Assembly (NCBI GenBank): GCA_023140255.1
Contig: JAGLLX010000010.1
Coordinates: forward strand, 19,774 to 83,773
Direction of reading: 5' to 3'
Length of the DNA stretch: 64,000 bases
Source: Minisyncoccota bacterium
GTDB lineage: Bacteria; Patescibacteriota; Minisyncoccia; Phycocordibacterales; UBA12079
In this document: piece after piece, positions 1 through 64,000 of the stretch
Numbering within the stretch: the stretch's first letter is position 1
Layout: each line of letters begins with the position of its first letter
The notes under the pieces: generated by a model
The model's input: only the letters and a program-made list of their open reading frames with translations
Database searches by the model: none
What the model was told of the DNA's origin: nothing
Position numbers and translations under genes: made by a program

Positions 1-1
1 A

Positions 2-238
2 ATTGGTCCAAATTATGGACAATTAAAAGATATTGATGAAAGACTAGAGGCTCATACTCAAAATCTAGGAGAATTAAAGGAACTAAGAAGTCAACTTCAA
101 TATTCTAGCGACCAAACTTTACTTGATGAACAAATTCAAGTAATGGAAGAAATCCAAACTGAATTAGAAGATGCAGTTGGAGAAGAACAAAGAGGGTTCT
201 CTCTATTCGGTTGGTTAAATAAACTGTTTAGAAAATAA
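2..238 (+). CDS. hypothetical protein, C-terminal fragment (5' end outside window)
   Basis: Open frame from the window edge to TAA at 236-238, coiled-coil-like sequence ending ...GFSLFGWLNKLFRK. A hairpin plus T-run follows at 262-290. Confidence 0.4.
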   Translation: MGPNYGQLKDIDERLEAHTQNLGELKELRSQLQYSSDQTLLDEQIQVMEEIQTELEDAVGEEQRGFSLFGWLNKLFRK

Positions 239-261
239 AAACAATTAAATTTCTAAATTTA

Positions 262-290
262 AAAAACACTGTTTCAACAGTGTTTTTTAT
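262..290 (+). terminator. rho-independent terminator
   Basis: aacactg-tttcaa-cagtgtt stem-loop followed by TTTTT. Confidence 0.6.
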
Positions 291-622
291 TTATCAACAT
301 AATCCCTCTTTAAACTTTTATTATTTACTTTTTAGTATATAAAACATTATATTTAATAGACTATAAACTAAATTATTATGGCAAAAAGAAAAACTGACTT
401 AAATAAGAAAAGTAATTTTCAAAAAACTTAAAAACTCACATAAATTTATATGAGTTTTTGTTTATTCCCCTGTATTTTACACTCTATCATTCTATAAAAT
501 GATAGAATAGAATATATTAAAAAGTTATCCTTTTTTTTAATTTGCTATTTAATATTATGAATGTACTATAGATAACAGGTAGTTTTTTGTAAAAAATTAA
601 AAGTAAACAAGGAGGTTTAAAA

Positions 623-925
623 ATGGCGTCAGAAGATATCCCTTCTCAAAAAAAAGTTAAATCTGTTTTTAAACAATTAACGAGAACAACTGCTTGGGAA
701 AGTATCTGCAGAGCAACAGATAAACAAGGTTTATATCTTTGGATAATTAGATTAAAACAAAAAGAAGGTTTTGTTACATATTCATATCTACGACGAGGCA
801 ATTTCCCTGAAGGAAGATCATTAGACACTGTAATTCATATTTCTATTTTTGATGCCCAAGGAGATATTAAAGAAAAGCGTTTAGTAGCAAAACTCAAACA
901 AGGAAAATGGAAAATTACTCCTTAA
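623..925 (+). CDS. hypothetical small protein (100 aa)
   Basis: Strong SD: aaacaaggaggtttaaaa then ATG. Flanked by related repeats at about 480-510 and 973-1000. Confidence 0.55.
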   Translation: MASEDIPSQKKVKSVFKQLTRTTAWESICRATDKQGLYLWIIRLKQKEGFVTYSYLRRGNFPEGRSLDTVIHISIFDAQGDIKEKRLVAKLKQGKWKITP

Positions 926-1145
926 AAAGTCCGTTCAATAGAAAACTGTTTCTACTTGAGCGGTTTTCTTTTTTTATTCTATAGAATGATAGAATGTAAA
1001 ATACCAAAAAAAAATTTACATTTACATCCAAAGAGATTCTCTTTGGATGATTAGTTGAGTTAACTGACAATATTTCACTTGTTGGTTGAGTAAGCAAAGA
1101 AAAACCATTACTATTACGAAGTTTAACTGCTCCATACTTAGACAT
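915..1145 (-). CDS. hypothetical small protein (76 aa), uncertain
   Basis: Very strong SD on the minus strand (aaaaaagggggattaa then ATG at 1145). The ORF contains an internal perfect hairpin (1029-1050) and runs through a repeat copy, so it may be shorter or non-coding. Confidence 0.3.
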   Translation of the reverse strand: MSKYGAVKLRNSNGFSLLTQPTSEILSVNSTNHPKRISLDVNVNFFLVFYILSFYRIKKENRSSRNSFLLNGLFKE

Positions 1146-1340
1146 TTAATCCCCCTTTTTTCTCTTTTTATTATTTTGTTATTTATTTTTTAGAAAATAC
1201 AATTGATTTTCTTACTTTCTACTTTATACCATACTATAGCTAACTGTATATGTAAAGGGTTTTTAAATGACTTTTTAAAATTAAATTTATGATATAATCT
1301 TTACTATTAGAATTAATATTAAAATAATTTAAAAACTTTT

Positions 1341-2249
1341 ATGAAAAATACAATTATTACACTTATAATCATTATTGTTCTTGGTTTTGGAGGGTATTTA
1401 ATTTTTAAAAACTCAGGTTCAGACTCAAGTACAACTCAATACCAAAATATAGACTTAATACAAGATACAGATCAAGCCACAACAACTCCTACAACAAAAG
1501 AAAATAAAGAGATGACTGTTATAGGGAAATCTGTTGAGGGACGAGATATTACAGCCTACCATTATGGTGAAGGAGACACTGAAATTCTATTTATTGGAGG
1601 AACACACGGAGGATATGGTTGGGCTACTTCCCTTTTAGCTTACGAAACAATTGATTCTCTAAAACTAGACTCAAGTATAGACCCCGCTAAAATAAAGGTA
1701 ACTGTTATTCCTAGTCTAAACCCAGATGGGTTAAATAAAATTGTTGGAACTTCAGAACGATTTGAATTAGCAGACGCTCCTGAAAAAAGTGTAGACACAA
1801 CTGAAGGCCGTTTCAACGCAAATGAAGTTGATTTGAATAGAAACTTTGATTGTAATTGGAAAACTACTAGTAAATGGCAAAACAAAACTGTTAGTGGTGG
1901 AACTGAAGCCTTTTCTGAACCAGAAGCTCAAGCTATTAAAAATTATGTAGAAGAAAATAAACCAGCAGCTGTTATTGTTTGGTATAGTGCTGCTGGAGGA
2001 GTTTTTGCTTCAAGTTGTTATAATGGTGTCTCAGAAGAAACAAGTACTCTTACAAGTATTTATGCTGACGCATCAGGTTACCCAAAATATGAAAAATTTG
2101 ATTATTATGCAATAACTGGAGATATGGTTAATTGGTTAGCTAAAAAAGATATTCCAGCCATCAGTGTTCTTCTTAGCACTCATAATGATATTGATTGGGA
2201 TAAAAATGAAGCTGGAATTAAGGCTGTTATAAAACATTACATCAAATAA
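1341..2249 (+). CDS. membrane-anchored M14-like peptidase domain protein (paralog A, likely inactive)
   Basis: N-terminal TM helix. Carries the DLNRNFD substrate-binding motif typical of the M14 / gamma-D-Glu-meso-DAP peptidase family. Has HGGYGW in place of the HxxE zinc site and VWYS where paralog B has FWHS. Confidence 0.6.
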   Translation: MKNTIITLIIIIVLGFGGYLIFKNSGSDSSTTQYQNIDLIQDTDQATTTPTTKENKEMTVIGKSVEGRDITAYHYGEGDTEILFIGGTHGGYGWATSLLAYETIDSLKLDSSIDPAKIKVTVIPSLNPDGLNKIVGTSERFELADAPEKSVDTTEGRFNANEVDLNRNFDCNWKTTSKWQNKTVSGGTEAFSEPEAQAIKNYVEENKPAAVIVWYSAAGGVFASSCYNGVSEETSTLTSIYADASGYPKYEKFDYYAITGDMVNWLAKKDIPAISVLLSTHNDIDWDKNEAGIKAVIKHYIK

Positions 2250-3118
2250 TGAATCAACTTTTTACTAAACGAAGAATTGGAGCAATTACTCTATTTACCT
2301 TATTTTGTATAGGCTTATTTACTTTTTATATTTTCTTGAAGACTAATGTAGAAGAAATTCCCTTAGATAATTCTCCAAAATATGAAATAGTTGGATCATC
2401 AGTAGAGGGACGAAAAATTGAAGCTTACACATTTGGAAATGGAGAAACTCAGCTTCTTTTTGTTGGAGGAATACATGGAGGCTATGAATGGAATTCTGTT
2501 TTACTTGCACACAAGGTTATAGATTATCTTAAAATCAATTCTGAAATAATTCCCGAAAATATAAATGTAACAATAATCCCCTCTGCTAACCCAGATGGAA
2601 TATTTAAAATAACCCAAAAAGAAGGATTATTTACAGCAATGGATATGCCTGAAAGTGAAGATACGGTTCAGGGTCGTTTTAATGCAAACGAAGTTGATTT
2701 GAATAGAAATTTTGATTGTAAATGGCAACCTGAAAGTACTTGGCGAAACAAAGTGGTTAGTGCCGGAACTTCCCCGTTCTCTGAACCGGAAGCTCAAGCT
2801 ATCCGAGATTTTGTTTTAGAAAATAATCCTCAAGCTGTTATCTTCTGGCACAGCCAAGCCAATACTGTTTATGCATCAGAATGTGAAAATGGAGTTCTCC
2901 CTGAAACTCTTGATATTATGAATGCTTATGCAAAAGCTTCTGGCTATAAGTCTGTGGATTCATTTGATGCTTACGAAGTAACTGGCGATGCAGAAGGTTG
3001 GCTAGCTTCAATTAATATTCCTGCTATTACAGTAGAACTTAAGACTCATGAATCAATTGATTGGACACAAAATTTAGCAGGTATCAATGCCCTTTTTGAA
3101 TATTATAACTCAAACTAA
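2249..3118 (+). CDS. membrane-anchored M14-like peptidase domain protein (paralog B)
   Basis: Tandem paralog of the previous gene with a TAATG stop/start overlap. Has IHGGYEW, DLNRNFD and FWHS, so the predicted zinc ligands are present. Confidence 0.6.
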   Translation: MNQLFTKRRIGAITLFTLFCIGLFTFYIFLKTNVEEIPLDNSPKYEIVGSSVEGRKIEAYTFGNGETQLLFVGGIHGGYEWNSVLLAHKVIDYLKINSEIIPENINVTIIPSANPDGIFKITQKEGLFTAMDMPESEDTVQGRFNANEVDLNRNFDCKWQPESTWRNKVVSAGTSPFSEPEAQAIRDFVLENNPQAVIFWHSQANTVYASECENGVLPETLDIMNAYAKASGYKSVDSFDAYEVTGDAEGWLASINIPAITVELKTHESIDWTQNLAGINALFEYYNSN

Positions 3119-3254
3119 AATTTTATTTAGCTAAAAACCGTCCACAGAAAACCGTTTCTGTTTGAACGGTTTTCTTATTCTTTTAAAAATATGTTATCAT
3201 AGAAATTCCTTATTTTTAAAAAATAAAATTACTATTAATTTAACTAATTAAATT

Positions 3255-4397
3255 ATGCAAAAAAAATTTACACCCTTATTATTCCTAATGTCTTTAGGCG
3301 CTGGAGGCTTGGCTATCTCAGGCTTTTCATTTTTAAACTATACAATAAACCATGGTGAGGGTCTTGTTTATATAACTCAAATGTTGAATTTAAATTCAAC
3401 ATTTTTAGAACTTTTATTTTATAGAATGGCTGAAATAATAATGGTAGTGTTTACTCTTATCCATTTTTACTTAACTATCTATTTATTAAGAATCTATATT
3501 CCGTGGCTGAAAAGTGAAGAACATAAAATTATTAAAAACAACCCTTTAGAAAACTCTTCATTAGTTACTCCTTTTATCTCATTAATAATGACTATGAATG
3601 TATTTTTAGCGGTTATAAGATACTTTATTCCTGCGGCTGCTGAAAATTTACAAGTATTTATGTTTTCAGGTTTTATTGTTTGGTTATTATTATGGCTAGC
3701 TCTTATGAAAATAGAAATTTCTCTTCTTAAAATTTCATTTTCAAAAAGTTTTGATATCAGTAAAATTAATTTTGGATGGCTCCTGCACCCTTTTGCTTTA
3801 AGCATGTTAACTGTTACGGGTATGGGAATAGCAGCTTTGGCACAAGATTATGTTCTTGCAAGTACAGCTATGTTCCTATCACTTATCTCTGGAACTATGG
3901 GATTATTTTTACTAACAGTAAAATTAATTACATTATTTAAAAGCCACATTACAGCTCCTGGTCTTCCTGAAAAGCAATTTTTACCTAGTTTTTTGATTAT
4001 TGTTCCTAATATTACCCTTTTTGCTATTAGTTTTTTTAGATTTGGTCATTATTTAGAAAATAAAATGCATTTTGAAATGGGTTCTTATTTTATAATAGTA
4101 ATACTTATAAGCTTTGCTTTTGAAATATGGTATATGGCATTTGGAATTACTTTACTTAAAGACTACTTTAAGAAAGAAATGAGAGAAGAATTCCATATTT
4201 CTCAATGGGGATTCATTTGTCCTTTTGTAGCTTTTTCTGTTCTAGCTACTTTTGTACATAATTTATTTATCCCTTCTATCTATTTTAGTATACTAATAAT
4301 ATTAGTAATGCTATTTACATCAATTTTATTTTTCTATCTTTTAAATCGTCATTTAAAATGTGTTAAAAATAAAAAAATTAAATTTGAATGTGTATAA
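3255..4397 (+). CDS. polytopic integral membrane protein (about 10 TM), function unknown
   Basis: Highly hydrophobic 380 aa protein. No motif recognised with confidence. Confidence 0.55.
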   Translation: MQKKFTPLLFLMSLGAGGLAISGFSFLNYTINHGEGLVYITQMLNLNSTFLELLFYRMAEIIMVVFTLIHFYLTIYLLRIYIPWLKSEEHKIIKNNPLENSSLVTPFISLIMTMNVFLAVIRYFIPAAAENLQVFMFSGFIVWLLLWLALMKIEISLLKISFSKSFDISKINFGWLLHPFALSMLTVTGMGIAALAQDYVLASTAMFLSLISGTMGLFLLTVKLITLFKSHITAPGLPEKQFLPSFLIIVPNITLFAISFFRFGHYLENKMHFEMGSYFIIVILISFAFEIWYMAFGITLLKDYFKKEMREEFHISQWGFICPFVAFSVLATFVHNLFIPSIYFSILIILVMLFTSILFFYLLNRHLKCVKNKKIKFECV

Positions 4398-4439
4398 TAA
4401 ATTAGAATTTAAAGACAATTAAAGTTATAATTAAAAACA

Positions 4440-4877
4440 ATGGAATTAACCGAAAATAAAAAAACTCCTCTTAAAAAAGCGGTGTTTAAAACAATTCAAT
4501 CATTTAAAATCTCTCTTCCTATTATCATAGGGGTTCTTCTTTTAGTTAATTTAATAAATGTTCACGCAAAAGATTATTACATGAAATTATTTACTGGAAA
4601 TTTAATGTGGGATTCCCTGATTGGAACCTTAGCAGGAAGTATTTCCTTAGGGATTCCTTTAACCAGTTACGTTATCGGAGGAGAATTATTAAAAGAAGGA
4701 ATCTCTTTAATCGCTATTACTGCTTTTATTTTAAGTTGGACTACTGTTGGAATAGCTATGTTGCCTTTAGAAATAAAATTTATGGGAAAACGCTTTGCTT
4801 TTGTCAGAAATTCAGTTAATTTTGTTTTTGCAATTATTATTTCTATTTTGGTTATTTTAACTCTTTCTATTTTATAA
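4440..4877 (+). CDS. predicted permease, subunit 1 of a split two-gene permease
   Basis: Hydrophobic 145 aa protein. Its stop overlaps the start of the next hydrophobic ORF (ATGA at 4877), resembling split DUF318-type permeases (family assignment tentative). Confidence 0.45.
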   Translation: MELTENKKTPLKKAVFKTIQSFKISLPIIIGVLLLVNLINVHAKDYYMKLFTGNLMWDSLIGTLAGSISLGIPLTSYVIGGELLKEGISLIAITAFILSWTTVGIAMLPLEIKFMGKRFAFVRNSVNFVFAIIISILVILTLSIL

Positions 4878-5389
4878 TGAATAAATTACTCGCAAAAAAT
4901 AAACAAAAAGGTGTAACTAAATTTCTAATGGCTGTTTTTGTAATTTATTTAGGAGCTGCTTTATATGATTTCTCTATTGTGAAAGAAGCCTTTTTTGACT
5001 TTTTAGCAATGTTCATACAAATGATACCAATATTAGCTTTTGTTTTTGTACTAATGGCTATAGTCAATTTTTACTTTACTCCAGAAAGAATAAAAAAACA
5101 TTTAGGAGAAAGCTCGGGAATTAAAGGGTGGATTTATACAATGCTCTCAGGAATTATTATCTCTGGTCACGCCTACATCTTTTTCCCATTACTTAAAGAT
5201 TTAAAAGATCATGGAATGAAAGACTCTTTGTTAGCTGTATTTTTATATAGTAAAAATATAAAGATTCCATTTTTACCAGTAATGGTTTATTATTTTGGAC
5301 TAAGCTTTACTATCGTATTAACTATTTATACTGCTATATTCTCAATTTTAAACGGGTTTGTCGTAGAATGGTTAGTAAAACGAAAATAA
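4877..5389 (+). CDS. predicted permease, subunit 2
   Basis: Hydrophobic 170 aa protein translationally coupled to 4440-4877. Confidence 0.45.
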   Translation: MNKLLAKNKQKGVTKFLMAVFVIYLGAALYDFSIVKEAFFDFLAMFIQMIPILAFVFVLMAIVNFYFTPERIKKHLGESSGIKGWIYTMLSGIIISGHAYIFFPLLKDLKDHGMKDSLLAVFLYSKNIKIPFLPVMVYYFGLSFTIVLTIYTAIFSILNGFVVEWLVKRK

Positions 5390-5446
5390 GAATTCTCTTG
5401 CTTATCAACCTAAAATCATATATAATCTGCTCTATAAAAAAATATT

Positions 5447-5605
5447 ATGTCACAAGATAGATTAATTAAATTAGCTTGTCAGGATTGTAAAAGAATCAAT
5501 TATTGGTCAAGTAAAAATAAGAAGTTAGTTGTTGATAAAATTGAACTCAACAAATATTGTAAATGGTGTAGAAAACACACTGTTCATAAAGAAACTAAAA
5601 AGTAA
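5447..5605 (+). CDS. rpmG: 50S ribosomal protein L33
   Basis: 52 aa translation [52 protein letters not shown] with the Cys4 L33 signature. Not in the ORF track because it is shorter than 60 aa. Confidence 0.85.
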
Positions 5606-5623
5606 ACTTATTTTTTAAGGAGG

Positions 5624-5652
5624 CGATGAGTTTTTACTCATCGTCTTTTTTT
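5624..5652 (+). terminator. rho-independent terminator after rpmG
   Basis: cgatgagt-tttt-actcatcg followed by TCTTTTTTT. Confidence 0.65.
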
Positions 5653-5697
5653 ATAGAATAATTTAGAAAAATTTGATAAAATAGGTTCAGTCAATAA

Positions 5698-5771
5698 GGG
5701 TCCATAGTTTAGTTGGTAAAACAACGGTCTCCAAAACCGTCAACCGAGGTTCGAGTCCTCGTGGACCCGCA
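5698..5771 (+). tRNA. tRNA-Trp (anticodon CCA)
   Basis: Full cloverleaf: acceptor GGGTCCA/TGGACCC, D arm GTTT..AAAC, anticodon stem ACGGT/ACCGT with loop CTCCAAA, T arm CGAGG-TTCGAGT-CCTCG. No encoded CCA. Confidence 0.9.
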
Positions 5772-5940
5772 ATAATGAAAATCATCCAATTTCATATTGA
5801 GTGATTTTTATTATCTATGATTCTAATAGGACTCGAACGGTGATAGGAAAAGGACTAAATTCCTTTTCCGAGCCGCGACCAGCAGTACTTAGTAAAATTA
5901 GAGTGAACTTTGTGAACAAATAATTTTACTTAGTAACTGT

Positions 5941-5964
5941 GGGTCGAGTCCTCGTGGACCCGCA
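5941..5964 (+). repeat. direct copy of the tRNA-Trp 3' end (23/24 nt identical to 5748-5771)
   Basis: GGGTCGAGTCCTCGTGGACCCGCA versus GGTTCGAGTCCTCGTGGACCCGCA, 193 bp downstream. A hairpin terminator follows. Confidence 0.8.
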
Positions 5965-5977
5965 AAAAGACATTTAA

Positions 5978-6001
5978 CCCCAAATGATAATTTGGGGTTT
6001 T
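5978..6001 (+). terminator. rho-independent terminator
   Basis: ccccaaat-gata-atttgggg followed by TTT. Confidence 0.6.
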
Positions 6002-6037
6002 AGTATTTTATAATCTTTATTTAATCTTAAGTTTTAA

Positions 6038-6079
6038 ATATTATATGCTGGTATTCTGCAGAATACCAGCATATAATAT
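6038..6079. promoter_or_regulatory. perfect 42-bp palindrome overlapping a -10-like TATAAT, 15 bp upstream of the ArsR-family gene
   Basis: AATATTATATGCTGGTATTCTGCAGAATACCAGCATATAATATT. Verified base by base as its own reverse complement. Candidate operator. Confidence 0.6.
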
Positions 6080-6093
6080 GATATAATTTAAAC

Positions 6094-6381
6094 ATGTATA
6101 AATATAAAAATAAAAAAACATATAGACAATTAGAAAGATTAGTCAAAGGATTTGCTAATCATAGAAGAATACAAGTAATGGAATTATTAAAAAAGAAACC
6201 TGAATTATCAGTTATAGAAATAGCAGAAGAATTAAGTGTTAATGTTAAAACAATATCTGATCATATAAAAAAATTAGCCATGTCAGGGTTAATTTTAAAA
6301 AGGAATGAATTACAATCAGTCAGGCACAAACTAACAAAAAACGGGGAACAAATTCTTAAGTTCTTGAGAACTTTAACATAA
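6094..6381 (+). CDS. ArsR/SmtB-family winged-helix transcriptional regulator
   Basis: HRRIQVMELLKKKPELSVIEIAEELSVNVKTISDHIKKLAMSGLI matches the ArsR HTH region. Confidence 0.7.
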   Translation: MYKYKNKKTYRQLERLVKGFANHRRIQVMELLKKKPELSVIEIAEELSVNVKTISDHIKKLAMSGLILKRNELQSVRHKLTKNGEQILKFLRTLT

Positions 6382-6468
6382 ATATTTAAACCCTTTACTT
6401 TACATTAATATTATTATATGATATTTCTAGTTGTTATTTTTGATAAAAATATATAAAGGAGGTAGAAA

Positions 6469-6903
6469 ATGAAAAAAAGAAGGGAAATAGAAGTACTGCA
6501 AAAAGGACGTTCTTTCAAAGTGGAAGGGAGTTTTAAATTTGCTGTGCAAATTCCAGACAACGCTATTGGGTGTAGTGGCTCTCGTTGCTCAAATTGTGAC
6601 AATAAAGAAGTATATTGTCATCAAATATGTAAAGAATGTGGACTACCTTTTGTTGGTCCTTTTGGCCTTCCCCAACTACCTATTTGGGAAAGCATGAGCT
6701 TCAGCAAAAGGAAAGCTCTTGTACTAAAAATCTTTAAGCACAAGAAGAATAGAGGCCGAATGGAATATATAGGAATTAGATTTATTCCAATGACCCCTCG
6801 GGAACTACTACGAATAGAAACTCTGGACGAAAAAGGAGCCGAATCATTCCTTTGTGTCCATGGAGTATCTCCTGGGAACATGAAGAACATTCTTCATGCT
6901 TAA
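6469..6903 (+). CDS. hypothetical Cys-rich protein (144 aa)
   Basis: Strong SD (aaaggaggtagaaa then ATG). N-terminal cysteine cluster CSGSRCSNCDNKEVYCHQICKECG. Possibly co-transcribed with the ArsR-like gene. Confidence 0.55.
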   Translation: MKKRREIEVLQKGRSFKVEGSFKFAVQIPDNAIGCSGSRCSNCDNKEVYCHQICKECGLPFVGPFGLPQLPIWESMSFSKRKALVLKIFKHKKNRGRMEYIGIRFIPMTPRELLRIETLDEKGAESFLCVHGVSPGNMKNILHA

Positions 6904-6906
6904 GTG

Positions 6907-6940
6907 ACCACAACAAAGATCATCTGTTGTGGTCTTTGTT
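6907..6940. terminator. bidirectional hairpin terminator between convergent genes
   Basis: accacaaca-aagatcatc-tgttgtggt. Confidence 0.55.
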
Positions 6941-6947
6941 ACCTCTA

Positions 6948-8567
6948 CTAAATAAATAATTTAACTAAACGAATGTCCTCCCAAGAAATATTATTTGGAA
7001 GGGCTTTTTTAATTGGACTTAATTTATCTCCGCCAACTTTTTTCCAAACCTTAAGTATTTCATCAAAATTTAATAAATCATCTTTTATATATTCAAAACT
7101 AACTCGTTTCTTCCCTTTCTCTTCAGCTAATTTTTCTAAATGACCAACTATTGTAGAAATAGTTAAATTTCGTTCTCTAGCAATATCCTCTATCATCATT
7201 TCTTTAATAATCATTTCTTTAGTAATATCAAAAGTTGAAATTTTTTCTTCTACATAATTTTCGACAACTGAGGCATCAACAAAATCTTTTTGAACTTCTT
7301 TTATATTTCCTTCTGCTTTTAAACGGAAAACAGCTCTTTCAGATTCTTTTTTTAATTCTAAATCAAAATCTAAAATCTCATCGTTCACTTGCAACGCAGT
7401 ATTATTTATTCCCTTTAAATATAATCCATTAAGTGATCTAACTCGAGAAAGAGCTACATAGCCCATTCCTGCTACAAAAGACTTAGAAAGATCAATTTCA
7501 GCTAAATCAAGACTCATTCCTTGGCTTTTATGAATAGTAATCGCCCATGCTAAACGCAAAGGAACTTGAATAATTTTGGCTTTTTGCTTTCCTTCTTCAT
7601 CAATATGCCAAAACTCATCTTCTACCAAAATTTCTTTACCTCTATAAGTTTTTACGACTGGCTGTCCATTACTAAAATCAATAATTGTTCCAAGAGTCCC
7701 ATTTACATAGCCTTTTTCAAAATTATTTTTTATGAACATCACCACAGCTCCTTTTTTTAAATGTAATTCTTCTTGAGCCAAACAACTTTTTTTTAAAGAA
7801 TCTACTAATCTTTTAGTTCCTGTGTCTTTCATTTTATAAATAACAGCAGGAGCTTTAATTTTATTTAGTTCTTGCAGATTCAAAGAATCAACATCTCTAT
7901 TATGTGTATATAGTTTTGTGGGTGTAAATTTAAATTCAGAATATTTTTGTCTTCCTTTTAATACTTCCCAAGTATTTTCGTCCACCCGACTATCTCTTAT
8001 TTCATTTAAAATTTTCAATAAGGAATCATTTTCTTCTTGTCTATATTGTTCTTCTAAATAACAAATATTTAAATCCATATTTGTCCAAATATTTGATTTA
8101 TAAGCAAAATTCATTTCTCCGTCAGCTTTGTTTATAGGAGGTAATTGGAAAAAATCTCCACACAAAATAATCTGCATTCCTCCAAAAGGGTAATCATTGT
8201 GTTTAAACGCCCTACAAATAATATCAATCGCATCTAACTGAAAAGAATGGAGCATTGAAATCTCATCAATAATCAAAACTTGAGTATATTTAAACCTTCT
8301 CTTCAAATACTTTTTTTCTAATAAAGAATCTATATCTAAAGCTGATAATTTATCTTTAATTCCTAAACCAGACCAAGAATGAATAGTCACGCCATTCATA
8401 TGAGTAGCCGCAATTCCAGTAGAAGCCGTTACCCCCACCGGCACGGATTTTTCTTTGAGAAAATTAATATATTGATTAAGTAAATAAGTTTTCCCTGATC
8501 CAGCAGGACCTGTTAAAAAAACATTTTTACCCATTTTTAAAATTTCCAAAGCTTCAGACTGCAACAT
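6948..8567 (-). CDS. PIF1/RecD-like ATP-dependent DNA helicase with a C-terminal extension
   Basis: Walker A GPAGSGKTY, Walker B LIIDE and the QLPP motif of PIF1-type helicases. Confidence 0.65.
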   Translation of the reverse strand: MLQSEALEILKMGKNVFLTGPAGSGKTYLLNQYINFLKEKSVPVGVTASTGIAATHMNGVTIHSWSGLGIKDKLSALDIDSLLEKKYLKRRFKYTQVLIIDEISMLHSFQLDAIDIICRAFKHNDYPFGGMQIILCGDFFQLPPINKADGEMNFAYKSNIWTNMDLNICYLEEQYRQEENDSLLKILNEIRDSRVDENTWEVLKGRQKYSEFKFTPTKLYTHNRDVDSLNLQELNKIKAPAVIYKMKDTGTKRLVDSLKKSCLAQEELHLKKGAVVMFIKNNFEKGYVNGTLGTIIDFSNGQPVVKTYRGKEILVEDEFWHIDEEGKQKAKIIQVPLRLAWAITIHKSQGMSLDLAEIDLSKSFVAGMGYVALSRVRSLNGLYLKGINNTALQVNDEILDFDLELKKESERAVFRLKAEGNIKEVQKDFVDASVVENYVEEKISTFDITKEMIIKEMMIEDIARERNLTISTIVGHLEKLAEEKGKKRVSFEYIKDDLLNFDEILKVWKKVGGDKLSPIKKALPNNISWEDIRLVKLFI

Positions 8568-8727
8568 AATGAAAACATTATAGCATAAATAGATATTATG
8601 GATTATAATTAAAGAATATTAAATAATTAATTAATTTTATATATGAAGCGAGCATATAATTACGGCATTCGGATTATATAAAAATAAATATTAACATAAT
8701 CATTTTTATAAATCCTCATTTGAAATT

Positions 8728-9777
8728 ATGAAAGAAAAAATAGCAATTATTTCAGTACTAGTTAATTTATTTCTAGCAATTGGAAAAACAATAATAGGTC
8801 TTATCATTGGTTCAGCCTCAGTTCTTGCAGAAGGAATTCACTCAGGAATGGACGTTTTTTCATCAGCAATAAGTTACGTTGGAATTAAAACTGCAAAGAA
8901 ACCTGTTGATGAAAAACACCCCTATGGTTATTATAAATTTGAAGTTTTATCTGGTTTAGTTATAACAGGCTTTTTATTTATAGCAGGACTGTGGATGATT
9001 TATGAATCATACCAAAGCTTTATTGATCCAGAAATTTTATCAATGAGTTATATGGCAATAGCTATAATGCTTGCTTCAATAATATTGAATGAAATTATGG
9101 CTCGTCTTAAAATTCATTATGGTAAGAAAGAAAACTCATTAAGCCTTCTTTCTGACGGAGTACATGACAAAGTTGATGTTTATGCTTCAATTGCAGTTTT
9201 GATAGGAATTGTTTTAATGCCTTATTGGATTTATGTTGATTCAATATTAGCATTTTTAATAGGACTTTATATTATTAAAGAATCTTTTGAATTAGGAAAA
9301 GAAGCTGTTGATTCCCTCCTTGATGTTTCTGCTGGAAAAGAAATTGAAGACGAAATTAAAGCTATTGCTAAAAAATTAAATACAGAAATAAGTTCTCTGA
9401 AAACACAGCAACGAGGATCAGCAGTGACTGCTAATTTTGAAATAAACCTTCCTAATAATTTAAACTTAGAAGAAGCCACGAAAAAATCAAACGCTCTGAG
9501 AGAAAAACTTATAGAAAAGATAAGGAGTTTAGAATATGTAGTCATTCAAATTACTAGTCATGAAGTAGAAACTGGCTACTTCAAATCAGGTCTTATGGAA
9601 GATGTTAACTGGAAAAGAAAAAGTCGGTTTGAAGGAATAATCCCACAAGCCGAAGGGAAAGGTCCAGAGGGTTATTGTGCCTGCCCTAAATGTAGTTATA
9701 AAATAGCCCATGAAAAAGGAACTCCTTGTGCTGAATTAAAATGCCCAACTTGTGGAGTAACTTTAGAACGAGAATAG
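8728..9777 (+). CDS. cation diffusion facilitator (CDF) family divalent-metal efflux transporter with a C-terminal zinc-ribbon-like tail
   Basis: TM region with the HxxxD-type CDF signature (GIHSGMDVFSS ... DGVHDKVD). C-terminus CACPKCSYK...CPTCG. Confidence 0.75.
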   Translation: MKEKIAIISVLVNLFLAIGKTIIGLIIGSASVLAEGIHSGMDVFSSAISYVGIKTAKKPVDEKHPYGYYKFEVLSGLVITGFLFIAGLWMIYESYQSFIDPEILSMSYMAIAIMLASIILNEIMARLKIHYGKKENSLSLLSDGVHDKVDVYASIAVLIGIVLMPYWIYVDSILAFLIGLYIIKESFELGKEAVDSLLDVSAGKEIEDEIKAIAKKLNTEISSLKTQQRGSAVTANFEINLPNNLNLEEATKKSNALREKLIEKIRSLEYVVIQITSHEVETGYFKSGLMEDVNWKRKSRFEGIIPQAEGKGPEGYCACPKCSYKIAHEKGTPCAELKCPTCGVTLERE

Positions 9778-9805
9778 AAACACTAAGTCATTTAAACATA
9801 AAAAC

Positions 9806-9840
9806 AAACGGATTTTGGCAAAGCCAAAATCCGTTTTAAT
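9806..9840 (+). terminator. rho-independent terminator
   Basis: aaacggattttggc-aaa-gccaaaatccgttt followed by T's. Confidence 0.65.
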
Positions 9841-9854
9841 TCTTAAATCCTAAA

Positions 9855-9874
9855 CCTGCCTGCCGGCAGGCAGG
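9855..9874. repeat. GC-rich palindromic repeat, copy A (CCTGCCTGCCGGCAGGCAGG)
   Basis: Perfect 20-bp GC palindrome in an AT-rich intergenic region between convergent genes. Related copies at 45871-45892 and 63458-63497. Confidence 0.6.
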
Positions 9875-9888
9875 CCTTAAATCTTTTT

Positions 9889-11625
9889 TTACATTTCCTC
9901 TATTGTTTCAATTCCGAGTAAAGTTAAACCATTTTTTAATACTTGAGCTGTTCCTTCTGAAAGAGCTAGTCGAATAGCCTTTTCTTCTTCTGAAGCTTTT
10001 ATCACGGGACAATTTGCATAAAAAGTATTAAATCTTTGAGCTAATTCATAAAGATAATTACACATAGTATACGGAGCAACCTCCACACCTGATTGATATG
10101 TTTTCTGAGGATAACGAGTTAACCATTTCAATAAACTCAATTCCCACTCATTCATTTCCAAATCACTTGGAAGTCGGATTTCCAAGGATTTTGATTTTCT
10201 TAAAATAGCTTGAGCTCGGACATAAGCATACAAAATATAAGGTCCTGAATATCCTTCAAAATCAACAAATTTTTCAGGATCATAATTTACATCCTTATTA
10301 AAATCATGAGAAAGAATTAAGAATTTCAATCCAGCCAAAGCTACCACCCTAGAAATTTCTTCTTTTTTTTCTGTATCATAATCTTTTAATTCTGCAATTT
10401 TAGTTCTAGCTACTTTTAAAGATTCTTCTAAAATATCTGTCCCTTTAATATTTTTACCTGAACGTGAACTTGTTTTCTTTCCGTTCATCAATAACCATCC
10501 AAAAGAAGTGTGAAAATATTTATCTTTAAATTTCTCATCTAAAGTTTCTAAAATTTTTATGACTGCTTTAAAGTGATCTACTTGTTCTACCCCTGTTAAA
10601 GTTAAATTTAAAAACAAATCTGGATAATCTTCAAATTTTTGATAGCCTAAAGCAATATCTTTAGCTAAATAAGTTGGATTATCTTCGCTAGTTTTCATAA
10701 CCCAAGTTACTAAGCCATCTTTTTCTCCTTCATAAATAATTGCTCCTTGAGATTCTACAAAAATCTTTTTTGAATTTTCTTCAACTATTTTTTTAGCACT
10801 TTCATATACCTGAGATTCTGGATATTGTTTGTCGTAAGCTACTCCTAAATCAGCAAAAATAGCTTTTTGATGTTCTAAACTCATCTTTTTTATTCTTTCA
10901 TATAATTCAGTCGCTTCTGTTTTATTTTTTTGATAAATATCAATATTTATCTTCCTGATAGCCTTTTCATTTTCATCAAAAGCCTGTGTAGCATACACAT
11001 AAGCTTCTGTAATAAATTCCATTTTTTTATGTTTATCCCAAGATTCAAAATCTTCAAGTAATCCTTTTTGTTGAACACCCCAAGTAGTCTTAGCTGTATG
11101 CATTCCTATATCTCCATAATAATTTGTTTTAACTACTTCATAACCTAAGTTTTCAAATAATTTACAAACACTCAAACCTGAAATTGTTCCTTTTATATGC
11201 CCAACAGTGAAAGCTTTATGTGTATTTGGCTGACCAAACTCAAGCATTATTTTTTTATCTTCAGCTAATTCAAAAGTCCCATAATCTTCTTTCTGTTCTA
11301 AAATATTTTCTAATTCAGAAATATAATAATCATTTTTTATTTTGAAGTTTATAAATCCTGGGGCAATAGCTTCAACTTTTTCTAGTAAATCTGGTAGGTT
11401 GATTTTTTTAGCAATATTTTGAGCAATTTCTAAAGGGTTTTCTTTTAAAACTCCAGCCAAAGCCATAGCTACATTAGTAGCATAATCTCCGTGAGATTCT
11501 TCTGCAGGATGTTCTATTACAAAATTAACCTTATTTTCAATAATTTTAGATACTTCTTGATGTAATAATTCTTTTATTGGATCAATTGAAACCTTTTCTT
11601 TTTTTAGTATTTCTTGTATTTTCAT
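9889..11625 (-). CDS. argS: arginine--tRNA ligase
   Basis: N-terminal HGDYATNVAMALA motif of the ArgRS N domain. Class I HIGH-like PNTHKAFTVGHIKG. DALR-type C-terminus ending in M. Confidence 0.75.
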   Translation of the reverse strand: MKIQEILKKEKVSIDPIKELLHQEVSKIIENKVNFVIEHPAEESHGDYATNVAMALAGVLKENPLEIAQNIAKKINLPDLLEKVEAIAPGFINFKIKNDYYISELENILEQKEDYGTFELAEDKKIMLEFGQPNTHKAFTVGHIKGTISGLSVCKLFENLGYEVVKTNYYGDIGMHTAKTTWGVQQKGLLEDFESWDKHKKMEFITEAYVYATQAFDENEKAIRKINIDIYQKNKTEATELYERIKKMSLEHQKAIFADLGVAYDKQYPESQVYESAKKIVEENSKKIFVESQGAIIYEGEKDGLVTWVMKTSEDNPTYLAKDIALGYQKFEDYPDLFLNLTLTGVEQVDHFKAVIKILETLDEKFKDKYFHTSFGWLLMNGKKTSSRSGKNIKGTDILEESLKVARTKIAELKDYDTEKKEEISRVVALAGLKFLILSHDFNKDVNYDPEKFVDFEGYSGPYILYAYVRAQAILRKSKSLEIRLPSDLEMNEWELSLLKWLTRYPQKTYQSGVEVAPYTMCNYLYELAQRFNTFYANCPVIKASEEEKAIRLALSEGTAQVLKNGLTLLGIETIEEM

Positions 11626-11653
11626 TAATATTATAATAACATAAAATTATAAT

Positions 11654-11947
11654 ATGGATAAATTATTTCAAAGGAAAATAGAAGACTTCAAATGTCAAAA
11701 TTGTGGTGCAGAAGTTAAAGGGGATGGTTACACCAATCACTGCCCTAATTGTTTATGGAGCAAACATGTTGATATAAACCCAGGAGACAGAGCCTCTAAT
11801 TGCAAAAGATTGATGGAACCAATTGAAATAGAAAAAAAAGCTGATGAAATTATAATTACCCATAAATGTTTAGAATGCGGACACATAAAGAAAAATAAAA
11901 GCACTCCTAATGATAACTATGATAAAATTTTAGAGATAATTAATTAA
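11654..11947 (+). CDS. RNHCP zinc-ribbon domain protein
   Basis: CQNCGAEVKGDGYTNHCPNCLWSKHVD matches the RNHCP motif. Confidence 0.6.
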   Translation: MDKLFQRKIEDFKCQNCGAEVKGDGYTNHCPNCLWSKHVDINPGDRASNCKRLMEPIEIEKKADEIIITHKCLECGHIKKNKSTPNDNYDKILEIIN

Positions 11948-11950
11948 AAA

Positions 11951-11978
11951 GCACGGCTCAGTTGAGCCGTGCTTTGTG
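11951..11978. terminator. bidirectional hairpin terminator
   Basis: aaagcacggctca-gt-tgagccgtgcttt. Confidence 0.6.
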
Positions 11979-11983
11979 TTTAT

Positions 11984-13774
11984 TTAATTTCTATTATGTT
12001 TTTTTCTCTCAGTCTCAGTTAAATATTTTTTTCGTAAACGAATATCTGTTGGAGTAACTTCTAAGTATTCATCATCTTTCATTAAACCAATAGCTTTTTC
12101 AAGAGAAATATCTAAAGGAGGAGAAACTTTTGTAGCATCATCTGAACCAGAAGCTCTCATATTAGTTAATTGTTTTCCTTTAGTTGGGTTAACAATCATC
12201 TCTTCCCCACTAGCTACATTTCCAATTATCATTCCTTCATAAACTTCTGTATTTGTTTCTATATATAGAACACCTCGTTCTTGTAAATTAGCCAAAGAAA
12301 AACCTAAAGCTTTACCTCCAGCCATTGAAGTCATTGAACCTAATTTAGTTTTAACCACTTCTCCAGCATAAGCTCTAAATTCTAAAAACAATGAAGTCAA
12401 AACCCCCTCTCCTTTAGTATCAACAATAAATTCATTTCTATACCCCAAAAGACCTCTAGTAGGAATTTCGAAAACCATTTTAGTTTCCCCATTCTTATTT
12501 TTCATATCATTTAAAATTCCTTTTCTCTCTCCCATTTTTTTCATAACTGTCCCAGAGGAATCATCAGGTACAATAATAGTTGTTTCTTCAAACGGCTCAA
12601 CTTTTTTTCCATCCACTTCTTTTATAATTACTTCTGGCTGAGAAACTGTTAATTCAAATCCTTCTCTTCTCATATTTTCAATTAACACAGCAAGGTGCAA
12701 TTCTCCTCTTCCATATATTTTATATCTTCCATCTACTCCACTAAAATCTACTTTCAAACCAACATTAACTTCTAATTCTTTTTCTAATCTTTCTTTAATT
12801 TGTCTAGAAGTTAATAATTTTCCAACCTTTCCTGCAAAAGGAGAATTATTTACAAACATAAATAAAGAAATTGTTGGCTCATCTATTGTAATTTCTGAAA
12901 GAGTTTCTGTCTCTTCACTATCTACCAAAGTATGACTAATGAAAATATCAGGGATTCCAGCAATCATAACAATATCTCCTGCTACTGCTTCTTTAGTTTC
13001 TTTTCTAGTTAATCCTTCAAAAGTAAATAATTTAGTTATCTTTCCGTTAAAAGATTCTCCTTTAGAATTTTTTATGAAAATCTGTTGTCCATCTTTCAAA
13101 GTTCCTTCGTAAATACGACAAACACCCATTCTTCCTAAGAAATTATTATAATCAAGGTTAAAGACCTGCGCCTTTAAAGGATTATTATTTAAAGATTCAT
13201 CTGAAGCTAAAGGAACTTTTTCCAAAATTAAATCTAACAACGGAGTTAAATCTTTCATCTCATCCTCCATTTTTAATTTTGCTAAACCTTCTCTTCCCAC
13301 AGTATAAATAGTTTCAAAATTTAATTGTTCATCACTTGCTTCTAAATCTAGAAATAATTCGTAAACATCTTCCTTTACTCTTTTTACATCTGAAGCTGGT
13401 TTATCTATTTTATTTATAACTAAAATTGGTTTTAAATTTAATTCTAAAGACTTCTTTAATACAAATTTAGTTTGAGGCATTGGTCCTTCTACAGCATCAA
13501 CAACTAAAAGAACTGAGTCAACAGATCTTAAAACTCGTTCTACTTCTGAACCAAAATCAGCATGACCAGGAGTATCCAAAATATTAATTTTAGTATCTTT
13601 ATATAAGACAGAGGTATTTTTTGAATAAATAGTAATTCCTCTTTCTTTTTCTATATCATTAGAGTCCATAGAAACTCCTTCAGCCACCATATTAGTTTGA
13701 GATAATAAGGCATCTGTTAAAGCTGTTTTTCCATGGTCTACATGGGCTATGATTGCTATGTTTCGTATATCCAT
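11984..13774 (-). CDS. typA: translational GTPase TypA/BipA
   Basis: IRNIAIIAHVDHGKTALTDALL G1 motif and EF-G-like domain order. Confidence 0.9.
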   Translation of the reverse strand: MDIRNIAIIAHVDHGKTALTDALLSQTNMVAEGVSMDSNDIEKERGITIYSKNTSVLYKDTKINILDTPGHADFGSEVERVLRSVDSVLLVVDAVEGPMPQTKFVLKKSLELNLKPILVINKIDKPASDVKRVKEDVYELFLDLEASDEQLNFETIYTVGREGLAKLKMEDEMKDLTPLLDLILEKVPLASDESLNNNPLKAQVFNLDYNNFLGRMGVCRIYEGTLKDGQQIFIKNSKGESFNGKITKLFTFEGLTRKETKEAVAGDIVMIAGIPDIFISHTLVDSEETETLSEITIDEPTISLFMFVNNSPFAGKVGKLLTSRQIKERLEKELEVNVGLKVDFSGVDGRYKIYGRGELHLAVLIENMRREGFELTVSQPEVIIKEVDGKKVEPFEETTIIVPDDSSGTVMKKMGERKGILNDMKNKNGETKMVFEIPTRGLLGYRNEFIVDTKGEGVLTSLFLEFRAYAGEVVKTKLGSMTSMAGGKALGFSLANLQERGVLYIETNTEVYEGMIIGNVASGEEMIVNPTKGKQLTNMRASGSDDATKVSPPLDISLEKAIGLMKDDEYLEVTPTDIRLRKKYLTETERKKHNRN

Positions 13775-13872
13775 ATTTTTTTAATTTAACTCAGATATTC
13801 TACCTTTTTTCAGGATTTAAACAAGTCTAATAACTCCTTTCGCTATATATCAAATAAAAGCTCTTATTTTGA

Positions 13873-13901
13873 TTGACATGAGTAATCGGAAATGTTACTA
13901 T
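13873..13901 (+). promoter_or_regulatory. sigma70-like promoter of cspA (TTGACA, 17 nt spacer, TACTAT) giving a roughly 140-nt 5' UTR
   Basis: Consensus -35 hexamer and a near-consensus -10 hexamer with 17-nt spacing. Long leaders are typical of cold-shock genes. Confidence 0.5.
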
Positions 13902-14040
13902 AACAGGAATCAAATCGTAGCTGTAAGAGATTCAAAGTCGAGTTTTATCATACACTATTTTGTATTTGACGAAATTACTTTAAGTTATATCTCATAATTT
14001 AAAGTGACTTATTAGCAACATAGTTTCTCTTATAGAAGAT

Positions 14041-14241
14041 ATGCAAAAAGGAAAAATCGCTCGTTTAACAGATCGTGGATTTGGATTCATTTCTCAAGAC
14101 GGTGAAGAAAAAGACCTTTTCTTTCACTCAAATGAGTTAAAAGAAGTTCAATTTAACGACCTTAGAGAAGGAGATGAGTTAACTTTTGAAGTAGCTGAAG
14201 GTCCTAAAGGGCTTAACGCTGTGAACATTAGTAAAGCTTAA
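14041..14241 (+). CDS. cspA: cold-shock protein (CspA family)
   Basis: KGKIARLTDRGFGFISQDGEEKDLFFH carries the RNP1/RNP2 motifs. Confidence 0.85.
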   Translation: MQKGKIARLTDRGFGFISQDGEEKDLFFHSNELKEVQFNDLREGDELTFEVAEGPKGLNAVNISKA

Positions 14242-14255
14242 ATCCGATTAAATAA

Positions 14256-14282
14256 AAAACACCGCTTCGGCGGTGTTTTTTA
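14256..14282 (+). terminator. rho-independent terminator
   Basis: aaacaccgc-ttcg-gcggtgttt followed by TTTT. Confidence 0.7.
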
Positions 14283-14344
14283 TATATCTCTATGTTATAA
14301 TTTTAACAGAATTAACAATACTAATTTATCTTTTAATTATAATT

Positions 14345-15985
14345 ATGAAAAAATTACTAAAAAATAAAAAAATACTTTTTAGTGCGATAGGAGTAATATT
14401 AATAATTGTTTTAAGTGTTTATTTTTTCACAAAAGATCAAAAAGAAGAATATAATTTCAGCTTAGCTGAAAGAACTGACTTAGTTCAAGAAATTAGCGCC
14501 ACAGGAAGAATTAAAGCAGTTGACGATATAGACTTAGCATTTGAAAAAAGTGGGCGTATAAATAATATTTATATAGAAGTTGGAGATAAAGTTTATAAAG
14601 GGCAAATATTAGCTGAACTAGAAAAAGCAGAAATTTTTGCTGAATTATCTCAAGCCAGAGCTGGGGTGGCTAGTGCCGAAGCAAAACTTATTCAACTTGA
14701 AGCTTTATTAGAAAAAGAAAAAAATACTTTAGAAACTCTTCAAATAGGAACTCGTGAAGAGGAAATTTTAATATATGAATCAAAGGTAGAAAACGCAGAA
14801 GTTGTTTACGAAGCTTCTATTCAAAATCTTATAGATAAAATTGGAGACTCTTATACAAAATCAGATGATGCAATTAGAAATAAGATAGATCCCCTATTTA
14901 GTAGTCCTAGAGGAACAAGTCCTCAAATAATTTTTGCGGTAAATGATTCTCAATTAGAAAACAATATTGAATGGGCTCGTTTTTTAATTGAACAGAAATT
15001 GAATTTTTGGAGTACTAGTCTACAAAATATTAATGAAAACTTACCCGAAGAAAAATTAGACGAAAGCAAAGACAACTTAAACCAAATAAAACTTTTCCTA
15101 GAAGACATGGCTCTGGCTATTAACGGACTTTCTGTTAATTCAGAATTTTCTCAAACTATAATAGACAGTTACAAAACTGATATTTACACAGCTAGAACTA
15201 ATATTAATACTGCTATTACCAACCTGTCTACAGCTATAGAAAAACTTAATACAGCTAACACTTCCCTTTTAATTAGCCAAAACGAATTAGCTCTTAAAAA
15301 ATCAGGTAGTACTTTTGAAGAAATAAGTTCTCAGAAAGCCATAATTGAACAAGCCGAAGCTAATATTATTTCTCAAAAAGCAGAAATAGATTTGAAAGAA
15401 TCCGCTGTCCAAGCTTCTCTAGCAAAATTATCTAAAAATACTTTAAGATCTCCTATTAACGGAATAATCACTAACCAAAAAACCCAAGTAGGAGTAATTA
15501 CTTCTCCTGGAGAAATTATTATATCTGTTATTTCTGAAAATGACTTAGAGATTGAAACAAATATAGTAGAAGCAGATATTGCTTATCTAAAAATTGGAAA
15601 TAAAGCTAAACTTTCTTTAGATGCTTATGGAGAAGATGTTATTTTTGATGCAGTGGTAATTAAAATAGATCCTGCCGCGAACCTAATAGAAGGAGTGGCT
15701 AATTATAAAACGACTCTAGGATTTACTGAAACATATGAAAAAATAAAAGCAGGAATGACTGCTGATTTGGATATAATCACAATGGAATTAAAAAATGTAA
15801 TAGCTATTCCCTATCGAGCAATTATTTTTAAAAGTGGAACTGAAAAATTAGTAAGAGTATTAAAAGACAATAATCAAATAGATGAAGTGTCTGTTAAAAT
15901 TGGAATTGTTGGAAACGGGTCTTTGGTTGAAATCATTTCAGGAATAAACGAAGGAGACAAAGTTGTTACTTCTATAAAAAAGTAA
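14345..15985 (+). CDS. efflux transporter periplasmic adaptor subunit (HlyD/MacA family)
   Basis: N-terminal TM anchor, long coiled coil and a C-terminal beta-barrel region. The start is trimmed to the MKKLLKNKK methionine because the longer ORF-track start would overlap the cspA terminator. Confidence 0.7.
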   Translation: MKKLLKNKKILFSAIGVILIIVLSVYFFTKDQKEEYNFSLAERTDLVQEISATGRIKAVDDIDLAFEKSGRINNIYIEVGDKVYKGQILAELEKAEIFAELSQARAGVASAEAKLIQLEALLEKEKNTLETLQIGTREEEILIYESKVENAEVVYEASIQNLIDKIGDSYTKSDDAIRNKIDPLFSSPRGTSPQIIFAVNDSQLENNIEWARFLIEQKLNFWSTSLQNINENLPEEKLDESKDNLNQIKLFLEDMALAINGLSVNSEFSQTIIDSYKTDIYTARTNINTAITNLSTAIEKLNTANTSLLISQNELALKKSGSTFEEISSQKAIIEQAEANIISQKAEIDLKESAVQASLAKLSKNTLRSPINGIITNQKTQVGVITSPGEIIISVISENDLEIETNIVEADIAYLKIGNKAKLSLDAYGEDVIFDAVVIKIDPAANLIEGVANYKTTLGFTETYEKIKAGMTADLDIITMELKNVIAIPYRAIIFKSGTEKLVRVLKDNNQIDEVSVKIGIVGNGSLVEIISGINEGDKVVTSIKK

Positions 15986-16063
15986 TAACTCATTAAAACA
16001 TTAAAACAAAAAAATTTGCAAAGCAAATCTTTTCTAATAACCTAAATATCTAATAACTAAACC

Positions 16064-16777
16064 ATGAACTTAATTGAAATAAAAAATTTAAAAAGAACTT
16101 TTGGAGAAGAGATTAAAACCTATGCTTTAAAAAATGCAACTTTTACAGTCAAACAAGGAGAATTTATCGCTATTATGGGTTCTTCTGGTTCAGGGAAATC
16201 TACTCTAATGCATATTTTAGGACTTTTAGACAGAGCAACTAAAGGTGATTTTTTATTTGAAGAAAGAGATGTTTCAAAATTAGACGATGATGAACTAGCT
16301 ACTTTAAGAAATGAAGAAATTGGATTTGTTTTTCAATCTTTTAATTTATTACCAAGAACCACTGTTTTGGATAATGTTACTCTCCCTTTAATTTATTCTC
16401 AAAAAAGAGTTTCTACCTTAAGTCGAGCTAAAGAAGTTTTAGAAAGTGTAGGCCTAAGCCATAGACTTAATCATTATACAAATCAAATTTCAGGCGGAGA
16501 AAAACAAAGAGTAGCTGTCGCCCGAGCTTTAGTAAATAGACCTTCTATTATTTTTGCGGACGAACCTACAGGAAATCTAGATTCAAAATCAGGAGCTCAA
16601 ATTATGAAAATATTACAAAAATTAAATGATGAAGGAAAAACTGTTATATTAGTAACTCACGAAACTTATACAGCTGAATGTGCAAAAAGAATTTTAACAA
16701 TGAAAGATGGAGAAATAGTAAGTGATGAAATAACAAAAAATCAAAGAAGAGTACATACTGAAGACTTAATTAAATAA
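16064..16777 (+). CDS. ABC transporter ATP-binding protein (MacB/LolD-like)
   Basis: Walker A GSSGSGKST, ABC signature LSGGEKQR and Walker B IIFADEPT. Confidence 0.85.
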   Translation: MNLIEIKNLKRTFGEEIKTYALKNATFTVKQGEFIAIMGSSGSGKSTLMHILGLLDRATKGDFLFEERDVSKLDDDELATLRNEEIGFVFQSFNLLPRTTVLDNVTLPLIYSQKRVSTLSRAKEVLESVGLSHRLNHYTNQISGGEKQRVAVARALVNRPSIIFADEPTGNLDSKSGAQIMKILQKLNDEGKTVILVTHETYTAECAKRILTMKDGEIVSDEITKNQRRVHTEDLIK

Positions 16778-16815
16778 TGTGATATTCAGTGGCTAATTTT
16801 TGATAACCATTCGTT

Positions 16816-18066
16816 ATGATTAAGACTTTAAAGCAATCAGTTAAAATAGCTACCAGTTCCCTTTTGAGTAATAAAATTCAAAGCCTTTTAACTATGCTAG
16901 GAATTATTATTGGAGTAGCTTCAGTTATAGTTATTATGTCTATCGGGTCTGGGGCTCAATCTTTAATTCTGTCAGAAATTCAAAACTTAGGAACAAACTT
17001 AATTGCCATTATTCCTGGTCACGGAGATGAAGAAGACGCTTTCTCTATGCTAAGCGGTTTTGCTGTTACTACTTTAACTTACGATGATGCTCTAGCCTTA
17101 AGAGAAAATAAAAATATTCCAAACATAATGGCTGTAGCTGCATATAGTAAAGGGTTTGGAACAGCTGAATGGAAATCAAAAACTTATAGTACTTCTTTAA
17201 CAGGAACTACAGCTAGCCATCTTGAAGTAATGGGTGGAGATGTAAAAGAAGGTCGTTTCTTTAACTCTGAAGAAGAAAAAAGATTTTCTAGAATAGCTGT
17301 TTTAGGATCCGATGTTAAGGACGAACTCTTAGGTCAATCAGATGCAATTGGTCAAAAAATTAAAATCAATGATTATATTTTTGATGTTATAGGAGTGATG
17401 GAAGAAAGAGGAGTTGTCGTTATGGAAGATTATGATGACCAAATTTTTATTCCCATAAAAACAGTTCAAAGAATGATGGGGGTTGATTATGTTGGGTTTA
17501 TTAGGTCCAAAGTTTACTCGGAAGAAAATATTTCTCAAACGGAAGAAAATATTAAAATAATATTAAGAGAAGAACACAGTATTAAAGACCAAAGTGGCAA
17601 GAATGATGACTTTATGGTTAAAAATACAGCTCAAGCTCTTGATATGATTACTGAAATTACCAATTCATTAAGATACTTCTTAGCTATTATGGCAGGTCTC
17701 TCTTTGATTGTTGGAGGAATTGGAATCATGAATATTATGTTTATTTCAGTTACAGAAAGAACAAGAGAAGTCGGACTGAGGAAAGCCCTAGGGGCAAAAA
17801 ATAGTAATGTTCTAGGACAATTTTTAGTAGAAGCTATCTTCATTACTCTTATTGGTGGAATTAGTGGAATAATATTAGGAGTTATAATTTCATCTTTTAT
17901 TGCAATTGGAGCTCATCTTTTAGGCTATGAATGGAATCTTATAATTTCTTTAGGTTCTGTTATTTTAGCTTTAGTTGTTTCTGCTGGAGTTGGATTATTT
18001 TTCGGATTTTATCCAGCTTATAAAGCAAGTAAACTTGACCCAATAACAGCCTTACGATATGAATAA
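16816..18066 (+). CDS. ABC transporter permease (FtsX/MacB family)
   Basis: N-terminal TM helix, large periplasmic domain and a C-terminal 3-TM FtsX domain. Confidence 0.8.
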   Translation: MIKTLKQSVKIATSSLLSNKIQSLLTMLGIIIGVASVIVIMSIGSGAQSLILSEIQNLGTNLIAIIPGHGDEEDAFSMLSGFAVTTLTYDDALALRENKNIPNIMAVAAYSKGFGTAEWKSKTYSTSLTGTTASHLEVMGGDVKEGRFFNSEEEKRFSRIAVLGSDVKDELLGQSDAIGQKIKINDYIFDVIGVMEERGVVVMEDYDDQIFIPIKTVQRMMGVDYVGFIRSKVYSEENISQTEENIKIILREEHSIKDQSGKNDDFMVKNTAQALDMITEITNSLRYFLAIMAGLSLIVGGIGIMNIMFISVTERTREVGLRKALGAKNSNVLGQFLVEAIFITLIGGISGIILGVIISSFIAIGAHLLGYEWNLIISLGSVILALVVSAGVGLFFGFYPAYKASKLDPITALRYE

Positions 18067-18083
18067 AACCTTTAACTAATATT

Positions 18084-19388
18084 ATGAAATCTTTTTTTGC
18101 AACAATTAAATCATCTTTTAAATTAGCCTTTATTTCTTTCAGTGCTAATAAATTACGAACCTCTTTAGCTGTTCTAGGAGTAACTATTGGTATCTCTAGT
18201 ATTATTGTAGTTTTTTCAGCAGGAGAAGGAATTAAAGGAATTGTTTTAAACCAAGTTGAATCATTTGGATCTGATACCATACAGGTTGAAATTAAAGTTC
18301 CCACTAGTAAAAAGGGTTTAGCTAGTGAAGCCCAAAGCGCAGCTGCGCTTATGCAAGGAGCTCAAGTAACAACTCTAAGTTTAGATGATTTAGAAGATGT
18401 TAAAAAATTACCTAATATTATTGATGCTTATGGTGTTTACATGGGACAAGAAACTGTGTCTTACTATAATGAAATTTATAATACTTACACATGGTCAACT
18501 AATAGTTCTTTTATAAATATAGACTCAACAGAATTAGCTTATGGAAGATTTTTTACAAAAGCAGAAAATAATTCTTTAGCCACAGTAGCTATTTTAGGTT
18601 CTAAAATTAAAGAAAAATTATTTGGTGACAATGACCCTATTGGAAAAACAATTAAAATACACAATGTTAGATTTAAAATAATAGGAGTGGTGGAAGAAAG
18701 AGGAGCTTTGATGTCTTTTGATTTTGATGACTTTATTTATGTCCCAATTAAAACCATGCATAAAAAAGTTTTAGGAATAGACTTCTTACATAATATTATT
18801 ATACAAATTGAAGATACTTCTCTTATAGAAGAAACCCTTGAAGAAACTAGAATTGTTTTAAGAAACAATCATGATATCAGTCCCCCCGAAGAAGATTTTG
18901 AAGGTTGGATGGATACAGGAACAGATGATTTCAGAGTTATGGCAATGACTGAAATTTTAGAAATGTTTGATACAATGTCTGCTGTTTTAACTTGGTTGAT
19001 GCTTGTAATTGTAGCCATTTCATTAGTAGTTGGTGGAATCAGTGTTATGAATGTCATGTATGTAATTGTAAACGAAAGAACATCTGAAATAGGTCTAAGA
19101 AAAGCTGTTGGAGCAAACTATAAAGATATCATGCTTCAATTCTTAACAGAATCAATTTTAATAACTTTCACAGGAGGAATTGTAGGAAGCATTTTAGGTT
19201 CTGTTATTTCTTTAGTAATTGCTATTGGAGCGAATTCTTCAGGAATTGATTGGAATTTTGTTTTACCTTTTAAAGCTTTTCTAATAGCAGGATTATTTTC
19301 TTTGATTTTTGGAATTTTATTTGGAACTACCCCAGCTCGAAAAGCTGCTCAAATGAATCCCATTCAAGCACTGATTCACGAAAATTAA
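18084..19388 (+). CDS. ABC transporter permease (FtsX/MacB family), second copy
   Basis: Same architecture as 16816-18066. Confidence 0.8.
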   Translation: MKSFFATIKSSFKLAFISFSANKLRTSLAVLGVTIGISSIIVVFSAGEGIKGIVLNQVESFGSDTIQVEIKVPTSKKGLASEAQSAAALMQGAQVTTLSLDDLEDVKKLPNIIDAYGVYMGQETVSYYNEIYNTYTWSTNSSFINIDSTELAYGRFFTKAENNSLATVAILGSKIKEKLFGDNDPIGKTIKIHNVRFKIIGVVEERGALMSFDFDDFIYVPIKTMHKKVLGIDFLHNIIIQIEDTSLIEETLEETRIVLRNNHDISPPEEDFEGWMDTGTDDFRVMAMTEILEMFDTMSAVLTWLMLVIVAISLVVGGISVMNVMYVIVNERTSEIGLRKAVGANYKDIMLQFLTESILITFTGGIVGSILGSVISLVIAIGANSSGIDWNFVLPFKAFLIAGLFSLIFGILFGTTPARKAAQMNPIQALIHEN

Positions 19389-19458
19389 ATTTTTATTTAT
19401 CCACTAAATAAAAAAAGAAAAAGAATATTTTTGATATAATTATTAATGAAAAAATAAA

Positions 19459-20748
19459 ATGTTTTCTTATTCTTTAAAAAATAAATTGATATTTACTATT
19501 GTTGGTATAGTTTCTGTTTTAGGGTTAATTGCTACCTATACGGTTTTTTCATATTCTAAAAATATCTTATACGAAAACGAAAAAGAATCTCTCCTTTTAA
19601 TAGCAACTGAACAAGCTCAACAAGTTTCAATACTATTAAAACAATCTACTGATTTATCTGAAATCATTTCTCAACAAGAATTTATTTTAGATTATCTAAA
19701 TGATTCTGAAAAAGAATTTCAAGATTTAAAAATTCTGGAGAAACTTAAAACATACAATATAAATAATATTTATTCCTCTATTTATTTAATGGACTTAAAA
19801 GGAACTACGTTAGTTTCCACTGCTGAATCATTTGTATCAAAAAATTATTCATTTAGAGAATATTTTAAAGGAGCTCTTCAAGGAGAAAATTTTACTGATA
19901 TTTCTGTTGGAGCAACTTCAAAAGAATTAGGTTATTATTTTTCTACTCCTGTTAGGAATACAAAGTCTAAGATTATAGGAGTCTTAGTTTTAAAAATGAA
20001 ACCAGAAGTTATAGATAATTTAATTATTAATCCTTATATTGAAAGTAACCGTAATAAATTAGATCTATTAGCTGTAATAGACAATCATAGTGTAATTTTC
20101 CATTCAAATCATGAAAATCAATTATTCAAAAGTATCGCTGATCTTAACCCTTTAGTTTTATCAGAAATATCTGAGCAACAAAGATTTGCTGATTACAAAA
20201 TAAGTCCTTTAAACTATAGTATTACGTTAGAAGAAATTAAAGAAGCTGAAAAATTTTTATCAACAAAAATCTTTAATAAAATATCAAAAGAAAATTTCTT
20301 ATTAAATATCGTTAAGATACAAGGTTATCCCTTTTGTATGGTAGTTATAGAAAATGAAAATAAATTAATTACCTCAGCTCTAGATATTTCCTATAACTTA
20401 GGAATTTTTGTATTACTTTCTGTTATCTTAGCATCGTTTTTTGTTAATTTTATAGTAAGAAACCTTACAAAACCTTTAATTGAATTAAATAGTGTAGTTA
20501 AAAAAGCAAGTGATGGAGACTTAGGACAAAGAGTTTTAATTAGTTCAAAAGATGATATCGGAATTTTAGGAAATAACTTTAATAAATTAATAGAAAAATT
20601 ACAAAAAAACTTAAAAGAAGTTGAGGCAAAAGTTTCCCTAAGAACTAAACAATTAGAAAAAACAAACCAAGCCATGACAGGAAGAGAACTAAAAATGATT
20701 GAATTAAAAAAAGAAATGAATGAATTAAAAAATAAAGAGAAATTATAA
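19459..20748 (+). CDS. membrane sensor-like protein: periplasmic Cache-like domain + HAMP + short coiled coil, no output domain
   Basis: Two TM segments flank an extracytoplasmic domain. HAMP region LIELNSVVKKASDGDLGQRVLISSKDDIGILGNNFNKLIEKL. Ends after a coiled coil with no kinase or methyl-accepting domain. Confidence 0.6.
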   Translation: MFSYSLKNKLIFTIVGIVSVLGLIATYTVFSYSKNILYENEKESLLLIATEQAQQVSILLKQSTDLSEIISQQEFILDYLNDSEKEFQDLKILEKLKTYNINNIYSSIYLMDLKGTTLVSTAESFVSKNYSFREYFKGALQGENFTDISVGATSKELGYYFSTPVRNTKSKIIGVLVLKMKPEVIDNLIINPYIESNRNKLDLLAVIDNHSVIFHSNHENQLFKSIADLNPLVLSEISEQQRFADYKISPLNYSITLEEIKEAEKFLSTKIFNKISKENFLLNIVKIQGYPFCMVVIENENKLITSALDISYNLGIFVLLSVILASFFVNFIVRNLTKPLIELNSVVKKASDGDLGQRVLISSKDDIGILGNNFNKLIEKLQKNLKEVEAKVSLRTKQLEKTNQAMTGRELKMIELKKEMNELKNKEKL

Positions 20749-20768
20749 ATTAAGACCAAAAAATAATT

Positions 20769-21188
20769 ATGTTATTAAATTGGAAAAAAGAATATAGTGT
20801 AAATGTTAAAGAAATAGATGCACAACATAAAAAACTTATTGAAATGATAAACGAGCTTTATGAAATTATAAATAATAAAAACGAAAATCTACAAAAAGAG
20901 TTTACTAGAGTAGTAGGTGAACTAGAAGAGTATAAAAATTATCATTTTTCTACTGAAGAAAAATATTTTCATCAATTTAATTATGAAAATACAGAGGACC
21001 ATATAGCAAAACATATTGCATTTGGGAAAAAAATAGAAGAATTTAAAGAACATTTATCTAACCCTAATGAAAATTATCCGCAAATTTGCTTTGATTTATT
21101 AGATTATTTGGAAGATTGGTTTTTTGCACACCTAATAGGTGATGATAAAAAATATACTAAAACATTTAATGAAAATGGACTTTTTTAA
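20769..21188 (+). CDS. hemerythrin-like metal-binding protein
   Basis: W..EYSVNVKEIDAQHKKLIEMINEL ... HF..EE..F ... H...FG ... DWFFAHL matches the hemerythrin HHE His pattern. Confidence 0.7.
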   Translation: MLLNWKKEYSVNVKEIDAQHKKLIEMINELYEIINNKNENLQKEFTRVVGELEEYKNYHFSTEEKYFHQFNYENTEDHIAKHIAFGKKIEEFKEHLSNPNENYPQICFDLLDYLEDWFFAHLIGDDKKYTKTFNENGLF

Positions 21189-21191
21189 AAA

Positions 21192-21353
21192 ATGAATCCT
21201 GTTAGATGTTTAGAGAAAATAATAAATTTATTTAAATATAAAAACGGGACCAAAAACATTATTAGTTTAATTTAAAATTATTTACTTTTTGTAAATTATG
21301 AGGGACTTGTCCCGTTAGAGATAATTTACTAGAGGTAAATTATCTCTAACGGG
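21192..21353 (+). promoter_or_regulatory. leader element copy 1: mini-ORF plus inverted repeat abutting the kinase start codon
   Basis: Mini-ORF 21192-21275 (27 aa, MNPVRCLEKIINLFKYKNGTKNIISLI). Then hairpin ATTATTTAC-TTTTT-GTAAATTAT. Then perfect inverted repeat CCCGTTAGAGATAATTTAC-tagag-GTAAATTATCTCTAACGGG ending immediately before the kinase ATG at 21354. Confidence 0.6.
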
Positions 21354-23615
21354 ATGAAAATAAAAACAAAAATAATTTTACCAATAATTTTAGTGGCTGT
21401 AATTGTATTATCAACAGCAACTTTTTATTCATATTTTTTTAATGTCAATACTTTAAATACATCAATTGGGGAACACCTAAATACAACTGTGTCTTCAAGG
21501 TCTCATCATATTGATACTTTTATAGAAGAATTAATAGGAAAAATAAAAATAGCAGCCACGCAAGAAAACTTGACCAACGAAAAACTAGAAAAAATAAAAA
21601 ATTCTAACAGAGAATTTTCAGAAGTGTTCTTGGTAAATCTTGATAAAAAAATAATTAAATCTTCAAGACAAGAGTCTATAGGCTTAGATTGTTCTATTAA
21701 TGATTATCTTGTTAATAAAAAAGATAATGTTTATATGAGAGATGCTTATATTTCTAAAATAAACGAAGAACCATCCATTGCTATTGCTATTTCTCACAAC
21801 AAAGACATATTAATCATTAGGATTAATTTGGAAATTTTAAATGATGTGACTACAAACAAAACAGGATTAGGAAATACTGGTGAAGTATATTTAATTAATA
21901 GTGCTGGGTATACCATTACTCCCCTACAATTTAGTGAAGACACTTTTTTGAAAACAAAAATAGAATCTAAAAATGCTAAGAGTTGTTTAGACACACTAAA
22001 AAACGAAACTGAACATACTGAATATAGAGGAGGGTCTGCAATATATACAAATTATAAAAAAATTGAAGTTATGGGCTCTTACCATCCCTTAAGTATAATG
22101 AACTGGTGTATCTTAGCTGAAATTGATAAATCAGAAGCATTAGCTCCAACAAAAAACTTATTAAAATTCTCTATTATAAGAATTTTGATTATCTTATTTA
22201 TATTTTTTATACTTACTTATTTGATAGCCAGAACTATTAGCAAGCCAATTATTATATTAAGCCAAGGGACAAAAATAATTAAGAACGGTAACTTAGACCA
22301 CAAGGTTGGAACCAATTCAAAAGATGAAATTGGAAGTTTATCAAGAGATTTTGATGAAATGACCGTTGCAATTAAAAAATCACAAATAGAAATTGACAAA
22401 AAAGTTAAAGAGCAGACAAGGGAAATAATAGAAAAACAAAAAGATATTGAAAATCAACAAGAAGCTATCCTAAATGTACTAGAAGATGTAGAAAATGAAA
22501 AAAAGAAAACAGAAATTGAACGAGATAAAATAGACGCTATTCTTCATAGTATTGGTGATGGAGTTTTTGTAGTTGATAAAGATAAAAAAATTACTATTTT
22601 TAATAATATTGCTGAACAAATATCAGGATTTAACAAAGAAGATGTGTTAGGAAAAAACTATCTAGATATTTTGAAATTTATTCATGAAAAAGACAGAACT
22701 CCTAATAATGATTTTATTGAAAAAGCTTTTTCTTTAGGGAAAATTCAAATGATGAAGAACCATACTTTACTTATTAAAAAAGATAAAAGTGAAGTTCCTG
22801 TAGCCGACAGTTCTGCTCCAATAAAAGATAGTGCTGGAAATATAATTGGATGTATCGTTGTTTTCAGAGACGCGACAGCTGAAAGAAAAGCTGAACAAAT
22901 AAAATCAGATTTCGTGTCTATCGCCTCTCACCAACTAAGAACTCCTTTAACGGGAATTCAGTGGGTAACAGAAAGACTGTTAAAACATTCAACTGCTTTG
23001 CCAGAAAAAGAGCAGCAATATATTAAAGATATTAACCTTTCTTCCAAAAGACTATCCACCCTTGTAGACAGTCTATTAAATGTTTCTAGAATTGAAGGAG
23101 GAAAAATAACTATAAAGCCTGAAAAAATAGAGTTGATTGATTTTATTAAAAGCTATCTAACAGAGACTAATCCTTTAACAGAAGCAAAAAATATTAGTTT
23201 AAAATTTAATACACACCCAGAAAATTTAGAAATATTGACTGATCGTTCAGGTATAAGAAATATTGTTCAGTCCTTAGTCTCCAATGCGATTGAATACACA
23301 CCTGAAAATGGAAATATAGAAGTTTCTGTTGAGGACAATGTAGAAAAAGATTCTTTCTTGTTTAAAATAAAAGATACAGGGATAGGAATTCCTTCGAAAA
23401 ACCAAGCCACTATTTTTGATAAATTTACTCGAGGAGAAAATGCCCAGCAAGTTAAAACTGATGGAACAGGATTCGGATTATACATTACAAAACAAACAGT
23501 TGATTTATTAGGCGGAAAAATAAGATTTGAATCTATTGAAAACGAAGGAACAACTTTCTTTGTAACCTTACCTAAAATATCCAAAGCTAAAGAAGGCGGA
23601 AAAAGTTTTGTATAA
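21354..23615 (+). CDS. sensor histidine kinase (Cache-like extracytoplasmic domain, HAMP, PAS, HisKA, HATPase_c)
   Basis: H-box SHQLRTPLTGI. N/G1/G2 boxes in NAIEYTPENGNIEV ... DTGIGIP ... GTGFGLYI. Confidence 0.85.
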   Translation: MKIKTKIILPIILVAVIVLSTATFYSYFFNVNTLNTSIGEHLNTTVSSRSHHIDTFIEELIGKIKIAATQENLTNEKLEKIKNSNREFSEVFLVNLDKKIIKSSRQESIGLDCSINDYLVNKKDNVYMRDAYISKINEEPSIAIAISHNKDILIIRINLEILNDVTTNKTGLGNTGEVYLINSAGYTITPLQFSEDTFLKTKIESKNAKSCLDTLKNETEHTEYRGGSAIYTNYKKIEVMGSYHPLSIMNWCILAEIDKSEALAPTKNLLKFSIIRILIILFIFFILTYLIARTISKPIIILSQGTKIIKNGNLDHKVGTNSKDEIGSLSRDFDEMTVAIKKSQIEIDKKVKEQTREIIEKQKDIENQQEAILNVLEDVENEKKKTEIERDKIDAILHSIGDGVFVVDKDKKITIFNNIAEQISGFNKEDVLGKNYLDILKFIHEKDRTPNNDFIEKAFSLGKIQMMKNHTLLIKKDKSEVPVADSSAPIKDSAGNIIGCIVVFRDATAERKAEQIKSDFVSIASHQLRTPLTGIQWVTERLLKHSTALPEKEQQYIKDINLSSKRLSTLVDSLLNVSRIEGGKITIKPEKIELIDFIKSYLTETNPLTEAKNISLKFNTHPENLEILTDRSGIRNIVQSLVSNAIEYTPENGNIEVSVEDNVEKDSFLFKIKDTGIGIPSKNQATIFDKFTRGENAQQVKTDGTGFGLYITKQTVDLLGGKIRFESIENEGTTFFVTLPKISKAKEGGKSFV

Positions 23616-23669
23616 TAAAAAGAATAAATTTGATATAATATTAACAATTATTAATTAAAGAAAAATAAC

Positions 23670-24083
23670 ATGGCAGATATAAAAATAGTATTAGTGGAAG
23701 ATGATGAAATCTTATCTAAAGTAATTAAAGAAGAGCTAGAAGAAGCTGATTTTAAAGTTTATTTAGCTACTGACGGAGAAAAAGGCCTTGAATTGGCTCA
23801 GGAGAAAAAACCTGATTTAGTTTTATTAGATTTAATGCTTCCAAAAATGCACGGATTTGAGGTTTTAGAAAATCTTAAGAAATCACCTGAAACTGAAGAC
23901 ACTCCAGTTATAATTTTAACTATGTTAGGATCTGATGATGATATTAAAAAAGGACTTAAATTAGGAGCAAGTGATTATATTGTTAAATCACAACATGCTG
24001 TAGGAGAAATAATAGACGAAGTAAAGAAGTTCTTTGCAAATGAAAGCCACCCAGAACAAAATAAAATAAAAGAAAAAAAATAA
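23670..24083 (+). CDS. response regulator, receiver domain only (CheY-like)
   Basis: VEDDE ... DLVLLDLMLPKMHGFEVL ... KLGASDYIVK, no output domain. Confidence 0.8.
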   Translation: MADIKIVLVEDDEILSKVIKEELEEADFKVYLATDGEKGLELAQEKKPDLVLLDLMLPKMHGFEVLENLKKSPETEDTPVIILTMLGSDDDIKKGLKLGASDYIVKSQHAVGEIIDEVKKFFANESHPEQNKIKEKK

Positions 24084-24116
24084 GTTAAATTTTTTTTCTT
24101 TTATATTTTACTTTTT

Positions 24117-26567
24117 ATGATGTTTTTTAAAAAAATTATAATAATATCTATATTTTTTTTATTAAGTTTTTTTCCTATTGTCAAAATATTTGCTGATACA
24201 ACAACTTATAATTTTTCAGGAGTGAATACAGGGAACGATGGAATAAACGAAAATCCAATTGTCATAGAACACGATTCTGATATTTTTCCATGGACAACCT
24301 TGGCTGAACAAAATGATTCAGCTAATCCCACTGACGTTGAATATGTGAATATATCTACAGATAATACATCTCAATGGGCAACTGACGACCCTGGGAGAAA
24401 GGATGAAATGGCAATAACTTATAAATTTTTTATTCAAGAAACTATAAGTGATATTTCTAATATTCAGATAAAATGGAACGGAAATACAGACGGGACTTCC
24501 TCCAGTAATCATTCTGTTTGGTTAAGAAAAGACGGCCTAGATGAATTCGGAGGAATAAATACTTGGGTGCAACTAGGGACTTCTCTCTCTATTCCTCAAG
24601 ATATTGATACTGATTTAATTAGAAATTTAACTACTGATTTTGCTACTTATATTAATGCTTCTACAGGACAATTTGAATTTGTTATTACAACAGATAGAGA
24701 ATCAGAAGATATGCGGACAAATTATATTGAAATTATTACTACTTATACTGTAATCCCTCCAGCTGACACAACTCCTCCATCAGCAATTTTAGATTTAAGT
24801 TCTTCAAACGCAACAACTAATTCAATTGATTTATCTTGGACAGCCGTTGGAGATGACAACTTAACGGGATTAGCCTCAAGTTATGATATTAGATATGCAA
24901 TTTCTCCAATTACAGAATCAAATTGGTCTTCTGCTACTCAAGTTTCTGGAGAACCTTCTCCTTCTATAGGAGGGTCTTCTGAATTAATGACTGTTTCGGG
25001 ACTTAACTCTAATACTACATATTATTTCGCAATTAAGACTTCTGATGAGGTTCCTAATGAATCAATAATTTCCAACGTTCCATCAGAAACAACAAACACA
25101 ATTCCACCTATTCCTGACACTACCCCACCATCTGATATTTCAGACTTAGCAAGTTTTGGAGCAACAACTAGTTCAATTGAATTAAATTGGACAGCCGTTG
25201 GAGATGACAACTTAACGGGATTAGCCTCAAGTTATGATATTAGATATGCAATTTCTCCAATTACAGAATCAAATTGGTCTTCTGCTACTCAAGTTTCTGG
25301 AGAACCTTCTCCTTCTATAGGAGGGTCTTCTGAATTAATGACTGTTTCGGGACTAAACCCAGATACTCTTTATCACTTTGCAATTAAAAGTTCTGACGAA
25401 GTCCCCAACGAATCAGAGATTTCAAATGCAACCAGTCTTAGCACAGATGACACTCCTCTAGTTTCAGATACTACCCCACCATCTGATATCTCTGACCTAA
25501 GCCCTTCAAACGCAACAACTAATTCAATTGATTTATCTTGGACAGCCGTTGGAGATGACAACTTAACGGGATTAGCCTCAAGTTATGATGTCAGATATTC
25601 AACAACTGCTGTTACAGAATCTAGTTGGTCTTCTGCTACCTTAGCTATTGGGGAGCCCAATCCATCTTCCCCAGGAAGTTCTGAATCTTTTAGTATTACA
25701 AATATTCCTTCTGAGACTACATATTATTTTGCCATTAAAACTTCCGATGAATCAAATAATCAATCAACAATTTCGAATATTCCTTCTTTAAGTACTTTAG
25801 CAGAATCCAGTGTATCTATTCCTACAAATGTATCAGGAGGAGTCTCCGCAACTAGTGTAATTTTTTCCGGACTAGCTTATCCTAATAGTAAAATTATAGT
25901 AAGGTTCAAAGACTCAGTTAACCCTCTTTATAATAATGTTCCTCTTTCAACTTATTCAATTTCTAGTTCTGGAGAATTTTATGTAAGCTACGCAGCTTTA
26001 CTAAGTGGAGCATATTTTTTCACTCTACAAGCACAAGATAAAGACAACCAAAAAACAGATGTTCTTTCTTTCAATGTAGATTTTCGTACAGATAAAAAGT
26101 TAATGGTAGAAGATATTTTCTTTAGTCCAACTATAAGTTTTAATCAAGATTTATTACGTTTAAGTGATGCTTTAGAAATTCATGGATATTCATCCCCAAA
26201 TTCCAAAATAAAATTAGAAATAGATGATATAATATTAAATGAAACTATTTCTGATAAAATTGGTTATTATTCATTTGAATTCAGCCCCGGAGATTTTACC
26301 TTAGGAGTTCATTACGCTAGAGTTAGCCAAAACAAAGATGATAGAGAAAGCAATTACACTTCTCCACGAAGTTTTAAAGTAACTTCTTTAACATACCCTC
26401 GAGCAGATTTTAATAGAGATAATTCCGTTGATGTTACTGATTGGAGTGTTTTCTTATACCGCTGGGGAGATATGGAAAATAATTTACGAAATGAAATTGA
26501 CTTAGACTCTAATGGGATAATTGACATTGGTGACTTTAGTATATTTTTAAAAGCAATTAAATTATAA
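24117..26567 (+). CDS. secreted protein with three tandem Fn3-like repeats and a C-terminal dockerin-like module
   Basis: Signal/TM at the N-terminus. Three roughly 117-aa repeats (TTPPSDISDL...WTAVGDDNLTGLASSYDIRY...YYFAIK). C-terminal DFNRDNSVDVTDWSVF...DLDSNGIIDIGDFSIF matches the duplicated calcium-binding dockerin repeat pattern. Confidence 0.65.
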   Translation: MMFFKKIIIISIFFLLSFFPIVKIFADTTTYNFSGVNTGNDGINENPIVIEHDSDIFPWTTLAEQNDSANPTDVEYVNISTDNTSQWATDDPGRKDEMAITYKFFIQETISDISNIQIKWNGNTDGTSSSNHSVWLRKDGLDEFGGINTWVQLGTSLSIPQDIDTDLIRNLTTDFATYINASTGQFEFVITTDRESEDMRTNYIEIITTYTVIPPADTTPPSAILDLSSSNATTNSIDLSWTAVGDDNLTGLASSYDIRYAISPITESNWSSATQVSGEPSPSIGGSSELMTVSGLNSNTTYYFAIKTSDEVPNESIISNVPSETTNTIPPIPDTTPPSDISDLASFGATTSSIELNWTAVGDDNLTGLASSYDIRYAISPITESNWSSATQVSGEPSPSIGGSSELMTVSGLNPDTLYHFAIKSSDEVPNESEISNATSLSTDDTPLVSDTTPPSDISDLSPSNATTNSIDLSWTAVGDDNLTGLASSYDVRYSTTAVTESSWSSATLAIGEPNPSSPGSSESFSITNIPSETTYYFAIKTSDESNNQSTISNIPSLSTLAESSVSIPTNVSGGVSATSVIFSGLAYPNSKIIVRFKDSVNPLYNNVPLSTYSISSSGEFYVSYAALLSGAYFFTLQAQDKDNQKTDVLSFNVDFRTDKKLMVEDIFFSPTISFNQDLLRLSDALEIHGYSSPNSKIKLEIDDIILNETISDKIGYYSFEFSPGDFTLGVHYARVSQNKDDRESNYTSPRSFKVTSLTYPRADFNRDNSVDVTDWSVFLYRWGDMENNLRNEIDLDSNGIIDIGDFSIFLKAIKL
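24765..25818 (+). repeat. intragenic tandem DNA repeat, about 351 bp x 3
   Basis: Units start at about 24765, 25116 and 25467. About 165 bp is identical between units 1 and 2 (24837-25001 versus 25189-25353). Unit 3 is more diverged. Confidence 0.8.
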
Positions 26568-26631
26568 TTTAAACATTAACTTAACATCATTTTTATTACA
26601 AATTAATTAATAACAAATCTTCTATATTATT

Positions 26632-28362
26632 ATGAAAAAAATATTTTTCTCCATCATATTTGCCACAGTCTTGCTTGTTTCTGCAAACATAACAGAAGCA
26701 GCTACTTTATATCTCTTGCCTGAATATAAAAACATTGATATTGGACAAGAATTTTTTGTAGATGTTAAAGTTAATTCTGAAAACGACTTCATCAATGCCG
26801 TTCAATCAACTATTTCTTTTCCTTCTAACATTATTGAAATAGTGGATGTAAGTAAACACAATTCTGTTTTTAATTTTTGGATAGATGAACCTGATGTAGA
26901 AGAAAATAAAATAATCTTCATAGGAGGGACTGCTAAAGGAGTTTCGGGAGACTCTTTGCAAGTACTCCGTATATTGTGTAAATCTATTGGTGCTGGAACA
27001 GCTAGTATAGACATATCGGAATCAGTCATAACTGCTAATGATGGAAAAGGAACTAATATTTTATCTACTATAGAAAAAACAGATATTGAAGTCGGTACAG
27101 CAACAATTACATCTAATAATTCTGTAAAAACAAAACCAGAAGAAATTCCTATAATTATCCCTCAAGAAATACAAAGAGAAGCTGTTTTTGCCTCTGACGC
27201 TCCTGAAAAACCAATTGTGAGTGTTCCTTTATATCCTGACCAAGAACTTTGGTATAACCACCAAGGAGAAACTATTGTTTTATGGGAGGTGCCTGATGAT
27301 ATTACTAAAGTAGCAGTTTCCTTAAATTCTAACCCTAATTCAGAACTCAATACTTCAGAAGATGGACTATTCACAGGGAAGACTTTTGGAGTATTAGATG
27401 AAGGAATTTACTTTGCACATGTTCAGTTTAAAAACAACAAAGGCTGGGGAGAAATTACTCATTATAAAATATCTCTAGATACCAGTTCACCGATAGCTTT
27501 TGAAGCAAATATTAGTTCTTTTGCCTCTACTGATCCTATTCCTGAAATAAGTTTTATTAATCAAGACACTTTGTCTGGGTTTTCTCATGCATTAATATTC
27601 ATAGACGGAGAAAAAGTATTAAAAACAGAAGAATCTAAAATATTACTCCCTGCTCAAAAACCAGGTTCACATCTTTTGGTAGTACAAATTTTTGATAAAG
27701 CAGGAAATAGTATAGAAGATGATTTAAATTTTGAAATAATTCCATTGAAAATTCCTAGTGTGAGTTTCTTTACTGACAAAATTTCTCAAGGAGAAAATAT
27801 TTTTGTTTCAGGAACTTCCATTTCTAATTCCTTTGTTGATATTAAAATACAAAGAGAAGATATAATAGAATTTTTAGGGTCTACAGAAGTAGATAATACA
27901 GGGAAATGGAGTTTAGTGATTGATAAATTACTAGCCAAAGGAAATTATACTTTCAGTGTTTCTGCACGAAATCAACAAGGAGCCATTAGTTTTAATAGTG
28001 AAATTACTGAAATTAGAGTAACAGCTCCAACTATTTTATCTATTGGTTTAATTGACTTAGGATGGTTTGATATTTTTATTATAATTATTCTACTTCTAGT
28101 AATAGGCGGAAGTATAGGAACTTGGTATTATTTCTCTCAAAAAGAAATGGAGGAGGCTTATAAAATTATAGATAACAGAGATGTAAAAAAAATGAGTAAA
28201 TTACTAAATGATGATATAATTTTAATAGAGAAAGAAGTTAAAAGTGAAAAGAAAATACCAGCTAAAACCAAATCCTCAATAAAATCTAAGATAACTAAAA
28301 TAAAGACAAATATTAAAAAGATGGATAAGTATTTAGGTATTGAAATTAGTAAATCAAAATAA
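26632..28362 (+). CDS. membrane-anchored cell-surface protein with an N-terminal cohesin-like domain
   Basis: Signal peptide. ATLYLLPEYKNIDIGQEFFVDVKVNSENDFINAVQSTISFPSNIIEIVDV... resembles the cohesin domain pattern seen in CPR 'cohesin domain protein' annotations. Beta-rich repeats follow, then a C-terminal TM helix (IFIIIILLLVIGGSIG) and a K-rich tail. Confidence 0.6.
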   Translation: MKKIFFSIIFATVLLVSANITEAATLYLLPEYKNIDIGQEFFVDVKVNSENDFINAVQSTISFPSNIIEIVDVSKHNSVFNFWIDEPDVEENKIIFIGGTAKGVSGDSLQVLRILCKSIGAGTASIDISESVITANDGKGTNILSTIEKTDIEVGTATITSNNSVKTKPEEIPIIIPQEIQREAVFASDAPEKPIVSVPLYPDQELWYNHQGETIVLWEVPDDITKVAVSLNSNPNSELNTSEDGLFTGKTFGVLDEGIYFAHVQFKNNKGWGEITHYKISLDTSSPIAFEANISSFASTDPIPEISFINQDTLSGFSHALIFIDGEKVLKTEESKILLPAQKPGSHLLVVQIFDKAGNSIEDDLNFEIIPLKIPSVSFFTDKISQGENIFVSGTSISNSFVDIKIQREDIIEFLGSTEVDNTGKWSLVIDKLLAKGNYTFSVSARNQQGAISFNSEITEIRVTAPTILSIGLIDLGWFDIFIIIILLLVIGGSIGTWYYFSQKEMEEAYKIIDNRDVKKMSKLLNDDIILIEKEVKSEKKIPAKTKSSIKSKITKIKTNIKKMDKYLGIEISKSK

Positions 28363-28395
28363 AAAAATTAATAATTTAAAAAAATATTACATACC

Positions 28396-28770
28396 ATGGA
28401 AAAATCAGTATTAATTATAGAAGATGAAAAAATTTTATCTAATACGATAAAAGATGAATTAGAAGATGAAGGGTTAGTTGTGTTACAAGCTTTTGATGGA
28501 GAAGAAGGTTTAAAAATGACAAAAGAAGTTAAGCCTGACATTATTTTATTAGATATAATAATGCCTAAACTTGATGGAATAGAAACCTTAAAAGCAATAA
28601 AAGCTGATTCAACAATAAAAAATATCCCCGTCGTTATCTTAACAGTTCATGGTGATTTAGAAAAAATAACTAATACTATTGCGCTGGGAGCAAAAGCATA
28701 TTTTATTAAAGACCAACAAAGTCCTTCTGAAATAAGCGCCGCTATTAAAAATATTTTACATATTTCTTAA
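28396..28770 (+). CDS. response regulator, receiver domain only
   Basis: IEDEK ... DIILLDIIMPKLDGIETL ... LGAKAYFIK. Confidence 0.8.
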   Translation: MEKSVLIIEDEKILSNTIKDELEDEGLVVLQAFDGEEGLKMTKEVKPDIILLDIIMPKLDGIETLKAIKADSTIKNIPVVILTVHGDLEKITNTIALGAKAYFIKDQQSPSEISAAIKNILHIS

Positions 28771-28782
28771 TATCTAAAAATT

Positions 28783-28816
28783 AAAAGAGCGACGAGCTTT
28801 AGCTCGTCGCTCTTTT
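28783..28816. terminator. bidirectional hairpin terminator
   Basis: aaaagagcgacgagc-ttta-gctcgtcgctctttt. Confidence 0.7.
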
Positions 28817-28836
28817 AATTTAAAATCTTATTGTTG

Positions 28837-29664
28837 CTACTGTTGATTTAAAAAACCTTTTGCTTTCTTTAATTGGTCTTTAATCATACTGTCTAAAGGT
28901 TTAAATCCGTTCGCAGGTTTAGGTTTCTCTAAAAGATCACAGCTATCATCCCATTCTTCTTCCCAAGGTTGTAGACACGCTTCTTTAGCTTCACACCAAA
29001 GATAACCTGCTGATCCAATACAACCATGTTCATCTTTGTCTCCTCCAACTCTTTGTTCTTCACGAACTTCTTTTATATCCTCTCTTACATTTGCAACATC
29101 TTCTCTTCTGTCTTTATTTAATTCAGCTAATTCTTCTTTAGCTTCTTCGTCTCCGTCTTTAATTTTTTGAATTAAACCAGCTCTTTCCTCGTTAAATTCT
29201 TGTATTTTTTGCTTTCGTTCTTCTATCTTAGCCTTTTGTTCAGTTAATCTTTCCTGAAGCTTTTCTGCAACTTCTGATTTTTTAGCCTCTGCTTTTTCTA
29301 CAAATGATTCTGCTTTTGCAATCATTCGTTCAGCTTTTGCCTGAGCCTCTTCTGTATCAGCACTCTGGGCAAAAGCTTCAGCTAACTCCATTCTTCTATC
29401 AGCAAAAGCTAAGGCCTTTTCTACTCTTTTTTCTGGATTAAAAGTAAAAGTCATAGAAAAACTTTCTTTTACCCCTATCCACCATAAACCTATATTTGAA
29501 GGAACTTTAACCTCTTCTAATTCTTCTTCTAATATTAATTCTGGTACAGGCATACCTTCATCATAAACTACAGGATCAACTGGCATTTCATCTTCAGCTT
29601 GAACTGTTATAGCCCCTAAAAAAGCCATAGAAAAAATCATTGTGTATAATAATATTTTTTTCAT
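28837..29664 (-). CDS. secreted coiled-coil protein with a C-terminal Cys-containing domain
   Basis: Signal peptide, long E/K/A-rich coiled coil, C-terminal HGCIGSAGYLWCEAKEACLQPWEEEWDDSCD. Preceded by leader element copy 2. Confidence 0.6.
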   Translation of the reverse strand: MKKILLYTMIFSMAFLGAITVQAEDEMPVDPVVYDEGMPVPELILEEELEEVKVPSNIGLWWIGVKESFSMTFTFNPEKRVEKALAFADRRMELAEAFAQSADTEEAQAKAERMIAKAESFVEKAEAKKSEVAEKLQERLTEQKAKIEERKQKIQEFNEERAGLIQKIKDGDEEAKEELAELNKDRREDVANVREDIKEVREEQRVGGDKDEHGCIGSAGYLWCEAKEACLQPWEEEWDDSCDLLEKPKPANGFKPLDSMIKDQLKKAKGFLNQQ

Positions 29665-29764
29665 CCCGTTAGAGATAATCTGCTTTTGACAGATAATCTT
29701 AAGTTAACTAATAATTTTTTATTCCCGTTTTATTTATTCTTTCTAAATCTCTAACGGGATTCAT
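29665..29764 (-). promoter_or_regulatory. leader element copy 2 (minus strand): mini-ORF MNPVRDLERINKTGIKNY (29708-29764) plus the inverted-repeat arm abutting the gene ATG
   Basis: Minus-strand reading: ATGAATCCCGTTAGAGAT ... ATTATCTCTAACGGG then ATG (gene start at 29664). The upstream arm is the first six codons of the mini-ORF. Confidence 0.6.
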
Positions 29765-29849
29765 CTTTTTGTTATCCAATCATCTTTAATGATTGATTAT
29801 AAATTAATAACTATATACATATTATTTTACACCATTTTATTAAAAAACT

Positions 29850-29882
29850 AAACAGGTCAAATATGACCCGTTTAGTTTTTAC
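29850..29882. terminator. hairpin terminator
   Basis: aaactaaacaggtc-aaatat-gacccgtttagttt. Confidence 0.55.
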
Positions 29883-29908
29883 TATTTTTTGCTTTTTTAT
29901 ACTATTTT

Positions 29909-30133
29909 CTATTGCTCATCTACATCATCATAAGAATCTAGGTCATCTTCATCATTGCCTTCTTCTTTTTCTTTTGCTTTTTCTTCAGTATCATTTAAAT
30001 CTTCTTCTACAAGACCCTCTTCTACTGAGTCATCAACAACATCTTCTTCTAAAGAATCTTCTGAGATTGCTCCTCCGTTGATGATGTCATCATCTGTAGG
30101 AACAACTTCACTATTATTTAATTCATTATCCAT
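29909..30133 (-). CDS. hypothetical highly acidic small protein (74 aa, D/E-rich)
   Basis: Terminator downstream. The plus-strand ORFs over the same DNA are low-complexity mirrors. Confidence 0.4.
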   Translation of the reverse strand: MDNELNNSEVVPTDDDIINGGAISEDSLEEDVVDDSVEEGLVEEDLNDTEEKAKEKEEGNDEDDLDSYDDVDEQ

Positions 30134-30289
30134 AATTTTATTTTATTTTATTTAAAATTAAGCTACTTAATAATTTACATTGATTATTTTATAATCTATC
30201 TTTTGAAATTTCAAGATTTATCTGTGGATAATCATAACAAATTAAAAACTTCGTTCAGACCAAAAATCTGAACGAAGCTAATATTTTTT

Positions 30290-30781
30290 TCACTTTTTTA
30301 AAAAAAGCATCGCTGATCCTACAAATAACAGCAATAACCCTCCAAACTGTACCCAACTAAAAGGAAACGCTGGAAAAACTGTAGGAAACATTTTTCCACA
30401 AATCCACGAAAAAATATAAACTAGAGAATTTCCTACCCCTACTACAGCAAAAGGGATAGCAGGGTTAGATACTGCTTTTTCTCCAACAGTACTCATAGCT
30501 TGCACTAGCAAAATATTTGAAGGTCCTCCAATAACAAGTCCTAAGCAAAAAATAAAAAGGCAAGCTTTAAAAGGGGTTACATACCTAATTAATGGAATTG
30601 ATGAAATACTAGCCATAACTAACATGGACAAAAAACACCCCAAAAACCAAAAAATAAAATAGGAATCAGGTGTTAGTCCTTGTCTTTCAAGAACAGGCAT
30701 ACAAATCAACATCAATATCAACCCTAAAAGTGAAACTCCTGTCTTTAATTGCCAAGACCAATTTATTGCGAAAGATAACAT
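30290..30781 (-). CDS. small polytopic membrane protein co-transcribed with tgt; candidate queuosine-precursor transporter (speculative)
   Basis: Five to six TM helices, 163 aa, an 89-bp gap after tgt on the same strand, and a hairpin terminator at 30243-30275. The function is inferred from context only. Confidence 0.45.
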   Translation of the reverse strand: MLSFAINWSWQLKTGVSLLGLILMLICMPVLERQGLTPDSYFIFWFLGCFLSMLVMASISSIPLIRYVTPFKACLFIFCLGLVIGGPSNILLVQAMSTVGEKAVSNPAIPFAVVGVGNSLVYIFSWICGKMFPTVFPAFPFSWVQFGGLLLLFVGSAMLFLKK

Positions 30782-30870
30782 TTTCTCCTCCTTTTTTATA
30801 AACTTTAAATAATTAAAAAATAAACATCTAAAATAGATAATACCTTAAATTAACTTATAAATAAAGATCA

Positions 30871-32082
30871 TCACTTTTTACTATATCCCTTTAAAAACTC
30901 TTCTTTAAATTCAAAAAAATTATCATCCAAAATTGACTGACGAATTTTTTCAACCAAGTTTACAATAAAATATAAATTATGAATTGAAGCTAAAGTTCCT
31001 GCTAGCATTTCTTTTGATCTAAATAAATGTGATAAATAAGCTTTCGTATAATTCTGACAAACATAACAATCACAACTTTCATCTATTTTTGAAAGATCAA
31101 TTTTATACTTAGCATTTAAAATATTTATTTTTCCACTCTTAGTATATAAAGTTCCATTTCTAGCAATCCGAGTAGGAGCAACACAGTCAAATAAATCTAC
31201 CCCATTTTGGATTCCTCCAAAAAGATCTTCTGGTTCCCCTATTCCTAATAAATGCCGAGGTTTTTCTTCCGGTAAAATTGTATTTACCCAAGCTACTGCA
31301 GTGTTCATATCTTCTTTATCAAAAGACCCTCCTATCCCAAACCCATCAAAATCCATCTGTGAAATTACCTTAGCTGATTCTTTTCTTAAGTCCTCAAATC
31401 GCCCTCCCTGAACTATCCCAAATAAAGCTTGTTGCTTTTGTGTAGTCTCTGAAATTCCTAGTTTTTTGTGCTGATTTAAGCTTCTTTCAGCCCAACGATG
31501 AGTTCTATCCATAGCCTCCTTCTGATAGCCAAAATTGGCTTGTGGAGAGGTGCACTCATCAAAAGCAAAGATTATATCAGCCCCTATATTATGCTGTATT
31601 TCGATTGATTTTTCAGGTGTAAAGCGATGTTTAGATCCATCTAAAACAGACCGAAAATCAACCCCATCTTCATCAATTTTTACCAATTTCCCTGACTTAG
31701 CTGTTGGAGAGCTAAGAGTTTCGTTTTCTTCAGTTTTTTGAGCTATTTTGGTAACAGAAGTCCCCCAAGCATCCCCTAATGAAAAAACTTGAAAACCTCC
31801 CGAATCAGTCATTGTGGGTCCTTTCCAATTCATAAATTTAGCAAAACCACCTGCTTTTTTAATTAATTCATCTCCGGGTTGTAAATATAAGTGATAAGTA
31901 TTAGCCAAAACAACTTGAGAACCTATCTCTTTTATTTGTTCAGGTGTCAAAGCTTTTACAGTTGCCTTAGTTCCTACATTTACAAAAGCAGGGGTATTAA
32001 TATTCCCTGAAGGAGTTTTCAAAACACCAACTCTAGCTAATTCATTTTTTAATTTTTTTTCTATTTTAAATTCCATATTCAA
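30871..32082 (-). CDS. tgt: queuine tRNA-ribosyltransferase
   Basis: VLANTYHLYLQPG, DSGGFQV, zinc site CDCYVCQNYTKAYLSHLF. Confidence 0.9.
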   Translation of the reverse strand: MNMEFKIEKKLKNELARVGVLKTPSGNINTPAFVNVGTKATVKALTPEQIKEIGSQVVLANTYHLYLQPGDELIKKAGGFAKFMNWKGPTMTDSGGFQVFSLGDAWGTSVTKIAQKTEENETLSSPTAKSGKLVKIDEDGVDFRSVLDGSKHRFTPEKSIEIQHNIGADIIFAFDECTSPQANFGYQKEAMDRTHRWAERSLNQHKKLGISETTQKQQALFGIVQGGRFEDLRKESAKVISQMDFDGFGIGGSFDKEDMNTAVAWVNTILPEEKPRHLLGIGEPEDLFGGIQNGVDLFDCVAPTRIARNGTLYTKSGKINILNAKYKIDLSKIDESCDCYVCQNYTKAYLSHLFRSKEMLAGTLASIHNLYFIVNLVEKIRQSILDDNFFEFKEEFLKGYSKK

Positions 32083-32257
32083 TTTATTTTTACTTATTGA
32101 AACTAATGATATATCATTTAATATTTTTTATAAAGCCAGTTTTATTAAATTACTTTTTTTTAATAAATATCAATAAAAAAGGAGCGCTCATCCAAAAGAT
32201 GACCGCTCTGTTTATAAAAATTAAATTAAGACAACCCCAATTCTTTTTTAGGAAATA

Positions 32258-32452
32258 TTATACACGAACAACTTTAACCTTTTTCTTTTTCTTACTATTT
32301 GAGGTTTCCCTTAGCCCTATCTTTAAAGCCTCTTTCTCGTTATTAAACGAAAAAGCTCGTTCTTGTTTATGCCCCCAAAACCAAAGACCTAATATTTTTA
32401 CCAACCATTGTGTCCCTTTTTTTAAGGTTCTACAAACAATATATTTTTCCAT
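32258..32452 (-). CDS. hypothetical small basic protein (64 aa)
   Basis: SD aagagg 6 nt upstream of the ATG. Strong terminator at about 32181-32213 on the same strand (gagcggtcatc-ttttg-gatgagcgctc then T-run). Confidence 0.4.
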   Translation of the reverse strand: MEKYIVCRTLKKGTQWLVKILGLWFWGHKQERAFSFNNEKEALKIGLRETSNSKKKKKVKVVRV

Positions 32453-32542
32453 AATAGCACCTCTTTTTTAGAAAAATTATAAAAAGATAATAATAAACAA
32501 TCTAATTATTATTTTATATGTATTTTCTAAAATAACAAGCAT

Positions 32543-33544
32543 TTATAAACTGAAATCACTTAAAGAATACAATTCTTCATCATTTTCATCTTCAGATTGT
32601 GTAGCTGTAAAAGTATTGTCATTCTCACTTAACATTTCTTCTCTTTCATTTTTAATAAAATCAGGATTGTTTTTTTCAAAATTATTTAAAATTATATTTG
32701 CATCATTTTCGACAGCTATTTCATTTTTTAGAATACCAACTATTTTTTTAATATCATCATTAGTAAAGAAATCAATAACTAATTTTCCTCCTGTCTTTTT
32801 CTTTTCTATTTGAACCCTAGTTCCTAATGACTCTGCCAAAGTTTCTTCAAACTCCATTAATTCTGGATCAATAGCAAAATCTTTTTTTCTAACTTTATCA
32901 TAAGCAATTCTTCTCGCTATTTTTTCAGAGTCTCTAACTGACATCTTTTTATAAATGATCTCTTTATATAATGTCATTTGTTCTTGAGGACGATCTTTTA
33001 GCATTAAAATTGGTCTTGTATGCCCTTCAAGAATTTGTCCACTAGCAACAGCTTCCATAATTTCCTCAGGTAAAGCTAAAAGTCTCATTGTATTAGTTAC
33101 ATATTCACGACTTTTTCCCACCTTCTTTCCAATATCAATATGTTTTAAACTGAATTCTTCAATCAACCTCTCAAATGCTTTCGCTCTATCAATAGGGTTT
33201 AAATCTTCTCTTTGTAAATTTTCAATGATAGCTAACTCTAATCTCAAAGCATCGTCTCCTTCATCATCATGAATAATCACAGGGACCTGTGCTAAACCTG
33301 CTAATTTAGAAGCTCTTAATCTTCTTTCTCCAGCAATTAATTCATAAACAGTAGTTAATCCCCCATCCTCCTTTTGTTCTTCTCTACGAGTAACTACTAA
33401 AGGTTGCAATACACCGTATTGCCTAATTGATTCTGATAAAGAATTTAATTTTAGATGATCAAATTCTCGTCTTGGTTGAAAAGGGTTAGGGTTTATTTTT
33501 TCTACTTCTATCCAGTAAATGGAACTATCTTTTTGGTATGACAT
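32543..33544 (-). CDS. parB: ParB/Spo0J-family partition protein with an acidic C-terminal tail
   Basis: LQPLVVTRRE...YELIAGERRLRASKLAGLAQVPVII matches the ParB box region. Confidence 0.8.
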   Translation of the reverse strand: MSYQKDSSIYWIEVEKINPNPFQPRREFDHLKLNSLSESIRQYGVLQPLVVTRREEQKEDGGLTTVYELIAGERRLRASKLAGLAQVPVIIHDDEGDDALRLELAIIENLQREDLNPIDRAKAFERLIEEFSLKHIDIGKKVGKSREYVTNTMRLLALPEEIMEAVASGQILEGHTRPILMLKDRPQEQMTLYKEIIYKKMSVRDSEKIARRIAYDKVRKKDFAIDPELMEFEETLAESLGTRVQIEKKKTGGKLVIDFFTNDDIKKIVGILKNEIAVENDANIILNNFEKNNPDFIKNEREEMLSENDNTFTATQSEDENDEELYSLSDFSL

Positions 33545-33656
33545 GTTTAGTTATTAAATTATATATTATGTCTTTTATTTTAACATAAAAATTAAATTAT
33601 TGAAAAAAAAGGTTAATTACTCTATAATACTAAAATAGATTTAATTAATTGTGCCT

Positions 33657-33740
33657 GCCGGAGTGGCGGAATTGGTAGACGCGCACGACTCAAAATCGTG
33701 TAGGGCAACCTGTGAGAGTTCGATTCTCTCCTCCGGCACA
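33657..33740 (+). tRNA. tRNA-Leu (anticodon CAA), type II
   Basis: Acceptor GCCGGAG/CTCCGGC, anticodon stem CACGA/TCGTG with loop CTCAAAA, long variable arm, T arm GAGAG-TTCGATT-CTCTC. Confidence 0.85.
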
Positions 33741-33919
33741 TAAAACAAAGAACCCAAAGCATTTAGCTTTGGGTAATTTTGTTTTAGTGTTGAGGAGTAA
33801 ATCGAAACGAACGAAGTATATTTTCCGTAATGAAGTGAAGGAAAATACGAGTGAGCGGGGTCGCGAGTTCTTAACGAAGACGAGTCTGCAAGGCGAAGTC
33901 TGAGTTTAGAACTGGAGAC

Positions 33920-33944
33920 CGATTCTCTCCTCCGGCACATAAAA
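33920..33944 (+). repeat. direct copy of the tRNA-Leu 3' end plus trailer (25/25 nt identical to 33721-33745)
   Basis: CGATTCTCTCCTCCGGCACATAAAA repeated 199 bp downstream. Confidence 0.8.
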
Positions 33945-33949
33945 TAATA

Positions 33950-34430
33950 CTTATCCAAAAAAGCTTGACAAATATTTTAGATATGTTATTTTTATGTACA
34001 GTTGTATCTTTTGTGGAAGTAAAGAATTTGTTGGGCTGTCTGACAAATATCTTAATTTCACATCCAAAAAGGAGAAAGGCTATGAAAAAGCTCTGGAAAT
34101 CAACAGCAAACCCGCCCGGGTCAACAAGCAAATCTTTTAAAATAATTTTTGATTCCGCCGCCCCCGGTCACGGACCCGATACCGCCACCCAAAAACGAGA
34201 ATGACGGCGATAATCCGGTCCAGCACCGATCCTTCCTCCAACGATGGAGTCGATACGGATCGGTGCTTGCAGTAAAAGGTTTTGGTGGAGTCCTAATATT
34301 AAGAGGATGTGGAAGCCAGAGTCTTGGGAGAAACGAGTATTCACCCTCTCCCAAAAATGAATGTATGTCGTAGTAGCCGACCAAAAAAAGTTACTATCCG
34401 GTGACATTAATCTGTCACCCAACCCCTCAG
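33950..34430. other. GC-rich anomalous segment, probably a non-coding structured element, unassigned
   Basis: Locally very GC-rich tracts (for example GATTCCGCCGCCCCCGGTCACGGACCCGATACCGCCACCC) in a roughly 30% GC genome. Overlapping ORFs in all six frames with nonsense translations. Internal 10-bp stems such as gcaccgatcc...ggatcggtgc. Ends at a GC-rich terminator. Confidence 0.3.
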
Positions 34431-34466
34431 GGGCGCCCAATCATAATTGGGGCGCCCCTTTTTTAT
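34431..34466 (+). terminator. GC-rich rho-independent terminator
   Basis: aggggcgcccaat-cat-aattggggcgcccc followed by TTTTTT. Confidence 0.7.
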
Positions 34467-34631
34467 ATTTAAAATGTCGGCTACCATATAGCCAGCATTC
34501 AATATTTTGGGGTTTTACTATTCCAGTTAACTGGAATAGTAAAGACCAAAATACTAAACTTCTCACAGAAATAAACAAAATTTAAATTTGTTCATACTAA
34601 AAACTAATTACTATAAACTAACTTACTGAAG

Positions 34632-34706
34632 TGAGCCACCTGTCAGATTCGAACTGACGACCTACGGTTTACAAAACCGTTGCTCTACCAACTGAGCTAA
34701 GGTGGC
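34632..34706 (-). tRNA. tRNA-Thr (anticodon TGT)
   Basis: Minus strand: GCCACCT-TA-GCTC-AGTTGGTAGA-GC-A-ACGGT-TTTGTAA-ACCGT-AGGTC-GTCAG-TTCGAAT-CTGAC-AGGTGGC-T. Confidence 0.85.
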
Positions 34707-34882
34707 TTGATGTTTAATTATGTTATCATATTTTCAATAAATCTAAAACCGTTGCTCCGCCTATTTCCTATCTCGCTATCGCTCGATAACGGAAATTTTT
34801 TCTTTTAGAAAAATCGGATGAAAAACAAGTAGGTTTGTTTTTCCTTCAACTGCCCGTCCAAGACGGGTCAGCCTTGGGCTGA

Positions 34883-34922
34883 AGCTAAGATGGCTTGGTG
34901 TTTAATTATATTATCATATTTT
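34883..34922 (-). repeat. direct copy of the tRNA-Thr 5' end plus about 26 nt of its upstream (promoter-side) sequence (about 36/40 identical to 34695-34734)
   Basis: AGCTAAGATGGCTTGGTGTTTAATTATATTATCATATTTT versus AGCTAAGGTGGCTTGATGTTTAATTATGTTATCATATTTT, 188 bp away. Confidence 0.75.
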
Positions 34923-34937
34923 TCTAGAAATTCAATA

Positions 34938-35324
34938 CTAAAATCTTAGTTCATCTCTATCCTCTAAAGCCTTATTTTTATGTTCTTCTATATTTTTTAA
35001 ATAATCTGAATTAGGTGCCGCAATTTTTTGTTTATATAATTTATCAATCTGATTATTAGTTCTTTTAATTATTTTATTTTTAAGTAAAATAACTTTTCTT
35101 TTAATTTTAAATAAAAATTCTGTTCCCTCCAATAGCAATAAAATCAAAAGTTTTTTTAAATATTTTCTCAATAAAAGAAATAATTTTTCAAAAAAATCAT
35201 CGCTTCTTTGCATAAATCCAGAACTTACAAAATTCATCCAAAATTTTAATCTAGACCCTTTGAAAATAAGCATCAAACAAACAAGAATCCCTGATATTAA
35301 TATACTTACTATTAAATAAATCAT
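34938..35324 (-). CDS. hypothetical small membrane protein
   Basis: N-terminal TM helix followed by a K-rich region. Lies upstream of tsf on the same strand. Confidence 0.4.
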   Translation of the reverse strand: MIYLIVSILISGILVCLMLIFKGSRLKFWMNFVSSGFMQRSDDFFEKLFLLLRKYLKKLLILLLLEGTEFLFKIKRKVILLKNKIIKRTNNQIDKLYKQKIAAPNSDYLKNIEEHKNKALEDRDELRF

Positions 35325-35352
35325 ATGATCTTTTTATAGTTTTTGGGCTTAA

Positions 35353-35934
35353 TTAAATTGAAAAACGTACAAAATTTCCAATTTCAATTTTTTCCCCAAA
35401 TTTTTGAGTTCCTTCTTGGATTAAAGTAGCAATTGTTTTACTAGGATCTTTAATGAACTCTTGTTCTAGTAAAATTTTACTTTTAAAATGAGCGTCTAAT
35501 TTTCCTTCTAAAATCTTTGCTTGCATTTCTTCTGGCTTATCAGCAACTTCTGTTTGAAAAACTTCAATAGCTTTTGCTCTAGCTTCTTCTGAAATCTCTT
35601 CTTTTTTCAAGAATAAAGGAGCTGTAGCCGTAATTTGCATAGCAATATCATAAGCTAAAGCTTGAAAATCTTCATTTTTAGCTACAAAATCTGTCTCACA
35701 TAATAATTCTATCATTGAACCAGCAGAACCGCCAGTATGAATATAAGATTTCACAATTCCTGAACCAAGATTTCTACCTGATTTCTTTTCTGCTATTTGT
35801 TTAGATTGTTTACTAAGTAAAATAACTGCTTTTTCCATATCACCACCTGCTTCTTCCAAAGCTTTCTTACACTGCATAACAGAAATACCTGTTTTATCTC
35901 TTAATTCCTTTACTTGTTCTGTTGTTATTTGCAT
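35353..35934 (-). CDS. tsf: elongation factor Ts (short form)
   Basis: MQITTEQVKELRDKTGISVMQCKKALEEAGGDMEKAV matches the UBA-like N-terminus of EF-Ts. Confidence 0.9.
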   Translation of the reverse strand: MQITTEQVKELRDKTGISVMQCKKALEEAGGDMEKAVILLSKQSKQIAEKKSGRNLGSGIVKSYIHTGGSAGSMIELLCETDFVAKNEDFQALAYDIAMQITATAPLFLKKEEISEEARAKAIEVFQTEVADKPEEMQAKILEGKLDAHFKSKILLEQEFIKDPSKTIATLIQEGTQKFGEKIEIGNFVRFSI

Positions 35935-35992
35935 ATTAATTTATAGTTAATAAAAGAAAAATCGCTCTACGATTTTTCTTTATTTTAATGTT

Positions 35993-36724
35993 TTAATTTT
36001 CTAGTGTTTTAATGTCTTTAGCTTTACATACAGAAGCTATTTCTCCTGCGAAAAATTCAATACTTTCCTTGGATGAATCATTAGCTAAAATAGGATAATC
36101 TATATCTCTAATATTGCAATCTGAATTAGCCAAAGCAATAACAGGAATATTTTTCAGAATAGCTTCTTTAACAGCGATTGCTTCATGTTTTGGATCTATA
36201 ACAAACAAAGCTGCGGGTAATGTTTTCATATTAGAAATTCCTAAGAACTTTCTTTCTAATTTTGCAATCTGTTTATCAATTTGCAATCTTTCTTTTTTAG
36301 TATATTTTACTAATTCTCCCTTCTCTCTTTCATCAGTTAATTTTAAAAGTAATTCAACTCTTTTCTTAGTCATATCAAAATTAGTCAAAGCTCCTCCTAC
36401 CCAACGATTATAAACAACTGGCATTCCTACTCCTTCAGCAATTGTTTGTAATATATTTTTTGACTCACTTTTAGAACCAACAAAAAGAATTTGAGCTCCT
36501 GCTTTTTCAAATAAAGATTTAACAAATTCTTTTGTCTCTTCTAAAGAAGAATATGTTTTTTCTAAATCAAAAATTTCAACACCGTTTTTAGCACCAAAAA
36601 TAAAAGGCTTCACAGAAGGATGTCTTTTTGTCCGAGTATATGCATAATGAGCCCCTACTTCAAACATTTTTTCTATTTGAGCTATATCTTTTATTTCATT
36701 AGTTTTTTCAGTTTTCATACCCAA
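35993..36724 (-). CDS. rpsB: 30S ribosomal protein S2
   Basis: FEVGAHYAYTRTKRHPSVKPFIFGAKNGVEIFDL. Confidence 0.9.
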   Translation of the reverse strand: MGMKTEKTNEIKDIAQIEKMFEVGAHYAYTRTKRHPSVKPFIFGAKNGVEIFDLEKTYSSLEETKEFVKSLFEKAGAQILFVGSKSESKNILQTIAEGVGMPVVYNRWVGGALTNFDMTKKRVELLLKLTDEREKGELVKYTKKERLQIDKQIAKLERKFLGISNMKTLPAALFVIDPKHEAIAVKEAILKNIPVIALANSDCNIRDIDYPILANDSSKESIEFFAGEIASVCKAKDIKTLEN

Positions 36725-36769
36725 GAGTTTAGCAAATTACAGTTATTTTGTAAACCTAAATATAATAAA

Positions 36770-37666
36770 TTAAGCTTTATTTATTAAATCACCCAACTCC
36801 CCATCTTCAATGACCTTATTTATATCCCTAATTTCAACCCCAGAACGATGATCCTTAATCATTTGGTAGGGATGAAATACATAGGAACGTATTTGATTTC
36901 CCCATTCTATACTTGTAATTTTGCTTATTTTTGAGATATCTTCTTTTTCTAATTGTTCTTCTTTTAATTTTTTATAAAGCTTAGCTTCTAAAATACTCAT
37001 AGCTTTTTCTTTATTGGCATTCTGAGTTCTTTCTGAATCTATACGCACAGAAATATCTGATGAAATATGTACCAATCTAACAGCAGTGTCTCTTTTATTT
37101 ACATTTTGTCCTCCTGGACCACTAGATCTTGAAAATTCTACCTTCAAGTCATCATCCTCTATTTTTACTTCTCCAATTTTCTTAAATTTAGGAATTACTT
37201 CCACCATTGAAAAAGAAGTATGTCTTTTTTGGTTAGCATTAAAGGGAGATAACCTGACTAAACGATGCACACCCGATTCGTTTTTTAGTTCTCCATAAGC
37301 CCCATTCCCTTTCACTTCAAAAGTAATATTTCTAAAACCACCATGTTCATTTTCATTCTTGTGTAATAAAAAAATTTTCCAACCTTGGTTTTCAGCAAAT
37401 TTATAATACATTTTATATAGAATCTTAGAAAAATCTTCTGCATCTAAACCACCAGCACCAGAAAAAATAGTTATGATAGCATTTCCTATATCATATTTAT
37501 CTTTTCCTTCAATTTCAGCTTTTTTCTCTTGAATCTGTTGAAGGACTGACTGAGCCCGTTCTTTATCTTGCCAAAAATCCCCCTTCAACATTTCTTTTTC
37601 TAGAATTTCTAATTCTTTTTTTAGATCTTTCTCTTTTTCCATAAACCTTATTATAGCAAAAACCAA
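36770..37666 (-). CDS. prfB: peptide chain release factor 2, no programmed frameshift
   Basis: SPF tripeptide (RLSPFNANQKRHTSF) and the GGQ motif (SGPGGQNVNK). The true start may be the MEKEKDLKK methionine. The upstream sequence is a tRNA, so there is no frameshift leader. Confidence 0.85.
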   Translation of the reverse strand: MVFAIIRFMEKEKDLKKELEILEKEMLKGDFWQDKERAQSVLQQIQEKKAEIEGKDKYDIGNAIITIFSGAGGLDAEDFSKILYKMYYKFAENQGWKIFLLHKNENEHGGFRNITFEVKGNGAYGELKNESGVHRLVRLSPFNANQKRHTSFSMVEVIPKFKKIGEVKIEDDDLKVEFSRSSGPGGQNVNKRDTAVRLVHISSDISVRIDSERTQNANKEKAMSILEAKLYKKLKEEQLEKEDISKISKITSIEWGNQIRSYVFHPYQMIKDHRSGVEIRDINKVIEDGELGDLINKA

Positions 37667-37697
37667 AGCAATTGGCTTTGGTTTTTTAAAATATTTG

Positions 37698-37773
37698 TGT
37701 GCGAATGGTAGGACTCGAACCTACGACCTCGTCATTATCAGTGACGCGCTCTAACCACCTGAGCTACACTCGC
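37698..37773 (-). tRNA. tRNA-Ile (anticodon GAT)
   Basis: Minus strand: GCGAGTG-TA-GCTC-AGGTGGTTAGA-GC-G-CGTCA-CTGATAA-TGACG-AGGTC-GTAGG-TTCGAGT-CCTAC-CATTCGC-A. Confidence 0.85.
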
Positions 37774-37837
37774 ATTAAAACCTGCTTGTATATCCCACCG
37801 ATTATATACTATTTTTTAAAAAAATTCTAGACACTTT

Positions 37838-38065
37838 CTATCCTATAAACTCAAATCTTTCTATCTCTTTCCCTTCAATATTTTTAGTTCCGATAAAATC
37901 TTCAAACGGTCTAGCCCAAATAGCATCAGAGCCAAATTCTTCTGAATCATAGAGAGCTTTGTAAATAACTAACTTCTCTAAAGATTCACTATGATTAGCA
38001 ACCCCAATTACTTCATATTCTCCTCCCTTAAAATGTCTATATTTTCCTAATTTTAAATCTTCCAT
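37838..38065 (-). CDS. DUF1653-like small protein
   Basis: GKYRHFKGGEYEVIGVANHSE...LVIYKALY resembles the DUF1653 core. Its stop overlaps the thrS start. Confidence 0.45.
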   Translation of the reverse strand: MEDLKLGKYRHFKGGEYEVIGVANHSESLEKLVIYKALYDSEEFGSDAIWARPFEDFIGTKNIEGKEIERFEFIG

Positions 38066-39834
38066 TATTTTTTATTTTCTTTATTAAATTTATCAAATAA
38101 TTCTTCTAGAGAAATTTGAACTGAGTCTTCCCCATCCCTAGATTCTAAGGTCATTTTATTATTTTTAATATCATCATCTCCAACAATTACAAAGTAGGGA
38201 ACTCTCTCGTTTTTTGCTTCCCTAACTTTTTTACCAAAATTATTATCTGATCTATCTATCTCAACTCTAAAATCTTCTTTCCTCAATTCTTCAAAAATAT
38301 TCTGAGCATATTCATTATGTTCATCAGCTACTGGAATAATTTTCACCTGAGTAGGCGCAAGCCAAAATGGAAAATTTCCTCCGTAATGTTCAATAAGGAT
38401 TGCGACAAATCTTTCCAGTGAACCTAATAAAGCTCTATGAATCATAATCGGCCGTTCCTTCCCCTCTTTACCTTGATAAGTCATATCAAATTTTTCAGGC
38501 AAATTAAAATCAAGTTGAATTGTAGTTAATTGCCATTCTCTTCCAATTGAATCCTTAACTTTCAAATCAATAGCTGGTCCATAGAATTTAGCTCCTCCTT
38601 CTTCCACTTCATTAGGAATATTAAATTCTTTAATTATTTCTGTAATTACTTTTTCAGATGAACTCCAAATTTCATCAGTTCCTAAATATTTATCTAATTT
38701 TGGATCTCTGGTAGCAATATATGCTTTTATAGATTCTTTTTTAAATCCAAAAATTTCTAGAATATCTATTGTAAATTGTAATACTTCTCTATATTCATCA
38801 ACAAATTGATCTTGCCTACAAATAATATGAGCATCGTCTTGAGTAAAACCTCTTACTCTAAGCATTCCTGCTAATTCTCCAGATTTTTCATATCTATAAA
38901 CAGCACCTAGTTCGTTCCAACGAAATGGGAAATCTCGCCAAGACCTTGGTCTAAATTTATATATTTCAACATGAAAAGGGCAATTCATTGGTTTAATATA
39001 ATATTGTTCACCATCAACATCCATAGGTGAATACATCATTTCTTTAAAATTCTTTAAATGACCTGATGTTTCCCATAATTCAGATCTTCCAATATGAGGT
39101 GTATAAACTGCGTCATAACCTCGTTGTCTATGAAATTTCCGCCAAAAAGACTCTATTACTTCTCTTGTTTTAGATAATTTAGGATGCCATAAAATTAAAC
39201 CTGCTCCAACTTTTTGACTAATACTAAAATAATCTAATTCTTTTCCTAATTTTCTATGATCTCGTTTCTTAGCTTCTTCCATCATTTTTTCATATTCCTT
39301 TAATTCTTCAGGGTTTTCAAAAGCTACCCCATAAATTCTTTGAAGCATTTTATTTTTTTCATCACCCTTCCAGTAAGCTCCAGCAATTGTAGTTAATTTA
39401 AATGCTTTAGGATTAATTTTTCCAGTAGATTCCAAATGAAAACCACTGCACATATTAATAAAATCTCCTTGTTGATAAAAAGAAATTTCTGTTTCTCCTT
39501 TTTCCTTTAATTCTTTAGCTAACTCAAGAGTATAAGTATATTTTTTATCTTTTAAAAGATTAATCCCTTCTTCAATAGGTAAAACTTTTTTCTCAATAGG
39601 TAAATCTTTATTGATAATTTTTATCATTTCCCTATTAATTGTTTTTAAATCTTTATCTGTAATTTGTGATTCTGCATCAAAATCATGATAAAAACCATTT
39701 TCAATAACTGGTCCAACTGCAGGGATAGCACCATGCAGTTGTTCTAAAGCTTGCATTAAAATATGCGCTAAAGTATGGCGCATTTGCTCTAAATTTTCAT
39801 TTTGTTTTTCTTCCATCAATTTATTATATAACAC
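38065..39834 (-). CDS. thrS: threonine--tRNA ligase (lacks the N-terminal TGS extension)
   Basis: Class II motifs including HRALLGSLERFVAILIEHYGGNFPFWLAP, and a C-terminal anticodon-binding domain. Confidence 0.9.
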   Translation of the reverse strand: MLYNKLMEEKQNENLEQMRHTLAHILMQALEQLHGAIPAVGPVIENGFYHDFDAESQITDKDLKTINREMIKIINKDLPIEKKVLPIEEGINLLKDKKYTYTLELAKELKEKGETEISFYQQGDFINMCSGFHLESTGKINPKAFKLTTIAGAYWKGDEKNKMLQRIYGVAFENPEELKEYEKMMEEAKKRDHRKLGKELDYFSISQKVGAGLILWHPKLSKTREVIESFWRKFHRQRGYDAVYTPHIGRSELWETSGHLKNFKEMMYSPMDVDGEQYYIKPMNCPFHVEIYKFRPRSWRDFPFRWNELGAVYRYEKSGELAGMLRVRGFTQDDAHIICRQDQFVDEYREVLQFTIDILEIFGFKKESIKAYIATRDPKLDKYLGTDEIWSSSEKVITEIIKEFNIPNEVEEGGAKFYGPAIDLKVKDSIGREWQLTTIQLDFNLPEKFDMTYQGKEGKERPIMIHRALLGSLERFVAILIEHYGGNFPFWLAPTQVKIIPVADEHNEYAQNIFEELRKEDFRVEIDRSDNNFGKKVREAKNERVPYFVIVGDDDIKNNKMTLESRDGEDSVQISLEELFDKFNKENKK

Positions 39835-39929
39835 AAAACAAAAAAAACAACTAACTCTGTTACTCTCAAAAAGGGCGAGGCTACAGCCTCGCTCTCTTAA
39901 ATCATAAACCTTATCTCTTAAATCTTTTT

Positions 39930-42218
39930 CTAAATTTCACAAAGACCGGCTACACAAGCCAACTCTTTTGAACCTTCTGTTTCATCTTCTTGCTCATAAG
40001 TAACGATCTTTGAAAAATCTACTCCTTTAAATCTCTTTAACATTTCTTCATAAGTTTTTAAATCTGTTTCTTTGAAAGGAGCTAATTGATAAACAAAATC
40101 ATTTCTTGGCAAGAAAGATAAACCTCCAACAATATCCCAATTACGGTAAACCCATTCAGCGACTTCTATCCACTCACTATCACTAACAGAAACGGTTACT
40201 GAAGGGTTGTGTTCTGTGTAGTAGACTTTAACCATTTCCCAATGTTTTAATTGGTCCATAGCAGTCAAATCATTCTTAAATACTTTTACGTCTGAAGGAG
40301 CCTTAACTGGAAATTCAAATACATAAGTAGTAGCATTTTCCTTTGATTGACCATTTTCAGGCTGATAAGGAACCCCTTGATCTTTCAACATTTTAAATAA
40401 TGAATCTGTAGATGAAATTCTAACTCTCCTAATATAATATTTTGAATGTCTTGGGTGCATTCCTGAAGCACAATCCACTAATTGTGACACTGTTCCTGAA
40501 GGTTTAACACAAGTAGTACTGGTAGCAGGATTAATTCCGAATCTCTTTGAGTATTTTTGATTTGCACTAATTACTCTATTTTTTATTTTGTCTAAAACTT
40601 TTGGATCTTGTACTGTTTGGCAATCCCAATGTCCTGTTATAGAAACACCTAAGAGTCTTTCATCTTCACAATTCTTTTGCCAATCTTTAGATAAATAACC
40701 AAAATGAGTTAAAGTTGCTTGATAAGTTCCTAATAATGTTGCTATTTCTGCCTTTTCTAACAATGTTTTTTCAGTATCTTCAGAACGAGCTACTAACTCA
40801 CTTAAATTACAAAATTGTTTTGATCTAAGATTAATTTCCCCACAAGGATTCACTCCAAAATCTTCCATATGATCTTTAAAAATTTCTCTTCTTCTTTCTG
40901 GTAATTGTTGCTCTAGAGAACTTCTATTAAAAATACCTCTTTCTCCAGCTCCACTTTTCATTAAAGCTACCCACTCATCCATGAACTCAGCTGCGCTTGG
41001 TTTTTCATTATAAGCAGTAGAGTTATTAGCCATTGTTCGTTGATTATTGTTTAAATAAAATTGTCCACTTTTAGCAAACCTCATTTCATTATCATCTAAA
41101 TCAGAAAGAGAAATTAAAGCAGTTCTTCTTACTCCCCCAGCAACAACTACTTCTCCAATTTTACAAACAATATCGTGTACGTCTAAATTACTTAATCTCT
41201 TACCATGCATTTTTAGAACTCTTTCTCTAGTAAAATCAATTAAGTTTTTCAAAGGATCTGGTCCTGAACTTTTTCCTCCCATTGTTACTAATTTTGAGCC
41301 TTCTGGTCTTAACTGAGAAAAATCAAATCGTACATCTTCACCATCAAACCAAGCCTTTAAACCATGTACAAAAGCATCTGCCCATCCTTCTTTAGAATCA
41401 GCAATTACATAAGTCTTTCTCATTTTTAATTTACCGTTATGAATCTTAATTTGTGGAAGTTTTTGTACGTTATAACTTTCAGCACTAAAACCTACTCCAC
41501 AACCACACATTGATAAATACATAATTTCTCCAAAGTCTTGTAATTTTGACGGAGCAATATAAGAGCAATTATAAGCTGTTGCATTACATCTACGAGCAGC
41601 TTTTCCAGCACTCCAAAATAACCTCATGGAAGGCATTGATTTTTGATTTAAAATAAATTCTCTTACTTTTTTATATTCAGCTGGTTTTAATTTATTTCCT
41701 AAGTTCTCTTTCATAAAGTCCATATATCTATCAACAGTTTCTATCCAAGTTTCTCTTCTTCCTTCTCCTTCTATCCACTTTGAATAAGAACGATAATAAA
41801 TAAATTCAGCTAAAGGATTCTTAAAATATTTTTTACCTTCTTCAACTAAATTTTTTACTTTTTCTGGAACCTTTACTCCTAAATCTCTTAACTTAGCCCT
41901 TTCTTGCCTGTATAGAATATATCCTTTTGATGTCTTAACATAATCATTTTGAATTAATTCAGATTCAACTGAGTCTTGAACACCCTCTACATTAGGAATA
42001 AAATTTTTATATCTTTTAGAAATTTTTACCAAATCTAAATAAACTTTGTTTGCAAGTAATTCAGCTTCTCTTTCTGAACCTTCGTCTGAAGCTAACATTG
42101 CTTTGTAAACAGCGTTTACAATCTTATCTAAATTAAAATCTATTACTGAACCATCTCTTTTTTGAATTTTTTTCACCAAATTAAGTTTTTTTGCTCCCTT
42201 TTTTATTGTTTTTGACAT
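39930..42218 (-). CDS. nrdJ: ribonucleotide reductase, class II (adenosylcobalamin-dependent) with an N-terminal ATP-cone
   Basis: ATP-cone (VIKRDGSVIDFNLDKI), active-site NPCGEI, C-terminal cysteine pair. No nrdB-like gene adjacent. Confidence 0.65.
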   Translation of the reverse strand: MSKTIKKGAKKLNLVKKIQKRDGSVIDFNLDKIVNAVYKAMLASDEGSEREAELLANKVYLDLVKISKRYKNFIPNVEGVQDSVESELIQNDYVKTSKGYILYRQERAKLRDLGVKVPEKVKNLVEEGKKYFKNPLAEFIYYRSYSKWIEGEGRRETWIETVDRYMDFMKENLGNKLKPAEYKKVREFILNQKSMPSMRLFWSAGKAARRCNATAYNCSYIAPSKLQDFGEIMYLSMCGCGVGFSAESYNVQKLPQIKIHNGKLKMRKTYVIADSKEGWADAFVHGLKAWFDGEDVRFDFSQLRPEGSKLVTMGGKSSGPDPLKNLIDFTRERVLKMHGKRLSNLDVHDIVCKIGEVVVAGGVRRTALISLSDLDDNEMRFAKSGQFYLNNNQRTMANNSTAYNEKPSAAEFMDEWVALMKSGAGERGIFNRSSLEQQLPERRREIFKDHMEDFGVNPCGEINLRSKQFCNLSELVARSEDTEKTLLEKAEIATLLGTYQATLTHFGYLSKDWQKNCEDERLLGVSITGHWDCQTVQDPKVLDKIKNRVISANQKYSKRFGINPATSTTCVKPSGTVSQLVDCASGMHPRHSKYYIRRVRISSTDSLFKMLKDQGVPYQPENGQSKENATTYVFEFPVKAPSDVKVFKNDLTAMDQLKHWEMVKVYYTEHNPSVTVSVSDSEWIEVAEWVYRNWDIVGGLSFLPRNDFVYQLAPFKETDLKTYEEMLKRFKGVDFSKIVTYEQEDETEGSKELACVAGLCEI

Positions 42219-42444
42219 ATTCTTTACAGTTTTTACTAAAATTTAATAATTTTTAATTTCTTTCCCTATTTTACATTAAGATAACCAAAAATAGCTGTGG
42301 ATAAACCAAGACGATACATCTAACTAAAAAAGTAAAGTTTTATACCAAAAAACACCTTATTCTTGCCACTTTTTAGTATTTTTTATATAAAAACAAGCTT
42401 TTATTAATAAATAAAAGCTTGTTTTTAAATCTTATCTTGAATTT

Positions 42445-43110
42445 TTAGAAATCAGAAACCATCTTCCAATATTTATAAAATACCTTATTTATTTTCTTTA
42501 TTTTTACTGAAATATTAGGTTTACTTATTTCTGAATATTTATTAAAATAATAATTCCAAATTTCTTCTTTACCAGGATTTTTAAGTAAGAATTTTACATG
42601 TTTCCAATGAAAATCTTGTAAAAAAATTAATATTGTTGGATTTTCTTTTTCTTTATAATTATCCAAAACCCATTGTAAATTATTTGCCATAATTCTTTCG
42701 CGTAAATATATCTGTACCCACCAAACCCAATTTTTCTTTACACAAGGATAAGTGTATCTCCATACGTCTAACAACTCTCCAGTAAGTTCATTGGGAGCAT
42801 CCACTGAATACACTAAAATCTGATGATTTTTTTTCCATAAACTTGCTATATTCTTCCACATTATAGTATCTGATTTAACCCAAGGAGAAATCTTTAAGAT
42901 ATGCTTTGGAAATTCCTTAATTCTGTCATTTACCATTTTTTGAGGCTTTTTTAAAGCATCGTAATTATTAAAAGATAAATTAGGTGTTTTGTTATTATTT
43001 GGATATTCCAAAATTATGATATCTGGTTTATGTTTTAAAACAGCATTAGCTTGACGCAAATCAAGAGCATCTATTTCTTTACAATTAAATTGAATATATC
43101 TTGGTTTCAT
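42445..43110 (-). CDS. hypothetical Trp-rich protein (221 aa)
   Basis: ORF with a terminator hairpin at about 42380-42440. No recognised motif. Confidence 0.5.
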   Translation of the reverse strand: MKPRYIQFNCKEIDALDLRQANAVLKHKPDIIILEYPNNNKTPNLSFNNYDALKKPQKMVNDRIKEFPKHILKISPWVKSDTIMWKNIASLWKKNHQILVYSVDAPNELTGELLDVWRYTYPCVKKNWVWWVQIYLRERIMANNLQWVLDNYKEKENPTILIFLQDFHWKHVKFLLKNPGKEEIWNYYFNKYSEISKPNISVKIKKINKVFYKYWKMVSDF

Positions 43111-43125
43111 AAAAATTTATATTAA

Positions 43126-43212
43126 TGCGGAAGAGACAGGATTCGAACCTGCGGTGCCGTAAGGCACACACGCTTTCCAAGCGAGCACTTTAAACCACTC
43201 AGTCACTCTTCC
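43126..43212 (-). tRNA. tRNA-Ser (anticodon GGA), type II
   Basis: Minus strand: GGAAGAG-TG-ACT-GAGTGGTTTAA-AGT-G-CTCGC-TTGGAAA-GCGTG, long variable arm, GCAGG-TTCGAAT-CCTGT-CTCTTCC-G. One T-T mismatch in the anticodon stem. Confidence 0.75.
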
Positions 43213-43257
43213 AATTTTAACGGCTATAATATCATAGCCGTTAAATTTTAACCCTTT

Positions 43258-43641
43258 TTATCGCCTCCCTGCTTCTAGAATAGGAAGTCCTGCTTCTGTT
43301 GGAACATAAATTACTTGCATCTCATTTGTTTGCAAACCATTTATCCAAAGATATCTCAAATATTCTTCGTTCCCTTCTAAAGAACCAGCTACAATATCAT
43401 TAGCTTCAGCTACACCCTTAGCTCTTTCAACTTCTGCTTCTGCTTCTAAAATTGCAGATTCTTTTTTAGCTCTTGCTTCTTCCACGGCAATTTGACGAGA
43501 CCACTCAGCCTCTTTAAATAAAGCCTTTCCGTTTAATTCTTTTGTCCATACCTTATATTGGGGAACTGCCCAAAGCAAAAGTAAAACAAAGACAACAATA
43601 GCCCCAATCCCAAATATAGATAAATTTTTTGTATTATGCAT
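43258..43641 (-). CDS. small membrane protein with an SPFH/band-7-like C-terminal region
   Basis: N-terminal TM helix. QIAVEEARAKKESAILEAEAEVERAKGVAEANDI resembles the HflC/stomatin tail. Confidence 0.4.
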   Translation of the reverse strand: MHNTKNLSIFGIGAIVVFVLLLLWAVPQYKVWTKELNGKALFKEAEWSRQIAVEEARAKKESAILEAEAEVERAKGVAEANDIVAGSLEGNEEYLRYLWINGLQTNEMQVIYVPTEAGLPILEAGRR

Positions 43642-43674
43642 AATATTTTTTATTAATTAATAAATAAATTCAAC

Positions 43675-44331
43675 TTAAAGTATTCTTTGTTCATAAATAT
43701 CTTTTTCATTATCATAAACAACTATTGTGTTTTTTCCAAATTCATTCTTAGCTTTATACATTGCTCTGTCCGCTCTTTCAACTAAATTAATAATATCCTT
43801 TTCATTTTCTATACAAGTATCTATAATATTTGTAACACCAAAACTTGCACTTAATTTTTGGCTTTTTATATTTAATAAATTAATTTTTTTCCTTATTTTT
43901 TCAGCAATTTTAACAGCTTTCTCTGAATCAACTCCTACTAATCCAATTATAAACTCATCTCCTCCCCATCTAGAGATAACATCAAACTTTCTTACGGAAG
44001 ATTTGAATACTTCTGCCATCATTATCAGAGCTTTATCTCCATAGCTATGACCATAATTATCATTAATAACCTTTAAGTCATCAACATCAATAAAAATTAA
44101 TGAAAAAGCTTCTATAGTAATTTTCCTTTTATCTATTTTGTTTCTTCTTTTACAACCTTCATCAATAATCTTACTTATTTCTAACATAAAACCATGCCTA
44201 TTATAAAGCAAAGTCAAATAATCTCTTTGATATAAAGAGGAAATTTCTTTTATTGTTTGATCCTTTTTTAAAATTATTTTTTTAAGATCTTTAATTTTTT
44301 CTTCTAATTTTTTTGATGTATTATTTTCCAT
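43675..44331 (-). CDS. GGDEF-domain diguanylate cyclase (standalone)
   Basis: RWGGDEFIIGL active-site motif and LIFIDVDDLKVINDNYGH. Confidence 0.8.
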   Translation of the reverse strand: MENNTSKKLEEKIKDLKKIILKKDQTIKEISSLYQRDYLTLLYNRHGFMLEISKIIDEGCKRRNKIDKRKITIEAFSLIFIDVDDLKVINDNYGHSYGDKALIMMAEVFKSSVRKFDVISRWGGDEFIIGLVGVDSEKAVKIAEKIRKKINLLNIKSQKLSASFGVTNIIDTCIENEKDIINLVERADRAMYKAKNEFGKNTIVVYDNEKDIYEQRIL

Positions 44332-44342
44332 TTTAAATTTAT

Positions 44343-45239
44343 CTATCTTCTCCCTAATAAAGCGTCTATTCTTTCTTCTGTAGGAGGATGGGTCATAAAC
44401 ATTTTAGATAATAATCCTGTCTTTCTTCTTTTTTTATATGGATTAGAAATAAACATATGAGCAGTAGCTCGAGAAGCTTTTTTCATAGAAATTCCACTAG
44501 AAGAAATCTTTTCTAAAGCACTCGCTAATCCAGAAGGATTATGAGTTAAAGCCGCTCCCGAAGCATCAGCCAAAAATTCTCTTTTTCTTGAAATAGCTAA
44601 TTGAATAATCATTGCTATAAATGGAGAAAAAATTGCTAAAATTACCCCAATAAGCATCATCACACCTCCTGCCTGATTATCATTATCTCTACCTCCTAAA
44701 CTTCTAAAAAATAAAGACCTCAAAAAGAAATCTGATAATAAAGACACAAAACCAACCAAAACTACAACAATTGTTGCAATCAAAATATCATTATTCTGAA
44801 TATGAGAAAGTTCATGAGCAAGCACTCCTTCTAGTTCTCTTTGGTCTAAGACATTTAATAACCCTTGCGTTACTGCTACAGCTGAATTTTTAGCATTTCT
44901 ACCTGTCGCAAAAGCATTAAGAGAAGCATCATTCATTATATAAATTTTAGGAATTGGTAAATAAGCTTGCCGAGACAATCTTTCAACAGTATCAAAAAGA
45001 TTTCTGTTCTCTTCTCTTTTTATTTGCTTAGCTCCAGACATTTTTAAAACAATTTTATCTGAAAACCAATATGAAAAAATGTTCATTAAAAGAGAAAAAC
45101 CAACTGCAAAATATAAAATATTTCGGCTATCCATTAATTCAGAAAAAAACCATCCAACACCAATTACAACGACTAAAAATAGTGACATCAGCAGATATGT
45201 TTTTCTAATATTTTTTGATTTTTGAGCTTGGATATTCAT
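44343..45239 (-). CDS. htpX: M48-family zinc metalloprotease HtpX-like
   Basis: HELSHIQNND (HExxH) and TM helices. The start is trimmed to the MNIQAQ methionine because the longer ORF-track N-terminus reads through the adjacent tRNA-Leu gene. Confidence 0.8.
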   Translation of the reverse strand: MNIQAQKSKNIRKTYLLMSLFLVVVIGVGWFFSELMDSRNILYFAVGFSLLMNIFSYWFSDKIVLKMSGAKQIKREENRNLFDTVERLSRQAYLPIPKIYIMNDASLNAFATGRNAKNSAVAVTQGLLNVLDQRELEGVLAHELSHIQNNDILIATIVVVLVGFVSLLSDFFLRSLFFRSLGGRDNDNQAGGVMMLIGVILAIFSPFIAMIIQLAISRKREFLADASGAALTHNPSGLASALEKISSSGISMKKASRATAHMFISNPYKKRRKTGLLSKMFMTHPPTEERIDALLGRR

Positions 45240-45241
45240 TG

Positions 45242-45323
45242 TGCCGAGGGGGAGACTTGAACTCCCACGGATTGCTCCACTAGTTCCTAAGACTAGCGCG
45301 TCTACCAATTTCGCCACCTCGGC
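45242..45323 (-). tRNA. tRNA-Leu (anticodon TAG), type II
   Basis: Minus strand: GCCGAGG-TG-GCG-AAATTGGTAGA-CGC-G-CTAGT-CTTAGGA-ACTAG, long variable arm, GGGAG-TTCAAGT-CTCCC-CCTCGGC-A. Confidence 0.85.
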
Positions 45324-45479
45324 ATGCACAATATGTATGTATTATCTATTATGGAATTCTACCAAAAAACTTGTTAAAATACTACTTTCTAATAAAAACT
45401 TGCTTTTTAAAGGGTTTTTTTGTATTCTAAATTTAGATATCTTTTAATTTTAATATAATGTAGAGAAAAGGAGTTAAAA

Positions 45480-45689
45480 ATGGAAACCACAAAAGTTAGA
45501 TTCGTAGGTGGAGCACTGATTATAAACTCAAACGAAGGAGAAGCAGACCTTGCTTATGTGCGAGAAAAAGCAAGAATCAAAATTGCAGCAAGAGAAATTC
45601 CCAAATTCAATGCCAGTCCTCCAGTCCCAGAAACTGACGCAGCTTATATTAAACCTGCTGAAGTTCAAGGTCCACCCAGTGGAATTTAA
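45480..45689 (+). CDS. hypothetical small protein (69 aa)
   Basis: SD aaaaggagttaaaa then ATG. Terminator at about 45705-45740 (ctcccgaca-ttttt-gtcgggag then T-run). Confidence 0.45.
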   Translation: METTKVRFVGGALIINSNEGEADLAYVREKARIKIAAREIPKFNASPPVPETDAAYIKPAEVQGPPSGI

Positions 45690-45858
45690 TTAATTTTTTT
45701 CGCTCTTCATCCCCCTCCCGACATTTTTGTCGGGAGATTTTTTATAAAAAATTTGATTTTGATAAAAATGAAATACAATTTATTTATTATGATATTATTG
45801 ATAATATCATAATAAGAAATAACAGCTTAAAATAAAATTAAATATCAAATCTAGTTAC

Positions 45859-45900
45859 TATTCCAATTAACCTGCCTTTGCCGGCAGGCAGGCTGGAATA
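45859..45900. repeat. GC-rich palindromic repeat, copy B
   Basis: TATTCCAATTAACCTGCCTTTGCCGGCAGGCAGGCTGGAATA. The core is copy A with TT inserted. Sits between convergent genes. Confidence 0.6.
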
Positions 45901-45949
45901 ATAACTCTAAAATTTTTAATTCCAAAAAATCTTACGAAACTTTTTTTGT

Positions 45950-47011
45950 TTAAACTCCCTCTCCTTTTAATTCTTCAATTAGTTTTTTAGCTTTACTAGA
46001 TAATTTATTAGGTAATTTTATATTTATGGTTATAAGTAAATTTCCTCTTCTTCTTTCAGAAATAGGAACACCTTTATCTTTTACTCTTAAAATTTCTCCA
46101 TGGCTCACTCCTTTTGGTATCTTAACCTTTATTTTTCCATCTAATGTTTCTACACTGTATTCAGACCCTAACAAAGCATCTGTTAATTTAACTCCTAAAT
46201 CCATAATTAAATCACTCCCTTGTTTTTTAAAAACAGAATGAGCTTTAACATAAACCTTAATATATAAATCTCCAGGATTTCCGTCTACAATGGCTTCACC
46301 AGCTCCCGTTAAACGAATCATTTCTCCATTATTTATTCCAGCTGGAATTTTTATTTCAAATTCTTCTCGTTTCTTTAAAATACCTACCCCTCGACATTCT
46401 TTACATTTTTCTTTAGGAATTTTACCCTTACCATTACATTTTTCACAAGCTCTTACTGTTGAAAAGGATCCTAGAAAAGATTGTTTTGTCTCGTGTATTT
46501 TCCCATTTCCTGCACAAGCTGAGCAAGTTTCCATAGCAGAACTTTTTTTTGCTCCTGTTCCAGAACAAAAAGAACAAGTAGAATTTTTAGTCAAAACTAT
46601 TTTTCTTTCAACTCCAAAAATTGCTTCAGCAAATGAAATTTCAATATCAACAGAAATGTCAGAACCCCTTTTTACTCTATTTCTAGCTCCTCCAAAAATA
46701 TCTCCAAATATATCCCCTAAATCAAATTCAAAGCCTTGTCCTCCTTGCCCCTGACCAAAGCCACCAAAACCGCCAAAACCTCCTTGAGAACCCCCGTTCC
46801 CTCCAAATGCTTGTCCATAGGTGTCATATTCTGCTCTTTTTTTGTCATCAGACAAAACAGCATAGGCTTCACTAGCTTCTTTAAATTTAGCCTCGTCACC
46901 ATTAGCCTTATCAGGATGATATTTATGAGCCAATTTATGAAAAGCTTTTTTTACTTCAGTTTTAGAAGCCTTTTTTTCTATCCCTAAAATTTTATAATAA
47001 TCTTTTGACAT
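45950..47011 (-). CDS. dnaJ: molecular chaperone DnaJ
   Basis: J domain (DYYKILGIEKKASKTEVKKAFHKLAHKYHPDK), G/F-rich region, four CxxCxGxG repeats. Confidence 0.9.
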   Translation of the reverse strand: MSKDYYKILGIEKKASKTEVKKAFHKLAHKYHPDKANGDEAKFKEASEAYAVLSDDKKRAEYDTYGQAFGGNGGSQGGFGGFGGFGQGQGGQGFEFDLGDIFGDIFGGARNRVKRGSDISVDIEISFAEAIFGVERKIVLTKNSTCSFCSGTGAKKSSAMETCSACAGNGKIHETKQSFLGSFSTVRACEKCNGKGKIPKEKCKECRGVGILKKREEFEIKIPAGINNGEMIRLTGAGEAIVDGNPGDLYIKVYVKAHSVFKKQGSDLIMDLGVKLTDALLGSEYSVETLDGKIKVKIPKGVSHGEILRVKDKGVPISERRRGNLLITINIKLPNKLSSKAKKLIEELKGEGV

Positions 47012-47025
47012 TATTTTAATTAATT

Positions 47026-48978
47026 TTACTCAGTTTTTGGAGCATCTCCATTTTCCTTATCTCCTTCAGAATTTTCATCTGTAGATTCATATTCAGCATC
47101 ACGAACATTTCCCTCTTTATTATCTTCGGAGGTGCTTTCTCCTTCAGCAGGAGCTTGTTTCGCTTGTTCTTCTTGCATTTTTTTCATCACCTCTTCTCCA
47201 ATTTTTTGCATTGAAGTTGAAAGTTCATCTGTTGCTTTTTTAATTGCATCAATATCAGAACCATCTTTTACTTTCTTTAATTCTTCCACCTTAACATTTA
47301 CATCATTTTTAATCTCTTCTGAAACTTTCTCTTCATTTTCTTTTATTGATTTTTCTGCTGTATGAATAAATTGTTCTGCTGTATTTTTTATTTCTATTTC
47401 TTCTTTTTTCTTTTTATCTTCATCAGCATGTAATTCAGCATCTTTTTTCATTTTTTCAACATCTTCATCTGTTAAACCAGAAGAAGCTTCAATTTTAACT
47501 GACTGTTCCTTTCCGCTAGCTTTATCAATAGCTTTTACATTTAAAATTCCATTAGCATCAATATCAAAAGAAACTTCTACTTGTGGGATACCTCTAGGAG
47601 CAGGAGTAATTCCTTCTAAAATAAATCTCCCCAAGCTTTTATTATCAATTGCTAAAGATCTTTCTCCTTGAGTAATATGAATTTCTACAGACGGTTGATT
47701 ATCTACTGCTGTAGAAAAAATTTGAGATTTTGAAGTTGGAATAGTTGTATTCTTTTCAATTAATTTTGTAGCCACTCCTCCCATTGTTTCTATTCCTAAA
47801 GACAAAGGAATAACATCTAACAAAAGAACATCCTTAACATCTCCTTGTAAAATACCTGCTTGGATAGCGGCTCCATCAGCTACAACCTCATCAGGGTTAA
47901 TAGACTGATTTGGTTCTTTATTAAATAATTTTTTTACAGCATCTTTAATTGCTGGCATTCTAGTTTGCCCTCCTACTAAGATAACTTCGTCTATATCAGA
48001 AATTTCAAAAGGTGAAGCTTCAACAGCTCGCTTTGTAATTTCAATTGATTTTTGAATATATTCATCGGCTAATTCCTCTAACTTAGCTCTAGTCATTTTT
48101 AAAAGAAGATGTTTCGGTCCGTCTTCTCCAGAAGTAATAAACGGAATATTGATTTCTGTATCTTGAGCAGTAGAAAGTTCTAATTTAGCTTTTTCAGCTG
48201 ATTCATCTAATCTTTGTAATGCTAAAGTATCTCCACTAATATCAATACCTGAGTCTTTCTTAAATTCAGCAATAATCCATTGAATAACTTTTTGATCAAT
48301 ATCCCTTCCTCCCATATGAGAATCTCCATCAGTTGATTTAACTTCAACAGTATCGTTAGATACCTCTAAAACAGAAACATCAAATGTTCCTCCGCCAAAA
48401 TCAAAAACTACAATTTGTTGATCATTATTTTTATTAAAACCATAAGATAAAGCTGCTGCTGTTGGTTCGTTTATAATTCTTTTTACCTCTAATCCAGCAA
48501 TTTTACCTGCATCTTTAGTAGCTTGCCTTTGTGAATCATTAAAATATGCAGGAACAGTAATAACTGCTTCTGTAATAGATTCCCCTATTTTAGCTTCTGC
48601 GTCAGCTTTTAATTTTGAGATAATCATAGCTGAAATTTCTTCAGGTCTATAATTTTTATCGCCCATTTTTATTTCAACCCCTCCTGTAGCAGATTTTGAA
48701 ATTTCAAAAGGAGCAGTCTCTTTATCTTTATCTAATTCTTTATCTTCAAATTTATGACCAACAAACCTTTTAATTCCAGAAACTGTATTTTGAGGATTTG
48801 TTACTGCTTGTCTTCTAGCTAATTGCCCTACCAACCTTTCTCCTGTTTTAGAGATAGCCACTACAGAAGGAGTCGTTCTTGACCCTTCAGCATTTTCTAA
48901 AATTTTTGCTTCTCCTCCTTCAATTATTGCCATTGCGGAGTTAGTTGTTCCTAAATCAATTCCTAAAATTTTTGACAT
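47026..48978 (-). CDS. dnaK: molecular chaperone DnaK (Hsp70)
   Basis: [15 protein letters not shown] and DLGGGTFD signatures. Confidence 0.95.
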
Positions 48979-49004
48979 AATATTTATTTAATTAATTTCT
49001 AATT

Positions 49005-49664
49005 TTATTGACCTACTTTAACCCTAGCTTCTCTTATTACTTTGTTATTAAGGATATACCCTTTCTGAACTACTTCTACTATTATATTCTCAGATTTTTT
49101 TTCGTCAACTTTTACTTCCTCAACCGCTATATGAAATTCTGGATTAAACTCTTCTTTCAATGGATCTATCTGTTTTACTCCATTTGCTTCTAATACTGAA
49201 AATAACTGCGAATAAATGTGCTTAACTCCCTGAGACCATTCTTTTAGATTTTTATCTAATTCATCTATATTTTTTAAAGCCATCTCAAAAGAATCTAGAA
49301 CAGGAATTATCTGTAAAATTAAATCAGTATTGGAATATTTTAATAATTCAACTCTTTGTTCCTCAAATTCTTTCCTAGCATTTACTAAATCAGCTTTAGC
49401 TCTTTGCCAACCATCTAAATATTCTTGTTTTTCTGCTATCGCTAATTTTAGTTTTTCTCTTAATTTATTAGTATCTTTATCTCCAAAAGAACTATTTATT
49501 TCTTCTTCACTATCAATAATAAAATCTTCACCATCTTCATTTGTAAATAGTTCTTTCTTCCCGTCTCCTCGACGGGTCACCGATGAGGCGACTTCTTCTG
49601 TTTCTATAACAAAATCATCTTCTATATTATTTATATCTTTTTTTTCTTCGTTATTTTTTGACAT
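49005..49664 (-). CDS. grpE: nucleotide exchange factor GrpE
   Basis: GWQRAKADLVNARKEFEEQ ... ILQIIPVLDSFEMAL. Confidence 0.85.
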   Translation of the reverse strand: MSKNNEEKKDINNIEDDFVIETEEVASSVTRRGDGKKELFTNEDGEDFIIDSEEEINSSFGDKDTNKLREKLKLAIAEKQEYLDGWQRAKADLVNARKEFEEQRVELLKYSNTDLILQIIPVLDSFEMALKNIDELDKNLKEWSQGVKHIYSQLFSVLEANGVKQIDPLKEEFNPEFHIAVEEVKVDEKKSENIIVEVVQKGYILNNKVIREARVKVGQ

Positions 49665-49726
49665 AATATCTAAAGGGCAGGGCGAAGCCCCGCCCTTTAT
49701 AATTAATTAAGAAAAAATTAAATTAA

Positions 49727-50137
49727 TTATCGTTTATTCCATTGTGGAGCTCTTCTCGCTTTCTTCAAACCAAATTTCTTTCTCTCTTTCATTCTAGGAT
49801 CTCTTCTCAAAAATCCTTCTTTTTTAAGATCTTTTTTAAATTCTTCGTCTATCTTTAATAAAATTCTAGCAATTCCATGTCTTACAGCCTCAGCTTGTGC
49901 ATGAATTCCTCCCCCTTTAACCAATATAGAAACAGAAAACTTAGCATCTAATTTAACAGTATTAAAAGCATCTTTTACGATAGCCTGCAATTCTTCTGTA
50001 GGAAAATAATCAGATAACTTAGCATCGTTAACAATATAAGAACTTTTCCCAGCCTCAGTTAATCTTACTCGAGCAGTAGCTGTTTTTCTTCTTCCTATCG
50101 CTTCAATATATTTTTTTGATTTTGTTTTTGTAGCCAT
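49727..50137 (-). CDS. rpsI: 30S ribosomal protein S9
   Basis: C-terminal KKFGLKKARRAPQWNKR. Confidence 0.9.
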   Translation of the reverse strand: MATKTKSKKYIEAIGRRKTATARVRLTEAGKSSYIVNDAKLSDYFPTEELQAIVKDAFNTVKLDAKFSVSILVKGGGIHAQAEAVRHGIARILLKIDEEFKKDLKKEGFLRRDPRMKERKKFGLKKARRAPQWNKR

Positions 50138-50148
50138 TTATCTAATCT

Positions 50149-50493
50149 CTATTCATTAATTATTAAATTTTTCATTATTAACGGACGAAGTTTATTTCCT
50201 GGAAGCATTCCGTAAACGGCTTTTCTTAAAACTTCAGTATAACCTTTGTCAGCAATAACTTTTTCCATATTTTCAACCTTTCTTCCTCCTGGAAAACCTG
50301 AATATCTTTGATATTCTTTTTGCTTCATTTTCTTTTTAGCAATATCTAATTTTGAAGCGTTGCTTACATTTACTTTTACGTCAACTACTTGATTTTTAGT
50401 AAAATCAGGTTTATTTTTCCCCATTAACAAAATTGCTATTTTAGTAGCTAATCTTCCTAACTTTTCTCCTGTTGCATCTAAATTATATTCCAT
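50149..50493 (-). CDS. rplM: 50S ribosomal protein L13 (short form)
   Basis: DATGEKLGRLATKIAILLMGKNKPDF ... YSGFPGG. Confidence 0.8.
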   Translation of the reverse strand: MEYNLDATGEKLGRLATKIAILLMGKNKPDFTKNQVVDVKVNVSNASKLDIAKKKMKQKEYQRYSGFPGGRKVENMEKVIADKGYTEVLRKAVYGMLPGNKLRPLIMKNLIINE

Positions 50494-50503
50494 AATAATA
50501 TTA

Positions 50504-50860
50504 TTAAACTAATTCTATCTGAGCCATAGAGCTTCCATCTCCCTGTCTAGGAGTTAATTTTGTAATACGAGTATAACCTCCACTTCTTTCTTTATATTTT
50601 GTTGCTAACTCTGTAGTTAATTTTTTAACTATATCTAAATTTTCACTTCCTAATCTAGCTCTCAATAATCTTTTTGTAAAAATAGAATCTTTTTTCCCTC
50701 TTGTAATTAATTTTTCTACATAGGGTCTTAATTCTTTAGCTTTAGCTTCTGTTGTTTTTATACTTTTCTTATCTAAAAGAGACACAGCTAAAGACGCTAA
50801 CAAAGCTTTTCTTTGTTTCCTTACTCTCCCAAATTTTCTATTAGTATTATGATGTCTCAT
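50504..50860 (-). CDS. rplQ: 50S ribosomal protein L17
   Basis: MRHHNTNRKFGRVRKQRKALLASLAVSLL. Confidence 0.9.
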   Translation of the reverse strand: MRHHNTNRKFGRVRKQRKALLASLAVSLLDKKSIKTTEAKAKELRPYVEKLITRGKKDSIFTKRLLRARLGSENLDIVKKLTTELATKYKERSGGYTRITKLTPRQGDGSSMAQIELV

Positions 50861-50872
50861 GATAATTAAATT

Positions 50873-51847
50873 TTATTTTTGTTTTAACATAATTCCGAAA
50901 TTACTCAAAGCTCTCTTCACTTCTTGAATTCCTTTTGCTCCTAACCCCTCTAAAGCTAACAAGTCATCTTCTGTTTTCTTAATTAACCCACCAACTGTTC
51001 TAATACTTGCTTCTGACAAAGCATTAGATGTTCTTAGTGATAGATTTAAAGAATCAACTCTTGTCTTTAAGAAATCAGTATCCATTTCTTCTTTAGTTTC
51101 CTTATCGTCTTTAGTAACTTGCTGTTTTTCTTCTTCTGAAATTTCAATATTTTCTTCTTCAAAGCCAACAATAGCAGATAATTGTTTAATCATTATTTCA
51201 ATAGATTTTTCTAAAGCTTCCTGAGGTAGAATTGTTCCATCTGTTTCTATAAAAATAGATAGTCGGTTAAAGTCTGTTTTATCTCCTACTCTCATATTTT
51301 CAACTTCATAACTTACTCGTCTAATAGGAGTAAAAGAAGCATCTAAAATAATCATTCCTATATTTGTTCTTTCTTCGGCCTGATCTTCCTTACTAATATA
51401 TCCCAAACCTTTCTTCACTGTGATCTTCATATCCAAAGAACTTTTAGCACTAGTTAAAGTAGCTATTTCTAATTCAGGATTCATTATTTCTACCTGTCCG
51501 TTTTTATCAATATCCTTAGCAATAACTGTTTTTACTCCACCAACTTTTAAAGTTAAAATTTGCGGTTCATCTGTTAATAACTTAATTCTTAATTTTTTAA
51601 TATTCAATAAAATTCTAATTACATCCTCTTTAATTCCATCAATTGTAGAAAATTCATGTTCTACACCTTCTATTTCAACAGAAGTAACAGATGTTCCAGG
51701 CAAAGAAGATAAAATTATTCTTCTTAAAGAATTTCCTAAAGTATGCCCATACCCAGGATATAAGCCATCAATTTGATAAAAACCTTTAAAACCCTCATCT
51801 TTGATGATTTTAGGCTTTGATGGTAATAAGATATTGTATTCAGACAT
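50873..51847 (-). CDS. rpoA: DNA-directed RNA polymerase subunit alpha
   Basis: GYGHTLGNSLRRILLSSLPG and a C-terminal alphaCTD. Confidence 0.9.
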   Translation of the reverse strand: MSEYNILLPSKPKIIKDEGFKGFYQIDGLYPGYGHTLGNSLRRIILSSLPGTSVTSVEIEGVEHEFSTIDGIKEDVIRILLNIKKLRIKLLTDEPQILTLKVGGVKTVIAKDIDKNGQVEIMNPELEIATLTSAKSSLDMKITVKKGLGYISKEDQAEERTNIGMIILDASFTPIRRVSYEVENMRVGDKTDFNRLSIFIETDGTILPQEALEKSIEIMIKQLSAIVGFEEENIEISEEEKQQVTKDDKETKEEMDTDFLKTRVDSLNLSLRTSNALSEASIRTVGGLIKKTEDDLLALEGLGAKGIQEVKRALSNFGIMLKQK

Positions 51848-51930
51848 AATAATTTAGCTTTTAATTATTAATTATTAAAAAATTATAATAATAGTTCATT
51901 ATAATACATCATTTTAGGCATTTTTACAAA

Positions 51931-52542
51931 TTAACGCCCATAAAATTCTAAAATAATTTTAAAATCAAATATTTCTTGACTTTCTAATTTAGGTTCACCG
52001 ATAACTTTCCCTTCTTTTTTCTTAATGTCAAAACTTAACCAATTAACTGAAGTTGTATTTTTTATTTTATCCTGCAAATCAGTAAAAACAGCTTTTTCTT
52101 GACTTCCTTTTCTAATCTCTATTTTATCACCTACTTTAGTTTTATATGAAGCAACAGATAACTTTTTTCCATTTACAACAATATGCCCATGAGAAACTAA
52201 TTGTCTCGCCATAGCTCTAGTAGGAGCTAATCCTAATCGATATATAACATTATCTAATCTTGATTCTAGTCTATTATATAAAAAATCAGCAGGACTTTTA
52301 GCTTTTTGAGCCATAGCTTCTTTAACATATCTAGATAATTGTTTTTCTCTAATACCATAAGAAAAACGTAATTTTTGTTTTTCAATCAACTGTAAACCAT
52401 ACTGAGAAGGCATCTTCTTTCTTTTTTGTGTTCTATTTCCACTTTTTCTTGCTTCAGATAAAGCGTATTTTTGAGTTTGTGTCTTTTCAAAAAGACTCGC
52501 CCCCAACCTTCTACATAATTTATATTTTGTTTTTATAATCAT
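51931..52542 (-). CDS. rpsD: 30S ribosomal protein S4
   Basis: YKLCRRLG ... S4 RNA-binding domain (RLDNVIYRLGLAPTRAMARQLVSHGHIVVNGKK). Confidence 0.9.
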   Translation of the reverse strand: MIIKTKYKLCRRLGASLFEKTQTQKYALSEARKSGNRTQKRKKMPSQYGLQLIEKQKLRFSYGIREKQLSRYVKEAMAQKAKSPADFLYNRLESRLDNVIYRLGLAPTRAMARQLVSHGHIVVNGKKLSVASYKTKVGDKIEIRKGSQEKAVFTDLQDKIKNTTSVNWLSFDIKKKEGKVIGEPKLESQEIFDFKIILEFYGR

Positions 52543-52567
52543 AAAATTAGTTTTTCTTTTTTAACTT

Positions 52568-53011
52568 TTATACTCTTCTTGGTTTTTTTGGTCTTGGCCC
52601 ATTATGTGGAATGGGAGTCTTATCTTTAATTGAATCAATATGGATTCCTTTTGAAATAAAACCTCTAATAGAAGATTCTCGTCCTGCGCCAACTCCTTTA
52701 ACAATAATATCAACTGTCTTCACTCCCATAGATTTAGCCATTTCTCCAATTAATTCTCCAATTTTAGCAGCTGCAAAAGGAGTTCCTTTTTTAGCACCTT
52801 TAAAACCTAAAGCTCCACTTGAAGAAGTGCAAATTAAATTACCAGTTAAATCTGTCAAAGAAACAATCGTATTATTATAAGTAGATCTAATATGTAAAAT
52901 CCCTGAGTCTAATTTTCTTTTAGCTCCTTTATTTAAAAAACGTGATTTTAAAGCATTCTTTTTTGAATCACCTATTTTCCCTGTCTTTTTTATAATTCTT
53001 TTTTTTCCCAT
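52568..53011 (-). CDS. rpsK: 30S ribosomal protein S11
   Basis: ILHIRSTYNNTIVSLTDLTGN ... PIPHNGPRPKKPRRV. Confidence 0.9.
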   Translation of the reverse strand: MGKKRIIKKTGKIGDSKKNALKSRFLNKGAKRKLDSGILHIRSTYNNTIVSLTDLTGNLICTSSSGALGFKGAKKGTPFAAAKIGELIGEMAKSMGVKTVDIIVKGVGAGRESSIRGFISKGIHIDSIKDKTPIPHNGPRPKKPRRV

Positions 53012-53025
53012 AAAAATTTTATTTA

Positions 53026-53400
53026 TTATTTCTTTTCTTTATTTCTACCAGAACCCATTGTTTTCTTTTTCCCTCTTAATGTTCTAGCATTAGTTCTAGT
53101 TCTTTGACCTCGACAAGGTAAATTTTTAGTATGTCTAGAACCTCTGTATGACTTAATATCAATTAATCTTTTGATATTTCCACTTATCTCTCTTTTTAAA
53201 TTTCCTTCTAATTTATGTCCTTCTACAATATCTCTAATCTTTTTTTCTTCATCAGTACTTAAATCTTTTGATTTTTTTCCATAATCAACTTTAGCATCAT
53301 CTAAAATTTTATGAGCAAGGGATCTACCCACACCGTATAAAACAGTTAGTCCTATTTCTAATCTTTTTTCATCGGGGATTGTAATTCCTGAAATTCTCAT
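53026..53400 (-). CDS. rpsM: 30S ribosomal protein S13
   Basis: MRISGITIPDEKRLEIGLTVLYGVGRSLA. Confidence 0.9.
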   Translation of the reverse strand: MRISGITIPDEKRLEIGLTVLYGVGRSLAHKILDDAKVDYGKKSKDLSTDEEKKIRDIVEGHKLEGNLKREISGNIKRLIDIKSYRGSRHTKNLPCRGQRTRTNARTLRGKKKTMGSGRNKEKK

Positions 53401-53435
53401 ATAATTTATATACTATATTATGTTTTTTAATTAAT

Positions 53436-53549
53436 TTATCTTTGTCGTTGTTTATGTCTTGGGTTTTCACAAATAACACAAACCCGCCCTTTTCTTCGAA
53501 CGACCTTACATTTCACACATTGTTTTTTAACTGATGATTTTATTTTCAT
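53436..53549 (-). CDS. rpmJ: 50S ribosomal protein L36
   Basis: 37 aa [37 protein letters not shown]. Not in the ORF track because it is shorter than 60 aa. Confidence 0.85.
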
Positions 53550-53592
53550 ACTTTTAATATTCTAAACAAGTTAAACTTATTTATATCTAAGA

Positions 53593-53823
53593 TTATTTTA
53601 ATCTTTGGACGATTCTTCCTCTACCTCCATAAGAATCCACCTTGATTTTTACTTTATCTCCTACTAACACTTTAATTCTGTGAATTCTCATTTTACCAGA
53701 CAAATAAACTAATTGAACTTCTATTTCTCCAGTATCTTTATTCTCAACTTCCGCATTAAAAAGAGTGTTGGGCAGAGCCTCAATAATAATCCCTTCTACA
53801 AATTGTTCTTCTTTATTTTCCAT
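53593..53823 (-). CDS. infA: translation initiation factor IF-1
   Basis: S1-like fold, EGIIIEALPNTLFNAEVENKDTGEIEVQLVYLSGKMR. Confidence 0.9.
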   Translation of the reverse strand: MENKEEQFVEGIIIEALPNTLFNAEVENKDTGEIEVQLVYLSGKMRIHRIKVLVGDKVKIKVDSYGGRGRIVQRLK

Positions 53824-53908
53824 TATTTAAACAACGAAGGTTATTCTAACAAAAACCTTCTTTTTTTTCAAGTATTTTTATACAAAAATCTTTTTAATAA
53901 AAATTAAG

Positions 53909-55159
53909 CTAATCTGAGACGATTTCTATCTTCCCTGTACTTCTAGGAAAAGAATTTTTCCAGAAAGGTTTGATAACAATGTCTGCAGAATCAATACTTG
54001 GATATCTAGACAATATTTCATTTGTACTCTCTTTTGATTTCCCTACAAAGTCATTTTTTAAAGCTTCTTCGTCAAAAATCCACTCAAAATTACATTCTCC
54101 TTTTAGAGAAAAAACAAATCTATTTTCAACCCATGGTTCTACATCAGCTTTGTTTTTTATTTCAAAATTTAAATTCTCTAAATTAGAAATCACTAAATCA
54201 GCTCCATCATAGTCATCTATAATATTTTCAGCCACATATTTACTTAAATTATTTTTGTTAAAAATAATTGCATAAACATTAGCCTTTACTTCTACACCAA
54301 CATTATCTCCCATATCTTTAGTTCCCAAAAACTTAGTTTCTGAAAAAATACCATCTTCATACAAAACGAAACCTTCTGGAATTTGAGTTTTGATCTCTTC
54401 TGTTAATTCATTAACCAATTTACCCCCTAATTGAATCTTAACATTCTCAACATCAGTCTCAGAAGCAATTTTCTTTACTCCTTTATAACCACCACTCATA
54501 ACAGTCGTTGAACGAGCATAAAATTTATCAAACCTATCTGTCCCTTCAAAACCAGGGACAACAAAATCTTTTAATTCAATGTTGAATTTTTCTCCCGGCT
54601 GATCAGCATAAACAGTCACTTCTATACTTCCAGGAATAATTTTTCCTGTAGAGTCTTTTTCTTGTCCAGGAACAACTATTGAATTTTGAATTCTAAAAAT
54701 TAGACCTTCTGGAGTTTCAAAACGAGTATTTTTAATTAATCTTTGATTTTCAGAACTATAATTATTAAAAATAATTATTTCACCACTCGCTTTCTCTTCT
54801 ACACTCTCTTCTCCTGTTGCATTTATTGATTCTGTAACTGTCTTATCTAACATTATGATATCAAAAGGAATTCCCCCTGTTTCATTACTAGAAACAGCTA
54901 TAAAACTGGCATCAGTCCTTTTTGTAAGTTGTCTAGAAACAACGTTTATTACAACACTGGAAGAAACCAAGAAAACAAACCCAGAAAACGCAATTATTCC
55001 TATAATGATTAAAACAAGTATCTTTTTCCCAAAAGACATCTTCTTTTTTTCTATTTTTATATTAGTTATTGGATTTCGGCCTCTGCCTTTTCCATTAGGC
55101 ACAGGGATATCATGTATTGTTTTTTTAGGAGGCGTCACATCTTGTAATTTTTTATTCAT
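53909..55159 (-). CDS. hypothetical membrane-anchored extracytoplasmic protein (416 aa)
   Basis: Basic N-terminus and a single TM helix (ILVLIIIGIIAFSGFVFLV). No recognised domain. Confidence 0.5.
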   Translation of the reverse strand: MNKKLQDVTPPKKTIHDIPVPNGKGRGRNPITNIKIEKKKMSFGKKILVLIIIGIIAFSGFVFLVSSSVVINVVSRQLTKRTDASFIAVSSNETGGIPFDIIMLDKTVTESINATGEESVEEKASGEIIIFNNYSSENQRLIKNTRFETPEGLIFRIQNSIVVPGQEKDSTGKIIPGSIEVTVYADQPGEKFNIELKDFVVPGFEGTDRFDKFYARSTTVMSGGYKGVKKIASETDVENVKIQLGGKLVNELTEEIKTQIPEGFVLYEDGIFSETKFLGTKDMGDNVGVEVKANVYAIIFNKNNLSKYVAENIIDDYDGADLVISNLENLNFEIKNKADVEPWVENRFVFSLKGECNFEWIFDEEALKNDFVGKSKESTNEILSRYPSIDSADIVIKPFWKNSFPRSTGKIEIVSD

Positions 55160-55237
55160 ATTAATTAAGATTTGTTAAAGATTAAGGTTTTTTCTTTTTA
55201 TTCTCACATTTTACCATAAAAAACAAAAAGTATATAT

Positions 55238-57082
55238 CTATTTTTCTAATATAGCCTTGATTCTTCGCACTCCAGCACTAGAACTTTCTTCTTTGATAAT
55301 TTTTAATTTACCTAATTCTCCTGTATTTTTAACATGAGGACCTGAACAAAGCTCTTGAGAAAAATCTCCAATTTTATAAACTTTTACAATATCACCATAT
55401 TTATCAGTAAAAATCCCTGAAGCTCCTTGATTTTTAGCTTCTTCTATTGGCATTTCGTTACATTCAACAGAAATATTTTGTTTAATCACTTCATTAACTA
55501 TCTTTTCAACTTCAGTTTTCTGCTCATCAGTTAATTTTTCATCCCAAGAAAAATCAAATCTTAATCTATCCGCTGTAATATTTGAACCTTTTTGAATTAC
55601 ATTTTGACTTAAAACTTTTTGCAAAGCAGCTAAAAGTAAATGAGCGGCTGTATGTAAATGAGTAGTTTCCTCAGAATCATCAGCTAAACCAGATTTAAAT
55701 TTTCCAACAGAAGCTGTTCGTGAAAGTTCCTGATGCTCTTTCATCTTTTCTTCAAATTCTTTTTTCTTTTCTTTATAAAAAGAACTAAACATTCCGTCTT
55801 CATCAACTAAAAATCCTCTATTTTTTATTTCTTCAATTATCATCTCAAAAGGGAAACCATAAGTTTGGAAAAGGTTGAAAAAATCTTTTCCACTAATATC
55901 AAGTAATTTTGTTTTTTCTAATGGAATATTTGAAATTAAACGATTCAATTCACGAAGCCCTTTCTCCAAAGTTTTAGAAAACTGAATCTCTTCTTTATCT
56001 AATTGTTCTAAAACAAAATCCAAGTTCCTTTCTAACTCTAGGTAAATATCTTTATAAACATCAACCACCTCCTTAGCAACTTCTTTTAACCACAATTCTT
56101 GACTAATTTCTAACTGCTTTCCATAACGAATAGCTCGACGAAGTAACCTTCTTACAATATAACCTTGATCAGTATTTGAAGGAGTAAGCCCTCTATCGTC
56201 TCCTATAATAAGAACAGAAGCTTTAATGTGGTCAGCAATTACTCGCATTGCTTTAGTTACGTCTTCTGATTCTCCATACTTCTTCCCAGACAACTCTTCT
56301 ATTTTAGAGATTACATTTGTCCAAAGTTCTGTCTTATAATTATCATCTAATCCTTGCATTACTGCTGTCACTCTTTCAAGTCCAAAACCAGTATCTACAT
56401 TCTGTGAGGCTAACTTTTCAAAAACACCCTCTTCATTTTTATTAAATTCCATAAAAACATTATTCCAAACTTCCACCCACAAATCATTATCATCATTAAA
56501 TGACTGAGGAATTTTATCAATATCCCCTACCCAATAAAAAATTTCTGAATCAGGGCCACAAGGTCCTGTCTCTCCTGCAGGCCCCCACCAATTAGCATCC
56601 TTGTCTAATTTAGCGATTCTATCTTCTGGAATCCCCTCTTTTACAAAAATTTCTTTCCAAATATCATAAGCTTCTTGATCAAAGGAAGCTACCTCATCTC
56701 CTTTAAAAACAGACACAGCAAATCTCTTTGGGTCTAAAGCTAACCAATCATGAGAAGTTAAAAATTCCCAACTCCATTCTAAAGATTCTTTTTTAAAATA
56801 ATCACCTAATGACCAATTCCCCATCATCTCAAAAAAAGTATGATGAGTTGTATCACCCACTTCTTCAATATCAGTTGTTCTAATACATTTTTGAGCATCT
56901 ACTAAACGAGTTCCTTTTGGATGTTTTTCCCCCATTAAGTAAGGAATAAGCGGGTGCATACCTGCAGTTGTAAACAATACCGTTGGATCATTTTCAGGAA
57001 TAATAGACGCACTAGAAATAATTGAGTGTTTTTTTGTTTCAAAAAATTCTAAATATTTTTGTCTAAGTTCTTTCGCTAACAT
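55238..57082 (-). CDS. alaS: alanine--tRNA ligase, truncated form (catalytic + editing domains, no C-terminal region)
   Basis: HHTFFEMMGNWSLGDYFKKE and the WGPAGETGPCGPDSEIF class II core. 614 aa against about 870 in typical AlaRS. Confidence 0.85.
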   Translation of the reverse strand: MLAKELRQKYLEFFETKKHSIISSASIIPENDPTVLFTTAGMHPLIPYLMGEKHPKGTRLVDAQKCIRTTDIEEVGDTTHHTFFEMMGNWSLGDYFKKESLEWSWEFLTSHDWLALDPKRFAVSVFKGDEVASFDQEAYDIWKEIFVKEGIPEDRIAKLDKDANWWGPAGETGPCGPDSEIFYWVGDIDKIPQSFNDDNDLWVEVWNNVFMEFNKNEEGVFEKLASQNVDTGFGLERVTAVMQGLDDNYKTELWTNVISKIEELSGKKYGESEDVTKAMRVIADHIKASVLIIGDDRGLTPSNTDQGYIVRRLLRRAIRYGKQLEISQELWLKEVAKEVVDVYKDIYLELERNLDFVLEQLDKEEIQFSKTLEKGLRELNRLISNIPLEKTKLLDISGKDFFNLFQTYGFPFEMIIEEIKNRGFLVDEDGMFSSFYKEKKKEFEEKMKEHQELSRTASVGKFKSGLADDSEETTHLHTAAHLLLAALQKVLSQNVIQKGSNITADRLRFDFSWDEKLTDEQKTEVEKIVNEVIKQNISVECNEMPIEEAKNQGASGIFTDKYGDIVKVYKIGDFSQELCSGPHVKNTGELGKLKIIKEESSSAGVRRIKAILEK

Positions 57083-57120
57083 AATAATTTTAATTAAAAA
57101 ATAATAAATAACTAATTATA

Positions 57121-57142
57121 GGGTTGCAGAAGCAACCCTTAT
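57121..57142 (-). terminator. hairpin terminator downstream of the UDG gene
   Basis: agggttgc-agaa-gcaaccct. Confidence 0.5.
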
Positions 57143-57226
57143 GGCAATAGCGATTTTCTCAATTAAATTAATATTCATTAATATGAGTATACATTAAGGA
57201 TTAGAAAAAATATAGTTAATTTATTT

Positions 57227-57817
57227 TTACTTATTTTCTAAAATCTTAAAATCTTTTTTAAGATCATCACGACTAAATGAGTTATATAATGCCACGGCGG
57301 GATGAAGTAAAGGAACAATTTTTATTGCCCCATAAGAAGTTTTAACCTCAAAAGATTTTCCTCTCATTTTTCCAATAGTTTCAATTTCTAAATCTAAATT
57401 AAATTTTTTCATTATATATTCTGCAGAATACCTACCCAAAGTTGCAATAATTTTAGGTTGAATAATTTCTATTTGCCTATCTAAAAAAGGCCCATAAATT
57501 TCAATTTCTTCTTCAGACGGGTCTCGATTAGCAGTTGGTCTGTCTTTAACTATGTTTGTAATATAAATATCTTCCCTTTTTAAATTAATTGAACTTAAAA
57601 GTTCATCTAAAACCCTCCCTGAAGCTCCACAAAAAGGCTGTCCTGTTTGAGCTTCATTTTTTCCAGGAGCTTCTCCCACAAACATAATTTTTGCATTATG
57701 ATCCCCTGCTCCAATGACAGGAAAAACTTTGTTTTTAATTCTTTCTGTATACAAAGGAGATTTTTTAAGATTTAAAATTTCATCCTTTATTTGTTTCATT
57801 TGTTCTGTTTTATTCAT
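57227..57817 (-). CDS. uracil-DNA glycosylase, family 4
   Basis: GEAPGKNEAQTGQPFCGASGRVLDELL motif. Preceded by leader element copy 3. Confidence 0.8.
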   Translation of the reverse strand: MNKTEQMKQIKDEILNLKKSPLYTERIKNKVFPVIGAGDHNAKIMFVGEAPGKNEAQTGQPFCGASGRVLDELLSSINLKREDIYITNIVKDRPTANRDPSEEEIEIYGPFLDRQIEIIQPKIIATLGRYSAEYIMKKFNLDLEIETIGKMRGKSFEVKTSYGAIKIVPLLHPAVALYNSFSRDDLKKDFKILENK

Positions 57818-57901
57818 CCCGTTAGAGATAATTTACAAAAAGTAAATAATCTTAATTTAATTGATAATTTTTAACCCCGCCAAATCTCTAACGAGATTCA
57901 T
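57818..57901 (-). promoter_or_regulatory. leader element copy 3 (minus strand): mini-ORF MNLVRDLAGLKIIN (57857-57901) plus hairpin plus the arm abutting the UDG ATG
   Basis: Minus-strand reading: ATGAATCTCGTTAGAGAT ... ATTATTTAC-TTTTT-GTAAATTATCTCTAACGGG then ATG (57817). Confidence 0.6.
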
Positions 57902-57905
57902 AATT

Positions 57906-58604
57906 TTAATTTTCTGGAACTATTTGTGAAATATGTTCTAAAATCATTTTAACTGAAGGAGAACGGTCATTTAGATAAGAACGACATTTATTAATTTCTG
58001 AAAAAATACTTTCTATATCATAATCTGAAAATTTTATTTTTGAATCATTTTTATATACTTCATATAAAACCCTTTCCAAATTATTTAAAAATTGAATTGC
58101 TCCAACTTTATCTGCTTTGTCCTTTGTTGTTTTAGGTAAAAATTCTTTAACTAAATCAAATCTTTGTGAAAGATTTGATTTCAAAAAATTTTCTACTATA
58201 TCTCCATAATTTAAATTATTATTTTCAAATTTAATTATTTGAAGACGAGACTTAAGAGTGGCAAGAAGATTTTCAGAAGATTGAATTATTAAAAATATAT
58301 AAACATTCTCTGTTGGTTCTTCAAACATTTTTAATAATGAATTCTGAGCTTCATTGGTAATAAAATTTGTTTGAATAATTATAATTTGTTTATCCCCTGT
58401 AATAGATTTTTTGGATTGAAAATCTTTTATAATCTTTCCATCGTCAATTCCAAAAGTAACAAAATCCCTCAAGTATAAATCAGGATTAGAGGAAACCTGA
58501 AAATTTAATTCTTTTTCTAAAAAAAATAAAAGATCTTGTAAAATTAAATCCTTTTCTCCTTCCAAAAGATAAGCATGATGTAAATTATTTTTATTTAAAA
58601 ACAT
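57906..58604 (-). CDS. holB: DNA polymerase III delta-prime-like subunit (degenerate ATPase)
   Basis: HAYLLEG ... LLKMFEEPTENVYIFLI ... LATLKSRLQ arrangement of clamp-loader delta-prime. Walker A degenerate. Confidence 0.55.
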   Translation of the reverse strand: MFLNKNNLHHAYLLEGEKDLILQDLLFFLEKELNFQVSSNPDLYLRDFVTFGIDDGKIIKDFQSKKSITGDKQIIIIQTNFITNEAQNSLLKMFEEPTENVYIFLIIQSSENLLATLKSRLQIIKFENNNLNYGDIVENFLKSNLSQRFDLVKEFLPKTTKDKADKVGAIQFLNNLERVLYEVYKNDSKIKFSDYDIESIFSEINKCRSYLNDRSPSVKMILEHISQIVPEN

Positions 58605-58685
58605 GATAAATTAATCAAAAGTTAGGAAAATTCTCTGGAAATTTTTTAACTTTAACTTTATAGACTTTATGAACTTTTGACTTCA

Positions 58686-59702
58686 TTAGTACTTCTTTAA
58701 AATAACACTCTTTCTATACACATCTAAATGCTTCAAAGCTATTCCGGTTCCTTTTGATACACAATAAAAAGAATCTTTTGCTAAATAAGCTTTTACTCCT
58801 GTTCTTCTATGGACTAATTCTGGTAAATTTCTTAATAACGAAGACCCACCTGTCATAATTATACCTCCTTGGACAATATCAGCTGATAATTCTGGAGGAG
58901 TTTCTTGAAAAACAGTCTTAATTGCTTTAATAATTTCTCTTAATTCTTTACTTAAAGCTTTAGCAACTTCATTTGTTTTTACTTCAATAGTTCTTGGTAA
59001 TCCAGAAATGAAATCCCTTCCTCTTATATCCATTGATAATTCTTCTTCAAGAGGTAAAGCTGAACCAATTTTTATTTTTATTTCTTCTGCTGTCTTATCT
59101 CCTATTGATAAATTATATTTTCTTTTAACAAAATCAATAATAGCATTATTTATTTTATCTCCTGCACACTTAACAGAAGTAGAGGCTACAATTCCCCCTA
59201 AAGAAATAACAGCTACATCAATTGTTCCTCCGCCGATATCAACAATCATATGTCCCCCTGCTTCCTCAATAGCTACCCCAGCTCCAATGGCTGCCAAGAT
59301 AGGTTCTTTAACTACAAAAGCTTTTTTAGCACCAGCTTTTATAGTTGCTTCAACTACCGCCCGCCTTTCTGTTGATGTAATTCCTGCTGGAACAGAAATA
59401 ATCACTTCTGGCTTAAAGAAATTCCATTTACCCAAAGCTTTATTAATATAATAACGAAGCATCACTTCAGTAACTTTATAATCTGCAATTACTCCGTCTT
59501 TCATAGGTCTATAAGTAATAACACTTTCCGGAGTTCTCCCTATCATTTTTTTTGCATTAATTCCAACTGCTAAAATTCTGTTATCAATTTCTGATACAGA
59601 CACAACAGAGGGTTCATTTAAAACAACCCCTTTTTTCGGATCAAATATTAAGGTATTAGCTGTTCCTAAATCTATTCCTAATTTTTTTGTAAAAAATGAC
59701 AT
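58686..59702 (-). CDS. mreB: rod shape-determining protein MreB
   Basis: LGIDLGTANTLIF ... actin-fold motifs (DIGGGT). Confidence 0.9.
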   Translation of the reverse strand: MSFFTKKLGIDLGTANTLIFDPKKGVVLNEPSVVSVSEIDNRILAVGINAKKMIGRTPESVITYRPMKDGVIADYKVTEVMLRYYINKALGKWNFFKPEVIISVPAGITSTERRAVVEATIKAGAKKAFVVKEPILAAIGAGVAIEEAGGHMIVDIGGGTIDVAVISLGGIVASTSVKCAGDKINNAIIDFVKRKYNLSIGDKTAEEIKIKIGSALPLEEELSMDIRGRDFISGLPRTIEVKTNEVAKALSKELREIIKAIKTVFQETPPELSADIVQGGIIMTGGSSLLRNLPELVHRRTGVKAYLAKDSFYCVSKGTGIALKHLDVYRKSVILKKY

Positions 59703-59707
59703 AATAT

Positions 59708-61018
59708 TTATTCTTTTACTCTTTTAATGTCTGCTCCTATTTTGAATAATCTTTTTTCTATTGACCCATACCCCCTATCAATATAATAAACATTAGTTAT
59801 AATAGATTCTTTTTCTGCTACTAAGGCTGCGATTACAAAAGCAAAACCTGTTCTAATATCTGGGCCTTCTAGCTCACAACCTTTTAGCTGTTTAGGTCCT
59901 TTAATAGTAGCTCTGTGTGAATCCCACATTTTTATATCTGCTCCCATCTTAACTAAATCACTCGTATAATTCAATCTACCTTCAAAAATAGTTTCAAAAA
60001 CTAAAGATTCACCTTGGGATTGAGTAAGAAATACTACTGTTGGAGATTGTAAATCTGTTGGAAATCCTGGATATTCGTGAGTTTTTATACTAAAAGACTT
60101 GTAGTTCTTTAAATTTTTATTATTTACTTTTAAATAATCTTTTCCAACTTCTATATCTACTCCAGAATCTTTCAACATCTCAATGACTATCTCTAAATGA
60201 CTAGGATTACAATTAGAAATTTCTAAGTCAGAAGCACACAAGGCTCCTAAAATTAAAAACGAGCCTGCTTCCAAACGATCAGGAATGGTTTCATAAACTT
60301 TGTCATTTGCTTCCAACAAAGAACCTCCTTCTATTTCTAAAACAGGGGTTCCTACTCCTTTTATCTTAGCACCACAATCATTTAACCACTCTATCAAAGA
60401 TATTATTTCCGGTTCAATCGCAACATTTTTTAAAATAGTTTTTCCTTCCGCCAAAATTCCTGCCATAATAAAAGTCTCAGTTGCAGTTACACTAGGAATT
60501 TTAAAAAATATCTTTGTTCCTTTTAATTTCCCGTCTTTTGTTTTTATAAAATATTTTCCGTCATTATGTTTAACTTTAGCTCCCATTTTCTCAAAACCTT
60601 CCAAAAATAGATCTATTGGTCGTGCTCCGATAACACAACCTCCTGGATGAGGAAAAATTAATTCTCCAAAACGAGCTAAAATTGGACCAGTAAAAATAAT
60701 AGAAGCTCTCATTCTTTTAGAAGCTTCTTCTTCAATTTCAACACTATTTATTTTTGTTGTATTAATAAAATATTCCCCATCTAATTGTTTTATCATTTCT
60801 ACTCCTAGTCCTTTAAAAATCTCATCTAAACGATTCAAATCTTCAATCAAAGGAACATTTTTAATCTTAAAACCATCTTTGAACAAAACGCTTGAAGCCA
60901 TTACAGGCAAAACAGCATTTTTAGCACCATTAACCCTTATCTTCCCAGATAAAGACTTTTTATTCCCTAATCCTTGTATTATAAATTTATCTCTTTTCAT
61001 CATGACTGAATTAATCAT
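59708..61018 (-). CDS. murA: UDP-N-acetylglucosamine 1-carboxyvinyltransferase
   Basis: KIRVNGAKNAVLPVMAS and the EPSP-synthase-like fold motifs. Confidence 0.9.
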   Translation of the reverse strand: MINSVMMKRDKFIIQGLGNKKSLSGKIRVNGAKNAVLPVMASSVLFKDGFKIKNVPLIEDLNRLDEIFKGLGVEMIKQLDGEYFINTTKINSVEIEEEASKRMRASIIFTGPILARFGELIFPHPGGCVIGARPIDLFLEGFEKMGAKVKHNDGKYFIKTKDGKLKGTKIFFKIPSVTATETFIMAGILAEGKTILKNVAIEPEIISLIEWLNDCGAKIKGVGTPVLEIEGGSLLEANDKVYETIPDRLEAGSFLILGALCASDLEISNCNPSHLEIVIEMLKDSGVDIEVGKDYLKVNNKNLKNYKSFSIKTHEYPGFPTDLQSPTVVFLTQSQGESLVFETIFEGRLNYTSDLVKMGADIKMWDSHRATIKGPKQLKGCELEGPDIRTGFAFVIAALVAEKESIITNVYYIDRGYGSIEKRLFKIGADIKRVKE

Positions 61019-61076
61019 ACGATTTTTTAAAGAAATTTACAATTGATTTTAATTTAAGTAATGGTAGAATTAAAAA

Positions 61077-61721
61077 ATGCAAAAATATAAAAAAGACAAC
61101 AAACAATTATTGTTTATGGGAGTATTAATATTAATTTTAGGAGCTTTACTTTATTCAAATTATAATAAGAAACAAAACGGGTTCTTACAAATAAATAGCT
61201 TGGATGAAACTTTGGTTATTTATATAGATAACAACGAAGAAACTTCAAAAAATGATATTAACCCTGAATTCAAAATTAAAAAAGGAATTCATAGTGTAAT
61301 TGTTTATAAAGAAGGACATTGGCCTTGGACTAAAGAAGTGGAAATTTTAGGCGAAGAAACTCTTGAAATAAACCCTTTCTTTATTTCACAAAACACCAGT
61401 GGTTTTATAATAGAAAAAGCAGATTCTGAATATTGGAACATTTTAGCTATGTTCAGAAAAAATCTTATTTCCGAAGAAGCTTTGAATACAATCTCTTCTA
61501 TAGAAATAAAAGACCAAATAACAGCTATTGATTTTTACAAAAACAGAGAAGATGTTGTTTTAATGGCATTAACTGATGGTATTTATGCTTTGGGGGTTGA
61601 TTACAAAACTGAACAAAATTTACAACCAATTTATAAAGGTAAAAGCCCTAGTTTTGTTAAAAAAGACGATAATAATATTTATATTTTAGATAACAATAAT
61701 TTAATGGAAGTTTCTTATTAA
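61077..61721 (+). CDS. hypothetical membrane-anchored protein
   Basis: N-terminal TM helix. Terminator at 61745-61780. Confidence 0.5.
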   Translation: MQKYKKDNKQLLFMGVLILILGALLYSNYNKKQNGFLQINSLDETLVIYIDNNEETSKNDINPEFKIKKGIHSVIVYKEGHWPWTKEVEILGEETLEINPFFISQNTSGFIIEKADSEYWNILAMFRKNLISEEALNTISSIEIKDQITAIDFYKNREDVVLMALTDGIYALGVDYKTEQNLQPIYKGKSPSFVKKDDNNIYILDNNNLMEVSY

Positions 61722-61866
61722 TAAACAACATTTAGTATTAGATAATTGAGAAAATAGTCGCTAAGCGACTATTTTTTATATTTATTATTTCCTTTTTATC
61801 AACAACATATTAATAAAATGATTAATACTCTAGTATTTTAATGAATATATAGTATATAATTAAATT

Positions 61867-62625
61867 ATGAATATTCTGACAGCAATTCCTATTTATAGAA
61901 ACAAATTTCAAGAACCTGTTTTGTTCTTTACTCAAGAAAATTTTTCTGTAGGTTCTATTATTTTAGCTCCTTATCCACAAACAAAAGGTTCTAAAGAAAA
62001 ACCTGTTTTAATTATAGAAGTAAGTGATTCAAAAAATAAAAAACAGTTTTTAAGAAAAACCAGTATTCAAATAAACAAAAGTACTAATCCTTATGAATTA
62101 CCTTTTCTTTCTGACAAAATTATAAAAGATATAGAACTTAAAACATCTAAAATTAATAAAACTTTGAACTTTTCTTTAGACAAAATTTTTACAAAAGCTA
62201 TTAAAAAAGAGTTAAATAAGACTATAGAAAATTCAGATAAAAGCATCATTGAAAACTATGTTAATAAAATTACTCCTGATTTTATTAGCCAAAAATTAAA
62301 AACATTTCTTCCTAAGAAAAAAGAAACTAAAATCTATACTAGAGGAATCCAAAGTATTGAAAATCTTTTATCTTCCACAAGTACAACAAAGAAAAATTCA
62401 CTTCATTCAGAAAAACATTATTTAATTGCAGAAATACGAGAATATTTTGGAGAAACAAACAAAAAAGGAAAAGGTTCCTTTAGTTTCTATTTAGGATTTT
62501 TTAAAAGAATTCCTGAAAATATTATTTATCAATACTGGTCAGAAGTAAAAGAAAGTCGTAAATCAACCAAAGATCAACAAAAAATCTTTTGGTGGAAAAT
62601 CGGTCAATATTTAAAGAAAAAATAA
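61867..62625 (+). CDS. hypothetical Lys-rich protein
   Basis: ORF with a terminator (aaatggctcatc-taga-tgagccattt) at about 62625-62650. Confidence 0.5.
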   Translation: MNILTAIPIYRNKFQEPVLFFTQENFSVGSIILAPYPQTKGSKEKPVLIIEVSDSKNKKQFLRKTSIQINKSTNPYELPFLSDKIIKDIELKTSKINKTLNFSLDKIFTKAIKKELNKTIENSDKSIIENYVNKITPDFISQKLKTFLPKKKETKIYTRGIQSIENLLSSTSTTKKNSLHSEKHYLIAEIREYFGETNKKGKGSFSFYLGFFKRIPENIIYQYWSEVKESRKSTKDQQKIFWWKIGQYLKKK

Positions 62626-62859
62626 ATGGCTCATCTAGATGAGCCATTTAGTATGGTTTGAAATATAGCTAAATATTGAGCCTACCAATACCAACAAACA
62701 AGTAGCAGAAATATTGTTTAATATCCTTTCTTCTTAATTTTACCTAAAACTTTCTTTATTACTGCAGTTAACTACGATAATTCAAGTTAACTTATACCTA
62801 AATTTCTTATTTCATTATTTTTAGCACTCTCTCTTGAAACACAAACAATATCTTGTTTT

Positions 62860-62879
62860 TAGTTCAATCGATTGAACTA
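62860..62879. promoter_or_regulatory. 20-bp perfect palindrome TAGTTCAATCGATTGAACTA, copy 1 (within the 29-bp direct repeat 62851-62879)
   Basis: Verified as self-reverse-complementary. Located just past the 3' end of the YerC/TrpR-like gene. Confidence 0.6.
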
Positions 62880-62891
62880 ATTTAAGTTTAT

Positions 62892-63299
62892 TTAGTATTT
62901 GTTTAAAAAGTTCCATCTTCCTTTTCCCACAATAGGAGGCATCCCACATTTTAAAACTTTATCTAATCCTTCCCAAAAAGTAACTCTGTTCTTTTTTTGC
63001 TTTATTATTTCTATAATATCTTTATATTTTTCTAAATCAATATCTATAGCAATTCTTTTCACGGTGGCAGGACTTACCTTTAATGCTTTAGAAATTTTAT
63101 ACCAACTTATATTCTCTTGAAGCATAAAAATAATAGCTAATCTTTTTGCTAAAACTATTTTTTCAGAATCCCCTAATAAATCATTTACAAAATTTTTAGT
63201 AGAATTATTTGATTCTAATCTAGTAATAGTATCAATTAATCCAAAATTAATTTGATCAAGAACATTCTTTTTTAATTTTTCTTTTGAAACACGAGCCAT
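62892..63299 (-). CDS. YerC/YecD (Trp-repressor-like) family DNA-binding protein
   Basis: KISKALKVSPATVKRIAID helix-turn-helix and the overall YerC-like length and pattern. Confidence 0.5.
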   Translation of the reverse strand: MARVSKEKLKKNVLDQINFGLIDTITRLESNNSTKNFVNDLLGDSEKIVLAKRLAIIFMLQENISWYKISKALKVSPATVKRIAIDIDLEKYKDIIEIIKQKKNRVTFWEGLDKVLKCGMPPIVGKGRWNFLNKY

Positions 63300-63331
63300 A
63301 AGTGTTTTTTATTAATAAAAAATTATCTATT

Positions 63332-63351
63332 TAGTTCAATCGATTGAACTA
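63332..63351. promoter_or_regulatory. 20-bp palindrome TAGTTCAATCGATTGAACTA, copy 2 (about 35 bp upstream of the gene start)
   Basis: Identical to copy 1. Confidence 0.6.
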
Positions 63352-63395
63352 TTATTATTTTAATTTATGAGATTAGACTTACTATCTCTTGTTTT

Positions 63396-63415
63396 TAGTT
63401 CAATCGATTGAACTA
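63396..63415. promoter_or_regulatory. 20-bp palindrome TAGTTCAATCGATTGAACTA, copy 3 (within the 29-bp direct repeat 63387-63415)
   Basis: TCTTGTTTTTAGTTCAATCGATTGAACTA shared with copy 1. Confidence 0.6.
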
Positions 63416-63457
63416 TTTTAATCATTTTGAACAATTAAAATTTAAATATCGTTCTTT

Positions 63458-63497
63458 ACTCCAATCGACCTACCTTTGCAGGCAGACAGATTGGAGT
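63458..63497. repeat. GC-rich palindromic repeat, copy C (diverged)
   Basis: ACTCCAATCGACCTACCTTTGCAGGCAGACAGATTGGAGT shares the CCTnCCTTTGC(C)GGCAGnCAG core and the flanking CCAAT/ATTGG stem with copy B. Confidence 0.45.
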
Positions 63498-63563
63498 ATT
63501 TTTAACTAATTTATTTTATTTTTTAACGCAACTGAAAAAAATGTTAGGAAATACAAATTAAGT

Positions 63564-64000
63564 TTAGTTGTTTATTTTTTGAATTCGACGAGAATGCCTT
63601 ATTTCTTCAGAAAATGGTGTTTCTAGCCATAACTTAATAGCATCTGTTGCATCCCTATCTGAAATGAATTTAGCTCCTAAAGACAGTATATTTGCGTCAT
63701 TATGTTCTTTAGATAATCTTATAATTTCTAGGTTAGAAGAGTTATAAACAACAGCTCTTACGTTATCAAAACGATTTGCTACCATAGCTTCCCCTTGTCC
63801 AGAAGCACCAAGAATAATTGCTTTATATTCTTCTGAATTTTGAGAAATTTCAAAAGCAACTGGCTTTACAAAATCAGGGTAATCATCTTCTGAATGATAT
63901 TCAAAAGCTCCTTTGTCTTCTATTTCATAATCTAAATCTTTTAAGAATAATTTGATTACTTCTTTTAACTCAAAACCAGCATGGTCTGAAGCTATTAATA
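63564..64000 (-). CDS. rpiB: ribose-5-phosphate isomerase B (RpiB/LacAB family), 5' end outside window
   Basis: The frame continues upstream of the annotated Met to the window edge, reading ...IASDHAGFELKEVIK...ILGASGQGEAMVANRFDNVRAVV...RHSRRIQKI. Confidence 0.8.
   Translation of the reverse strand, partial: LIASDHAGFELKEVIKLFLKDLDYEIEDKGAFEYHSEDDYPDFVKPVAFEISQNSEEYKAIILGASGQGEAMVANRFDNVRAVVYNSSNLEIIRLSKEHNDANILSLGAKFISDRDATDAIKLWLETPFSEEIRHSRRIQKINN

Follow-up and report, generated by a model that had tools for sequence, protein, structure and literature searches.

Most members of the ArsR/SmtB family of regulators act by repression, HlyU and some other non-metal members use cysteine redox switches, and AspA, the centromere-binding protein that works with ParA and ParB in the partition system of the Sulfolobus plasmid pNOB8, recognises a palindromic site preceding its own operon. 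ArsR/SmtB-family operators consist of inverted repeats located on or close to the promoter, for which a 12-2-12 consensus has been described (PMC8790569). Rv2034, a non-metal member of the family, is stated in a passage of PMC3338718 to be auto-repressive via a palindromic site. In the lac system, occupation by lac repressor of O3, which lies at the end of lacI, stops RNA polymerase and gives rise to a truncated lacI transcript, the product of which is SsrA-tagged and degraded (PMC3711431, citing Abo et al. 2000); lacI autoregulation by this roadblock is said there to be aided by looping to the promoter-proximal operator.

The gene described here encodes a 95-aa winged-helix regulator of the ArsR/SmtB fold, and lies at 6094-6381 (+ strand) of the window, by which we mean the whole 64-kb stretch of DNA that was analysed. 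It is preceded by a perfect 42-bp palindrome at 6038-6079 and ends in a second, related site. We consider, with a probability of roughly 0.7, that the palindrome is an operator (O1) of the downstream regulator gene which serves negative autoregulation, and that the site inside the gene (O2) is a second site of the same system. That the palindrome is the operator of the adjacent gene, whatever the direction of control, is very likely judging from the sequence comparisons below, and the sign of the regulation is probably negative. O1 appears to work like an ArsR/SmtB autoregulatory operator, differing from it in architecture and in having an intragenic copy. Patescibacteria (Candidate Phyla Radiation) have tiny genomes with few regulators and are mostly uncultured, and to our knowledge almost nothing is known about their transcriptional control. 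The locus provides a concrete predicted regulator-operator pair conserved across Patescibacteria, and its 30-bp motif can serve for target-gene prediction.

An inverted-repeat search placed the two arms of the palindrome at 6038-6058 and 6059-6079, each 21 nt long, 100% complementary and with zero spacer, the left arm being ATATTATATGCTGGTATTCTG and the right arm, directly following, CAGAATACCAGCATATAATAT. An earlier note on this DNA had reported a perfect 42-bp palindrome with these coordinates, and both the length and the coordinates were correct; the string quoted in it had 44 nt, with A6037 and a final T added, and since base 6080 is G, the palindrome does not extend to 44. The same note had held a chance origin to be very unlikely; from the composition of the 64-kb sequence (about 30% G+C), the expected number of perfect palindromes with arms of 21 nt is 3.2e-7 per window. 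The longest arm obtained over 200 first-order Markov simulations of the window was 14 nt, and the second-longest perfect palindrome of the window itself has 15-nt arms. The palindrome consists of a conserved 30-bp core at 6044-6073 (TATGCT-GGTA-TTCT-GC-AGAA-TACC-AGCATA), with a four-block 14-2-14 structure and a weight-matrix score of 30.0 bits, and of a symmetric extension of 6 bp on each side. By the same weight matrix, real sites scored 23-43 bits, and simulated 64-kb windows reached at most 10.8 bits.

For comparison, 80 orthologous loci were taken from species-representative genomes and the 200 bp preceding each gene were searched for the best inverted repeat, so that motif counts, with the window's own locus included, refer to 81 genes. 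Nearly all upstream regions gave an inverted repeat, and all of these were versions of one motif. Absence of the palindrome from orthologous promoters had been named in the earlier note as evidence against an operator; the opposite was found, as the four-block motif TATTCT-N4-TTCT-N2-AGAA-N4-AGAATA was present upstream of 77 of the 81 orthologues, in many Patescibacteria lineages. Anchored at its centre, marked here by a slash, the consensus of these 77 loci is T-A-T-T-C-T-n-A-W-R-T-T-C-T-y/r-A-G-A-A-Y-W-T-n-A-G-A-A-T-A, a 14-2-14 inverted repeat with four conserved blocks containing TTC/GAA, in which positions -5 to -2 and +2 to +5, as well as the C at -11 and the G at +11, vary hardly or not at all. 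The outer blocks of the window's O1 represent a minority GC variant (G at -12 in 9 of 77 loci), and its GC centre is likewise in the minority (5 of 77). Within 514 kb we found 193 sites of at least 20 bits, nearly all of which were O1, O2 or located 20-60 bp upstream of gene starts. The four loci of 81 without O1, namely L020, L025, L062 and L070, had O2 scores of 13.0, 19.7 and 24.2 bits and no O2, respectively; with O2 weak or absent wherever O1 is missing, motif and gene appear to degrade together.

The centre dinucleotide of O1 is TG in 32 of the 77 loci, CA in 22 and TA in 15. Since TG and CA are both common, O1 has no polarity relative to the gene, as is expected for the site of a two-fold symmetric dimer on double-stranded DNA. 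As a side observation, TG, CA and TA are all flexible pyrimidine-purine steps, of which TG and CA look alike when read from either strand.

The motif resembles the ArsR/SmtB operators (PMC8790569) in that its AT-rich inverted repeat is built around 2 central bp and is located at the promoter or covers it, and in sharing the words GAAC/GTTC about 8 bp apart with AATA/TATT outside. However, the order of these words is reversed, being TATT..GTTC-NN-GAAC..AATA here and AATA..GAAC-NN-GTTC..TATT in the ArsR/SmtB operators, for example AATACCTGAACA-GA-TGTTCAAGTATT, and the repeat is 14-2-14 instead of 12-2-12 (PMC8790569). Neither the motif nor this Patescibacteria regulator was found described in the literature searched, and the motif was not reported there for HlyU, PagR, NolR or Rv2034; coverage of the literature was incomplete, and a prior description is possible.

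Assignment of the protein to the ArsR/SmtB fold was based on Pfam, a PDB profile search, AlphaFold and Foldseek. Pfam PF01022 HTH_5 (ArsR family) matched with 35.4 bits against a cut-off of 22 (E = 1e-8), and the best NCBIfam match, NF033788 (metalloregulator ArsR/SmtB), scored 46.7 bits, below its cut-off of 55. The PDB search, run with a profile from 27 family members, matched HlyU over the whole domain (E = 1.5e-9), CadC (6e-6) and CzrA (1.6e-4), other solved-structure matches being an Rv2034-like protein, AspA, PagR, NolR and SmtB. The AlphaFold monomer model (pLDDT 81.4) has the topology a1-a2-a3-aR-b1-b2-a5, with helices at residues 10-20, 23-34, 40-47 and 51-63, strands at 67-72 and 75-80, and a last helix at 82-94, which is like SmtB, CzrA, CadC, AzuR and AztR in fold and size (a1-a2-a3-aR-wing-a5). 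Its top Foldseek matches were CadC, HlyU, ArsR, CzrA, SqrR and SmtB, with TM scores of 0.66-0.74. Because the NF033788 score stays below the cut-off despite the fold match, the modelled protein is called a divergent member of the ArsR/SmtB fold, and the palindromic form of its site would imply a symmetric oligomer; homodimers of the ArsR/SmtB family form through a1 and a5. There were 1215 homologues, with 60-86% identity across Patescibacteria, and the best 120 listed were 61-100% identical to the query; labels among the matches listed include Pacebacteria, Parcubacteria, Microgenomates, Berkelbacteria, Kaiser-, Nomura-, Uhr-, Giovannoni- and Roizmanbacteria and others, and an identical protein is recorded in a Candidatus Pacebacteria assembly.

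The earlier note had proposed an autoregulatory operator of an ArsR-type regulator and had suggested binding assays with and without candidate metals. The first part is supported in so far as the motif is tied to the adjacent winged-helix gene in 77 of 81 loci and abuts or overlaps the promoter, and metal sensing was not supported. In the 27-sequence alignment of the family, cysteine is absent and so are the metal-ligand patterns of the alpha3N and alpha5 sites: the a3 helix reads ELSVxEI at the position of the CxC of CadC and ArsR, and the a5 helix reads ILKFLRTLE, without His or Asp ligands. According to the alignment with HlyU, the invariant His residues H23, H57 and H78 are situated in a2, the recognition helix and the wing, and no effector-binding residues were evident in the family alignment. 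The recurrent neighbours in other genomes are housekeeping genes, namely rsmI, murC, dnaX, fmt, pcm and nudix, and none of them is a metal transporter. In the window, the cation-efflux gene at 8728-9777, 2.3 kb away, had no motif reaching 5 bits in its vicinity in the PWM scan. The regulator differs from metal-sensing ArsR/SmtB proteins in all these respects (no metal ligands, no Cys, no metal-transporter partner, NF033788 below cut-off), and annotators should not take the label "ArsR family" here as metal sensing. It resembles HlyU, PagR, NolR and Rv2034, small proteins without metal sites that gave its best sequence matches among solved structures, although identity to them is only about 30% and, unlike in HlyU, a cysteine switch is not available to a family that has no cysteine. 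AspA (PDB 4rs8 and 5k1y) is likewise small and of the ArsR fold, and was matched with E about 5e-5 and TM 0.67-0.77; in contrast to its plasmid partition system, the present gene is chromosomal and lies among housekeeping genes, and no partition genes were found near the regulator.

The palindrome ends at 6079, which leaves 14 nt before the ATG at 6094. A TATAAT hexamer at 6072-6077 is located within the right arm, so the overlap described in the earlier note is real, but the extended -10 element TGaTATAAT at 6079-6087 (+ strand) is the better candidate promoter element. Its first T is the last base of the palindrome, and it is separated from the ATG by 6 nt. This short gap implies that transcription would start at about A6094 and yield a leaderless mRNA; there is no Shine-Dalgarno sequence before the ATG at 6094, and no convincing -35 hexamer was seen in the window. 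The layout is shared with the closest relatives (L081, L083 and L085, with 77-86% protein identity), which have the operator, a few nucleotides, [TG]nTATAAT, 5-6 nt and the ATG. Across loci, -10-like hexamers are overrepresented between +18 and +31, counted from the motif centre, with 38 matches at offsets 16-33 versus 7 at 52-69, the gap from such a hexamer to the ATG peaks at 6-8 nt, and an upstream TG is frequent. We regard these results as evidence for leaderless expression from extended -10 promoters. The motif centre was also considered as a -35 hexamer, TTGAGA, and this candidate was rejected because TG (32) and CA (22) orientations are both frequent.

Relative to the predicted start, the palindrome covers about -56 to -15 and the 30-bp core about -50 to -21. 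In the mechanism that we propose, dimers of the ArsR/SmtB fold would recognise the four TTC/GAA blocks of the 14-2-14 repeat, two dimers per site being the likely stoichiometry. Since O1 abuts the extended -10 element, protein bound there would keep RNA polymerase off the promoter, and the outcome would be homeostatic negative autoregulation. An intrinsic terminator, AACCCCAAATGATAATTTGGGGTT with a T-rich tail (5976-6009, + strand), closes the upstream tRNA region and is predicted to insulate O1 against read-through transcription.

The second site, O2, has the sequence AATTCTTAAGTTCTTGAGAACTTTAACATA and occupies 6351-6380, where it encodes ILKFLRTLT and the first two bases of the stop codon. 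It scored 25.5 bits, and apart from O1 no other site in the 64-kb window reaches 5 bits. When whole loci were scanned with the matrix, an equivalent of O2 was found in 77 of the 81 genes, always as the last 30 bp of the coding sequence, with the consensus n-ATT-CTn-AAG-TTC-TTG-AGA-ACA-TTA-GAA-TAA/G, that is I-L-K-F-L-R-T-L-E-stop. One sequence serves two purposes here, as the last nine codons and the stop codon also form a putative protein-binding site, and the conserved C-terminal helix is written in operator sequence. In the window's O2 the right outer block reads AACATA and is degenerate, as the last residue of the protein is Thr and not Glu. The outer block of the window's O1 is likewise of the CATA type.

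Codon usage at O2 was compared with that elsewhere in the same genes. Phe at -6 is encoded by TTC in 78 of 81 genes (36% TTC elsewhere), Arg at -4 by AGA in 78 of 78 (25% elsewhere) and Glu at -1 by GAA in 77 of 77 (59% elsewhere), while Leu at -8 is CTN in 81 of 81 (60% elsewhere), Leu at -5 is TTR in 72 of 73 (40% elsewhere) and Thr at -3 is ACA in 56 of 62 (28% elsewhere). The stop codon is TAA or TAG in 77 of 81 genes, and 31% of the long ORFs nearby end in TGA. Strictly invariant residues outside the tail served as a matched control, and their synonymous sites vary freely (AGA for R15 in 28 of 73, GAA for E14 in 41 of 73). On these counts the conservation of O2 is more than protein conservation, and its codons appear to be under selection as DNA. 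O2 is an imperfect palindrome in which all conserved blocks are kept and mismatches occur, such as A/A at +/-7, which suggests that the block sequence is selected there and not the potential to form a hairpin.

O2 is kept in 12 of 12 loci with a convergent downstream gene and in 62 of 66 with a co-directional one, and no -10 enrichment was seen after it (15 matches, compared to 38 for O1). Because it is retained in either orientation and lacks this enrichment, O2 is not primarily a promoter or operator of the neighbour, and its candidacy as a promoter for the downstream gene was rejected. The O1-O2 spacing (266-417 bp) showed no helical phasing (Rayleigh p >= 0.3), a result that weighs neither for nor against looping. 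Most likely, O2 acts on the gene's own transcription, by roadblock or by looping. The same protein would be bound at O2 and could act as an elongation roadblock in the manner of lacI O3, giving stop-less transcripts that abort about 15 codons before the stop and lack the dimerisation helix; alternatively, O2 may be the distal partner in a repression loop of about 300 bp.

Among known systems, lacI O3, an operator at the end of the repressor's own gene, is the best precedent for O2, and beyond this analogy we know of no conserved intragenic operator over a stop codon. There are differences, however. The main lac operator controls a different operon and the lacI promoter has no operator, whereas O1 lies on the regulator's own promoter; and O2, unlike lacI O3, is kept across a large group of phyla with its synonymous sites frozen, and extends over the stop codon itself. 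Should O2 prove to be a roadblock, the lacI O3 mechanism would be an ancient and widespread design, not a peculiarity of E. coli.

The same protein could in principle use the same site as an activator, through class II recruitment at about -35 or through displacement of a silencer as in HlyU, which we consider unlikely. Across loci, the motif centre lies between 5 and 139 bp from the start codon, with distances clustering at 30-47 bp and a mode of 41, and class II activators also bind with their centre between -35 and -42 where the promoter has an extended -10 element, here without a convincing -35 hexamer; HlyU, the best solved sequence relative, was deposited as a transcriptional activator. 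The wide range makes the geometry non-uniform, and at some loci the site would sit over or after the start site, which counts against the proposed autoregulation. Against activation, O1 lies merely 17-27 bp from the start codon at many loci, over the -10 or start-site region, a position that suits repression only. Activation also leaves the site at the 3′ end without an obvious role, and the characterised ArsR/SmtB proteins AzuR and SmtB are repressors (PMC8790569).

The arms of O1 are more symmetric than its conserved blocks. At non-conserved positions they are complementary above expectation (51 of 77 at +/-9, where 22.6 are expected), at least 5 extra symmetric bp beyond the core occur in 22 of 77 loci against 0.13 expected, perfect palindromes reach up to 48 bp, and the 6-bp extensions in the window are an instance of this symmetry. 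In close relatives the spacer tetranucleotides differ and the arms are still complementary in three of four. Simple base recognition fails to explain this excess. Hairpin-templated correction of quasi-palindromes at replication is a known mutational process, and on such general grounds we suspect it behind the symmetry; alternatively, selection may have favoured the formation of a cruciform or symmetric shape readout.

The covariation of the arms could also mean that the palindrome acts as a nucleic-acid structure, either an RNA hairpin that terminates or stabilises read-through transcripts or a DNA cruciform. The terminator scan flagged it as a 19-pair stem, and folding as single-stranded DNA gave -17.1 kcal/mol (z = -8.5). 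We nevertheless consider this explanation very unlikely. A structure alone would not require the sequence of the four blocks to be conserved, as it is over large evolutionary distances, and O2 keeps the blocks without keeping the pairing. In addition, mismatches show no G-U bias to the transcribed strand (about 24 of G-T type versus about 33 of A-C type), no T-run follows the stem, a canonical terminator is already present at 5976-6009, the predicted start lies downstream of the palindrome, and Rfam yielded only sub-threshold microRNA look-alikes, such as long hairpins attract.

Extra copies of the motif are found before unrelated housekeeping genes such as rsmI, pcm, def and nudix, so that another factor, be it a second regulator, a nucleoid protein or a partition protein, might bind the motif and merely co-occur with the regulator. 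This is highly improbable in our estimation, as the motif flanks the regulator on both sides in about 95% of the 81 loci whatever the neighbours, is embedded in its coding sequence, and is lost or altered at both sites together in loci with divergent paralogues; autoregulation is the simplest reading. The search of the window for other targets by half-site, suggested in the earlier note, gave only the copy inside the regulator gene itself. With up to 2 mismatches, TGCTGGTATTCTG matched the two arms and one chance-level position at 47950 in the 64-kb window. A near-copy of the core, TATATTCTGCAGAATACC at 57415-57432 within a uracil-DNA-glycosylase-like gene, scored below 5 bits and was treated as chance.

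Upstream of the palindrome, the window contains rpmG (5447-5605), tRNA-Trp (5698-5770) and the terminator. A 20-nt copy of the tRNA-Trp 3′ end (5752-5771) recurs at 5945-5964, 193 bp downstream, and there is no third copy, so that the repeat brackets only a 173-bp remnant at 5772-5944, 93 bp short of the palindrome. In the closest relatives the gene lies in a different neighbourhood, rpoD-DUF2779-regulator-fmt, in which gene and operator together are kept between DUF2779 and fmt; the 64-kb window has no homologues of DUF2779, fmt or rpoD. The repeat and the changed neighbourhood are what could be cited for the cruciform-forming insertion boundary at tRNA-Trp offered in the earlier note, or for a recombination site of a mobile insertion, but with the palindrome outside the repeat, tRNA-Trp upstream of the regulator in 0 of 60 orthologous loci, nearly all of which have the palindrome, and no recombinase adjacent to it, that explanation has almost no chance of being correct. 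The adjacency of tRNA-Trp is peculiar to the present genome among the 60 loci compared. The 144-aa Cys-rich ORF downstream of the regulator had no Pfam or NCBIfam match.

Returning to negative autoregulation from O1 with O2 as a second site, we offer a broader and tentative scheme, which as a whole is more doubtful than its core. A Patescibacteria-wide regulator would have its C-terminal dimerisation helix and stop codon encoded by its own site, and its gene would be bracketed by self-operators, O1 being placed at a leaderless promoter and O2 across the stop codon. Occupancy of O2 would lead either to non-stop mRNA and tmRNA clearance or to the loop of about 300 bp, and in both cases to a two-layer self-limitation; rsmI, pcm, def and sua5 would also be controlled in many lineages, and the symmetry of the arms would come from hairpin-templated homogenisation. 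If the two-layer self-limitation is true, it operates in organisms with very few regulators.

Besides O1 and O2, 39 further sites were found in the 80 loci, mostly 20-60 bp ahead of the start of a co-directional gene. Among these genes are rsmI (repeatedly), pcm, def, nudix, sua5-like and nagZ-like genes, and a second paralogue with its own O1 and O2. At one locus (L007), six sites are arranged in tandem.

Among the orthologous regulator loci fetched from related genomes, one (L007, positions 2780-3397 within the locus) carried six tandem operator copies around its regulator gene, and another (L063, 5115-5441) contained a second paralogue of 89 aa, located ~2 kb away and accompanied by its own O1 (the operator upstream of the gene) and O2 (the copy at its 3′ end). 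In several lineages O2 was followed at a distance of 50-70 bp by the start of a tRNA-Gln gene (L049, L057 and L059, at ~3305-3407). A divergent subgroup (L025, L062 and L065, with O2 at ~3246-3287) had the centre of O2 altered to TTCGTTAGAAT (Phe-Val-Arg) and O1 weak or missing; these sequence changes hint at a shifted DNA specificity of its paralogues.

In the window, a second regulator gene, TrpR/YerC-like (62892-63299, minus strand; Pfam Trp_repressor, E = 2e-9), is surrounded by copies of the palindrome TAGTTCAATCGATTGAACTA, two of them upstream of the gene start (63332-63351 and 63396-63415) and one 12 bp past the stop codon (62859-62880). Like the ArsR-like regulator gene, it has its own palindrome at both ends, and a regulator gene with operators on either side may be a repeated design in this genome.

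Other palindromes and look-alikes of the operator motif were also found in the window. A perfect 30-bp palindrome, TTTACTATTCCAGTTAACTGGAATAGTAAA (34514-34543), located ~90 bp from tRNA-Thr, has the outer-block words TATTCC/GGAATA and lacks the inner TTCT..AGAA blocks, scoring <5 bits against the motif. The sequence TATATTCTGCAGAATACC (57415-57432), a near-copy of the O1 centre within a uracil-DNA-glycosylase-like gene (57227-57817, minus strand), also scored <5 bits and has no outer blocks; despite an expectation of 0.02 for the 18-mer match, it is probably a chance match. Two other perfect palindromes are probably terminators: TAAATGGCTCATCTAGATGAGCCATTTA (62623-62650), which starts at the stop codon of the ORF 61867-62625, and the G+C-rich CCTGCCTGCCGGCAGGCAGG (9855-9874), which separates two convergent genes, one for a transporter and one for arginyl-tRNA synthetase.

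This transporter, a cation-diffusion-facilitator (8728-9777), is encoded 2.3 kb from the ArsR-like regulator gene and has an additional zinc-ribbon-like C-terminal tail of ~70 residues with abundant Cys pairs (CACPKCS...CPTCG). Since no operator motif was found upstream of the transporter gene, there is no evidence for CzrA/CzrB-type pairing of the two genes. Immediately downstream of the regulator gene lies a cysteine-rich ORF of 144 aa (CSGSRCSNCDNKEVYCHQICKECG..., 6469-6903), which gave no match in Pfam or NCBIfam and has a strong ribosome-binding site, AAGGAGG, and its own promoter-like site (6394-6422). Upstream of the regulator gene, the final 20 nt of tRNA-Trp, CGAGTCCTCGTGGACCCGCA (5752-5771), recur exactly 193 bp downstream (5945-5964), with no third copy in the window. 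The 173-bp non-coding segment between the copies contains an inverted copy of the T-arm, AGGACTCGAAC (5820-5831), and together with the repeat it looks either like a duplicated tRNA that has decayed or like a scar left by integration or excision at this site.

Follow-up and report, generated by a model that had tools for sequence, protein, structure and literature searches.

The locus described here encodes a secreted dockerin-bearing protein and, directly downstream, a membrane-anchored cohesin protein, and we propose, with a probability of roughly 0.65, that together they form a calcium-dependent dockerin–cohesin system for displaying an adhesin on a stalk, tied to a kinase–receiver phosphorelay. 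The pair recurs in hundreds of CPR species, almost always with signalling genes at its sides, and hence probably represents a conserved and regulated device for attachment at the cell surface. No further dockerin or cohesin of these families was found in the window, i.e. the whole 64-kb stretch of DNA that was analysed, and we found no description of such a surface pair in the literature. The open reading frame coordinates of a first-pass annotation were all correct, but the eight same-strand genes that it counted proved to be seven (Table 1).

Table 1. Positions of genes, modules and repeat elements of the locus in the window.
Feature	Position	Strand	Size	Basis or remark
Cache-HAMP protein	19459..20748	+	429 aa	Pfam
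Bacteriohemerythrin	20769..21188	+	139 aa	NCBIfam NF033749
Leader element, copy A	21192..21353	+		Internal, directly 5' of the kinase gene
Sensor histidine kinase	21354..23615	+	753 aa	Pfam, NCBIfam, hydropathy, H-box
Receiver-only response regulator REC1, 'upstream' type	23670..24083	+	137 aa	Response_reg
Secreted dockerin-bearing protein	24117..26567	+	816 aa	Pfam fn3, hydropathy, synteny
Dockerin module of the 816-aa protein	26367..26564	+	aa 751-816
Membrane-anchored cohesin protein	26632..28362	+	576 aa
Cohesin module of the 576-aa protein	26698..27126	+	aa 23-165
Receiver-only response regulator REC2, 'downstream' type	28396..28770	+	124 aa	Response_reg
Perfect 21-bp inverted repeat	28778..28821	none		Between REC2 and the convergent gene
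Leader element, second copy	29665-29762	-		Leader of the convergent gene
Leader element, third copy	57818-57899

The dockerin protein and its proposed cohesin anchor

The 816-aa protein consists of a signal peptide (aa 1-27), an N-terminal domain (aa 28-215), three Fn3 units (aa 217-567; Pfam fn3, 1.3e-18), two Ig-like domains (approximately aa 568-750) and the C-terminal dockerin (aa 751-816). Pfam fn3 and tandem-repeat mapping bore out the three Fn3-like repeats noticed earlier. In the DNA they are a 351-nt unit repeated three times in tandem, the later copies having 91% and 77% nucleotide identity to the first. The sole hydrophobic segment is N-terminal, indicating a secreted protein without an anchor (hydropathy). 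The dockerin is built from two tandem segments of about 22 residues, DFNRDNSVDVTDWSVFL and DLDSNGIIDIGDFSIFL, each comprising an EF-hand-like Ca-binding loop of 12 residues (D or N at 1, 3, 5, 9 and 12) and a subsequent helix: D-F-N-R-D-N-S-V-D-V-T-D followed by WSVFL in segment 1, and D-L-D-S-N-G-I-I-D-I-G-D followed by FSIFL in segment 2. Asp at positions 1 and 12 of both loops was invariant in 45/45 sequences, and a helix follows each loop in the predicted model.

Against Dockerin_1 (PF00404), the window's own dockerin reached 16.4 bits (E=0.01), short of the 22.9-bit gathering score. Among orthologous C-termini, selected by synteny and not by homology search, 40/45 matched Dockerin_1 at E<=0.01 (best 8.5e-12), and 8/10 diverse orthologues scored above the gathering score (23.3-31.3 bits). 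Searching for homologues of the last 252 aa returned only 7 matches because of the word index of the search, and a full-length search was swamped by Fn3 proteins of many phyla. Compared with the PDB, the family profile retrieved 2y3n_B (1.3e-4), 2vn6_B (4.5e-4), 5lxv_B, 1daq and 2jnk/2ozn. Cellulosomal dockerins were the best matches of the module; Foldseek E-values for the small dockerin model were not significant. The original dockerin call, sub-threshold in the window's own sequence, is carried by the orthologue matches, the intact Ca loops and the predicted fold, which at the level of sequence and model confirm the C-terminus as a dockerin with two intact Ca-binding loops.

The 576-aa protein carries a signal peptide, the cohesin module (aa 23-165) and a stalk of three Ig-like or beta-sandwich domains (aa 191-465, with Big_13 at aa 382-457). 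The C-terminal membrane anchor claimed for it was recovered by hydropathy as a single TM helix (aa 478-498), followed by a Lys-rich cytoplasmic tail of 76 aa, indicating a type-I membrane topology with the cohesin membrane-distal. The window's isolated N-terminal domain had no match to Pfam Cohesin (PF00963) even at E<=10, but 25/50 full-length orthologues matched it at E<=0.01 (best 5.1e-10), as did 20/45 in a second set, and two orthologues are named 'cohesin domain-containing protein' by NCBI. The family profile retrieved cohesins from the PDB (R. flavefaciens ScaB, 5aoz, E=0.004; 5m2o, E=0.012), and the motifs NA, NFW and A-N/S-DG-x-GTN-I/V-L are invariant. The AF2 model (pLDDT 93.2) is all-beta without helices, in keeping with the nine-stranded, flattened beta-sandwich of jelly-roll type expected of a cohesin. 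Foldseek PDB ranks 1-49 were all cohesins (types I, II, III and non-cellulosomal; TM ~0.6-0.75), led by 2xdh (E=3e-9, TM 0.71-0.75, 20% identity). Here too, the earlier call drew no Pfam support from the window's own domain and was upheld by the PF00963 matches of orthologues and by the predicted fold, so that orthologue profiles and the model together confirm a cohesin fold for the N-terminal module.

Mean identity in the dockerin protein was highest in the dockerin itself (49%), followed by the Ig-Ig pair (30%) and the N-terminus (17%), and the Ig-Ig-dockerin C-terminus was conserved in the 5' neighbours of all cohesin genes. As a group, the dockerin-bearing proteins are variable, non-enzymatic and repeat-containing, span 191-2645 aa and include Fn3, BNR-like, Big_13, MBG_3, InlB-B-repeat, Big_3_5, YDG and Big_6 domains; even among close orthologues the Fn3 copy number ranged from 1 to 6. 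Orthologues of the anchor are full-length (560-620 aa) and occur in at least 583 species genomes; a further count of 5,193 cluster representatives matching at E<=1e-30 includes giant Ig-repeat proteins. In the anchor, the cohesin showed 44% mean identity, the second domain (aa 191-290) was the most conserved part, and the TM helix and cytoplasmic tail were poorly conserved (23%).

In 70/82 loci under a strict criterion, a number that rises to about 76-78 on inspection, the dockerin gene lay directly 5' of the cohesin gene on the same strand, with a median gap of 9 nt over these 82 loci from different CPR lineages; each locus held one dockerin (84/84) and, in 78/84, one cohesin. We envisage that the anchor's cohesin captures the secreted dockerin protein in a Ca-dependent, 1:1 complex, which would place the variable, adhesin-like ectodomain at the tip of the stalk on the surface of an ultra-small, probably episymbiotic cell. 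Because of the types of cargo domain and the known CPR lifestyle, this display would most likely serve attachment to a host cell or particle. Alternatively, both folds may be real and the two proteins merely co-expressed on the surface without binding each other, the dockerin being a Ca-binding module for stability or for another ligand and the cohesin-like domain a generic beta-sandwich for a host or glycan ligand. Many non-cellulosomal cohesin and dockerin modules are not known to have a demonstrated partner, and the sub-threshold scores of the window's own domains would fit such a view. We nevertheless consider it unlikely given the strict adjacency, the 9-nt median gap and the 1:1 stoichiometry in deeply divergent lineages; moreover, the cargo varies freely but dockerin and cohesin rank among the best-conserved stretches of the two proteins, and the dockerin protein has no other anchor.

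Linkage to a kinase and single-domain receivers

The full histidine kinase with Cache and PAS domains that had been annotated next to the pair was recovered by Pfam and NCBIfam, with TM, dCache_1, TM, HAMP, PAS, HisKA (2.6e-16) and HATPase_c (2.8e-27) in this order and His526 within SHQLRTPL. Likewise, the two regulators held to have no DNA-binding output contained Response_reg as their sole Pfam domain (REC1, 2.2e-27; REC2, 1.7e-24), with the phospho-acceptors D54 and D53, respectively, in an LLD context and the conserved Thr and Lys present. At the sequence level, the histidine, HATPase_c domain and receiver aspartates of a two-component system are all in place, and phosphotransfer is predicted.

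Among the 54 loci with both flanks, a kinase was found within 4 kb of the dockerin–cohesin pair in 45 and an adjoining REC-only gene in 43, leaving approximately 11 without one. REC-only genes stood directly 3' of the cohesin gene in 35/78 loci and directly 5' of the dockerin gene in 32/57, and their density fell from 5.88 per 10 kb beside the pair to 0.16 per 10 kb at >5 kb, a difference of about 37-fold. This linkage of receivers and kinase survived rearrangements of gene order and strand among relatives. Clustering did not divide the receivers into clean 'upstream' and 'downstream' subfamilies; mean identity was 50% among 'upstream' receivers of different lineages and 43% among 'downstream' ones against 41% between the classes, a modest gap. 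Kinase input domains differed between loci, and the kinase of one locus (L005) is cytoplasmic with PAS only.

Neither Pfam analysis of the window nor the loci of relatives revealed a DNA-binding regulator in the module, and from this absence of DNA-binding domains we infer a non-transcriptional output. Kinases are likewise combined with single-domain receivers devoid of a DNA-binding domain in the CheY, DivK and PilH/PilG systems, and REC1 and REC2 resemble CheY-type receivers in their canonical acidic pocket, phospho-Asp, Thr and Lys. Unlike in those systems, no chemotaxis, flagellar, pilus or cell-cycle partners lie beside them; their constant neighbours are the two surface proteins. In the proposed mechanism, the dockerin and cohesin genes would be transcribed together with the genes of a phosphorelay and linked to it in function. 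This relay would comprise a kinase of variable input (here PAS and an extracytoplasmic dCache) and two single-domain receivers, which would act by protein-protein contacts and not by DNA binding. Docking of the receivers on the cytoplasmic tail of the anchor was considered and is weakened because the tail is so poorly conserved (23% identity).

The signal could also run in the opposite direction, with the dockerin–cohesin complex acting as a co-receptor or contact sensor that reports attachment to the kinase and receivers, directly or through the TM helix and tail of the anchor. Receivers are linked to the pair more tightly than any transcription factor, the module has no DNA-binding regulator and no function is assigned to aa 191-290, the best-conserved stretch of the anchor, all of which would suit a sensory input. 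We regard it as quite unlikely, as the sensor domains of the kinase are variable and at times purely cytoplasmic, the TM helix and tail of the anchor are conserved poorly, and neither surface protein has a known signalling domain. Adhesin display tied to the phosphorelay is our preferred reading.

Limits of the locus and its leader element

While the first-pass annotation treated all these genes as one functional locus, only a core is conserved, a four-to-five-gene module of kinase, REC, dockerin protein, cohesin protein and REC. In nearly every relative the dockerin and cohesin genes adjoin, and by the test that the first-pass annotation set, a locus split in relatives, the core stands. Judged from their distribution among relatives, the Cache-HAMP protein, the hemerythrin and the DUF5667-like convergent gene are lineage-specific extras outside this unit. 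As annotated, the first has no output domain, Pfam detecting dCache_1 (1.4e-14) and HAMP (7.3e-11) and nothing else; its order is TM (aa 6-33), dCache_1, TM (aa 306-337), HAMP and, at the C-terminus, some 45 aa of coiled coil (TM segments by hydropathy). Similar Cache-only ORFs of approximately 425-441 aa were present in four loci (L009, L016, L021 and L025). The hemerythrin call was sound: the protein matched NF033749 with E=1.3e-32 and 112.6 bits (cut-off 84) and has all seven di-iron ligands (H20, H59, E63, H78, H82, H121 and D126) in the bacteriohemerythrin pattern H-HxxxE-HxxxH-HxxxxD. Its homologues were limited to 6 locus ORFs, every one from close relatives, and DUF5667 to 3 ORFs among relatives' loci. 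In this lineage, the Cache-HAMP protein and the hemerythrin may add O2/redox or ligand input.

The inverted repeat between REC2 and the convergent gene has a GC-rich core, a 2-nt loop and T/A runs flanking both sides, and is a probable bidirectional intrinsic terminator that would end the operon; a simple terminator scan missed the hairpin because its loop is only 2 nt. A sigma-70 promoter scan was uninformative in this DNA of 30% GC (58 sites versus 58.7 expected).

Copies of a leader element (CCCGTTAGAGA-type) had been thought to bracket the locus, but one copy is internal and the other leads the convergent gene. The 5' arm of copy A is degenerate, its 3' arm ATCTCTAACGGG adjoins the kinase ATG, and an additional perfect 20-bp hairpin lies at 21310-21354. 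A role of the leader as locus-specific regulator was rejected, as in at least 120 metagenome contigs the element stands 5' of unrelated housekeeping genes; its sequence contexts mark it as an inverted-repeat element that is generic and widespread in CPR intergenic regions. It had no Rfam match and no counterpart that we found in the literature, and its orientation is not that of attC.

Known cohesin–dockerin systems and significance

The closest structural match, the non-cellulosomal cohesin of Archaeoglobus fulgidus (2xdh), likewise involves a single cohesin, non-catalytic parent proteins and an organism that does not degrade cellulose. In contrast to that case, cohesin and dockerin here come from two distinct, nearly always adjoining genes, the cohesin sits on a type-I membrane protein whose stalk is Ig-like and which serves as anchor, and the pair lies amid two-component genes, an arrangement conserved across hundreds of CPR species. 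In Clostridium perfringens NagH/NagJ (2ozn, 2jh2 and 2w1n), a non-cellulosomal, Ca-dependent cohesin–dockerin interaction joins two secreted proteins, whereas binding is predicted here; these entries rank among the best matches for both the cohesin and the dockerin model, and 2w1n shows an arrangement of cohesin plus Fn3. The NagH/NagJ partners are glycoside hydrolases, and we know of no membrane anchor or linked signalling genes in that system. C. thermocellum OlpC/OlpA (4dh2 and 3ul4), which serve cellulosomes as surface anchors and have a single cohesin each, are attached to the cell wall via SLH domains, not by a C-terminal TM helix; their cargo consists of enzymes, and regulation is by sigma-I/RsgI and not by an adjacent two-component system.

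That the best dockerin matches are cellulosomal, and that those of the cohesin model include cellulosomal type I and anchoring-scaffoldin cohesins (OlpC, 4dh2), could point to a minimal cellulosome-like, polysaccharide-degrading complex. A cellulosome is defined by a scaffoldin with at least two cohesins together with dockerin-fused glycoside hydrolases (PMC13487519). Here, each anchor has one cohesin, and neither the 816-aa protein nor 10 diverse dockerin proteins yielded a glycoside hydrolase, a CBM or any other catalytic domain; because of the single cohesin and the lack of enzymes we reject this reading as highly improbable. The minimal system of Cellulosilyticum lentocellum, which falls between the usual categories, similarly pairs one single-cohesin protein with a dockerin partner, but there a functional GH5 cellulase carries the dockerin as a fusion and the cohesin protein has a CBM (PMC13487519), neither of which is present here.

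A conserved genetic link to receiver-only regulators is known for no cohesin–dockerin system, and the module would extend such pairing beyond cellulosomes and toxin complexes to a regulated, apparently non-enzymatic setting. It is possible, albeit doubtful, that kinase, REC, dockerin protein, cohesin protein and REC constitute a dedicated attachment organelle of many Patescibacteria lineages, in which an exchangeable, rapidly evolving adhesin sits non-covalently on a conserved membrane stalk and the phosphorelay controls assembly, release or response post-translationally or reports contact. If so, it would be the first cohesin–dockerin system coupled to signal transduction, and Paceibacteria-type episymbionts would have a candidate for their long-sought host-attachment device. 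The ultra-small CPR/Patescibacteria account for much of bacterial diversity, their host attachment and sensing are largely unexplained, and the majority of their conserved surface proteins bear a hypothetical annotation. The module singled out here is a specific pair of surface proteins that occurs in at least 583 species-level genomes; with Ca-dependent binding predicted for its 143-residue cohesin and 66-residue dockerin, it offers a starting point for affinity reagents and for work on localisation and host range in these hard-to-culture organisms.

Cohesin and dockerin modules of two adjacent proteins

In the adjacent genes of a secreted 816-aa protein (Doc) and a 576-aa membrane protein (Coh, or anchor), the first-pass annotation had recognized a dockerin and a cohesin, respectively. 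For the cohesin, this assignment held by fold and for the family, but not by HMM for the window's member alone. Its N-terminal domain had no Pfam match at any E up to 10, while Pfam Cohesin was matched by 25 of 50 aligned orthologues (E≤0.01, best 5.1e-10) from a large family with full-length members of ~560-620 aa, a few of which are named 'cohesin domain-containing protein' by NCBI. Searching the PDB with the family profile retrieved Ruminococcus flavefaciens ScaB cohesins (E=0.004 and 0.012). An AF2 model of anchor aa 23-170 was all-beta (pLDDT 93.2), and its best 49 Foldseek matches in the PDB were cohesins without exception, headed by the non-cellulosomal Archaeoglobus fulgidus cohesin 2xdh (E=3e-9, TM 0.71-0.75); next came the C. 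perfringens cohesin-like module 2jh2, OlpC 4dh2, CipA 1aoh, and others. As modelled, the N-terminal module of the anchor thus has a cohesin fold.

The dockerin was likewise borne out by its orthologues, but the window's own C-terminus, at 16.4 bits (E=0.01), remained below the Pfam gathering score of 22.9 for Dockerin_1. Dockerin_1 was matched by 40/45 orthologous C-termini at E≤0.01 (best 8.5e-12), and 8 of 10 diverse full-length orthologues exceeded the gathering score. The final 55 residues of Doc comprise two copies of a Ca-binding 12-residue loop plus helix (DFNRDNSVDVTD-WSVFL and DLDSNGIIDIGD-FSIFL) in which the Asp residues that open and close each loop (positions 1 and 12) are invariant, and all relatives first inspected carried this duplicated motif at the end of the gene directly upstream of the cohesin gene. 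Comparing the dockerin family profile to the PDB yielded 2y3n_B (1.3e-4) and 2vn6_B (4.5e-4), then 5lxv_B, 1daq, and NagH (2jnk/2ozn); matches stronger than 2y3n_B were discarded as Gly-Ser linker artefacts.

Because its sole hydrophobic segment is N-terminal, Doc is secreted and unanchored. The anchor consists of a signal-like N-terminus (signal-peptide cleavage was assessed by eye), the cohesin, three beta-sandwich domains (aa 191-465; Big_13 at 382-457), a TM helix (aa 478-498), and a 76-residue tail with 21 Lys/Arg versus 12 Asp/Glu, an order that therefore points to a type-I membrane anchor with the cohesin held off the membrane. Its best-conserved part, aa 191-290 directly after the cohesin (49% mean identity; invariant W207, W218, G258, and W272-G273), may have a function beyond that of a spacer. 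This region has no assigned family, although 12 of 50 anchor orthologues matched the Y_Y_Y family somewhere along their length.

Features of the Doc-Coh locus and of the leader element (window positions unless a locus in another genome or metagenome contig is named)
Feature	Position	Strand	Remark
ABC ATPase and two MacB_PCD/FtsX permease genes	16064-19388	+	70 nt upstream of Cache-HAMP gene
20-nt box AAGAATAwwTTTGATATAAT	19421-19440	+	contains extended -10-like TGATATAAT; 18 nt before Cache-HAMP ATG
Cache-HAMP gene	19459-20748	+	
Hemerythrin gene	20769-21188	+	
Leader copy	21192-21353	+	precedes kinase gene (21354)
Kinase gene	21354-23615	+	
20-nt box, second copy	23620-23639	+	contains TGATATAAT; 30 nt before REC1 ATG
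Receiver-only regulator gene REC1	23670-24083	+	137 aa
Doc gene	24117-26567	+	
Doc N-terminal domain	24198-24761	+	aa 28-215
Doc Fn3 coding region	24765-25817	+	aa 217-567
Dockerin module	26367-26564	+	aa 751-816
Coh (anchor) gene	26632-28362	+	
Cohesin module	26698-27126	+	aa 23-165
Conserved anchor region	27202-27501	+	aa 191-290
Receiver-only regulator gene REC2	28396-28770	+	124 aa
Perfect 21-bp GC-cored hairpin	28778-28821		after REC2; flanking T/A runs
Convergent gene	28837-29664	-	275 aa
Leader copy	29665-29762	-	precedes convergent gene (29664)
Leader copy	57818-57899	-	precedes 196-aa gene (57817)
Leader copy, L038	~3900-4019		outside window
Leader copy, L049	~12840-12953		outside window
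Leader copies, L089-L208			outside window

Conservation of the pair and variability of its cargo

A 'Candidatus Pacebacteria' MAG encodes a hypothetical protein with 100% identity to the anchor, and relatives were found in at least 583 genomes when one genome per species was scanned. All derive from Patescibacteria/CPR assemblies, bar a few MAG titles (Saccharibacteria, Gammaproteobacteria, Methylococcaceae) that we attribute to mis-binning or generic labelling; on a 621-kb 'Gammaproteobacteria' contig, the Doc-Coh locus adjoins RNase Y, an enzyme not expected in Gammaproteobacteria. In 82 non-redundant loci, whose ORFs were called and labelled by searches seeded with the window's proteins, a Doc ORF lies directly upstream of Coh on the same strand in 70 by a strict count (gap ≤150 nt) and in ~76-78 by inspection, with a median intergenic gap of 9 nt. 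The adjacency seen in the window is kept in almost all relatives; the exceptions were a contig end (L023), a locus without Doc (L057), and two loci with an extra gene between Doc and Coh (L007, L088). Exactly one Doc ORF was present per locus (84/84), together with one Coh ORF in 78/84 and two in 6/84, the second being either a full-length copy (L042) or a ~300-aa ORF between Doc and Coh. No further member of either family occurs in the 64-kb window. Some anchor-family members reach ~866-901 aa through an N-terminal extension of ~300 residues. Alongside this adjacency and one-to-one stoichiometry, it appears unlikely that the cohesin and dockerin modules do not bind each other.

Mean pairwise identity in Doc was highest in the dockerin (49%), lower in the preceding Ig-Ig region (30%), and lowest at the N-terminus (17%); in the anchor it was 44% for the cohesin and 23% for the TM and tail. 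The length of Doc proteins spans 191-2645 aa (median 816), and their variable parts (Fn3, BNR-like, Big_13, MBG_3, InlB-B-repeat, Big_3_5, YDG, Big_6) are, judged by sequence, non-enzymatic repeats typical of adhesins. With a single cohesin per anchor and no catalytic domain recognized in the window's Doc or in 10 diverse orthologues, the system falls outside the definition of a cellulosome, and a cellulosome-like complex is effectively excluded. Module variants were seen in loci L042, L007, L079, L083, and L032, with the proteins P0257, P0261, P0271, and P0299 as representatives.

The three Fn3 units described earlier for the window's Doc protein were recovered with Pfam/NCBIfam and are encoded by three 351-nt tandem repeats, two of them with 91% and 77% nucleotide identity to the first. 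Near-identical 117-aa units occur in 1, 2, 3, 5, or 6 copies among close orthologues (P0171, P0133, P0140, P0131, P0146, P0132, P0130). This copy-number variation, together with the 91% nucleotide identity, indicates recent repeat expansion and contraction, altering the length of the displayed protein. Ahead of the Fn3 units, a ~190-aa N-terminal domain common only to 8 close orthologues matched nothing in Pfam or NCBIfam; in this lineage, it forms the distal 'business end' of the putative docked protein.

Signalling genes and expression signals around the pair

All ORFs of the locus were found where the first-pass annotation had placed them, although same-strand genes number seven rather than eight, plus one convergent gene. 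Pfam/NCBIfam searches confirmed a dCache_1-HAMP protein without output domain (two TM segments, a C-terminal coiled coil of ~45 residues, no His box), a bacteriohemerythrin (112.6 bits, cut-off 84; 7/7 di-iron ligands), a dCache-HAMP-PAS-HisKA-HATPase_c kinase (His526), and two receiver-only regulators; as proposed, the module contains no DNA-binding regulator. The product of the convergent gene has a signal-like N-terminus, followed by a long coiled-coil-like region rich in Glu/Lys that weakly matches DUF5667 (21.7 bits, cut-off 27) and by a Cys-rich C-terminus (CIGSAGYLWCEAKEACLQPWEEEWDDSC).

Both flanks were available for 54 loci, of which 43 have a receiver-only gene immediately next to the pair and 45 have a kinase no more than 4 kb away. 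Up to 1 kb from the pair, receiver-only ORFs reach a density of 5.88 per 10 kb, compared to 0.16 per 10 kb at distances above 5 kb. Two receivers lie upstream in L016-L018, L025, L027, L036, and L081; L058 and L060 have the kinase downstream, L026 has it on the opposite strand, and L013 has it on both sides. That the association survives such rearrangements of order and strand speaks for a functional link over an inherited gene order. Input domains of the kinase differ among loci (dCache, PAS, or cytoplasmic PAS-only), and the sensed signal is therefore lineage-specific. A phosphorelay with single-domain receivers might control the Doc-Coh device or be informed by it; that the complex serves as sensory input, not output, is improbable, slightly more so than a lack of binding between the two modules.

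Only a minority of loci also have the Cache-HAMP protein and hemerythrin, the latter confined to close relatives, and DUF5667-like ORFs were present in only 3 compared loci, adjoining the module in two (L009, L025); none of these genes belongs to the core of the module. The ABC transporter genes upstream are shared with the closest relative (L009) and were not seen beside the module in other lineages.

The 20-nt box occurs only twice in the window (GC ~30%) and may mark the promoters of two expression units; since the pattern was derived from these same two sites, it is a mere lead. The leader element had been thought to bracket the locus, which its copies, preceding instead the kinase, the convergent gene, and a 196-aa gene, do not. 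It comprises complementary 14-nt arms, ATCCCGTTAGAGA[T/C] and [A/G]TCTCTAACGGGAT, around a non-conserved AT-rich interior (56-96 nt), with the next gene's start codon immediately after the 3' arm. Variation is confined to one pair, innermost in the stem, whose two bases covary (T-A 85, C-G 37, mismatch 1, among 126), and in 85/124 copies an ATG 6 nt before the 5' arm opens a short, length-variable uORF (MNPVRD...). Metagenome contigs carrying the element numbered at least 120 in an exact-pattern scan, many of them from groundwater samples; on these contigs it precedes unrelated housekeeping genes (adenylate kinase, IF-3, L35, RuvX, GatC, RecO, RecG, HPF). It had no match in Rfam and no description in a full-text literature search. 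The leader is a generic, widespread CPR/Patescibacteria intergenic element, uninformative on this locus specifically. It may act by sequestering the start codon in a stem or as a pair of operators flanking a promoter, or it may represent a MITE-like element; a separate expression unit may begin at the kinase gene, as marked by the copy preceding it.

A putative surface display system of Patescibacteria

We favour, with a probability of roughly 0.65, a reading in which the dockerin of secreted Doc would attach, Ca-dependently, to the anchor's cohesin, so that a variable adhesin-like ectodomain is displayed, with the phosphorelay controlling this device or being informed by it. A full-text literature search, with many subscription papers outside its coverage, returned no description of such a system in CPR/Patescibacteria. 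As a single-cohesin surface anchor the system would work like those of the OlpC/OlpA type, and it resembles the non-cellulosomal Coh-Doc pairs of A. fulgidus and C. perfringens (NagH/NagJ). In contrast to all of these, the Patescibacteria system combines a TM-anchored stalk with a non-enzymatic, length-variable cargo, its two genes are paired strictly one-to-one, and it is widespread across Patescibacteria lineages with receiver-only regulators and a kinase as its constant company.

Follow-up and report, generated by a model that had tools for sequence, protein, structure and literature searches.

Short repeats adjoining three start codons in a Minisyncoccota contig are probably MITE-like copies of a Patescibacteria mobile-element family

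We analysed a 64-kb stretch of a Minisyncoccota contig (the window) in which three genes follow directly on near-identical sequences that each hold a mini-ORF. We conclude that these apparent leaders are probably MITE-like, non-autonomous members of a family of mobile elements that occurs across the Patescibacteria. The copies have terminal inverted repeats, a target-site duplication and a small size, and they lie at unrelated loci for which empty sites were found. A longer, autonomous element (~275 nt) with the same ends exists outside this window. We demonstrated the anatomy of the elements, their direct repeats, empty sites, autonomous copies, a bias to start codons and a covarying hairpin.

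The three elements are 78-162 nt in size, are bounded by the arms CCCGTTAGAGAT/ATCTCTAACGGG, and each adjoin the ATG of a different, unrelated gene. ATCTCTAACGGG occurs in the window five times exactly and once with one mismatch, giving three inverted pairs. The repetition of the arm is not due to chance: at up to two mismatches there are 13 matches against 2.15 expected, and the maximum among shuffled sequences was 6 (n=100). The arms of copies 1-3 form terminal inverted repeats of 12-19 nt, exact or nearly so and 19-70 nt apart, with ATGAA present at both ends of each copy. The copies contain no transposition gene, and the sole ORF inside them is incidental (14-27 aa). The 3' arm of each directly adjoins the ATG of an ORF (753, 275 and 196 aa). 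The features are as follows.

21192..21353, + strand: copy 1, non-autonomous and composite, preceding the histidine-kinase gene
21192..21209, + strand: copy 1 duplicated start codon (ATGAA) and degenerate 5' arm TCCTGTTAGATGT, opening the mini-ORF 21192-21275
21277..21299, + strand: copy 1 subterminal hairpin ATTATTTAC-TTTTT-GTAAATTAT
21311..21353, + strand: copy 1 perfect palindrome CCCGTTAGAGATAATTTAC TAGAG GTAAATTATCTCTAACGGG, an inverted 3'-end copy plus the 3' arm
21354..23615, + strand: host gene 1, dCache/HAMP/PAS/HisKA/HATPase histidine kinase (753 aa), its ATG regenerated at the 3' end of copy 1
29665..29764, - strand: copy 2, 100 nt including the 5' repeat ATGAA
29764-29760, - strand: copy 2 5' repeat ATGAA
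29758-29747, - strand: copy 2 5' arm
29729-29721, - strand: copy 2 CGGGA box
29698-29674, - strand: copy 2 hairpin
29676-29665, - strand: copy 2 3' arm
28837..29664, - strand: host gene 2, protein of 275 aa whose N-terminus resembles a signal peptide
57818..57901, - strand: copy 3, 84 nt including the 5' repeat ATGAA
57901-57897, - strand: copy 3 5' repeat ATGAA
57895-57884, - strand: copy 3 5' arm CTCGTTAGAGAT
57881-57873, - strand: copy 3 GGGG box
57851-57827, - strand: copy 3 hairpin
57829-57818, - strand: copy 3 3' arm
57227..57817, - strand: host gene 3, uracil-DNA glycosylase (UDG) superfamily protein (196 aa)

The preliminary description had reported a recurrent, near-identical context before the three gene starts. 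Every sequence feature that it named was found in place, the three mini-ORFs read the same, and the copy 1 hairpin with a 19-nt arm and 5-nt loop lies at 21311-21353 (-33.6 kcal/mol, z -8.5). Copy 1 is a class-A element with an inverted duplication, GAGGGACTTGT + CCCGTTAGAGATAATTTAC, at its 3' end, and is hence composite. The hairpin ATTATTTAC-TTTTT-GTAAATTAT, ascribed earlier to all three copies, is literal in copies 1 and 3, whereas copy 2 has a compensated version, ATTATCTG-TCAAAAG-CAGATTAT.

Comparison of orthologous loci revealed empty sites for all three host genes. Their syntenic orthologues in related Pacebacteria genomes share the same N-terminus (ATGAA...) and lack the element. The kinase at the syntenic loci L222 and L223 starts MKI[KR]TKIILPI... 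(ATGAAG / ATGAAA) without it, and it is missing upstream of the secreted-protein orthologue in L223 (MKKILLYT...) and of five UDG orthologues of 82-87% identity. The host genes of the elements were mutually unrelated in every genome examined. Copy 3 is ~94% identical to copies beside different genes in other MAGs, and one MAG carries identical 117-nt copies at two loci; such identical or near-identical copies at different loci are sequence-level evidence of past movement. The MITE-like mobile origin, which the preliminary description had offered as an alternative, is supported, and it is extended by autonomous copies with a GIY-YIG nuclease.

The contact with gene starts is general. Elements in genomes adjoin the start of an ORF of at least 40 aa in 55 of 66 cases; in metagenomes sampled independently, a genuine start codon adjoins 42 of the 55 A-type elements, and 52 of the 55 have an ATG. 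The ATGRA sites of this window would lead one to expect such contact in 28% (p<=1e-13). Survivorship at ATGRA sites was rejected as the sole explanation, given 76-95% observed against that expectation. The first query contained AT after GGG, a possible sampling bias, for which an unconstrained two-arm metagenome scan served as the control; it confirmed the A-type result and also detected a G-type, mostly away from start codons. A sister type with C...G termini and the same arms is found at start codons in only 9 of 63 cases. Most elements have one fixed polarity relative to the gene.

The direct repeats at the element ends correspond to the host start region (ATG + 1-3 nt) and are identical in 47 of 51 elements, with a Fisher p of 6e-7 for A/G at position 4 (51 elements). 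Repeats in the metagenome sample were identical in 31/35 (p=1e-5), and a perfect 5-nt repeat was observed in 32 of 55 elements against 6.0 expected. Where the termini are the variant ..AAC|CCCG...CGGG|GTGAA, the host start is GTG, and therefore the first base of the rebuilt start codon is derived from the element. 

These observations bear on the mini-ORF, which had been described as a conserved leader. Conservation covers solely the repeat-encoded MNPVRD[L]; elsewhere the length varies (6-38 aa), as does the distance from the mini-ORF stop to the host ATG (4-84 nt). The peptide would read MNPVRD... because the copy of the start codon left upstream runs on into the terminal repeat, and its ATG is explained as that copy. 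The mini-ORF is accordingly a side product of the insertion rather than a conserved peptide with a regulatory role.

We next weigh a dedicated cis-regulatory leader, in which translation of the mini-ORF opens a stem hiding the main start codon and a small regulon is regulated. Arm-arm stems of 14-24 bp are predicted over the start codon of the host genes (-25 to -34 kcal/mol, z -4.2 to -8.5); their pairing takes in the A and U of the AUG, and shuffled sequences fold far less stably. Shine-Dalgarno sequences precede just 2 of 55 genes in this organism, and structure at the start codon should therefore matter. The conserved internal YGGGA box could compete for pairing with the 5' arm, in an alternative structure. 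The sense strand of class-A copies folds better, with many G-U pairs, which fits an RNA-level role no less well than a top-strand ssDNA role. Against a leader, the element and the mini-ORF are not conserved at the orthologous loci of any of the three genes, the genes that carry it elsewhere are unrelated, the peptide varies in length and stop position outside the repeat, identical arms bound a nuclease gene, and direct repeats are the mark of an insertion. Nor does any Rfam family match: only tRNAs passed the gathering thresholds across the whole window, and a search by E-value of the copies and four related loci returned generic hairpin noise, with best scores over the copies of 10-23 bits against thresholds of 38-440. 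We regard a dedicated leader-peptide control motif, as put forward in the preliminary description, as unlikely; it fails the checks suggested there. An effect of the element on host translation as a side-effect is possible, judging from the predicted folds.

The same arms bound elements of ~275 nt in many Patescibacteria, whose sole ORF encodes an 86-aa GIY-YIG nuclease. Autonomous copies of this kind, with both arms flanking or overlapping the nuclease ORF in 8/8, were found at L023, L039, L054, L063, L066, L072, L079 and L085. Their termini are 14-17-nt inverted repeats, (A)TCCCGTTAGAGAT(AAT) ... ATCTCTAACGGG(AT), and a structured region adjoins the 3' repeat. Structure too supports the mobile-element reading: the subterminal hairpin beside the 3' arm covaries (96.5% paired, both sides changing in 4 pairs), and in the autonomous copies RNAalifold stacks the repeat stem on a second long-range helix with compensatory changes. 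The last codons of the nuclease ORF (FLSLTG, then stop) are the 3' arm, and the TGA overlaps the host ATG. Pfam PF01541 matches the nuclease ORFs (E 1e-15 and 1.5e-19) over residues 1-69 of 86 aa; of the catalytic residues, Y, Y, R, H and E never vary and N hardly does. Among PDB structures the closest relatives are the UPF0213 proteins 1zg2 (E 5e-6) and 1ywl. FLSLTG forms the C-terminus in 92 of the 120 nearest homologues; roughly twelve others have a close variant there, such as FLTLTG, FLFLTG or RFLSLT. At least 6200 protein clusters match the nuclease at E<=1e-5, and among the matches listed every taxon-specific source name is a Patescibacteria lineage. Among those 120 homologues, 43 have gene calls of 95 aa, most beginning M[NSG]PVRD. 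Selection for an in-frame join between the duplicated start and the nuclease ORF was rejected, this fraction being about the one third expected by chance.

We propose the following mechanism. The subfamily in the window would insert at ATG(A/G)A, which spans the start codon and the opening bases of codon 2, and duplicate 4-6 nt of the target. An in-frame start codon would be rebuilt from the last base or two of the element together with the duplicated bases, and the host ORF would therefore stay intact. The GIY-YIG nuclease may recognise the repeat and hairpin, probably as single-stranded DNA in the manner of the Ssn nucleases, and may drive mobility, in trans for copies that lack the ORF. Where the element is autonomous, its nuclease gene would borrow the host translation start, with host translation restarting through the ATGA overlap. 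In ORF-less copies, ribosomes loading at the duplicated upstream AUG could open the stem that covers the host AUG, and insertion would therefore be tolerated.

Several points weigh against this proposal. Mobility is inferred from sequence only, and a hydrolytic GIY-YIG nuclease is not known as a transposase and cannot join strands unaided. The direct repeat comprises ATG plus 1, 2 or 3 nt, a variation in length not usual with classical transposases. The pentamer alone does not account for how strongly the elements favour genuine start codons. The sister type with C...G termini, seldom at start codons, the sense-strand folding of class-A copies and the lack of a GIY-YIG ORF in the window also count against it.

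Another reading is a domesticated, Ssn-like system. The host would keep the repeats as recognition sites of a resident GIY-YIG ssDNA nuclease, which would govern how the flanked genes recombine or are taken up, as has been proposed for the Neisseria NTS repeats, and copies 1 and 2 would be functional. The Ssn proteins are small GIY-YIG site-specific nucleases whose genes are flanked by cognate hairpin repeats, and they cut ssDNA beside the repeat (PMC11893778). Copies 1 and 2 face inward and enclose an 8.3-kb locus of kinase, response-regulator and fn3/Ig-like surface-protein genes. This locus had been labelled cohesin-dockerin, a label without support from Pfam, where fn3 and Big_13 domains are found. 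The bracketing by two copies may be chance. Moreover, direct repeats and empty sites indicate insertion events rather than ancestral sites, and domestication gives no role to the exact contact with the start codon. The SRM consensus HGTCWYN(0-2)YYVSBRHN(0-5)WNVSBRGN(0-2)RNCYNB, searched as a regex that recovers the NTS control sequence, matched nowhere on either strand of the window or the three copies. A tblastn search found no GIY-YIG ORF within the 64-kb window; a resident nuclease for copies 1-3 is unproven, the survey having covered this window only. We consider domestication slightly less probable even than the dedicated leader.

An invertible, phase-variable DNA switch or a palindromic operator bound by a transcription factor is very improbable: the inverted repeats do lie a short way before genes, two of them for surface or sensory proteins, but the arms are merely 19-70 nt apart, no recombinase is nearby, promoter-like sites are not above shuffled expectation, the same arms elsewhere enclose an ORF, polarity to the gene is fixed in most elements, and the inter-arm segment was not seen in both orientations at any one locus.

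Other candidates were also rejected. For a promoter carried by the element no sense-strand site was found, and promoter-like counts did not exceed those of shuffled sequences. A tRNA-like origin of the arms was set aside, as ARAGORN finds just six ordinary tRNAs. A group I or bulge-helix-bulge intron does not suit this element, which is too small for one, precedes the ORF and bears target duplications. Phage carriage was dismissed since the single viral-contig match is an unpaired chance match.

Beyond the mobile origin of the three copies, we see an even chance that the family is a class of bacterial transposable element not described before, and possibly the smallest that is autonomous (~275 bp, with only an 86-aa GIY-YIG nuclease), with a lineage specialised on start codons that left relics in the window. 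Literature searches found no published description of this element. Start codons would then serve as a safe harbour, where the element duplicates the start, takes over the host translation start and returns it through the ATGA overlap. Such an element would have spread across most Patescibacteria lineages, leaving MITE-like relics behind.

Reading the recurrent leader peptide MNPVRD... as an insertion scar removes a false lead, and 95-aa gene calls starting MNPVRD become read-throughs from the host start codon; together these readings affect the annotation of thousands of Patescibacteria genes. The sequence evidence points to small single-domain GIY-YIG nucleases as the driving enzymes of a mobile element that has terminal repeats and duplicates its target, a role that the Ssn authors could only suggest. 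Insertion into a start codon that rebuilds the codon would be an unusual form of harm avoidance by a parasite of a compact genome. The predicted stem on start codons in mostly Shine-Dalgarno-free bacteria offers a natural test case for how start codons are found, and pairs of nuclease and repeat with defined short targets may serve ssDNA manipulation.

Finally, we compared the family with known systems. The IS200/IS605 and REP/RAYT elements resemble it in very small size, a subterminal hairpin beside a conserved end, a short specific target on one flank and ORF-less hairpin copies genome-wide. The family here has no HUH/Y1 transposase, its ORF being GIY-YIG, and it has terminal inverted and direct repeats, whereas IS200/IS605 elements are not known to have true terminal inverted repeats or to make direct repeats. 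The seg genes of T-even phages are free-standing GIY-YIG homing endonuclease genes, and like the autonomous copies they sit squeezed between host genes, with stop and start codons that often overlap. Seg proteins differ in having a DNA-binding domain, lack terminal repeats and ORF-less derivatives, and home to one allelic site, whereas the element here is found at many unrelated genes. The Correia elements, MITEs of Neisseria, are about 100-155 bp with 26-bp terminal repeats and a TA duplication; they are transcribed with neighbouring genes and their stems are cut by RNase III. The copies described here share with them the short ORF-less form, terminal inverted repeats and target duplication, and would likewise be transcribed together with the gene that follows and form a long stem in its mRNA leader. 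They differ in that the autonomous partner encodes a GIY-YIG nuclease rather than a DDE transposase, and in that the target is a start codon of which the element supplies part.

The closest known system is the Ssn/NTS (SRM) GIY-YIG ssDNA-nuclease repeat system (Chenal et al., Nat Commun 2025, PMC11893778). There, an NTS-gene-NTS arrangement lowers transformation, NTS repeats cluster near membrane-protein genes, and the authors noted that the NTS-ssnA-NTS layout resembles an insertion sequence (PMC11893778). Their survey covered RefSeq reference/representative genomes, and the text makes no mention of Patescibacteria or start codons (PMC11893778). [quoted passage not shown] In the present family, the arms instead form one terminal inverted repeat around the gene, where Ssn has two separate hairpins, and the 3' arm lies within the nuclease ORF. 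The nearest solved relatives of the nuclease are UPF0213 proteins, and the ends bear target duplications, with insertion at start codons that are rebuilt.

Three copies of a repeat element lie in the window, and they are very probably MITE-like relics of a GIY-YIG-encoding, start-codon-rebuilding element that occurs across Patescibacteria.

21192..21353, + strand: copy 1, before a histidine kinase gene (753 aa)
29665..29764, - strand: copy 2, before the gene of a 275-aa secreted-type protein
57818..57901, - strand: copy 3, before a UDG gene (196 aa)

The preliminary description had placed repeats at these three gene starts, which was borne out. Three pairs of inverted arms are built from the 12-mer ATCTCTAACGGG and its complement; at ≤2 mismatches the window contains 13 matches against 2.15 expected (maximum of 6 in 100 shuffles). 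The 3' arm directly contacts the ATG of a long ORF in every copy. Pfam identified two of the host ORFs as a dCache/HAMP/PAS/HisKA/HATPase kinase and a UDG-superfamily protein, while the third gave only a weak DUF5667 match and has a signal-peptide-like N-terminus. The UDG-superfamily protein is identical to a protein of a 'Candidatus Pacebacteria' MAG, encoded on a 189.5-kb contig (ENA sample ERZ23498471). The cohesin/dockerin label given to the locus is not supported, as Pfam instead finds fn3 and Big_13 domains in its two large proteins. The gene of the 816-aa fn3-domain protein contains three tandem 351-nt repeats (24760-25777, 77–91% identical).

Alignment of the three copies reveals a common layout of ATGAA-T-CCCGTTAGAGAT, a YGGGA box, TTAAATTAAGATT, a hairpin and ATTATCTCTAACGGG-ATG. 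The hairpin, previously noted as shared, is present in each copy, but the copy 2 version is altered by compensating changes relative to copies 1 and 3. Copy 1 is a composite, in which an inverted duplicate of the 3' end follows the hairpin and thus produces its 19+5+19 palindrome. Copy 3 is only 65% identical to copy 2.

We scanned ATTATCTCTAACGGGAT against one genome per species and retrieved 88 stretches. Matches outside Patescibacteria were mostly single and unpaired and look like chance. Nearly all paired elements were in MAGs labelled Paceibacterota, Nomura-, Yanofsky-, Jorgensen-, Davies-, Moranii-, Nealson- or 'Saccharibacteria'. The same arms are common to several size classes.

Class A, 78-115 nt: resembles the window copies
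Class B, 115-124 nt: G+C-rich hairpin adjoining the 3' arm
Autonomous type, 274-278 nt: single ORF inside

One MAG carries two 117-nt copies, 100% identical, at separate loci, and copy 3 is ~94% identical to copies adjoining unrelated genes in three other MAGs. GGACTTGT lies immediately 5' of CCCGTTAGAGAT in three unrelated genomes (retrieved stretches L001 and L070, and window 21300-21310), and the opposite end of another stretch, L072, reads ...CGGGACAAG. These sequences suggest a variant terminus, CTTGT/CCCG...CGGG/ACAAG, which creates no ATG.

The ORF of the autonomous element encodes an 86-aa GIY-YIG domain (Pfam PF01541, E 1e-15 and 1.5e-19), for which the closest solved structures are the UPF0213 proteins 1zg2 and 1ywl. 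The 3' arm comprises the final ORF codons, TTC CTA TCT CTA ACG GGA TGA (F L S L T G stop), and this TGA overlaps the ATG of the following gene. Searching a large protein collection returned at least 6200 protein clusters at E≤1e-5, and the taxon-specific source names among the matches listed are all Patescibacteria lineages. The C-terminus FLSLTG is found in 92 of the best 120 homologues, with close variants in about a dozen more. Within the same 120, 58 are 86 aa long and 43 are 95 aa, the latter because the gene caller began at an upstream ATG and so translated the 5' arm as M[NSG]PVRD.... Among the catalytic residues, Tyr, Tyr, Arg, His and Glu show no variation and Asn almost none. For eight autonomous copies, RNAalifold predicted that the arms pair in a 15-bp stem and that this stem stacks on another long-range helix of 15 bp, in which the DLRKRF codons pair with the RLKRFL codons (alignment A4, columns 100-114 and 259-273; stretches L066, L072, L085, L023, L039, L054, L063 and L079). 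This second helix lies within the GIY-YIG ORF and shows compensatory changes, so a structural constraint acts on the coding sequence in addition to that on the protein. Class B lacks the stretch between the two halves of this helix, which explains its hairpin and identifies it as a deletion derivative.

The 5' flank is nearly always ATG plus 1–3 nt, followed by T-CCCG, and matches the start of the downstream ORF in 47/51 elements, pairing ATGGA with ATGGA and ATGCAA with ATGCAA (Fisher's test, p=6e-7). Thus, the ATG of the mini-ORF (MNPVRD...), which starts at the 5' end of the element, is a duplicated host start codon. At the variant termini ..AAC/CCCG...CGGG/GTGAA the upstream copy is ATG and the rebuilt start is GTG; the element therefore supplies the first base, if not more, of the rebuilt codon.

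In the genome set, one end of the paired element adjoins an ORF of ≥40 aa in 55/66 cases. Because the first query contained AT after GGG, metagenome contigs were scanned with a two-arm pattern free of this constraint, giving at least 120 stretches with 123 analysable elements, among which two terminal types emerged. Among the matches listed, A-type elements (T...A termini, as in the window) abut an ORF of ≥40 aa in 42/55 and have the ATG in 52/55, while G-type elements (C...G termini) contact a start codon in only 9/63. The G-type is a sister subfamily with identical 12-nt arms (L102-L221, e.g. L103, L116, L132, L166), whose flanking repeats include GTAAA, GTCAA and GTTTA, so that its junctions read GTNNAC. 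Direct repeats flank 32/55 A-type and 24/63 G-type metagenome elements among the matches listed, against shuffled expectations of 6.0 and 3.2, respectively. In general form, the target appears to be R-T-N-N-A, of which 4–5 nt are duplicated. The window contains ATGRA at 20 start codons, 52 intergenic non-start sites and 383 intra-ORF sites. The observed start-codon share of 76–95% compares with 28% expected if every non-disruptive ATGRA site in the window is equally good (p≤1e-13). The extra bias could be due to wider target recognition, or to slower element loss at start codons, since imprecise deletion there would destroy the gene. We infer the nuclease role and the cause of this bias with slightly better than even confidence.

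Orthologous sites in the related stretches L222 and L223 are empty.

Kinase, L222 (70% identity): N-terminus MKIKTKIILPIV (ATGAAG) against window MKIKTKIILPII, element absent
Kinase, L223 (68% identity): N-terminus MKIRTKIILPIV (ATGAAA) against window MKIKTKIILPII, element absent
Secreted protein, L223: N-terminus MKKILLYTTIFSLTFLGAITVNAED against window MKKILLYTMIFSMAFLGAITVQAED, element absent

Both stretches retain the arrangement dCache/HAMP, kinase, response regulator, fn3 protein, Big_13 protein, response regulator, and have ordinary A+T-rich sequence upstream of the kinase ATG. The element is also absent upstream of 5/5 UDG orthologues (82–87% identity), all adjoining the same DNA polymerase III delta' gene. 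These empty sites rule out a conserved leader and show that the insertion targets were ATGAA at the start codon. The leader-peptide riboregulator proposed in the preliminary description is further contradicted by the mini-ORF itself, which in 15 class-A copies varies from 6 to 38 aa, stops 4–84 nt before the host ATG and shows conservation only in the residues that the repeat encodes, MNPVRD(L). An Rfam search gave no family match, and no promoter-like sites above chance are carried by the element. We therefore reject the riboregulator; the direct repeats, empty sites and near-identical copies at unrelated loci make the MITE-like mobile origin, previously offered as the alternative, highly probable.

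Three further observations concern these loci. A hemerythrin-domain gene (20769-21188) lies between the dCache/HAMP and kinase genes in the window and is absent from L222 and L223, where the two are adjacent or overlapping. In L092 (1330-1500), from a related genome, a different pair of inverted repeats, CCCTGTTAAATAA ... TTATTTAACAGGG, stops 3 nt short of the UDG-orthologue ATG and may represent a further family sharing the start-codon habit. L091 (Logan contig SRR13892605_14207, 980 nt) starts 24 nt upstream of the UDG ATG, inside the element, thus such repeats may break short-read assemblies.

The class-A hairpin adjoining the 3' arm is 96.5% paired across 16 copies, with four pairs changed on both sides and a covariation score reached by 0/500 shuffles. 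It has many G-U and few A-C pairs, and folding of class-A copies favours the sense strand, therefore the structure is one of the top strand, whether RNA or ssDNA. Folded as RNA, the window copies are predicted to pair their arms in a stem that includes the AUG's A and U (-25.2, -24.9 and -33.6 kcal/mol; z -4.2, -5.0 and -8.5), and copy 1 in full reaches a predicted -49 kcal/mol. Ribosomes that initiate at the duplicated AUG would open the arm-arm stem, plausibly the reason that insertions are tolerated. The insertions may also affect the regulation of the three host genes. The window has a G+C content of ~30%. Across all its genes (e.g. upstream of 6469 and 30290), a GGAGG-type ribosome-binding site is present in only 2/55, the remaining leaders being plain A+T-rich, so the organism largely initiates translation without Shine-Dalgarno pairing.

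Other repeats were observed in the window. The perfect palindrome TAGTTCAATCGATTGAACTA occurs at 62845-62885, 63317-63357 and 63381-63421. These copies lie to either side of a Trp-repressor/HTH-like gene (62892-63299, minus strand), for which they are probably the operator sites. A 41-nt inverted repeat (472-512 and 964-1004, 83% complementary) encloses a 100-aa ORF (623-925) with no Pfam match.

A literature search found no description of the element. Correia-type MITEs, IS200/IS605-REP/RAYT and phage seg genes each have some traits in common with it but differ in their defining ones. Among published systems Ssn/NTS comes closest: its nucleases, small proteins with a single GIY-YIG domain, cut ssDNA beside a cognate hairpin repeat, and their genes are repeat-flanked in a layout that the authors remark is insertion-sequence-like (PMC11893778). 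The SRM consensus of Ssn/NTS has no match here. Unlike Ssn/NTS, the element described here encloses its gene in one terminal inverted repeat, which the ORF overlaps; it also shows target duplications and is inserted at start codons.
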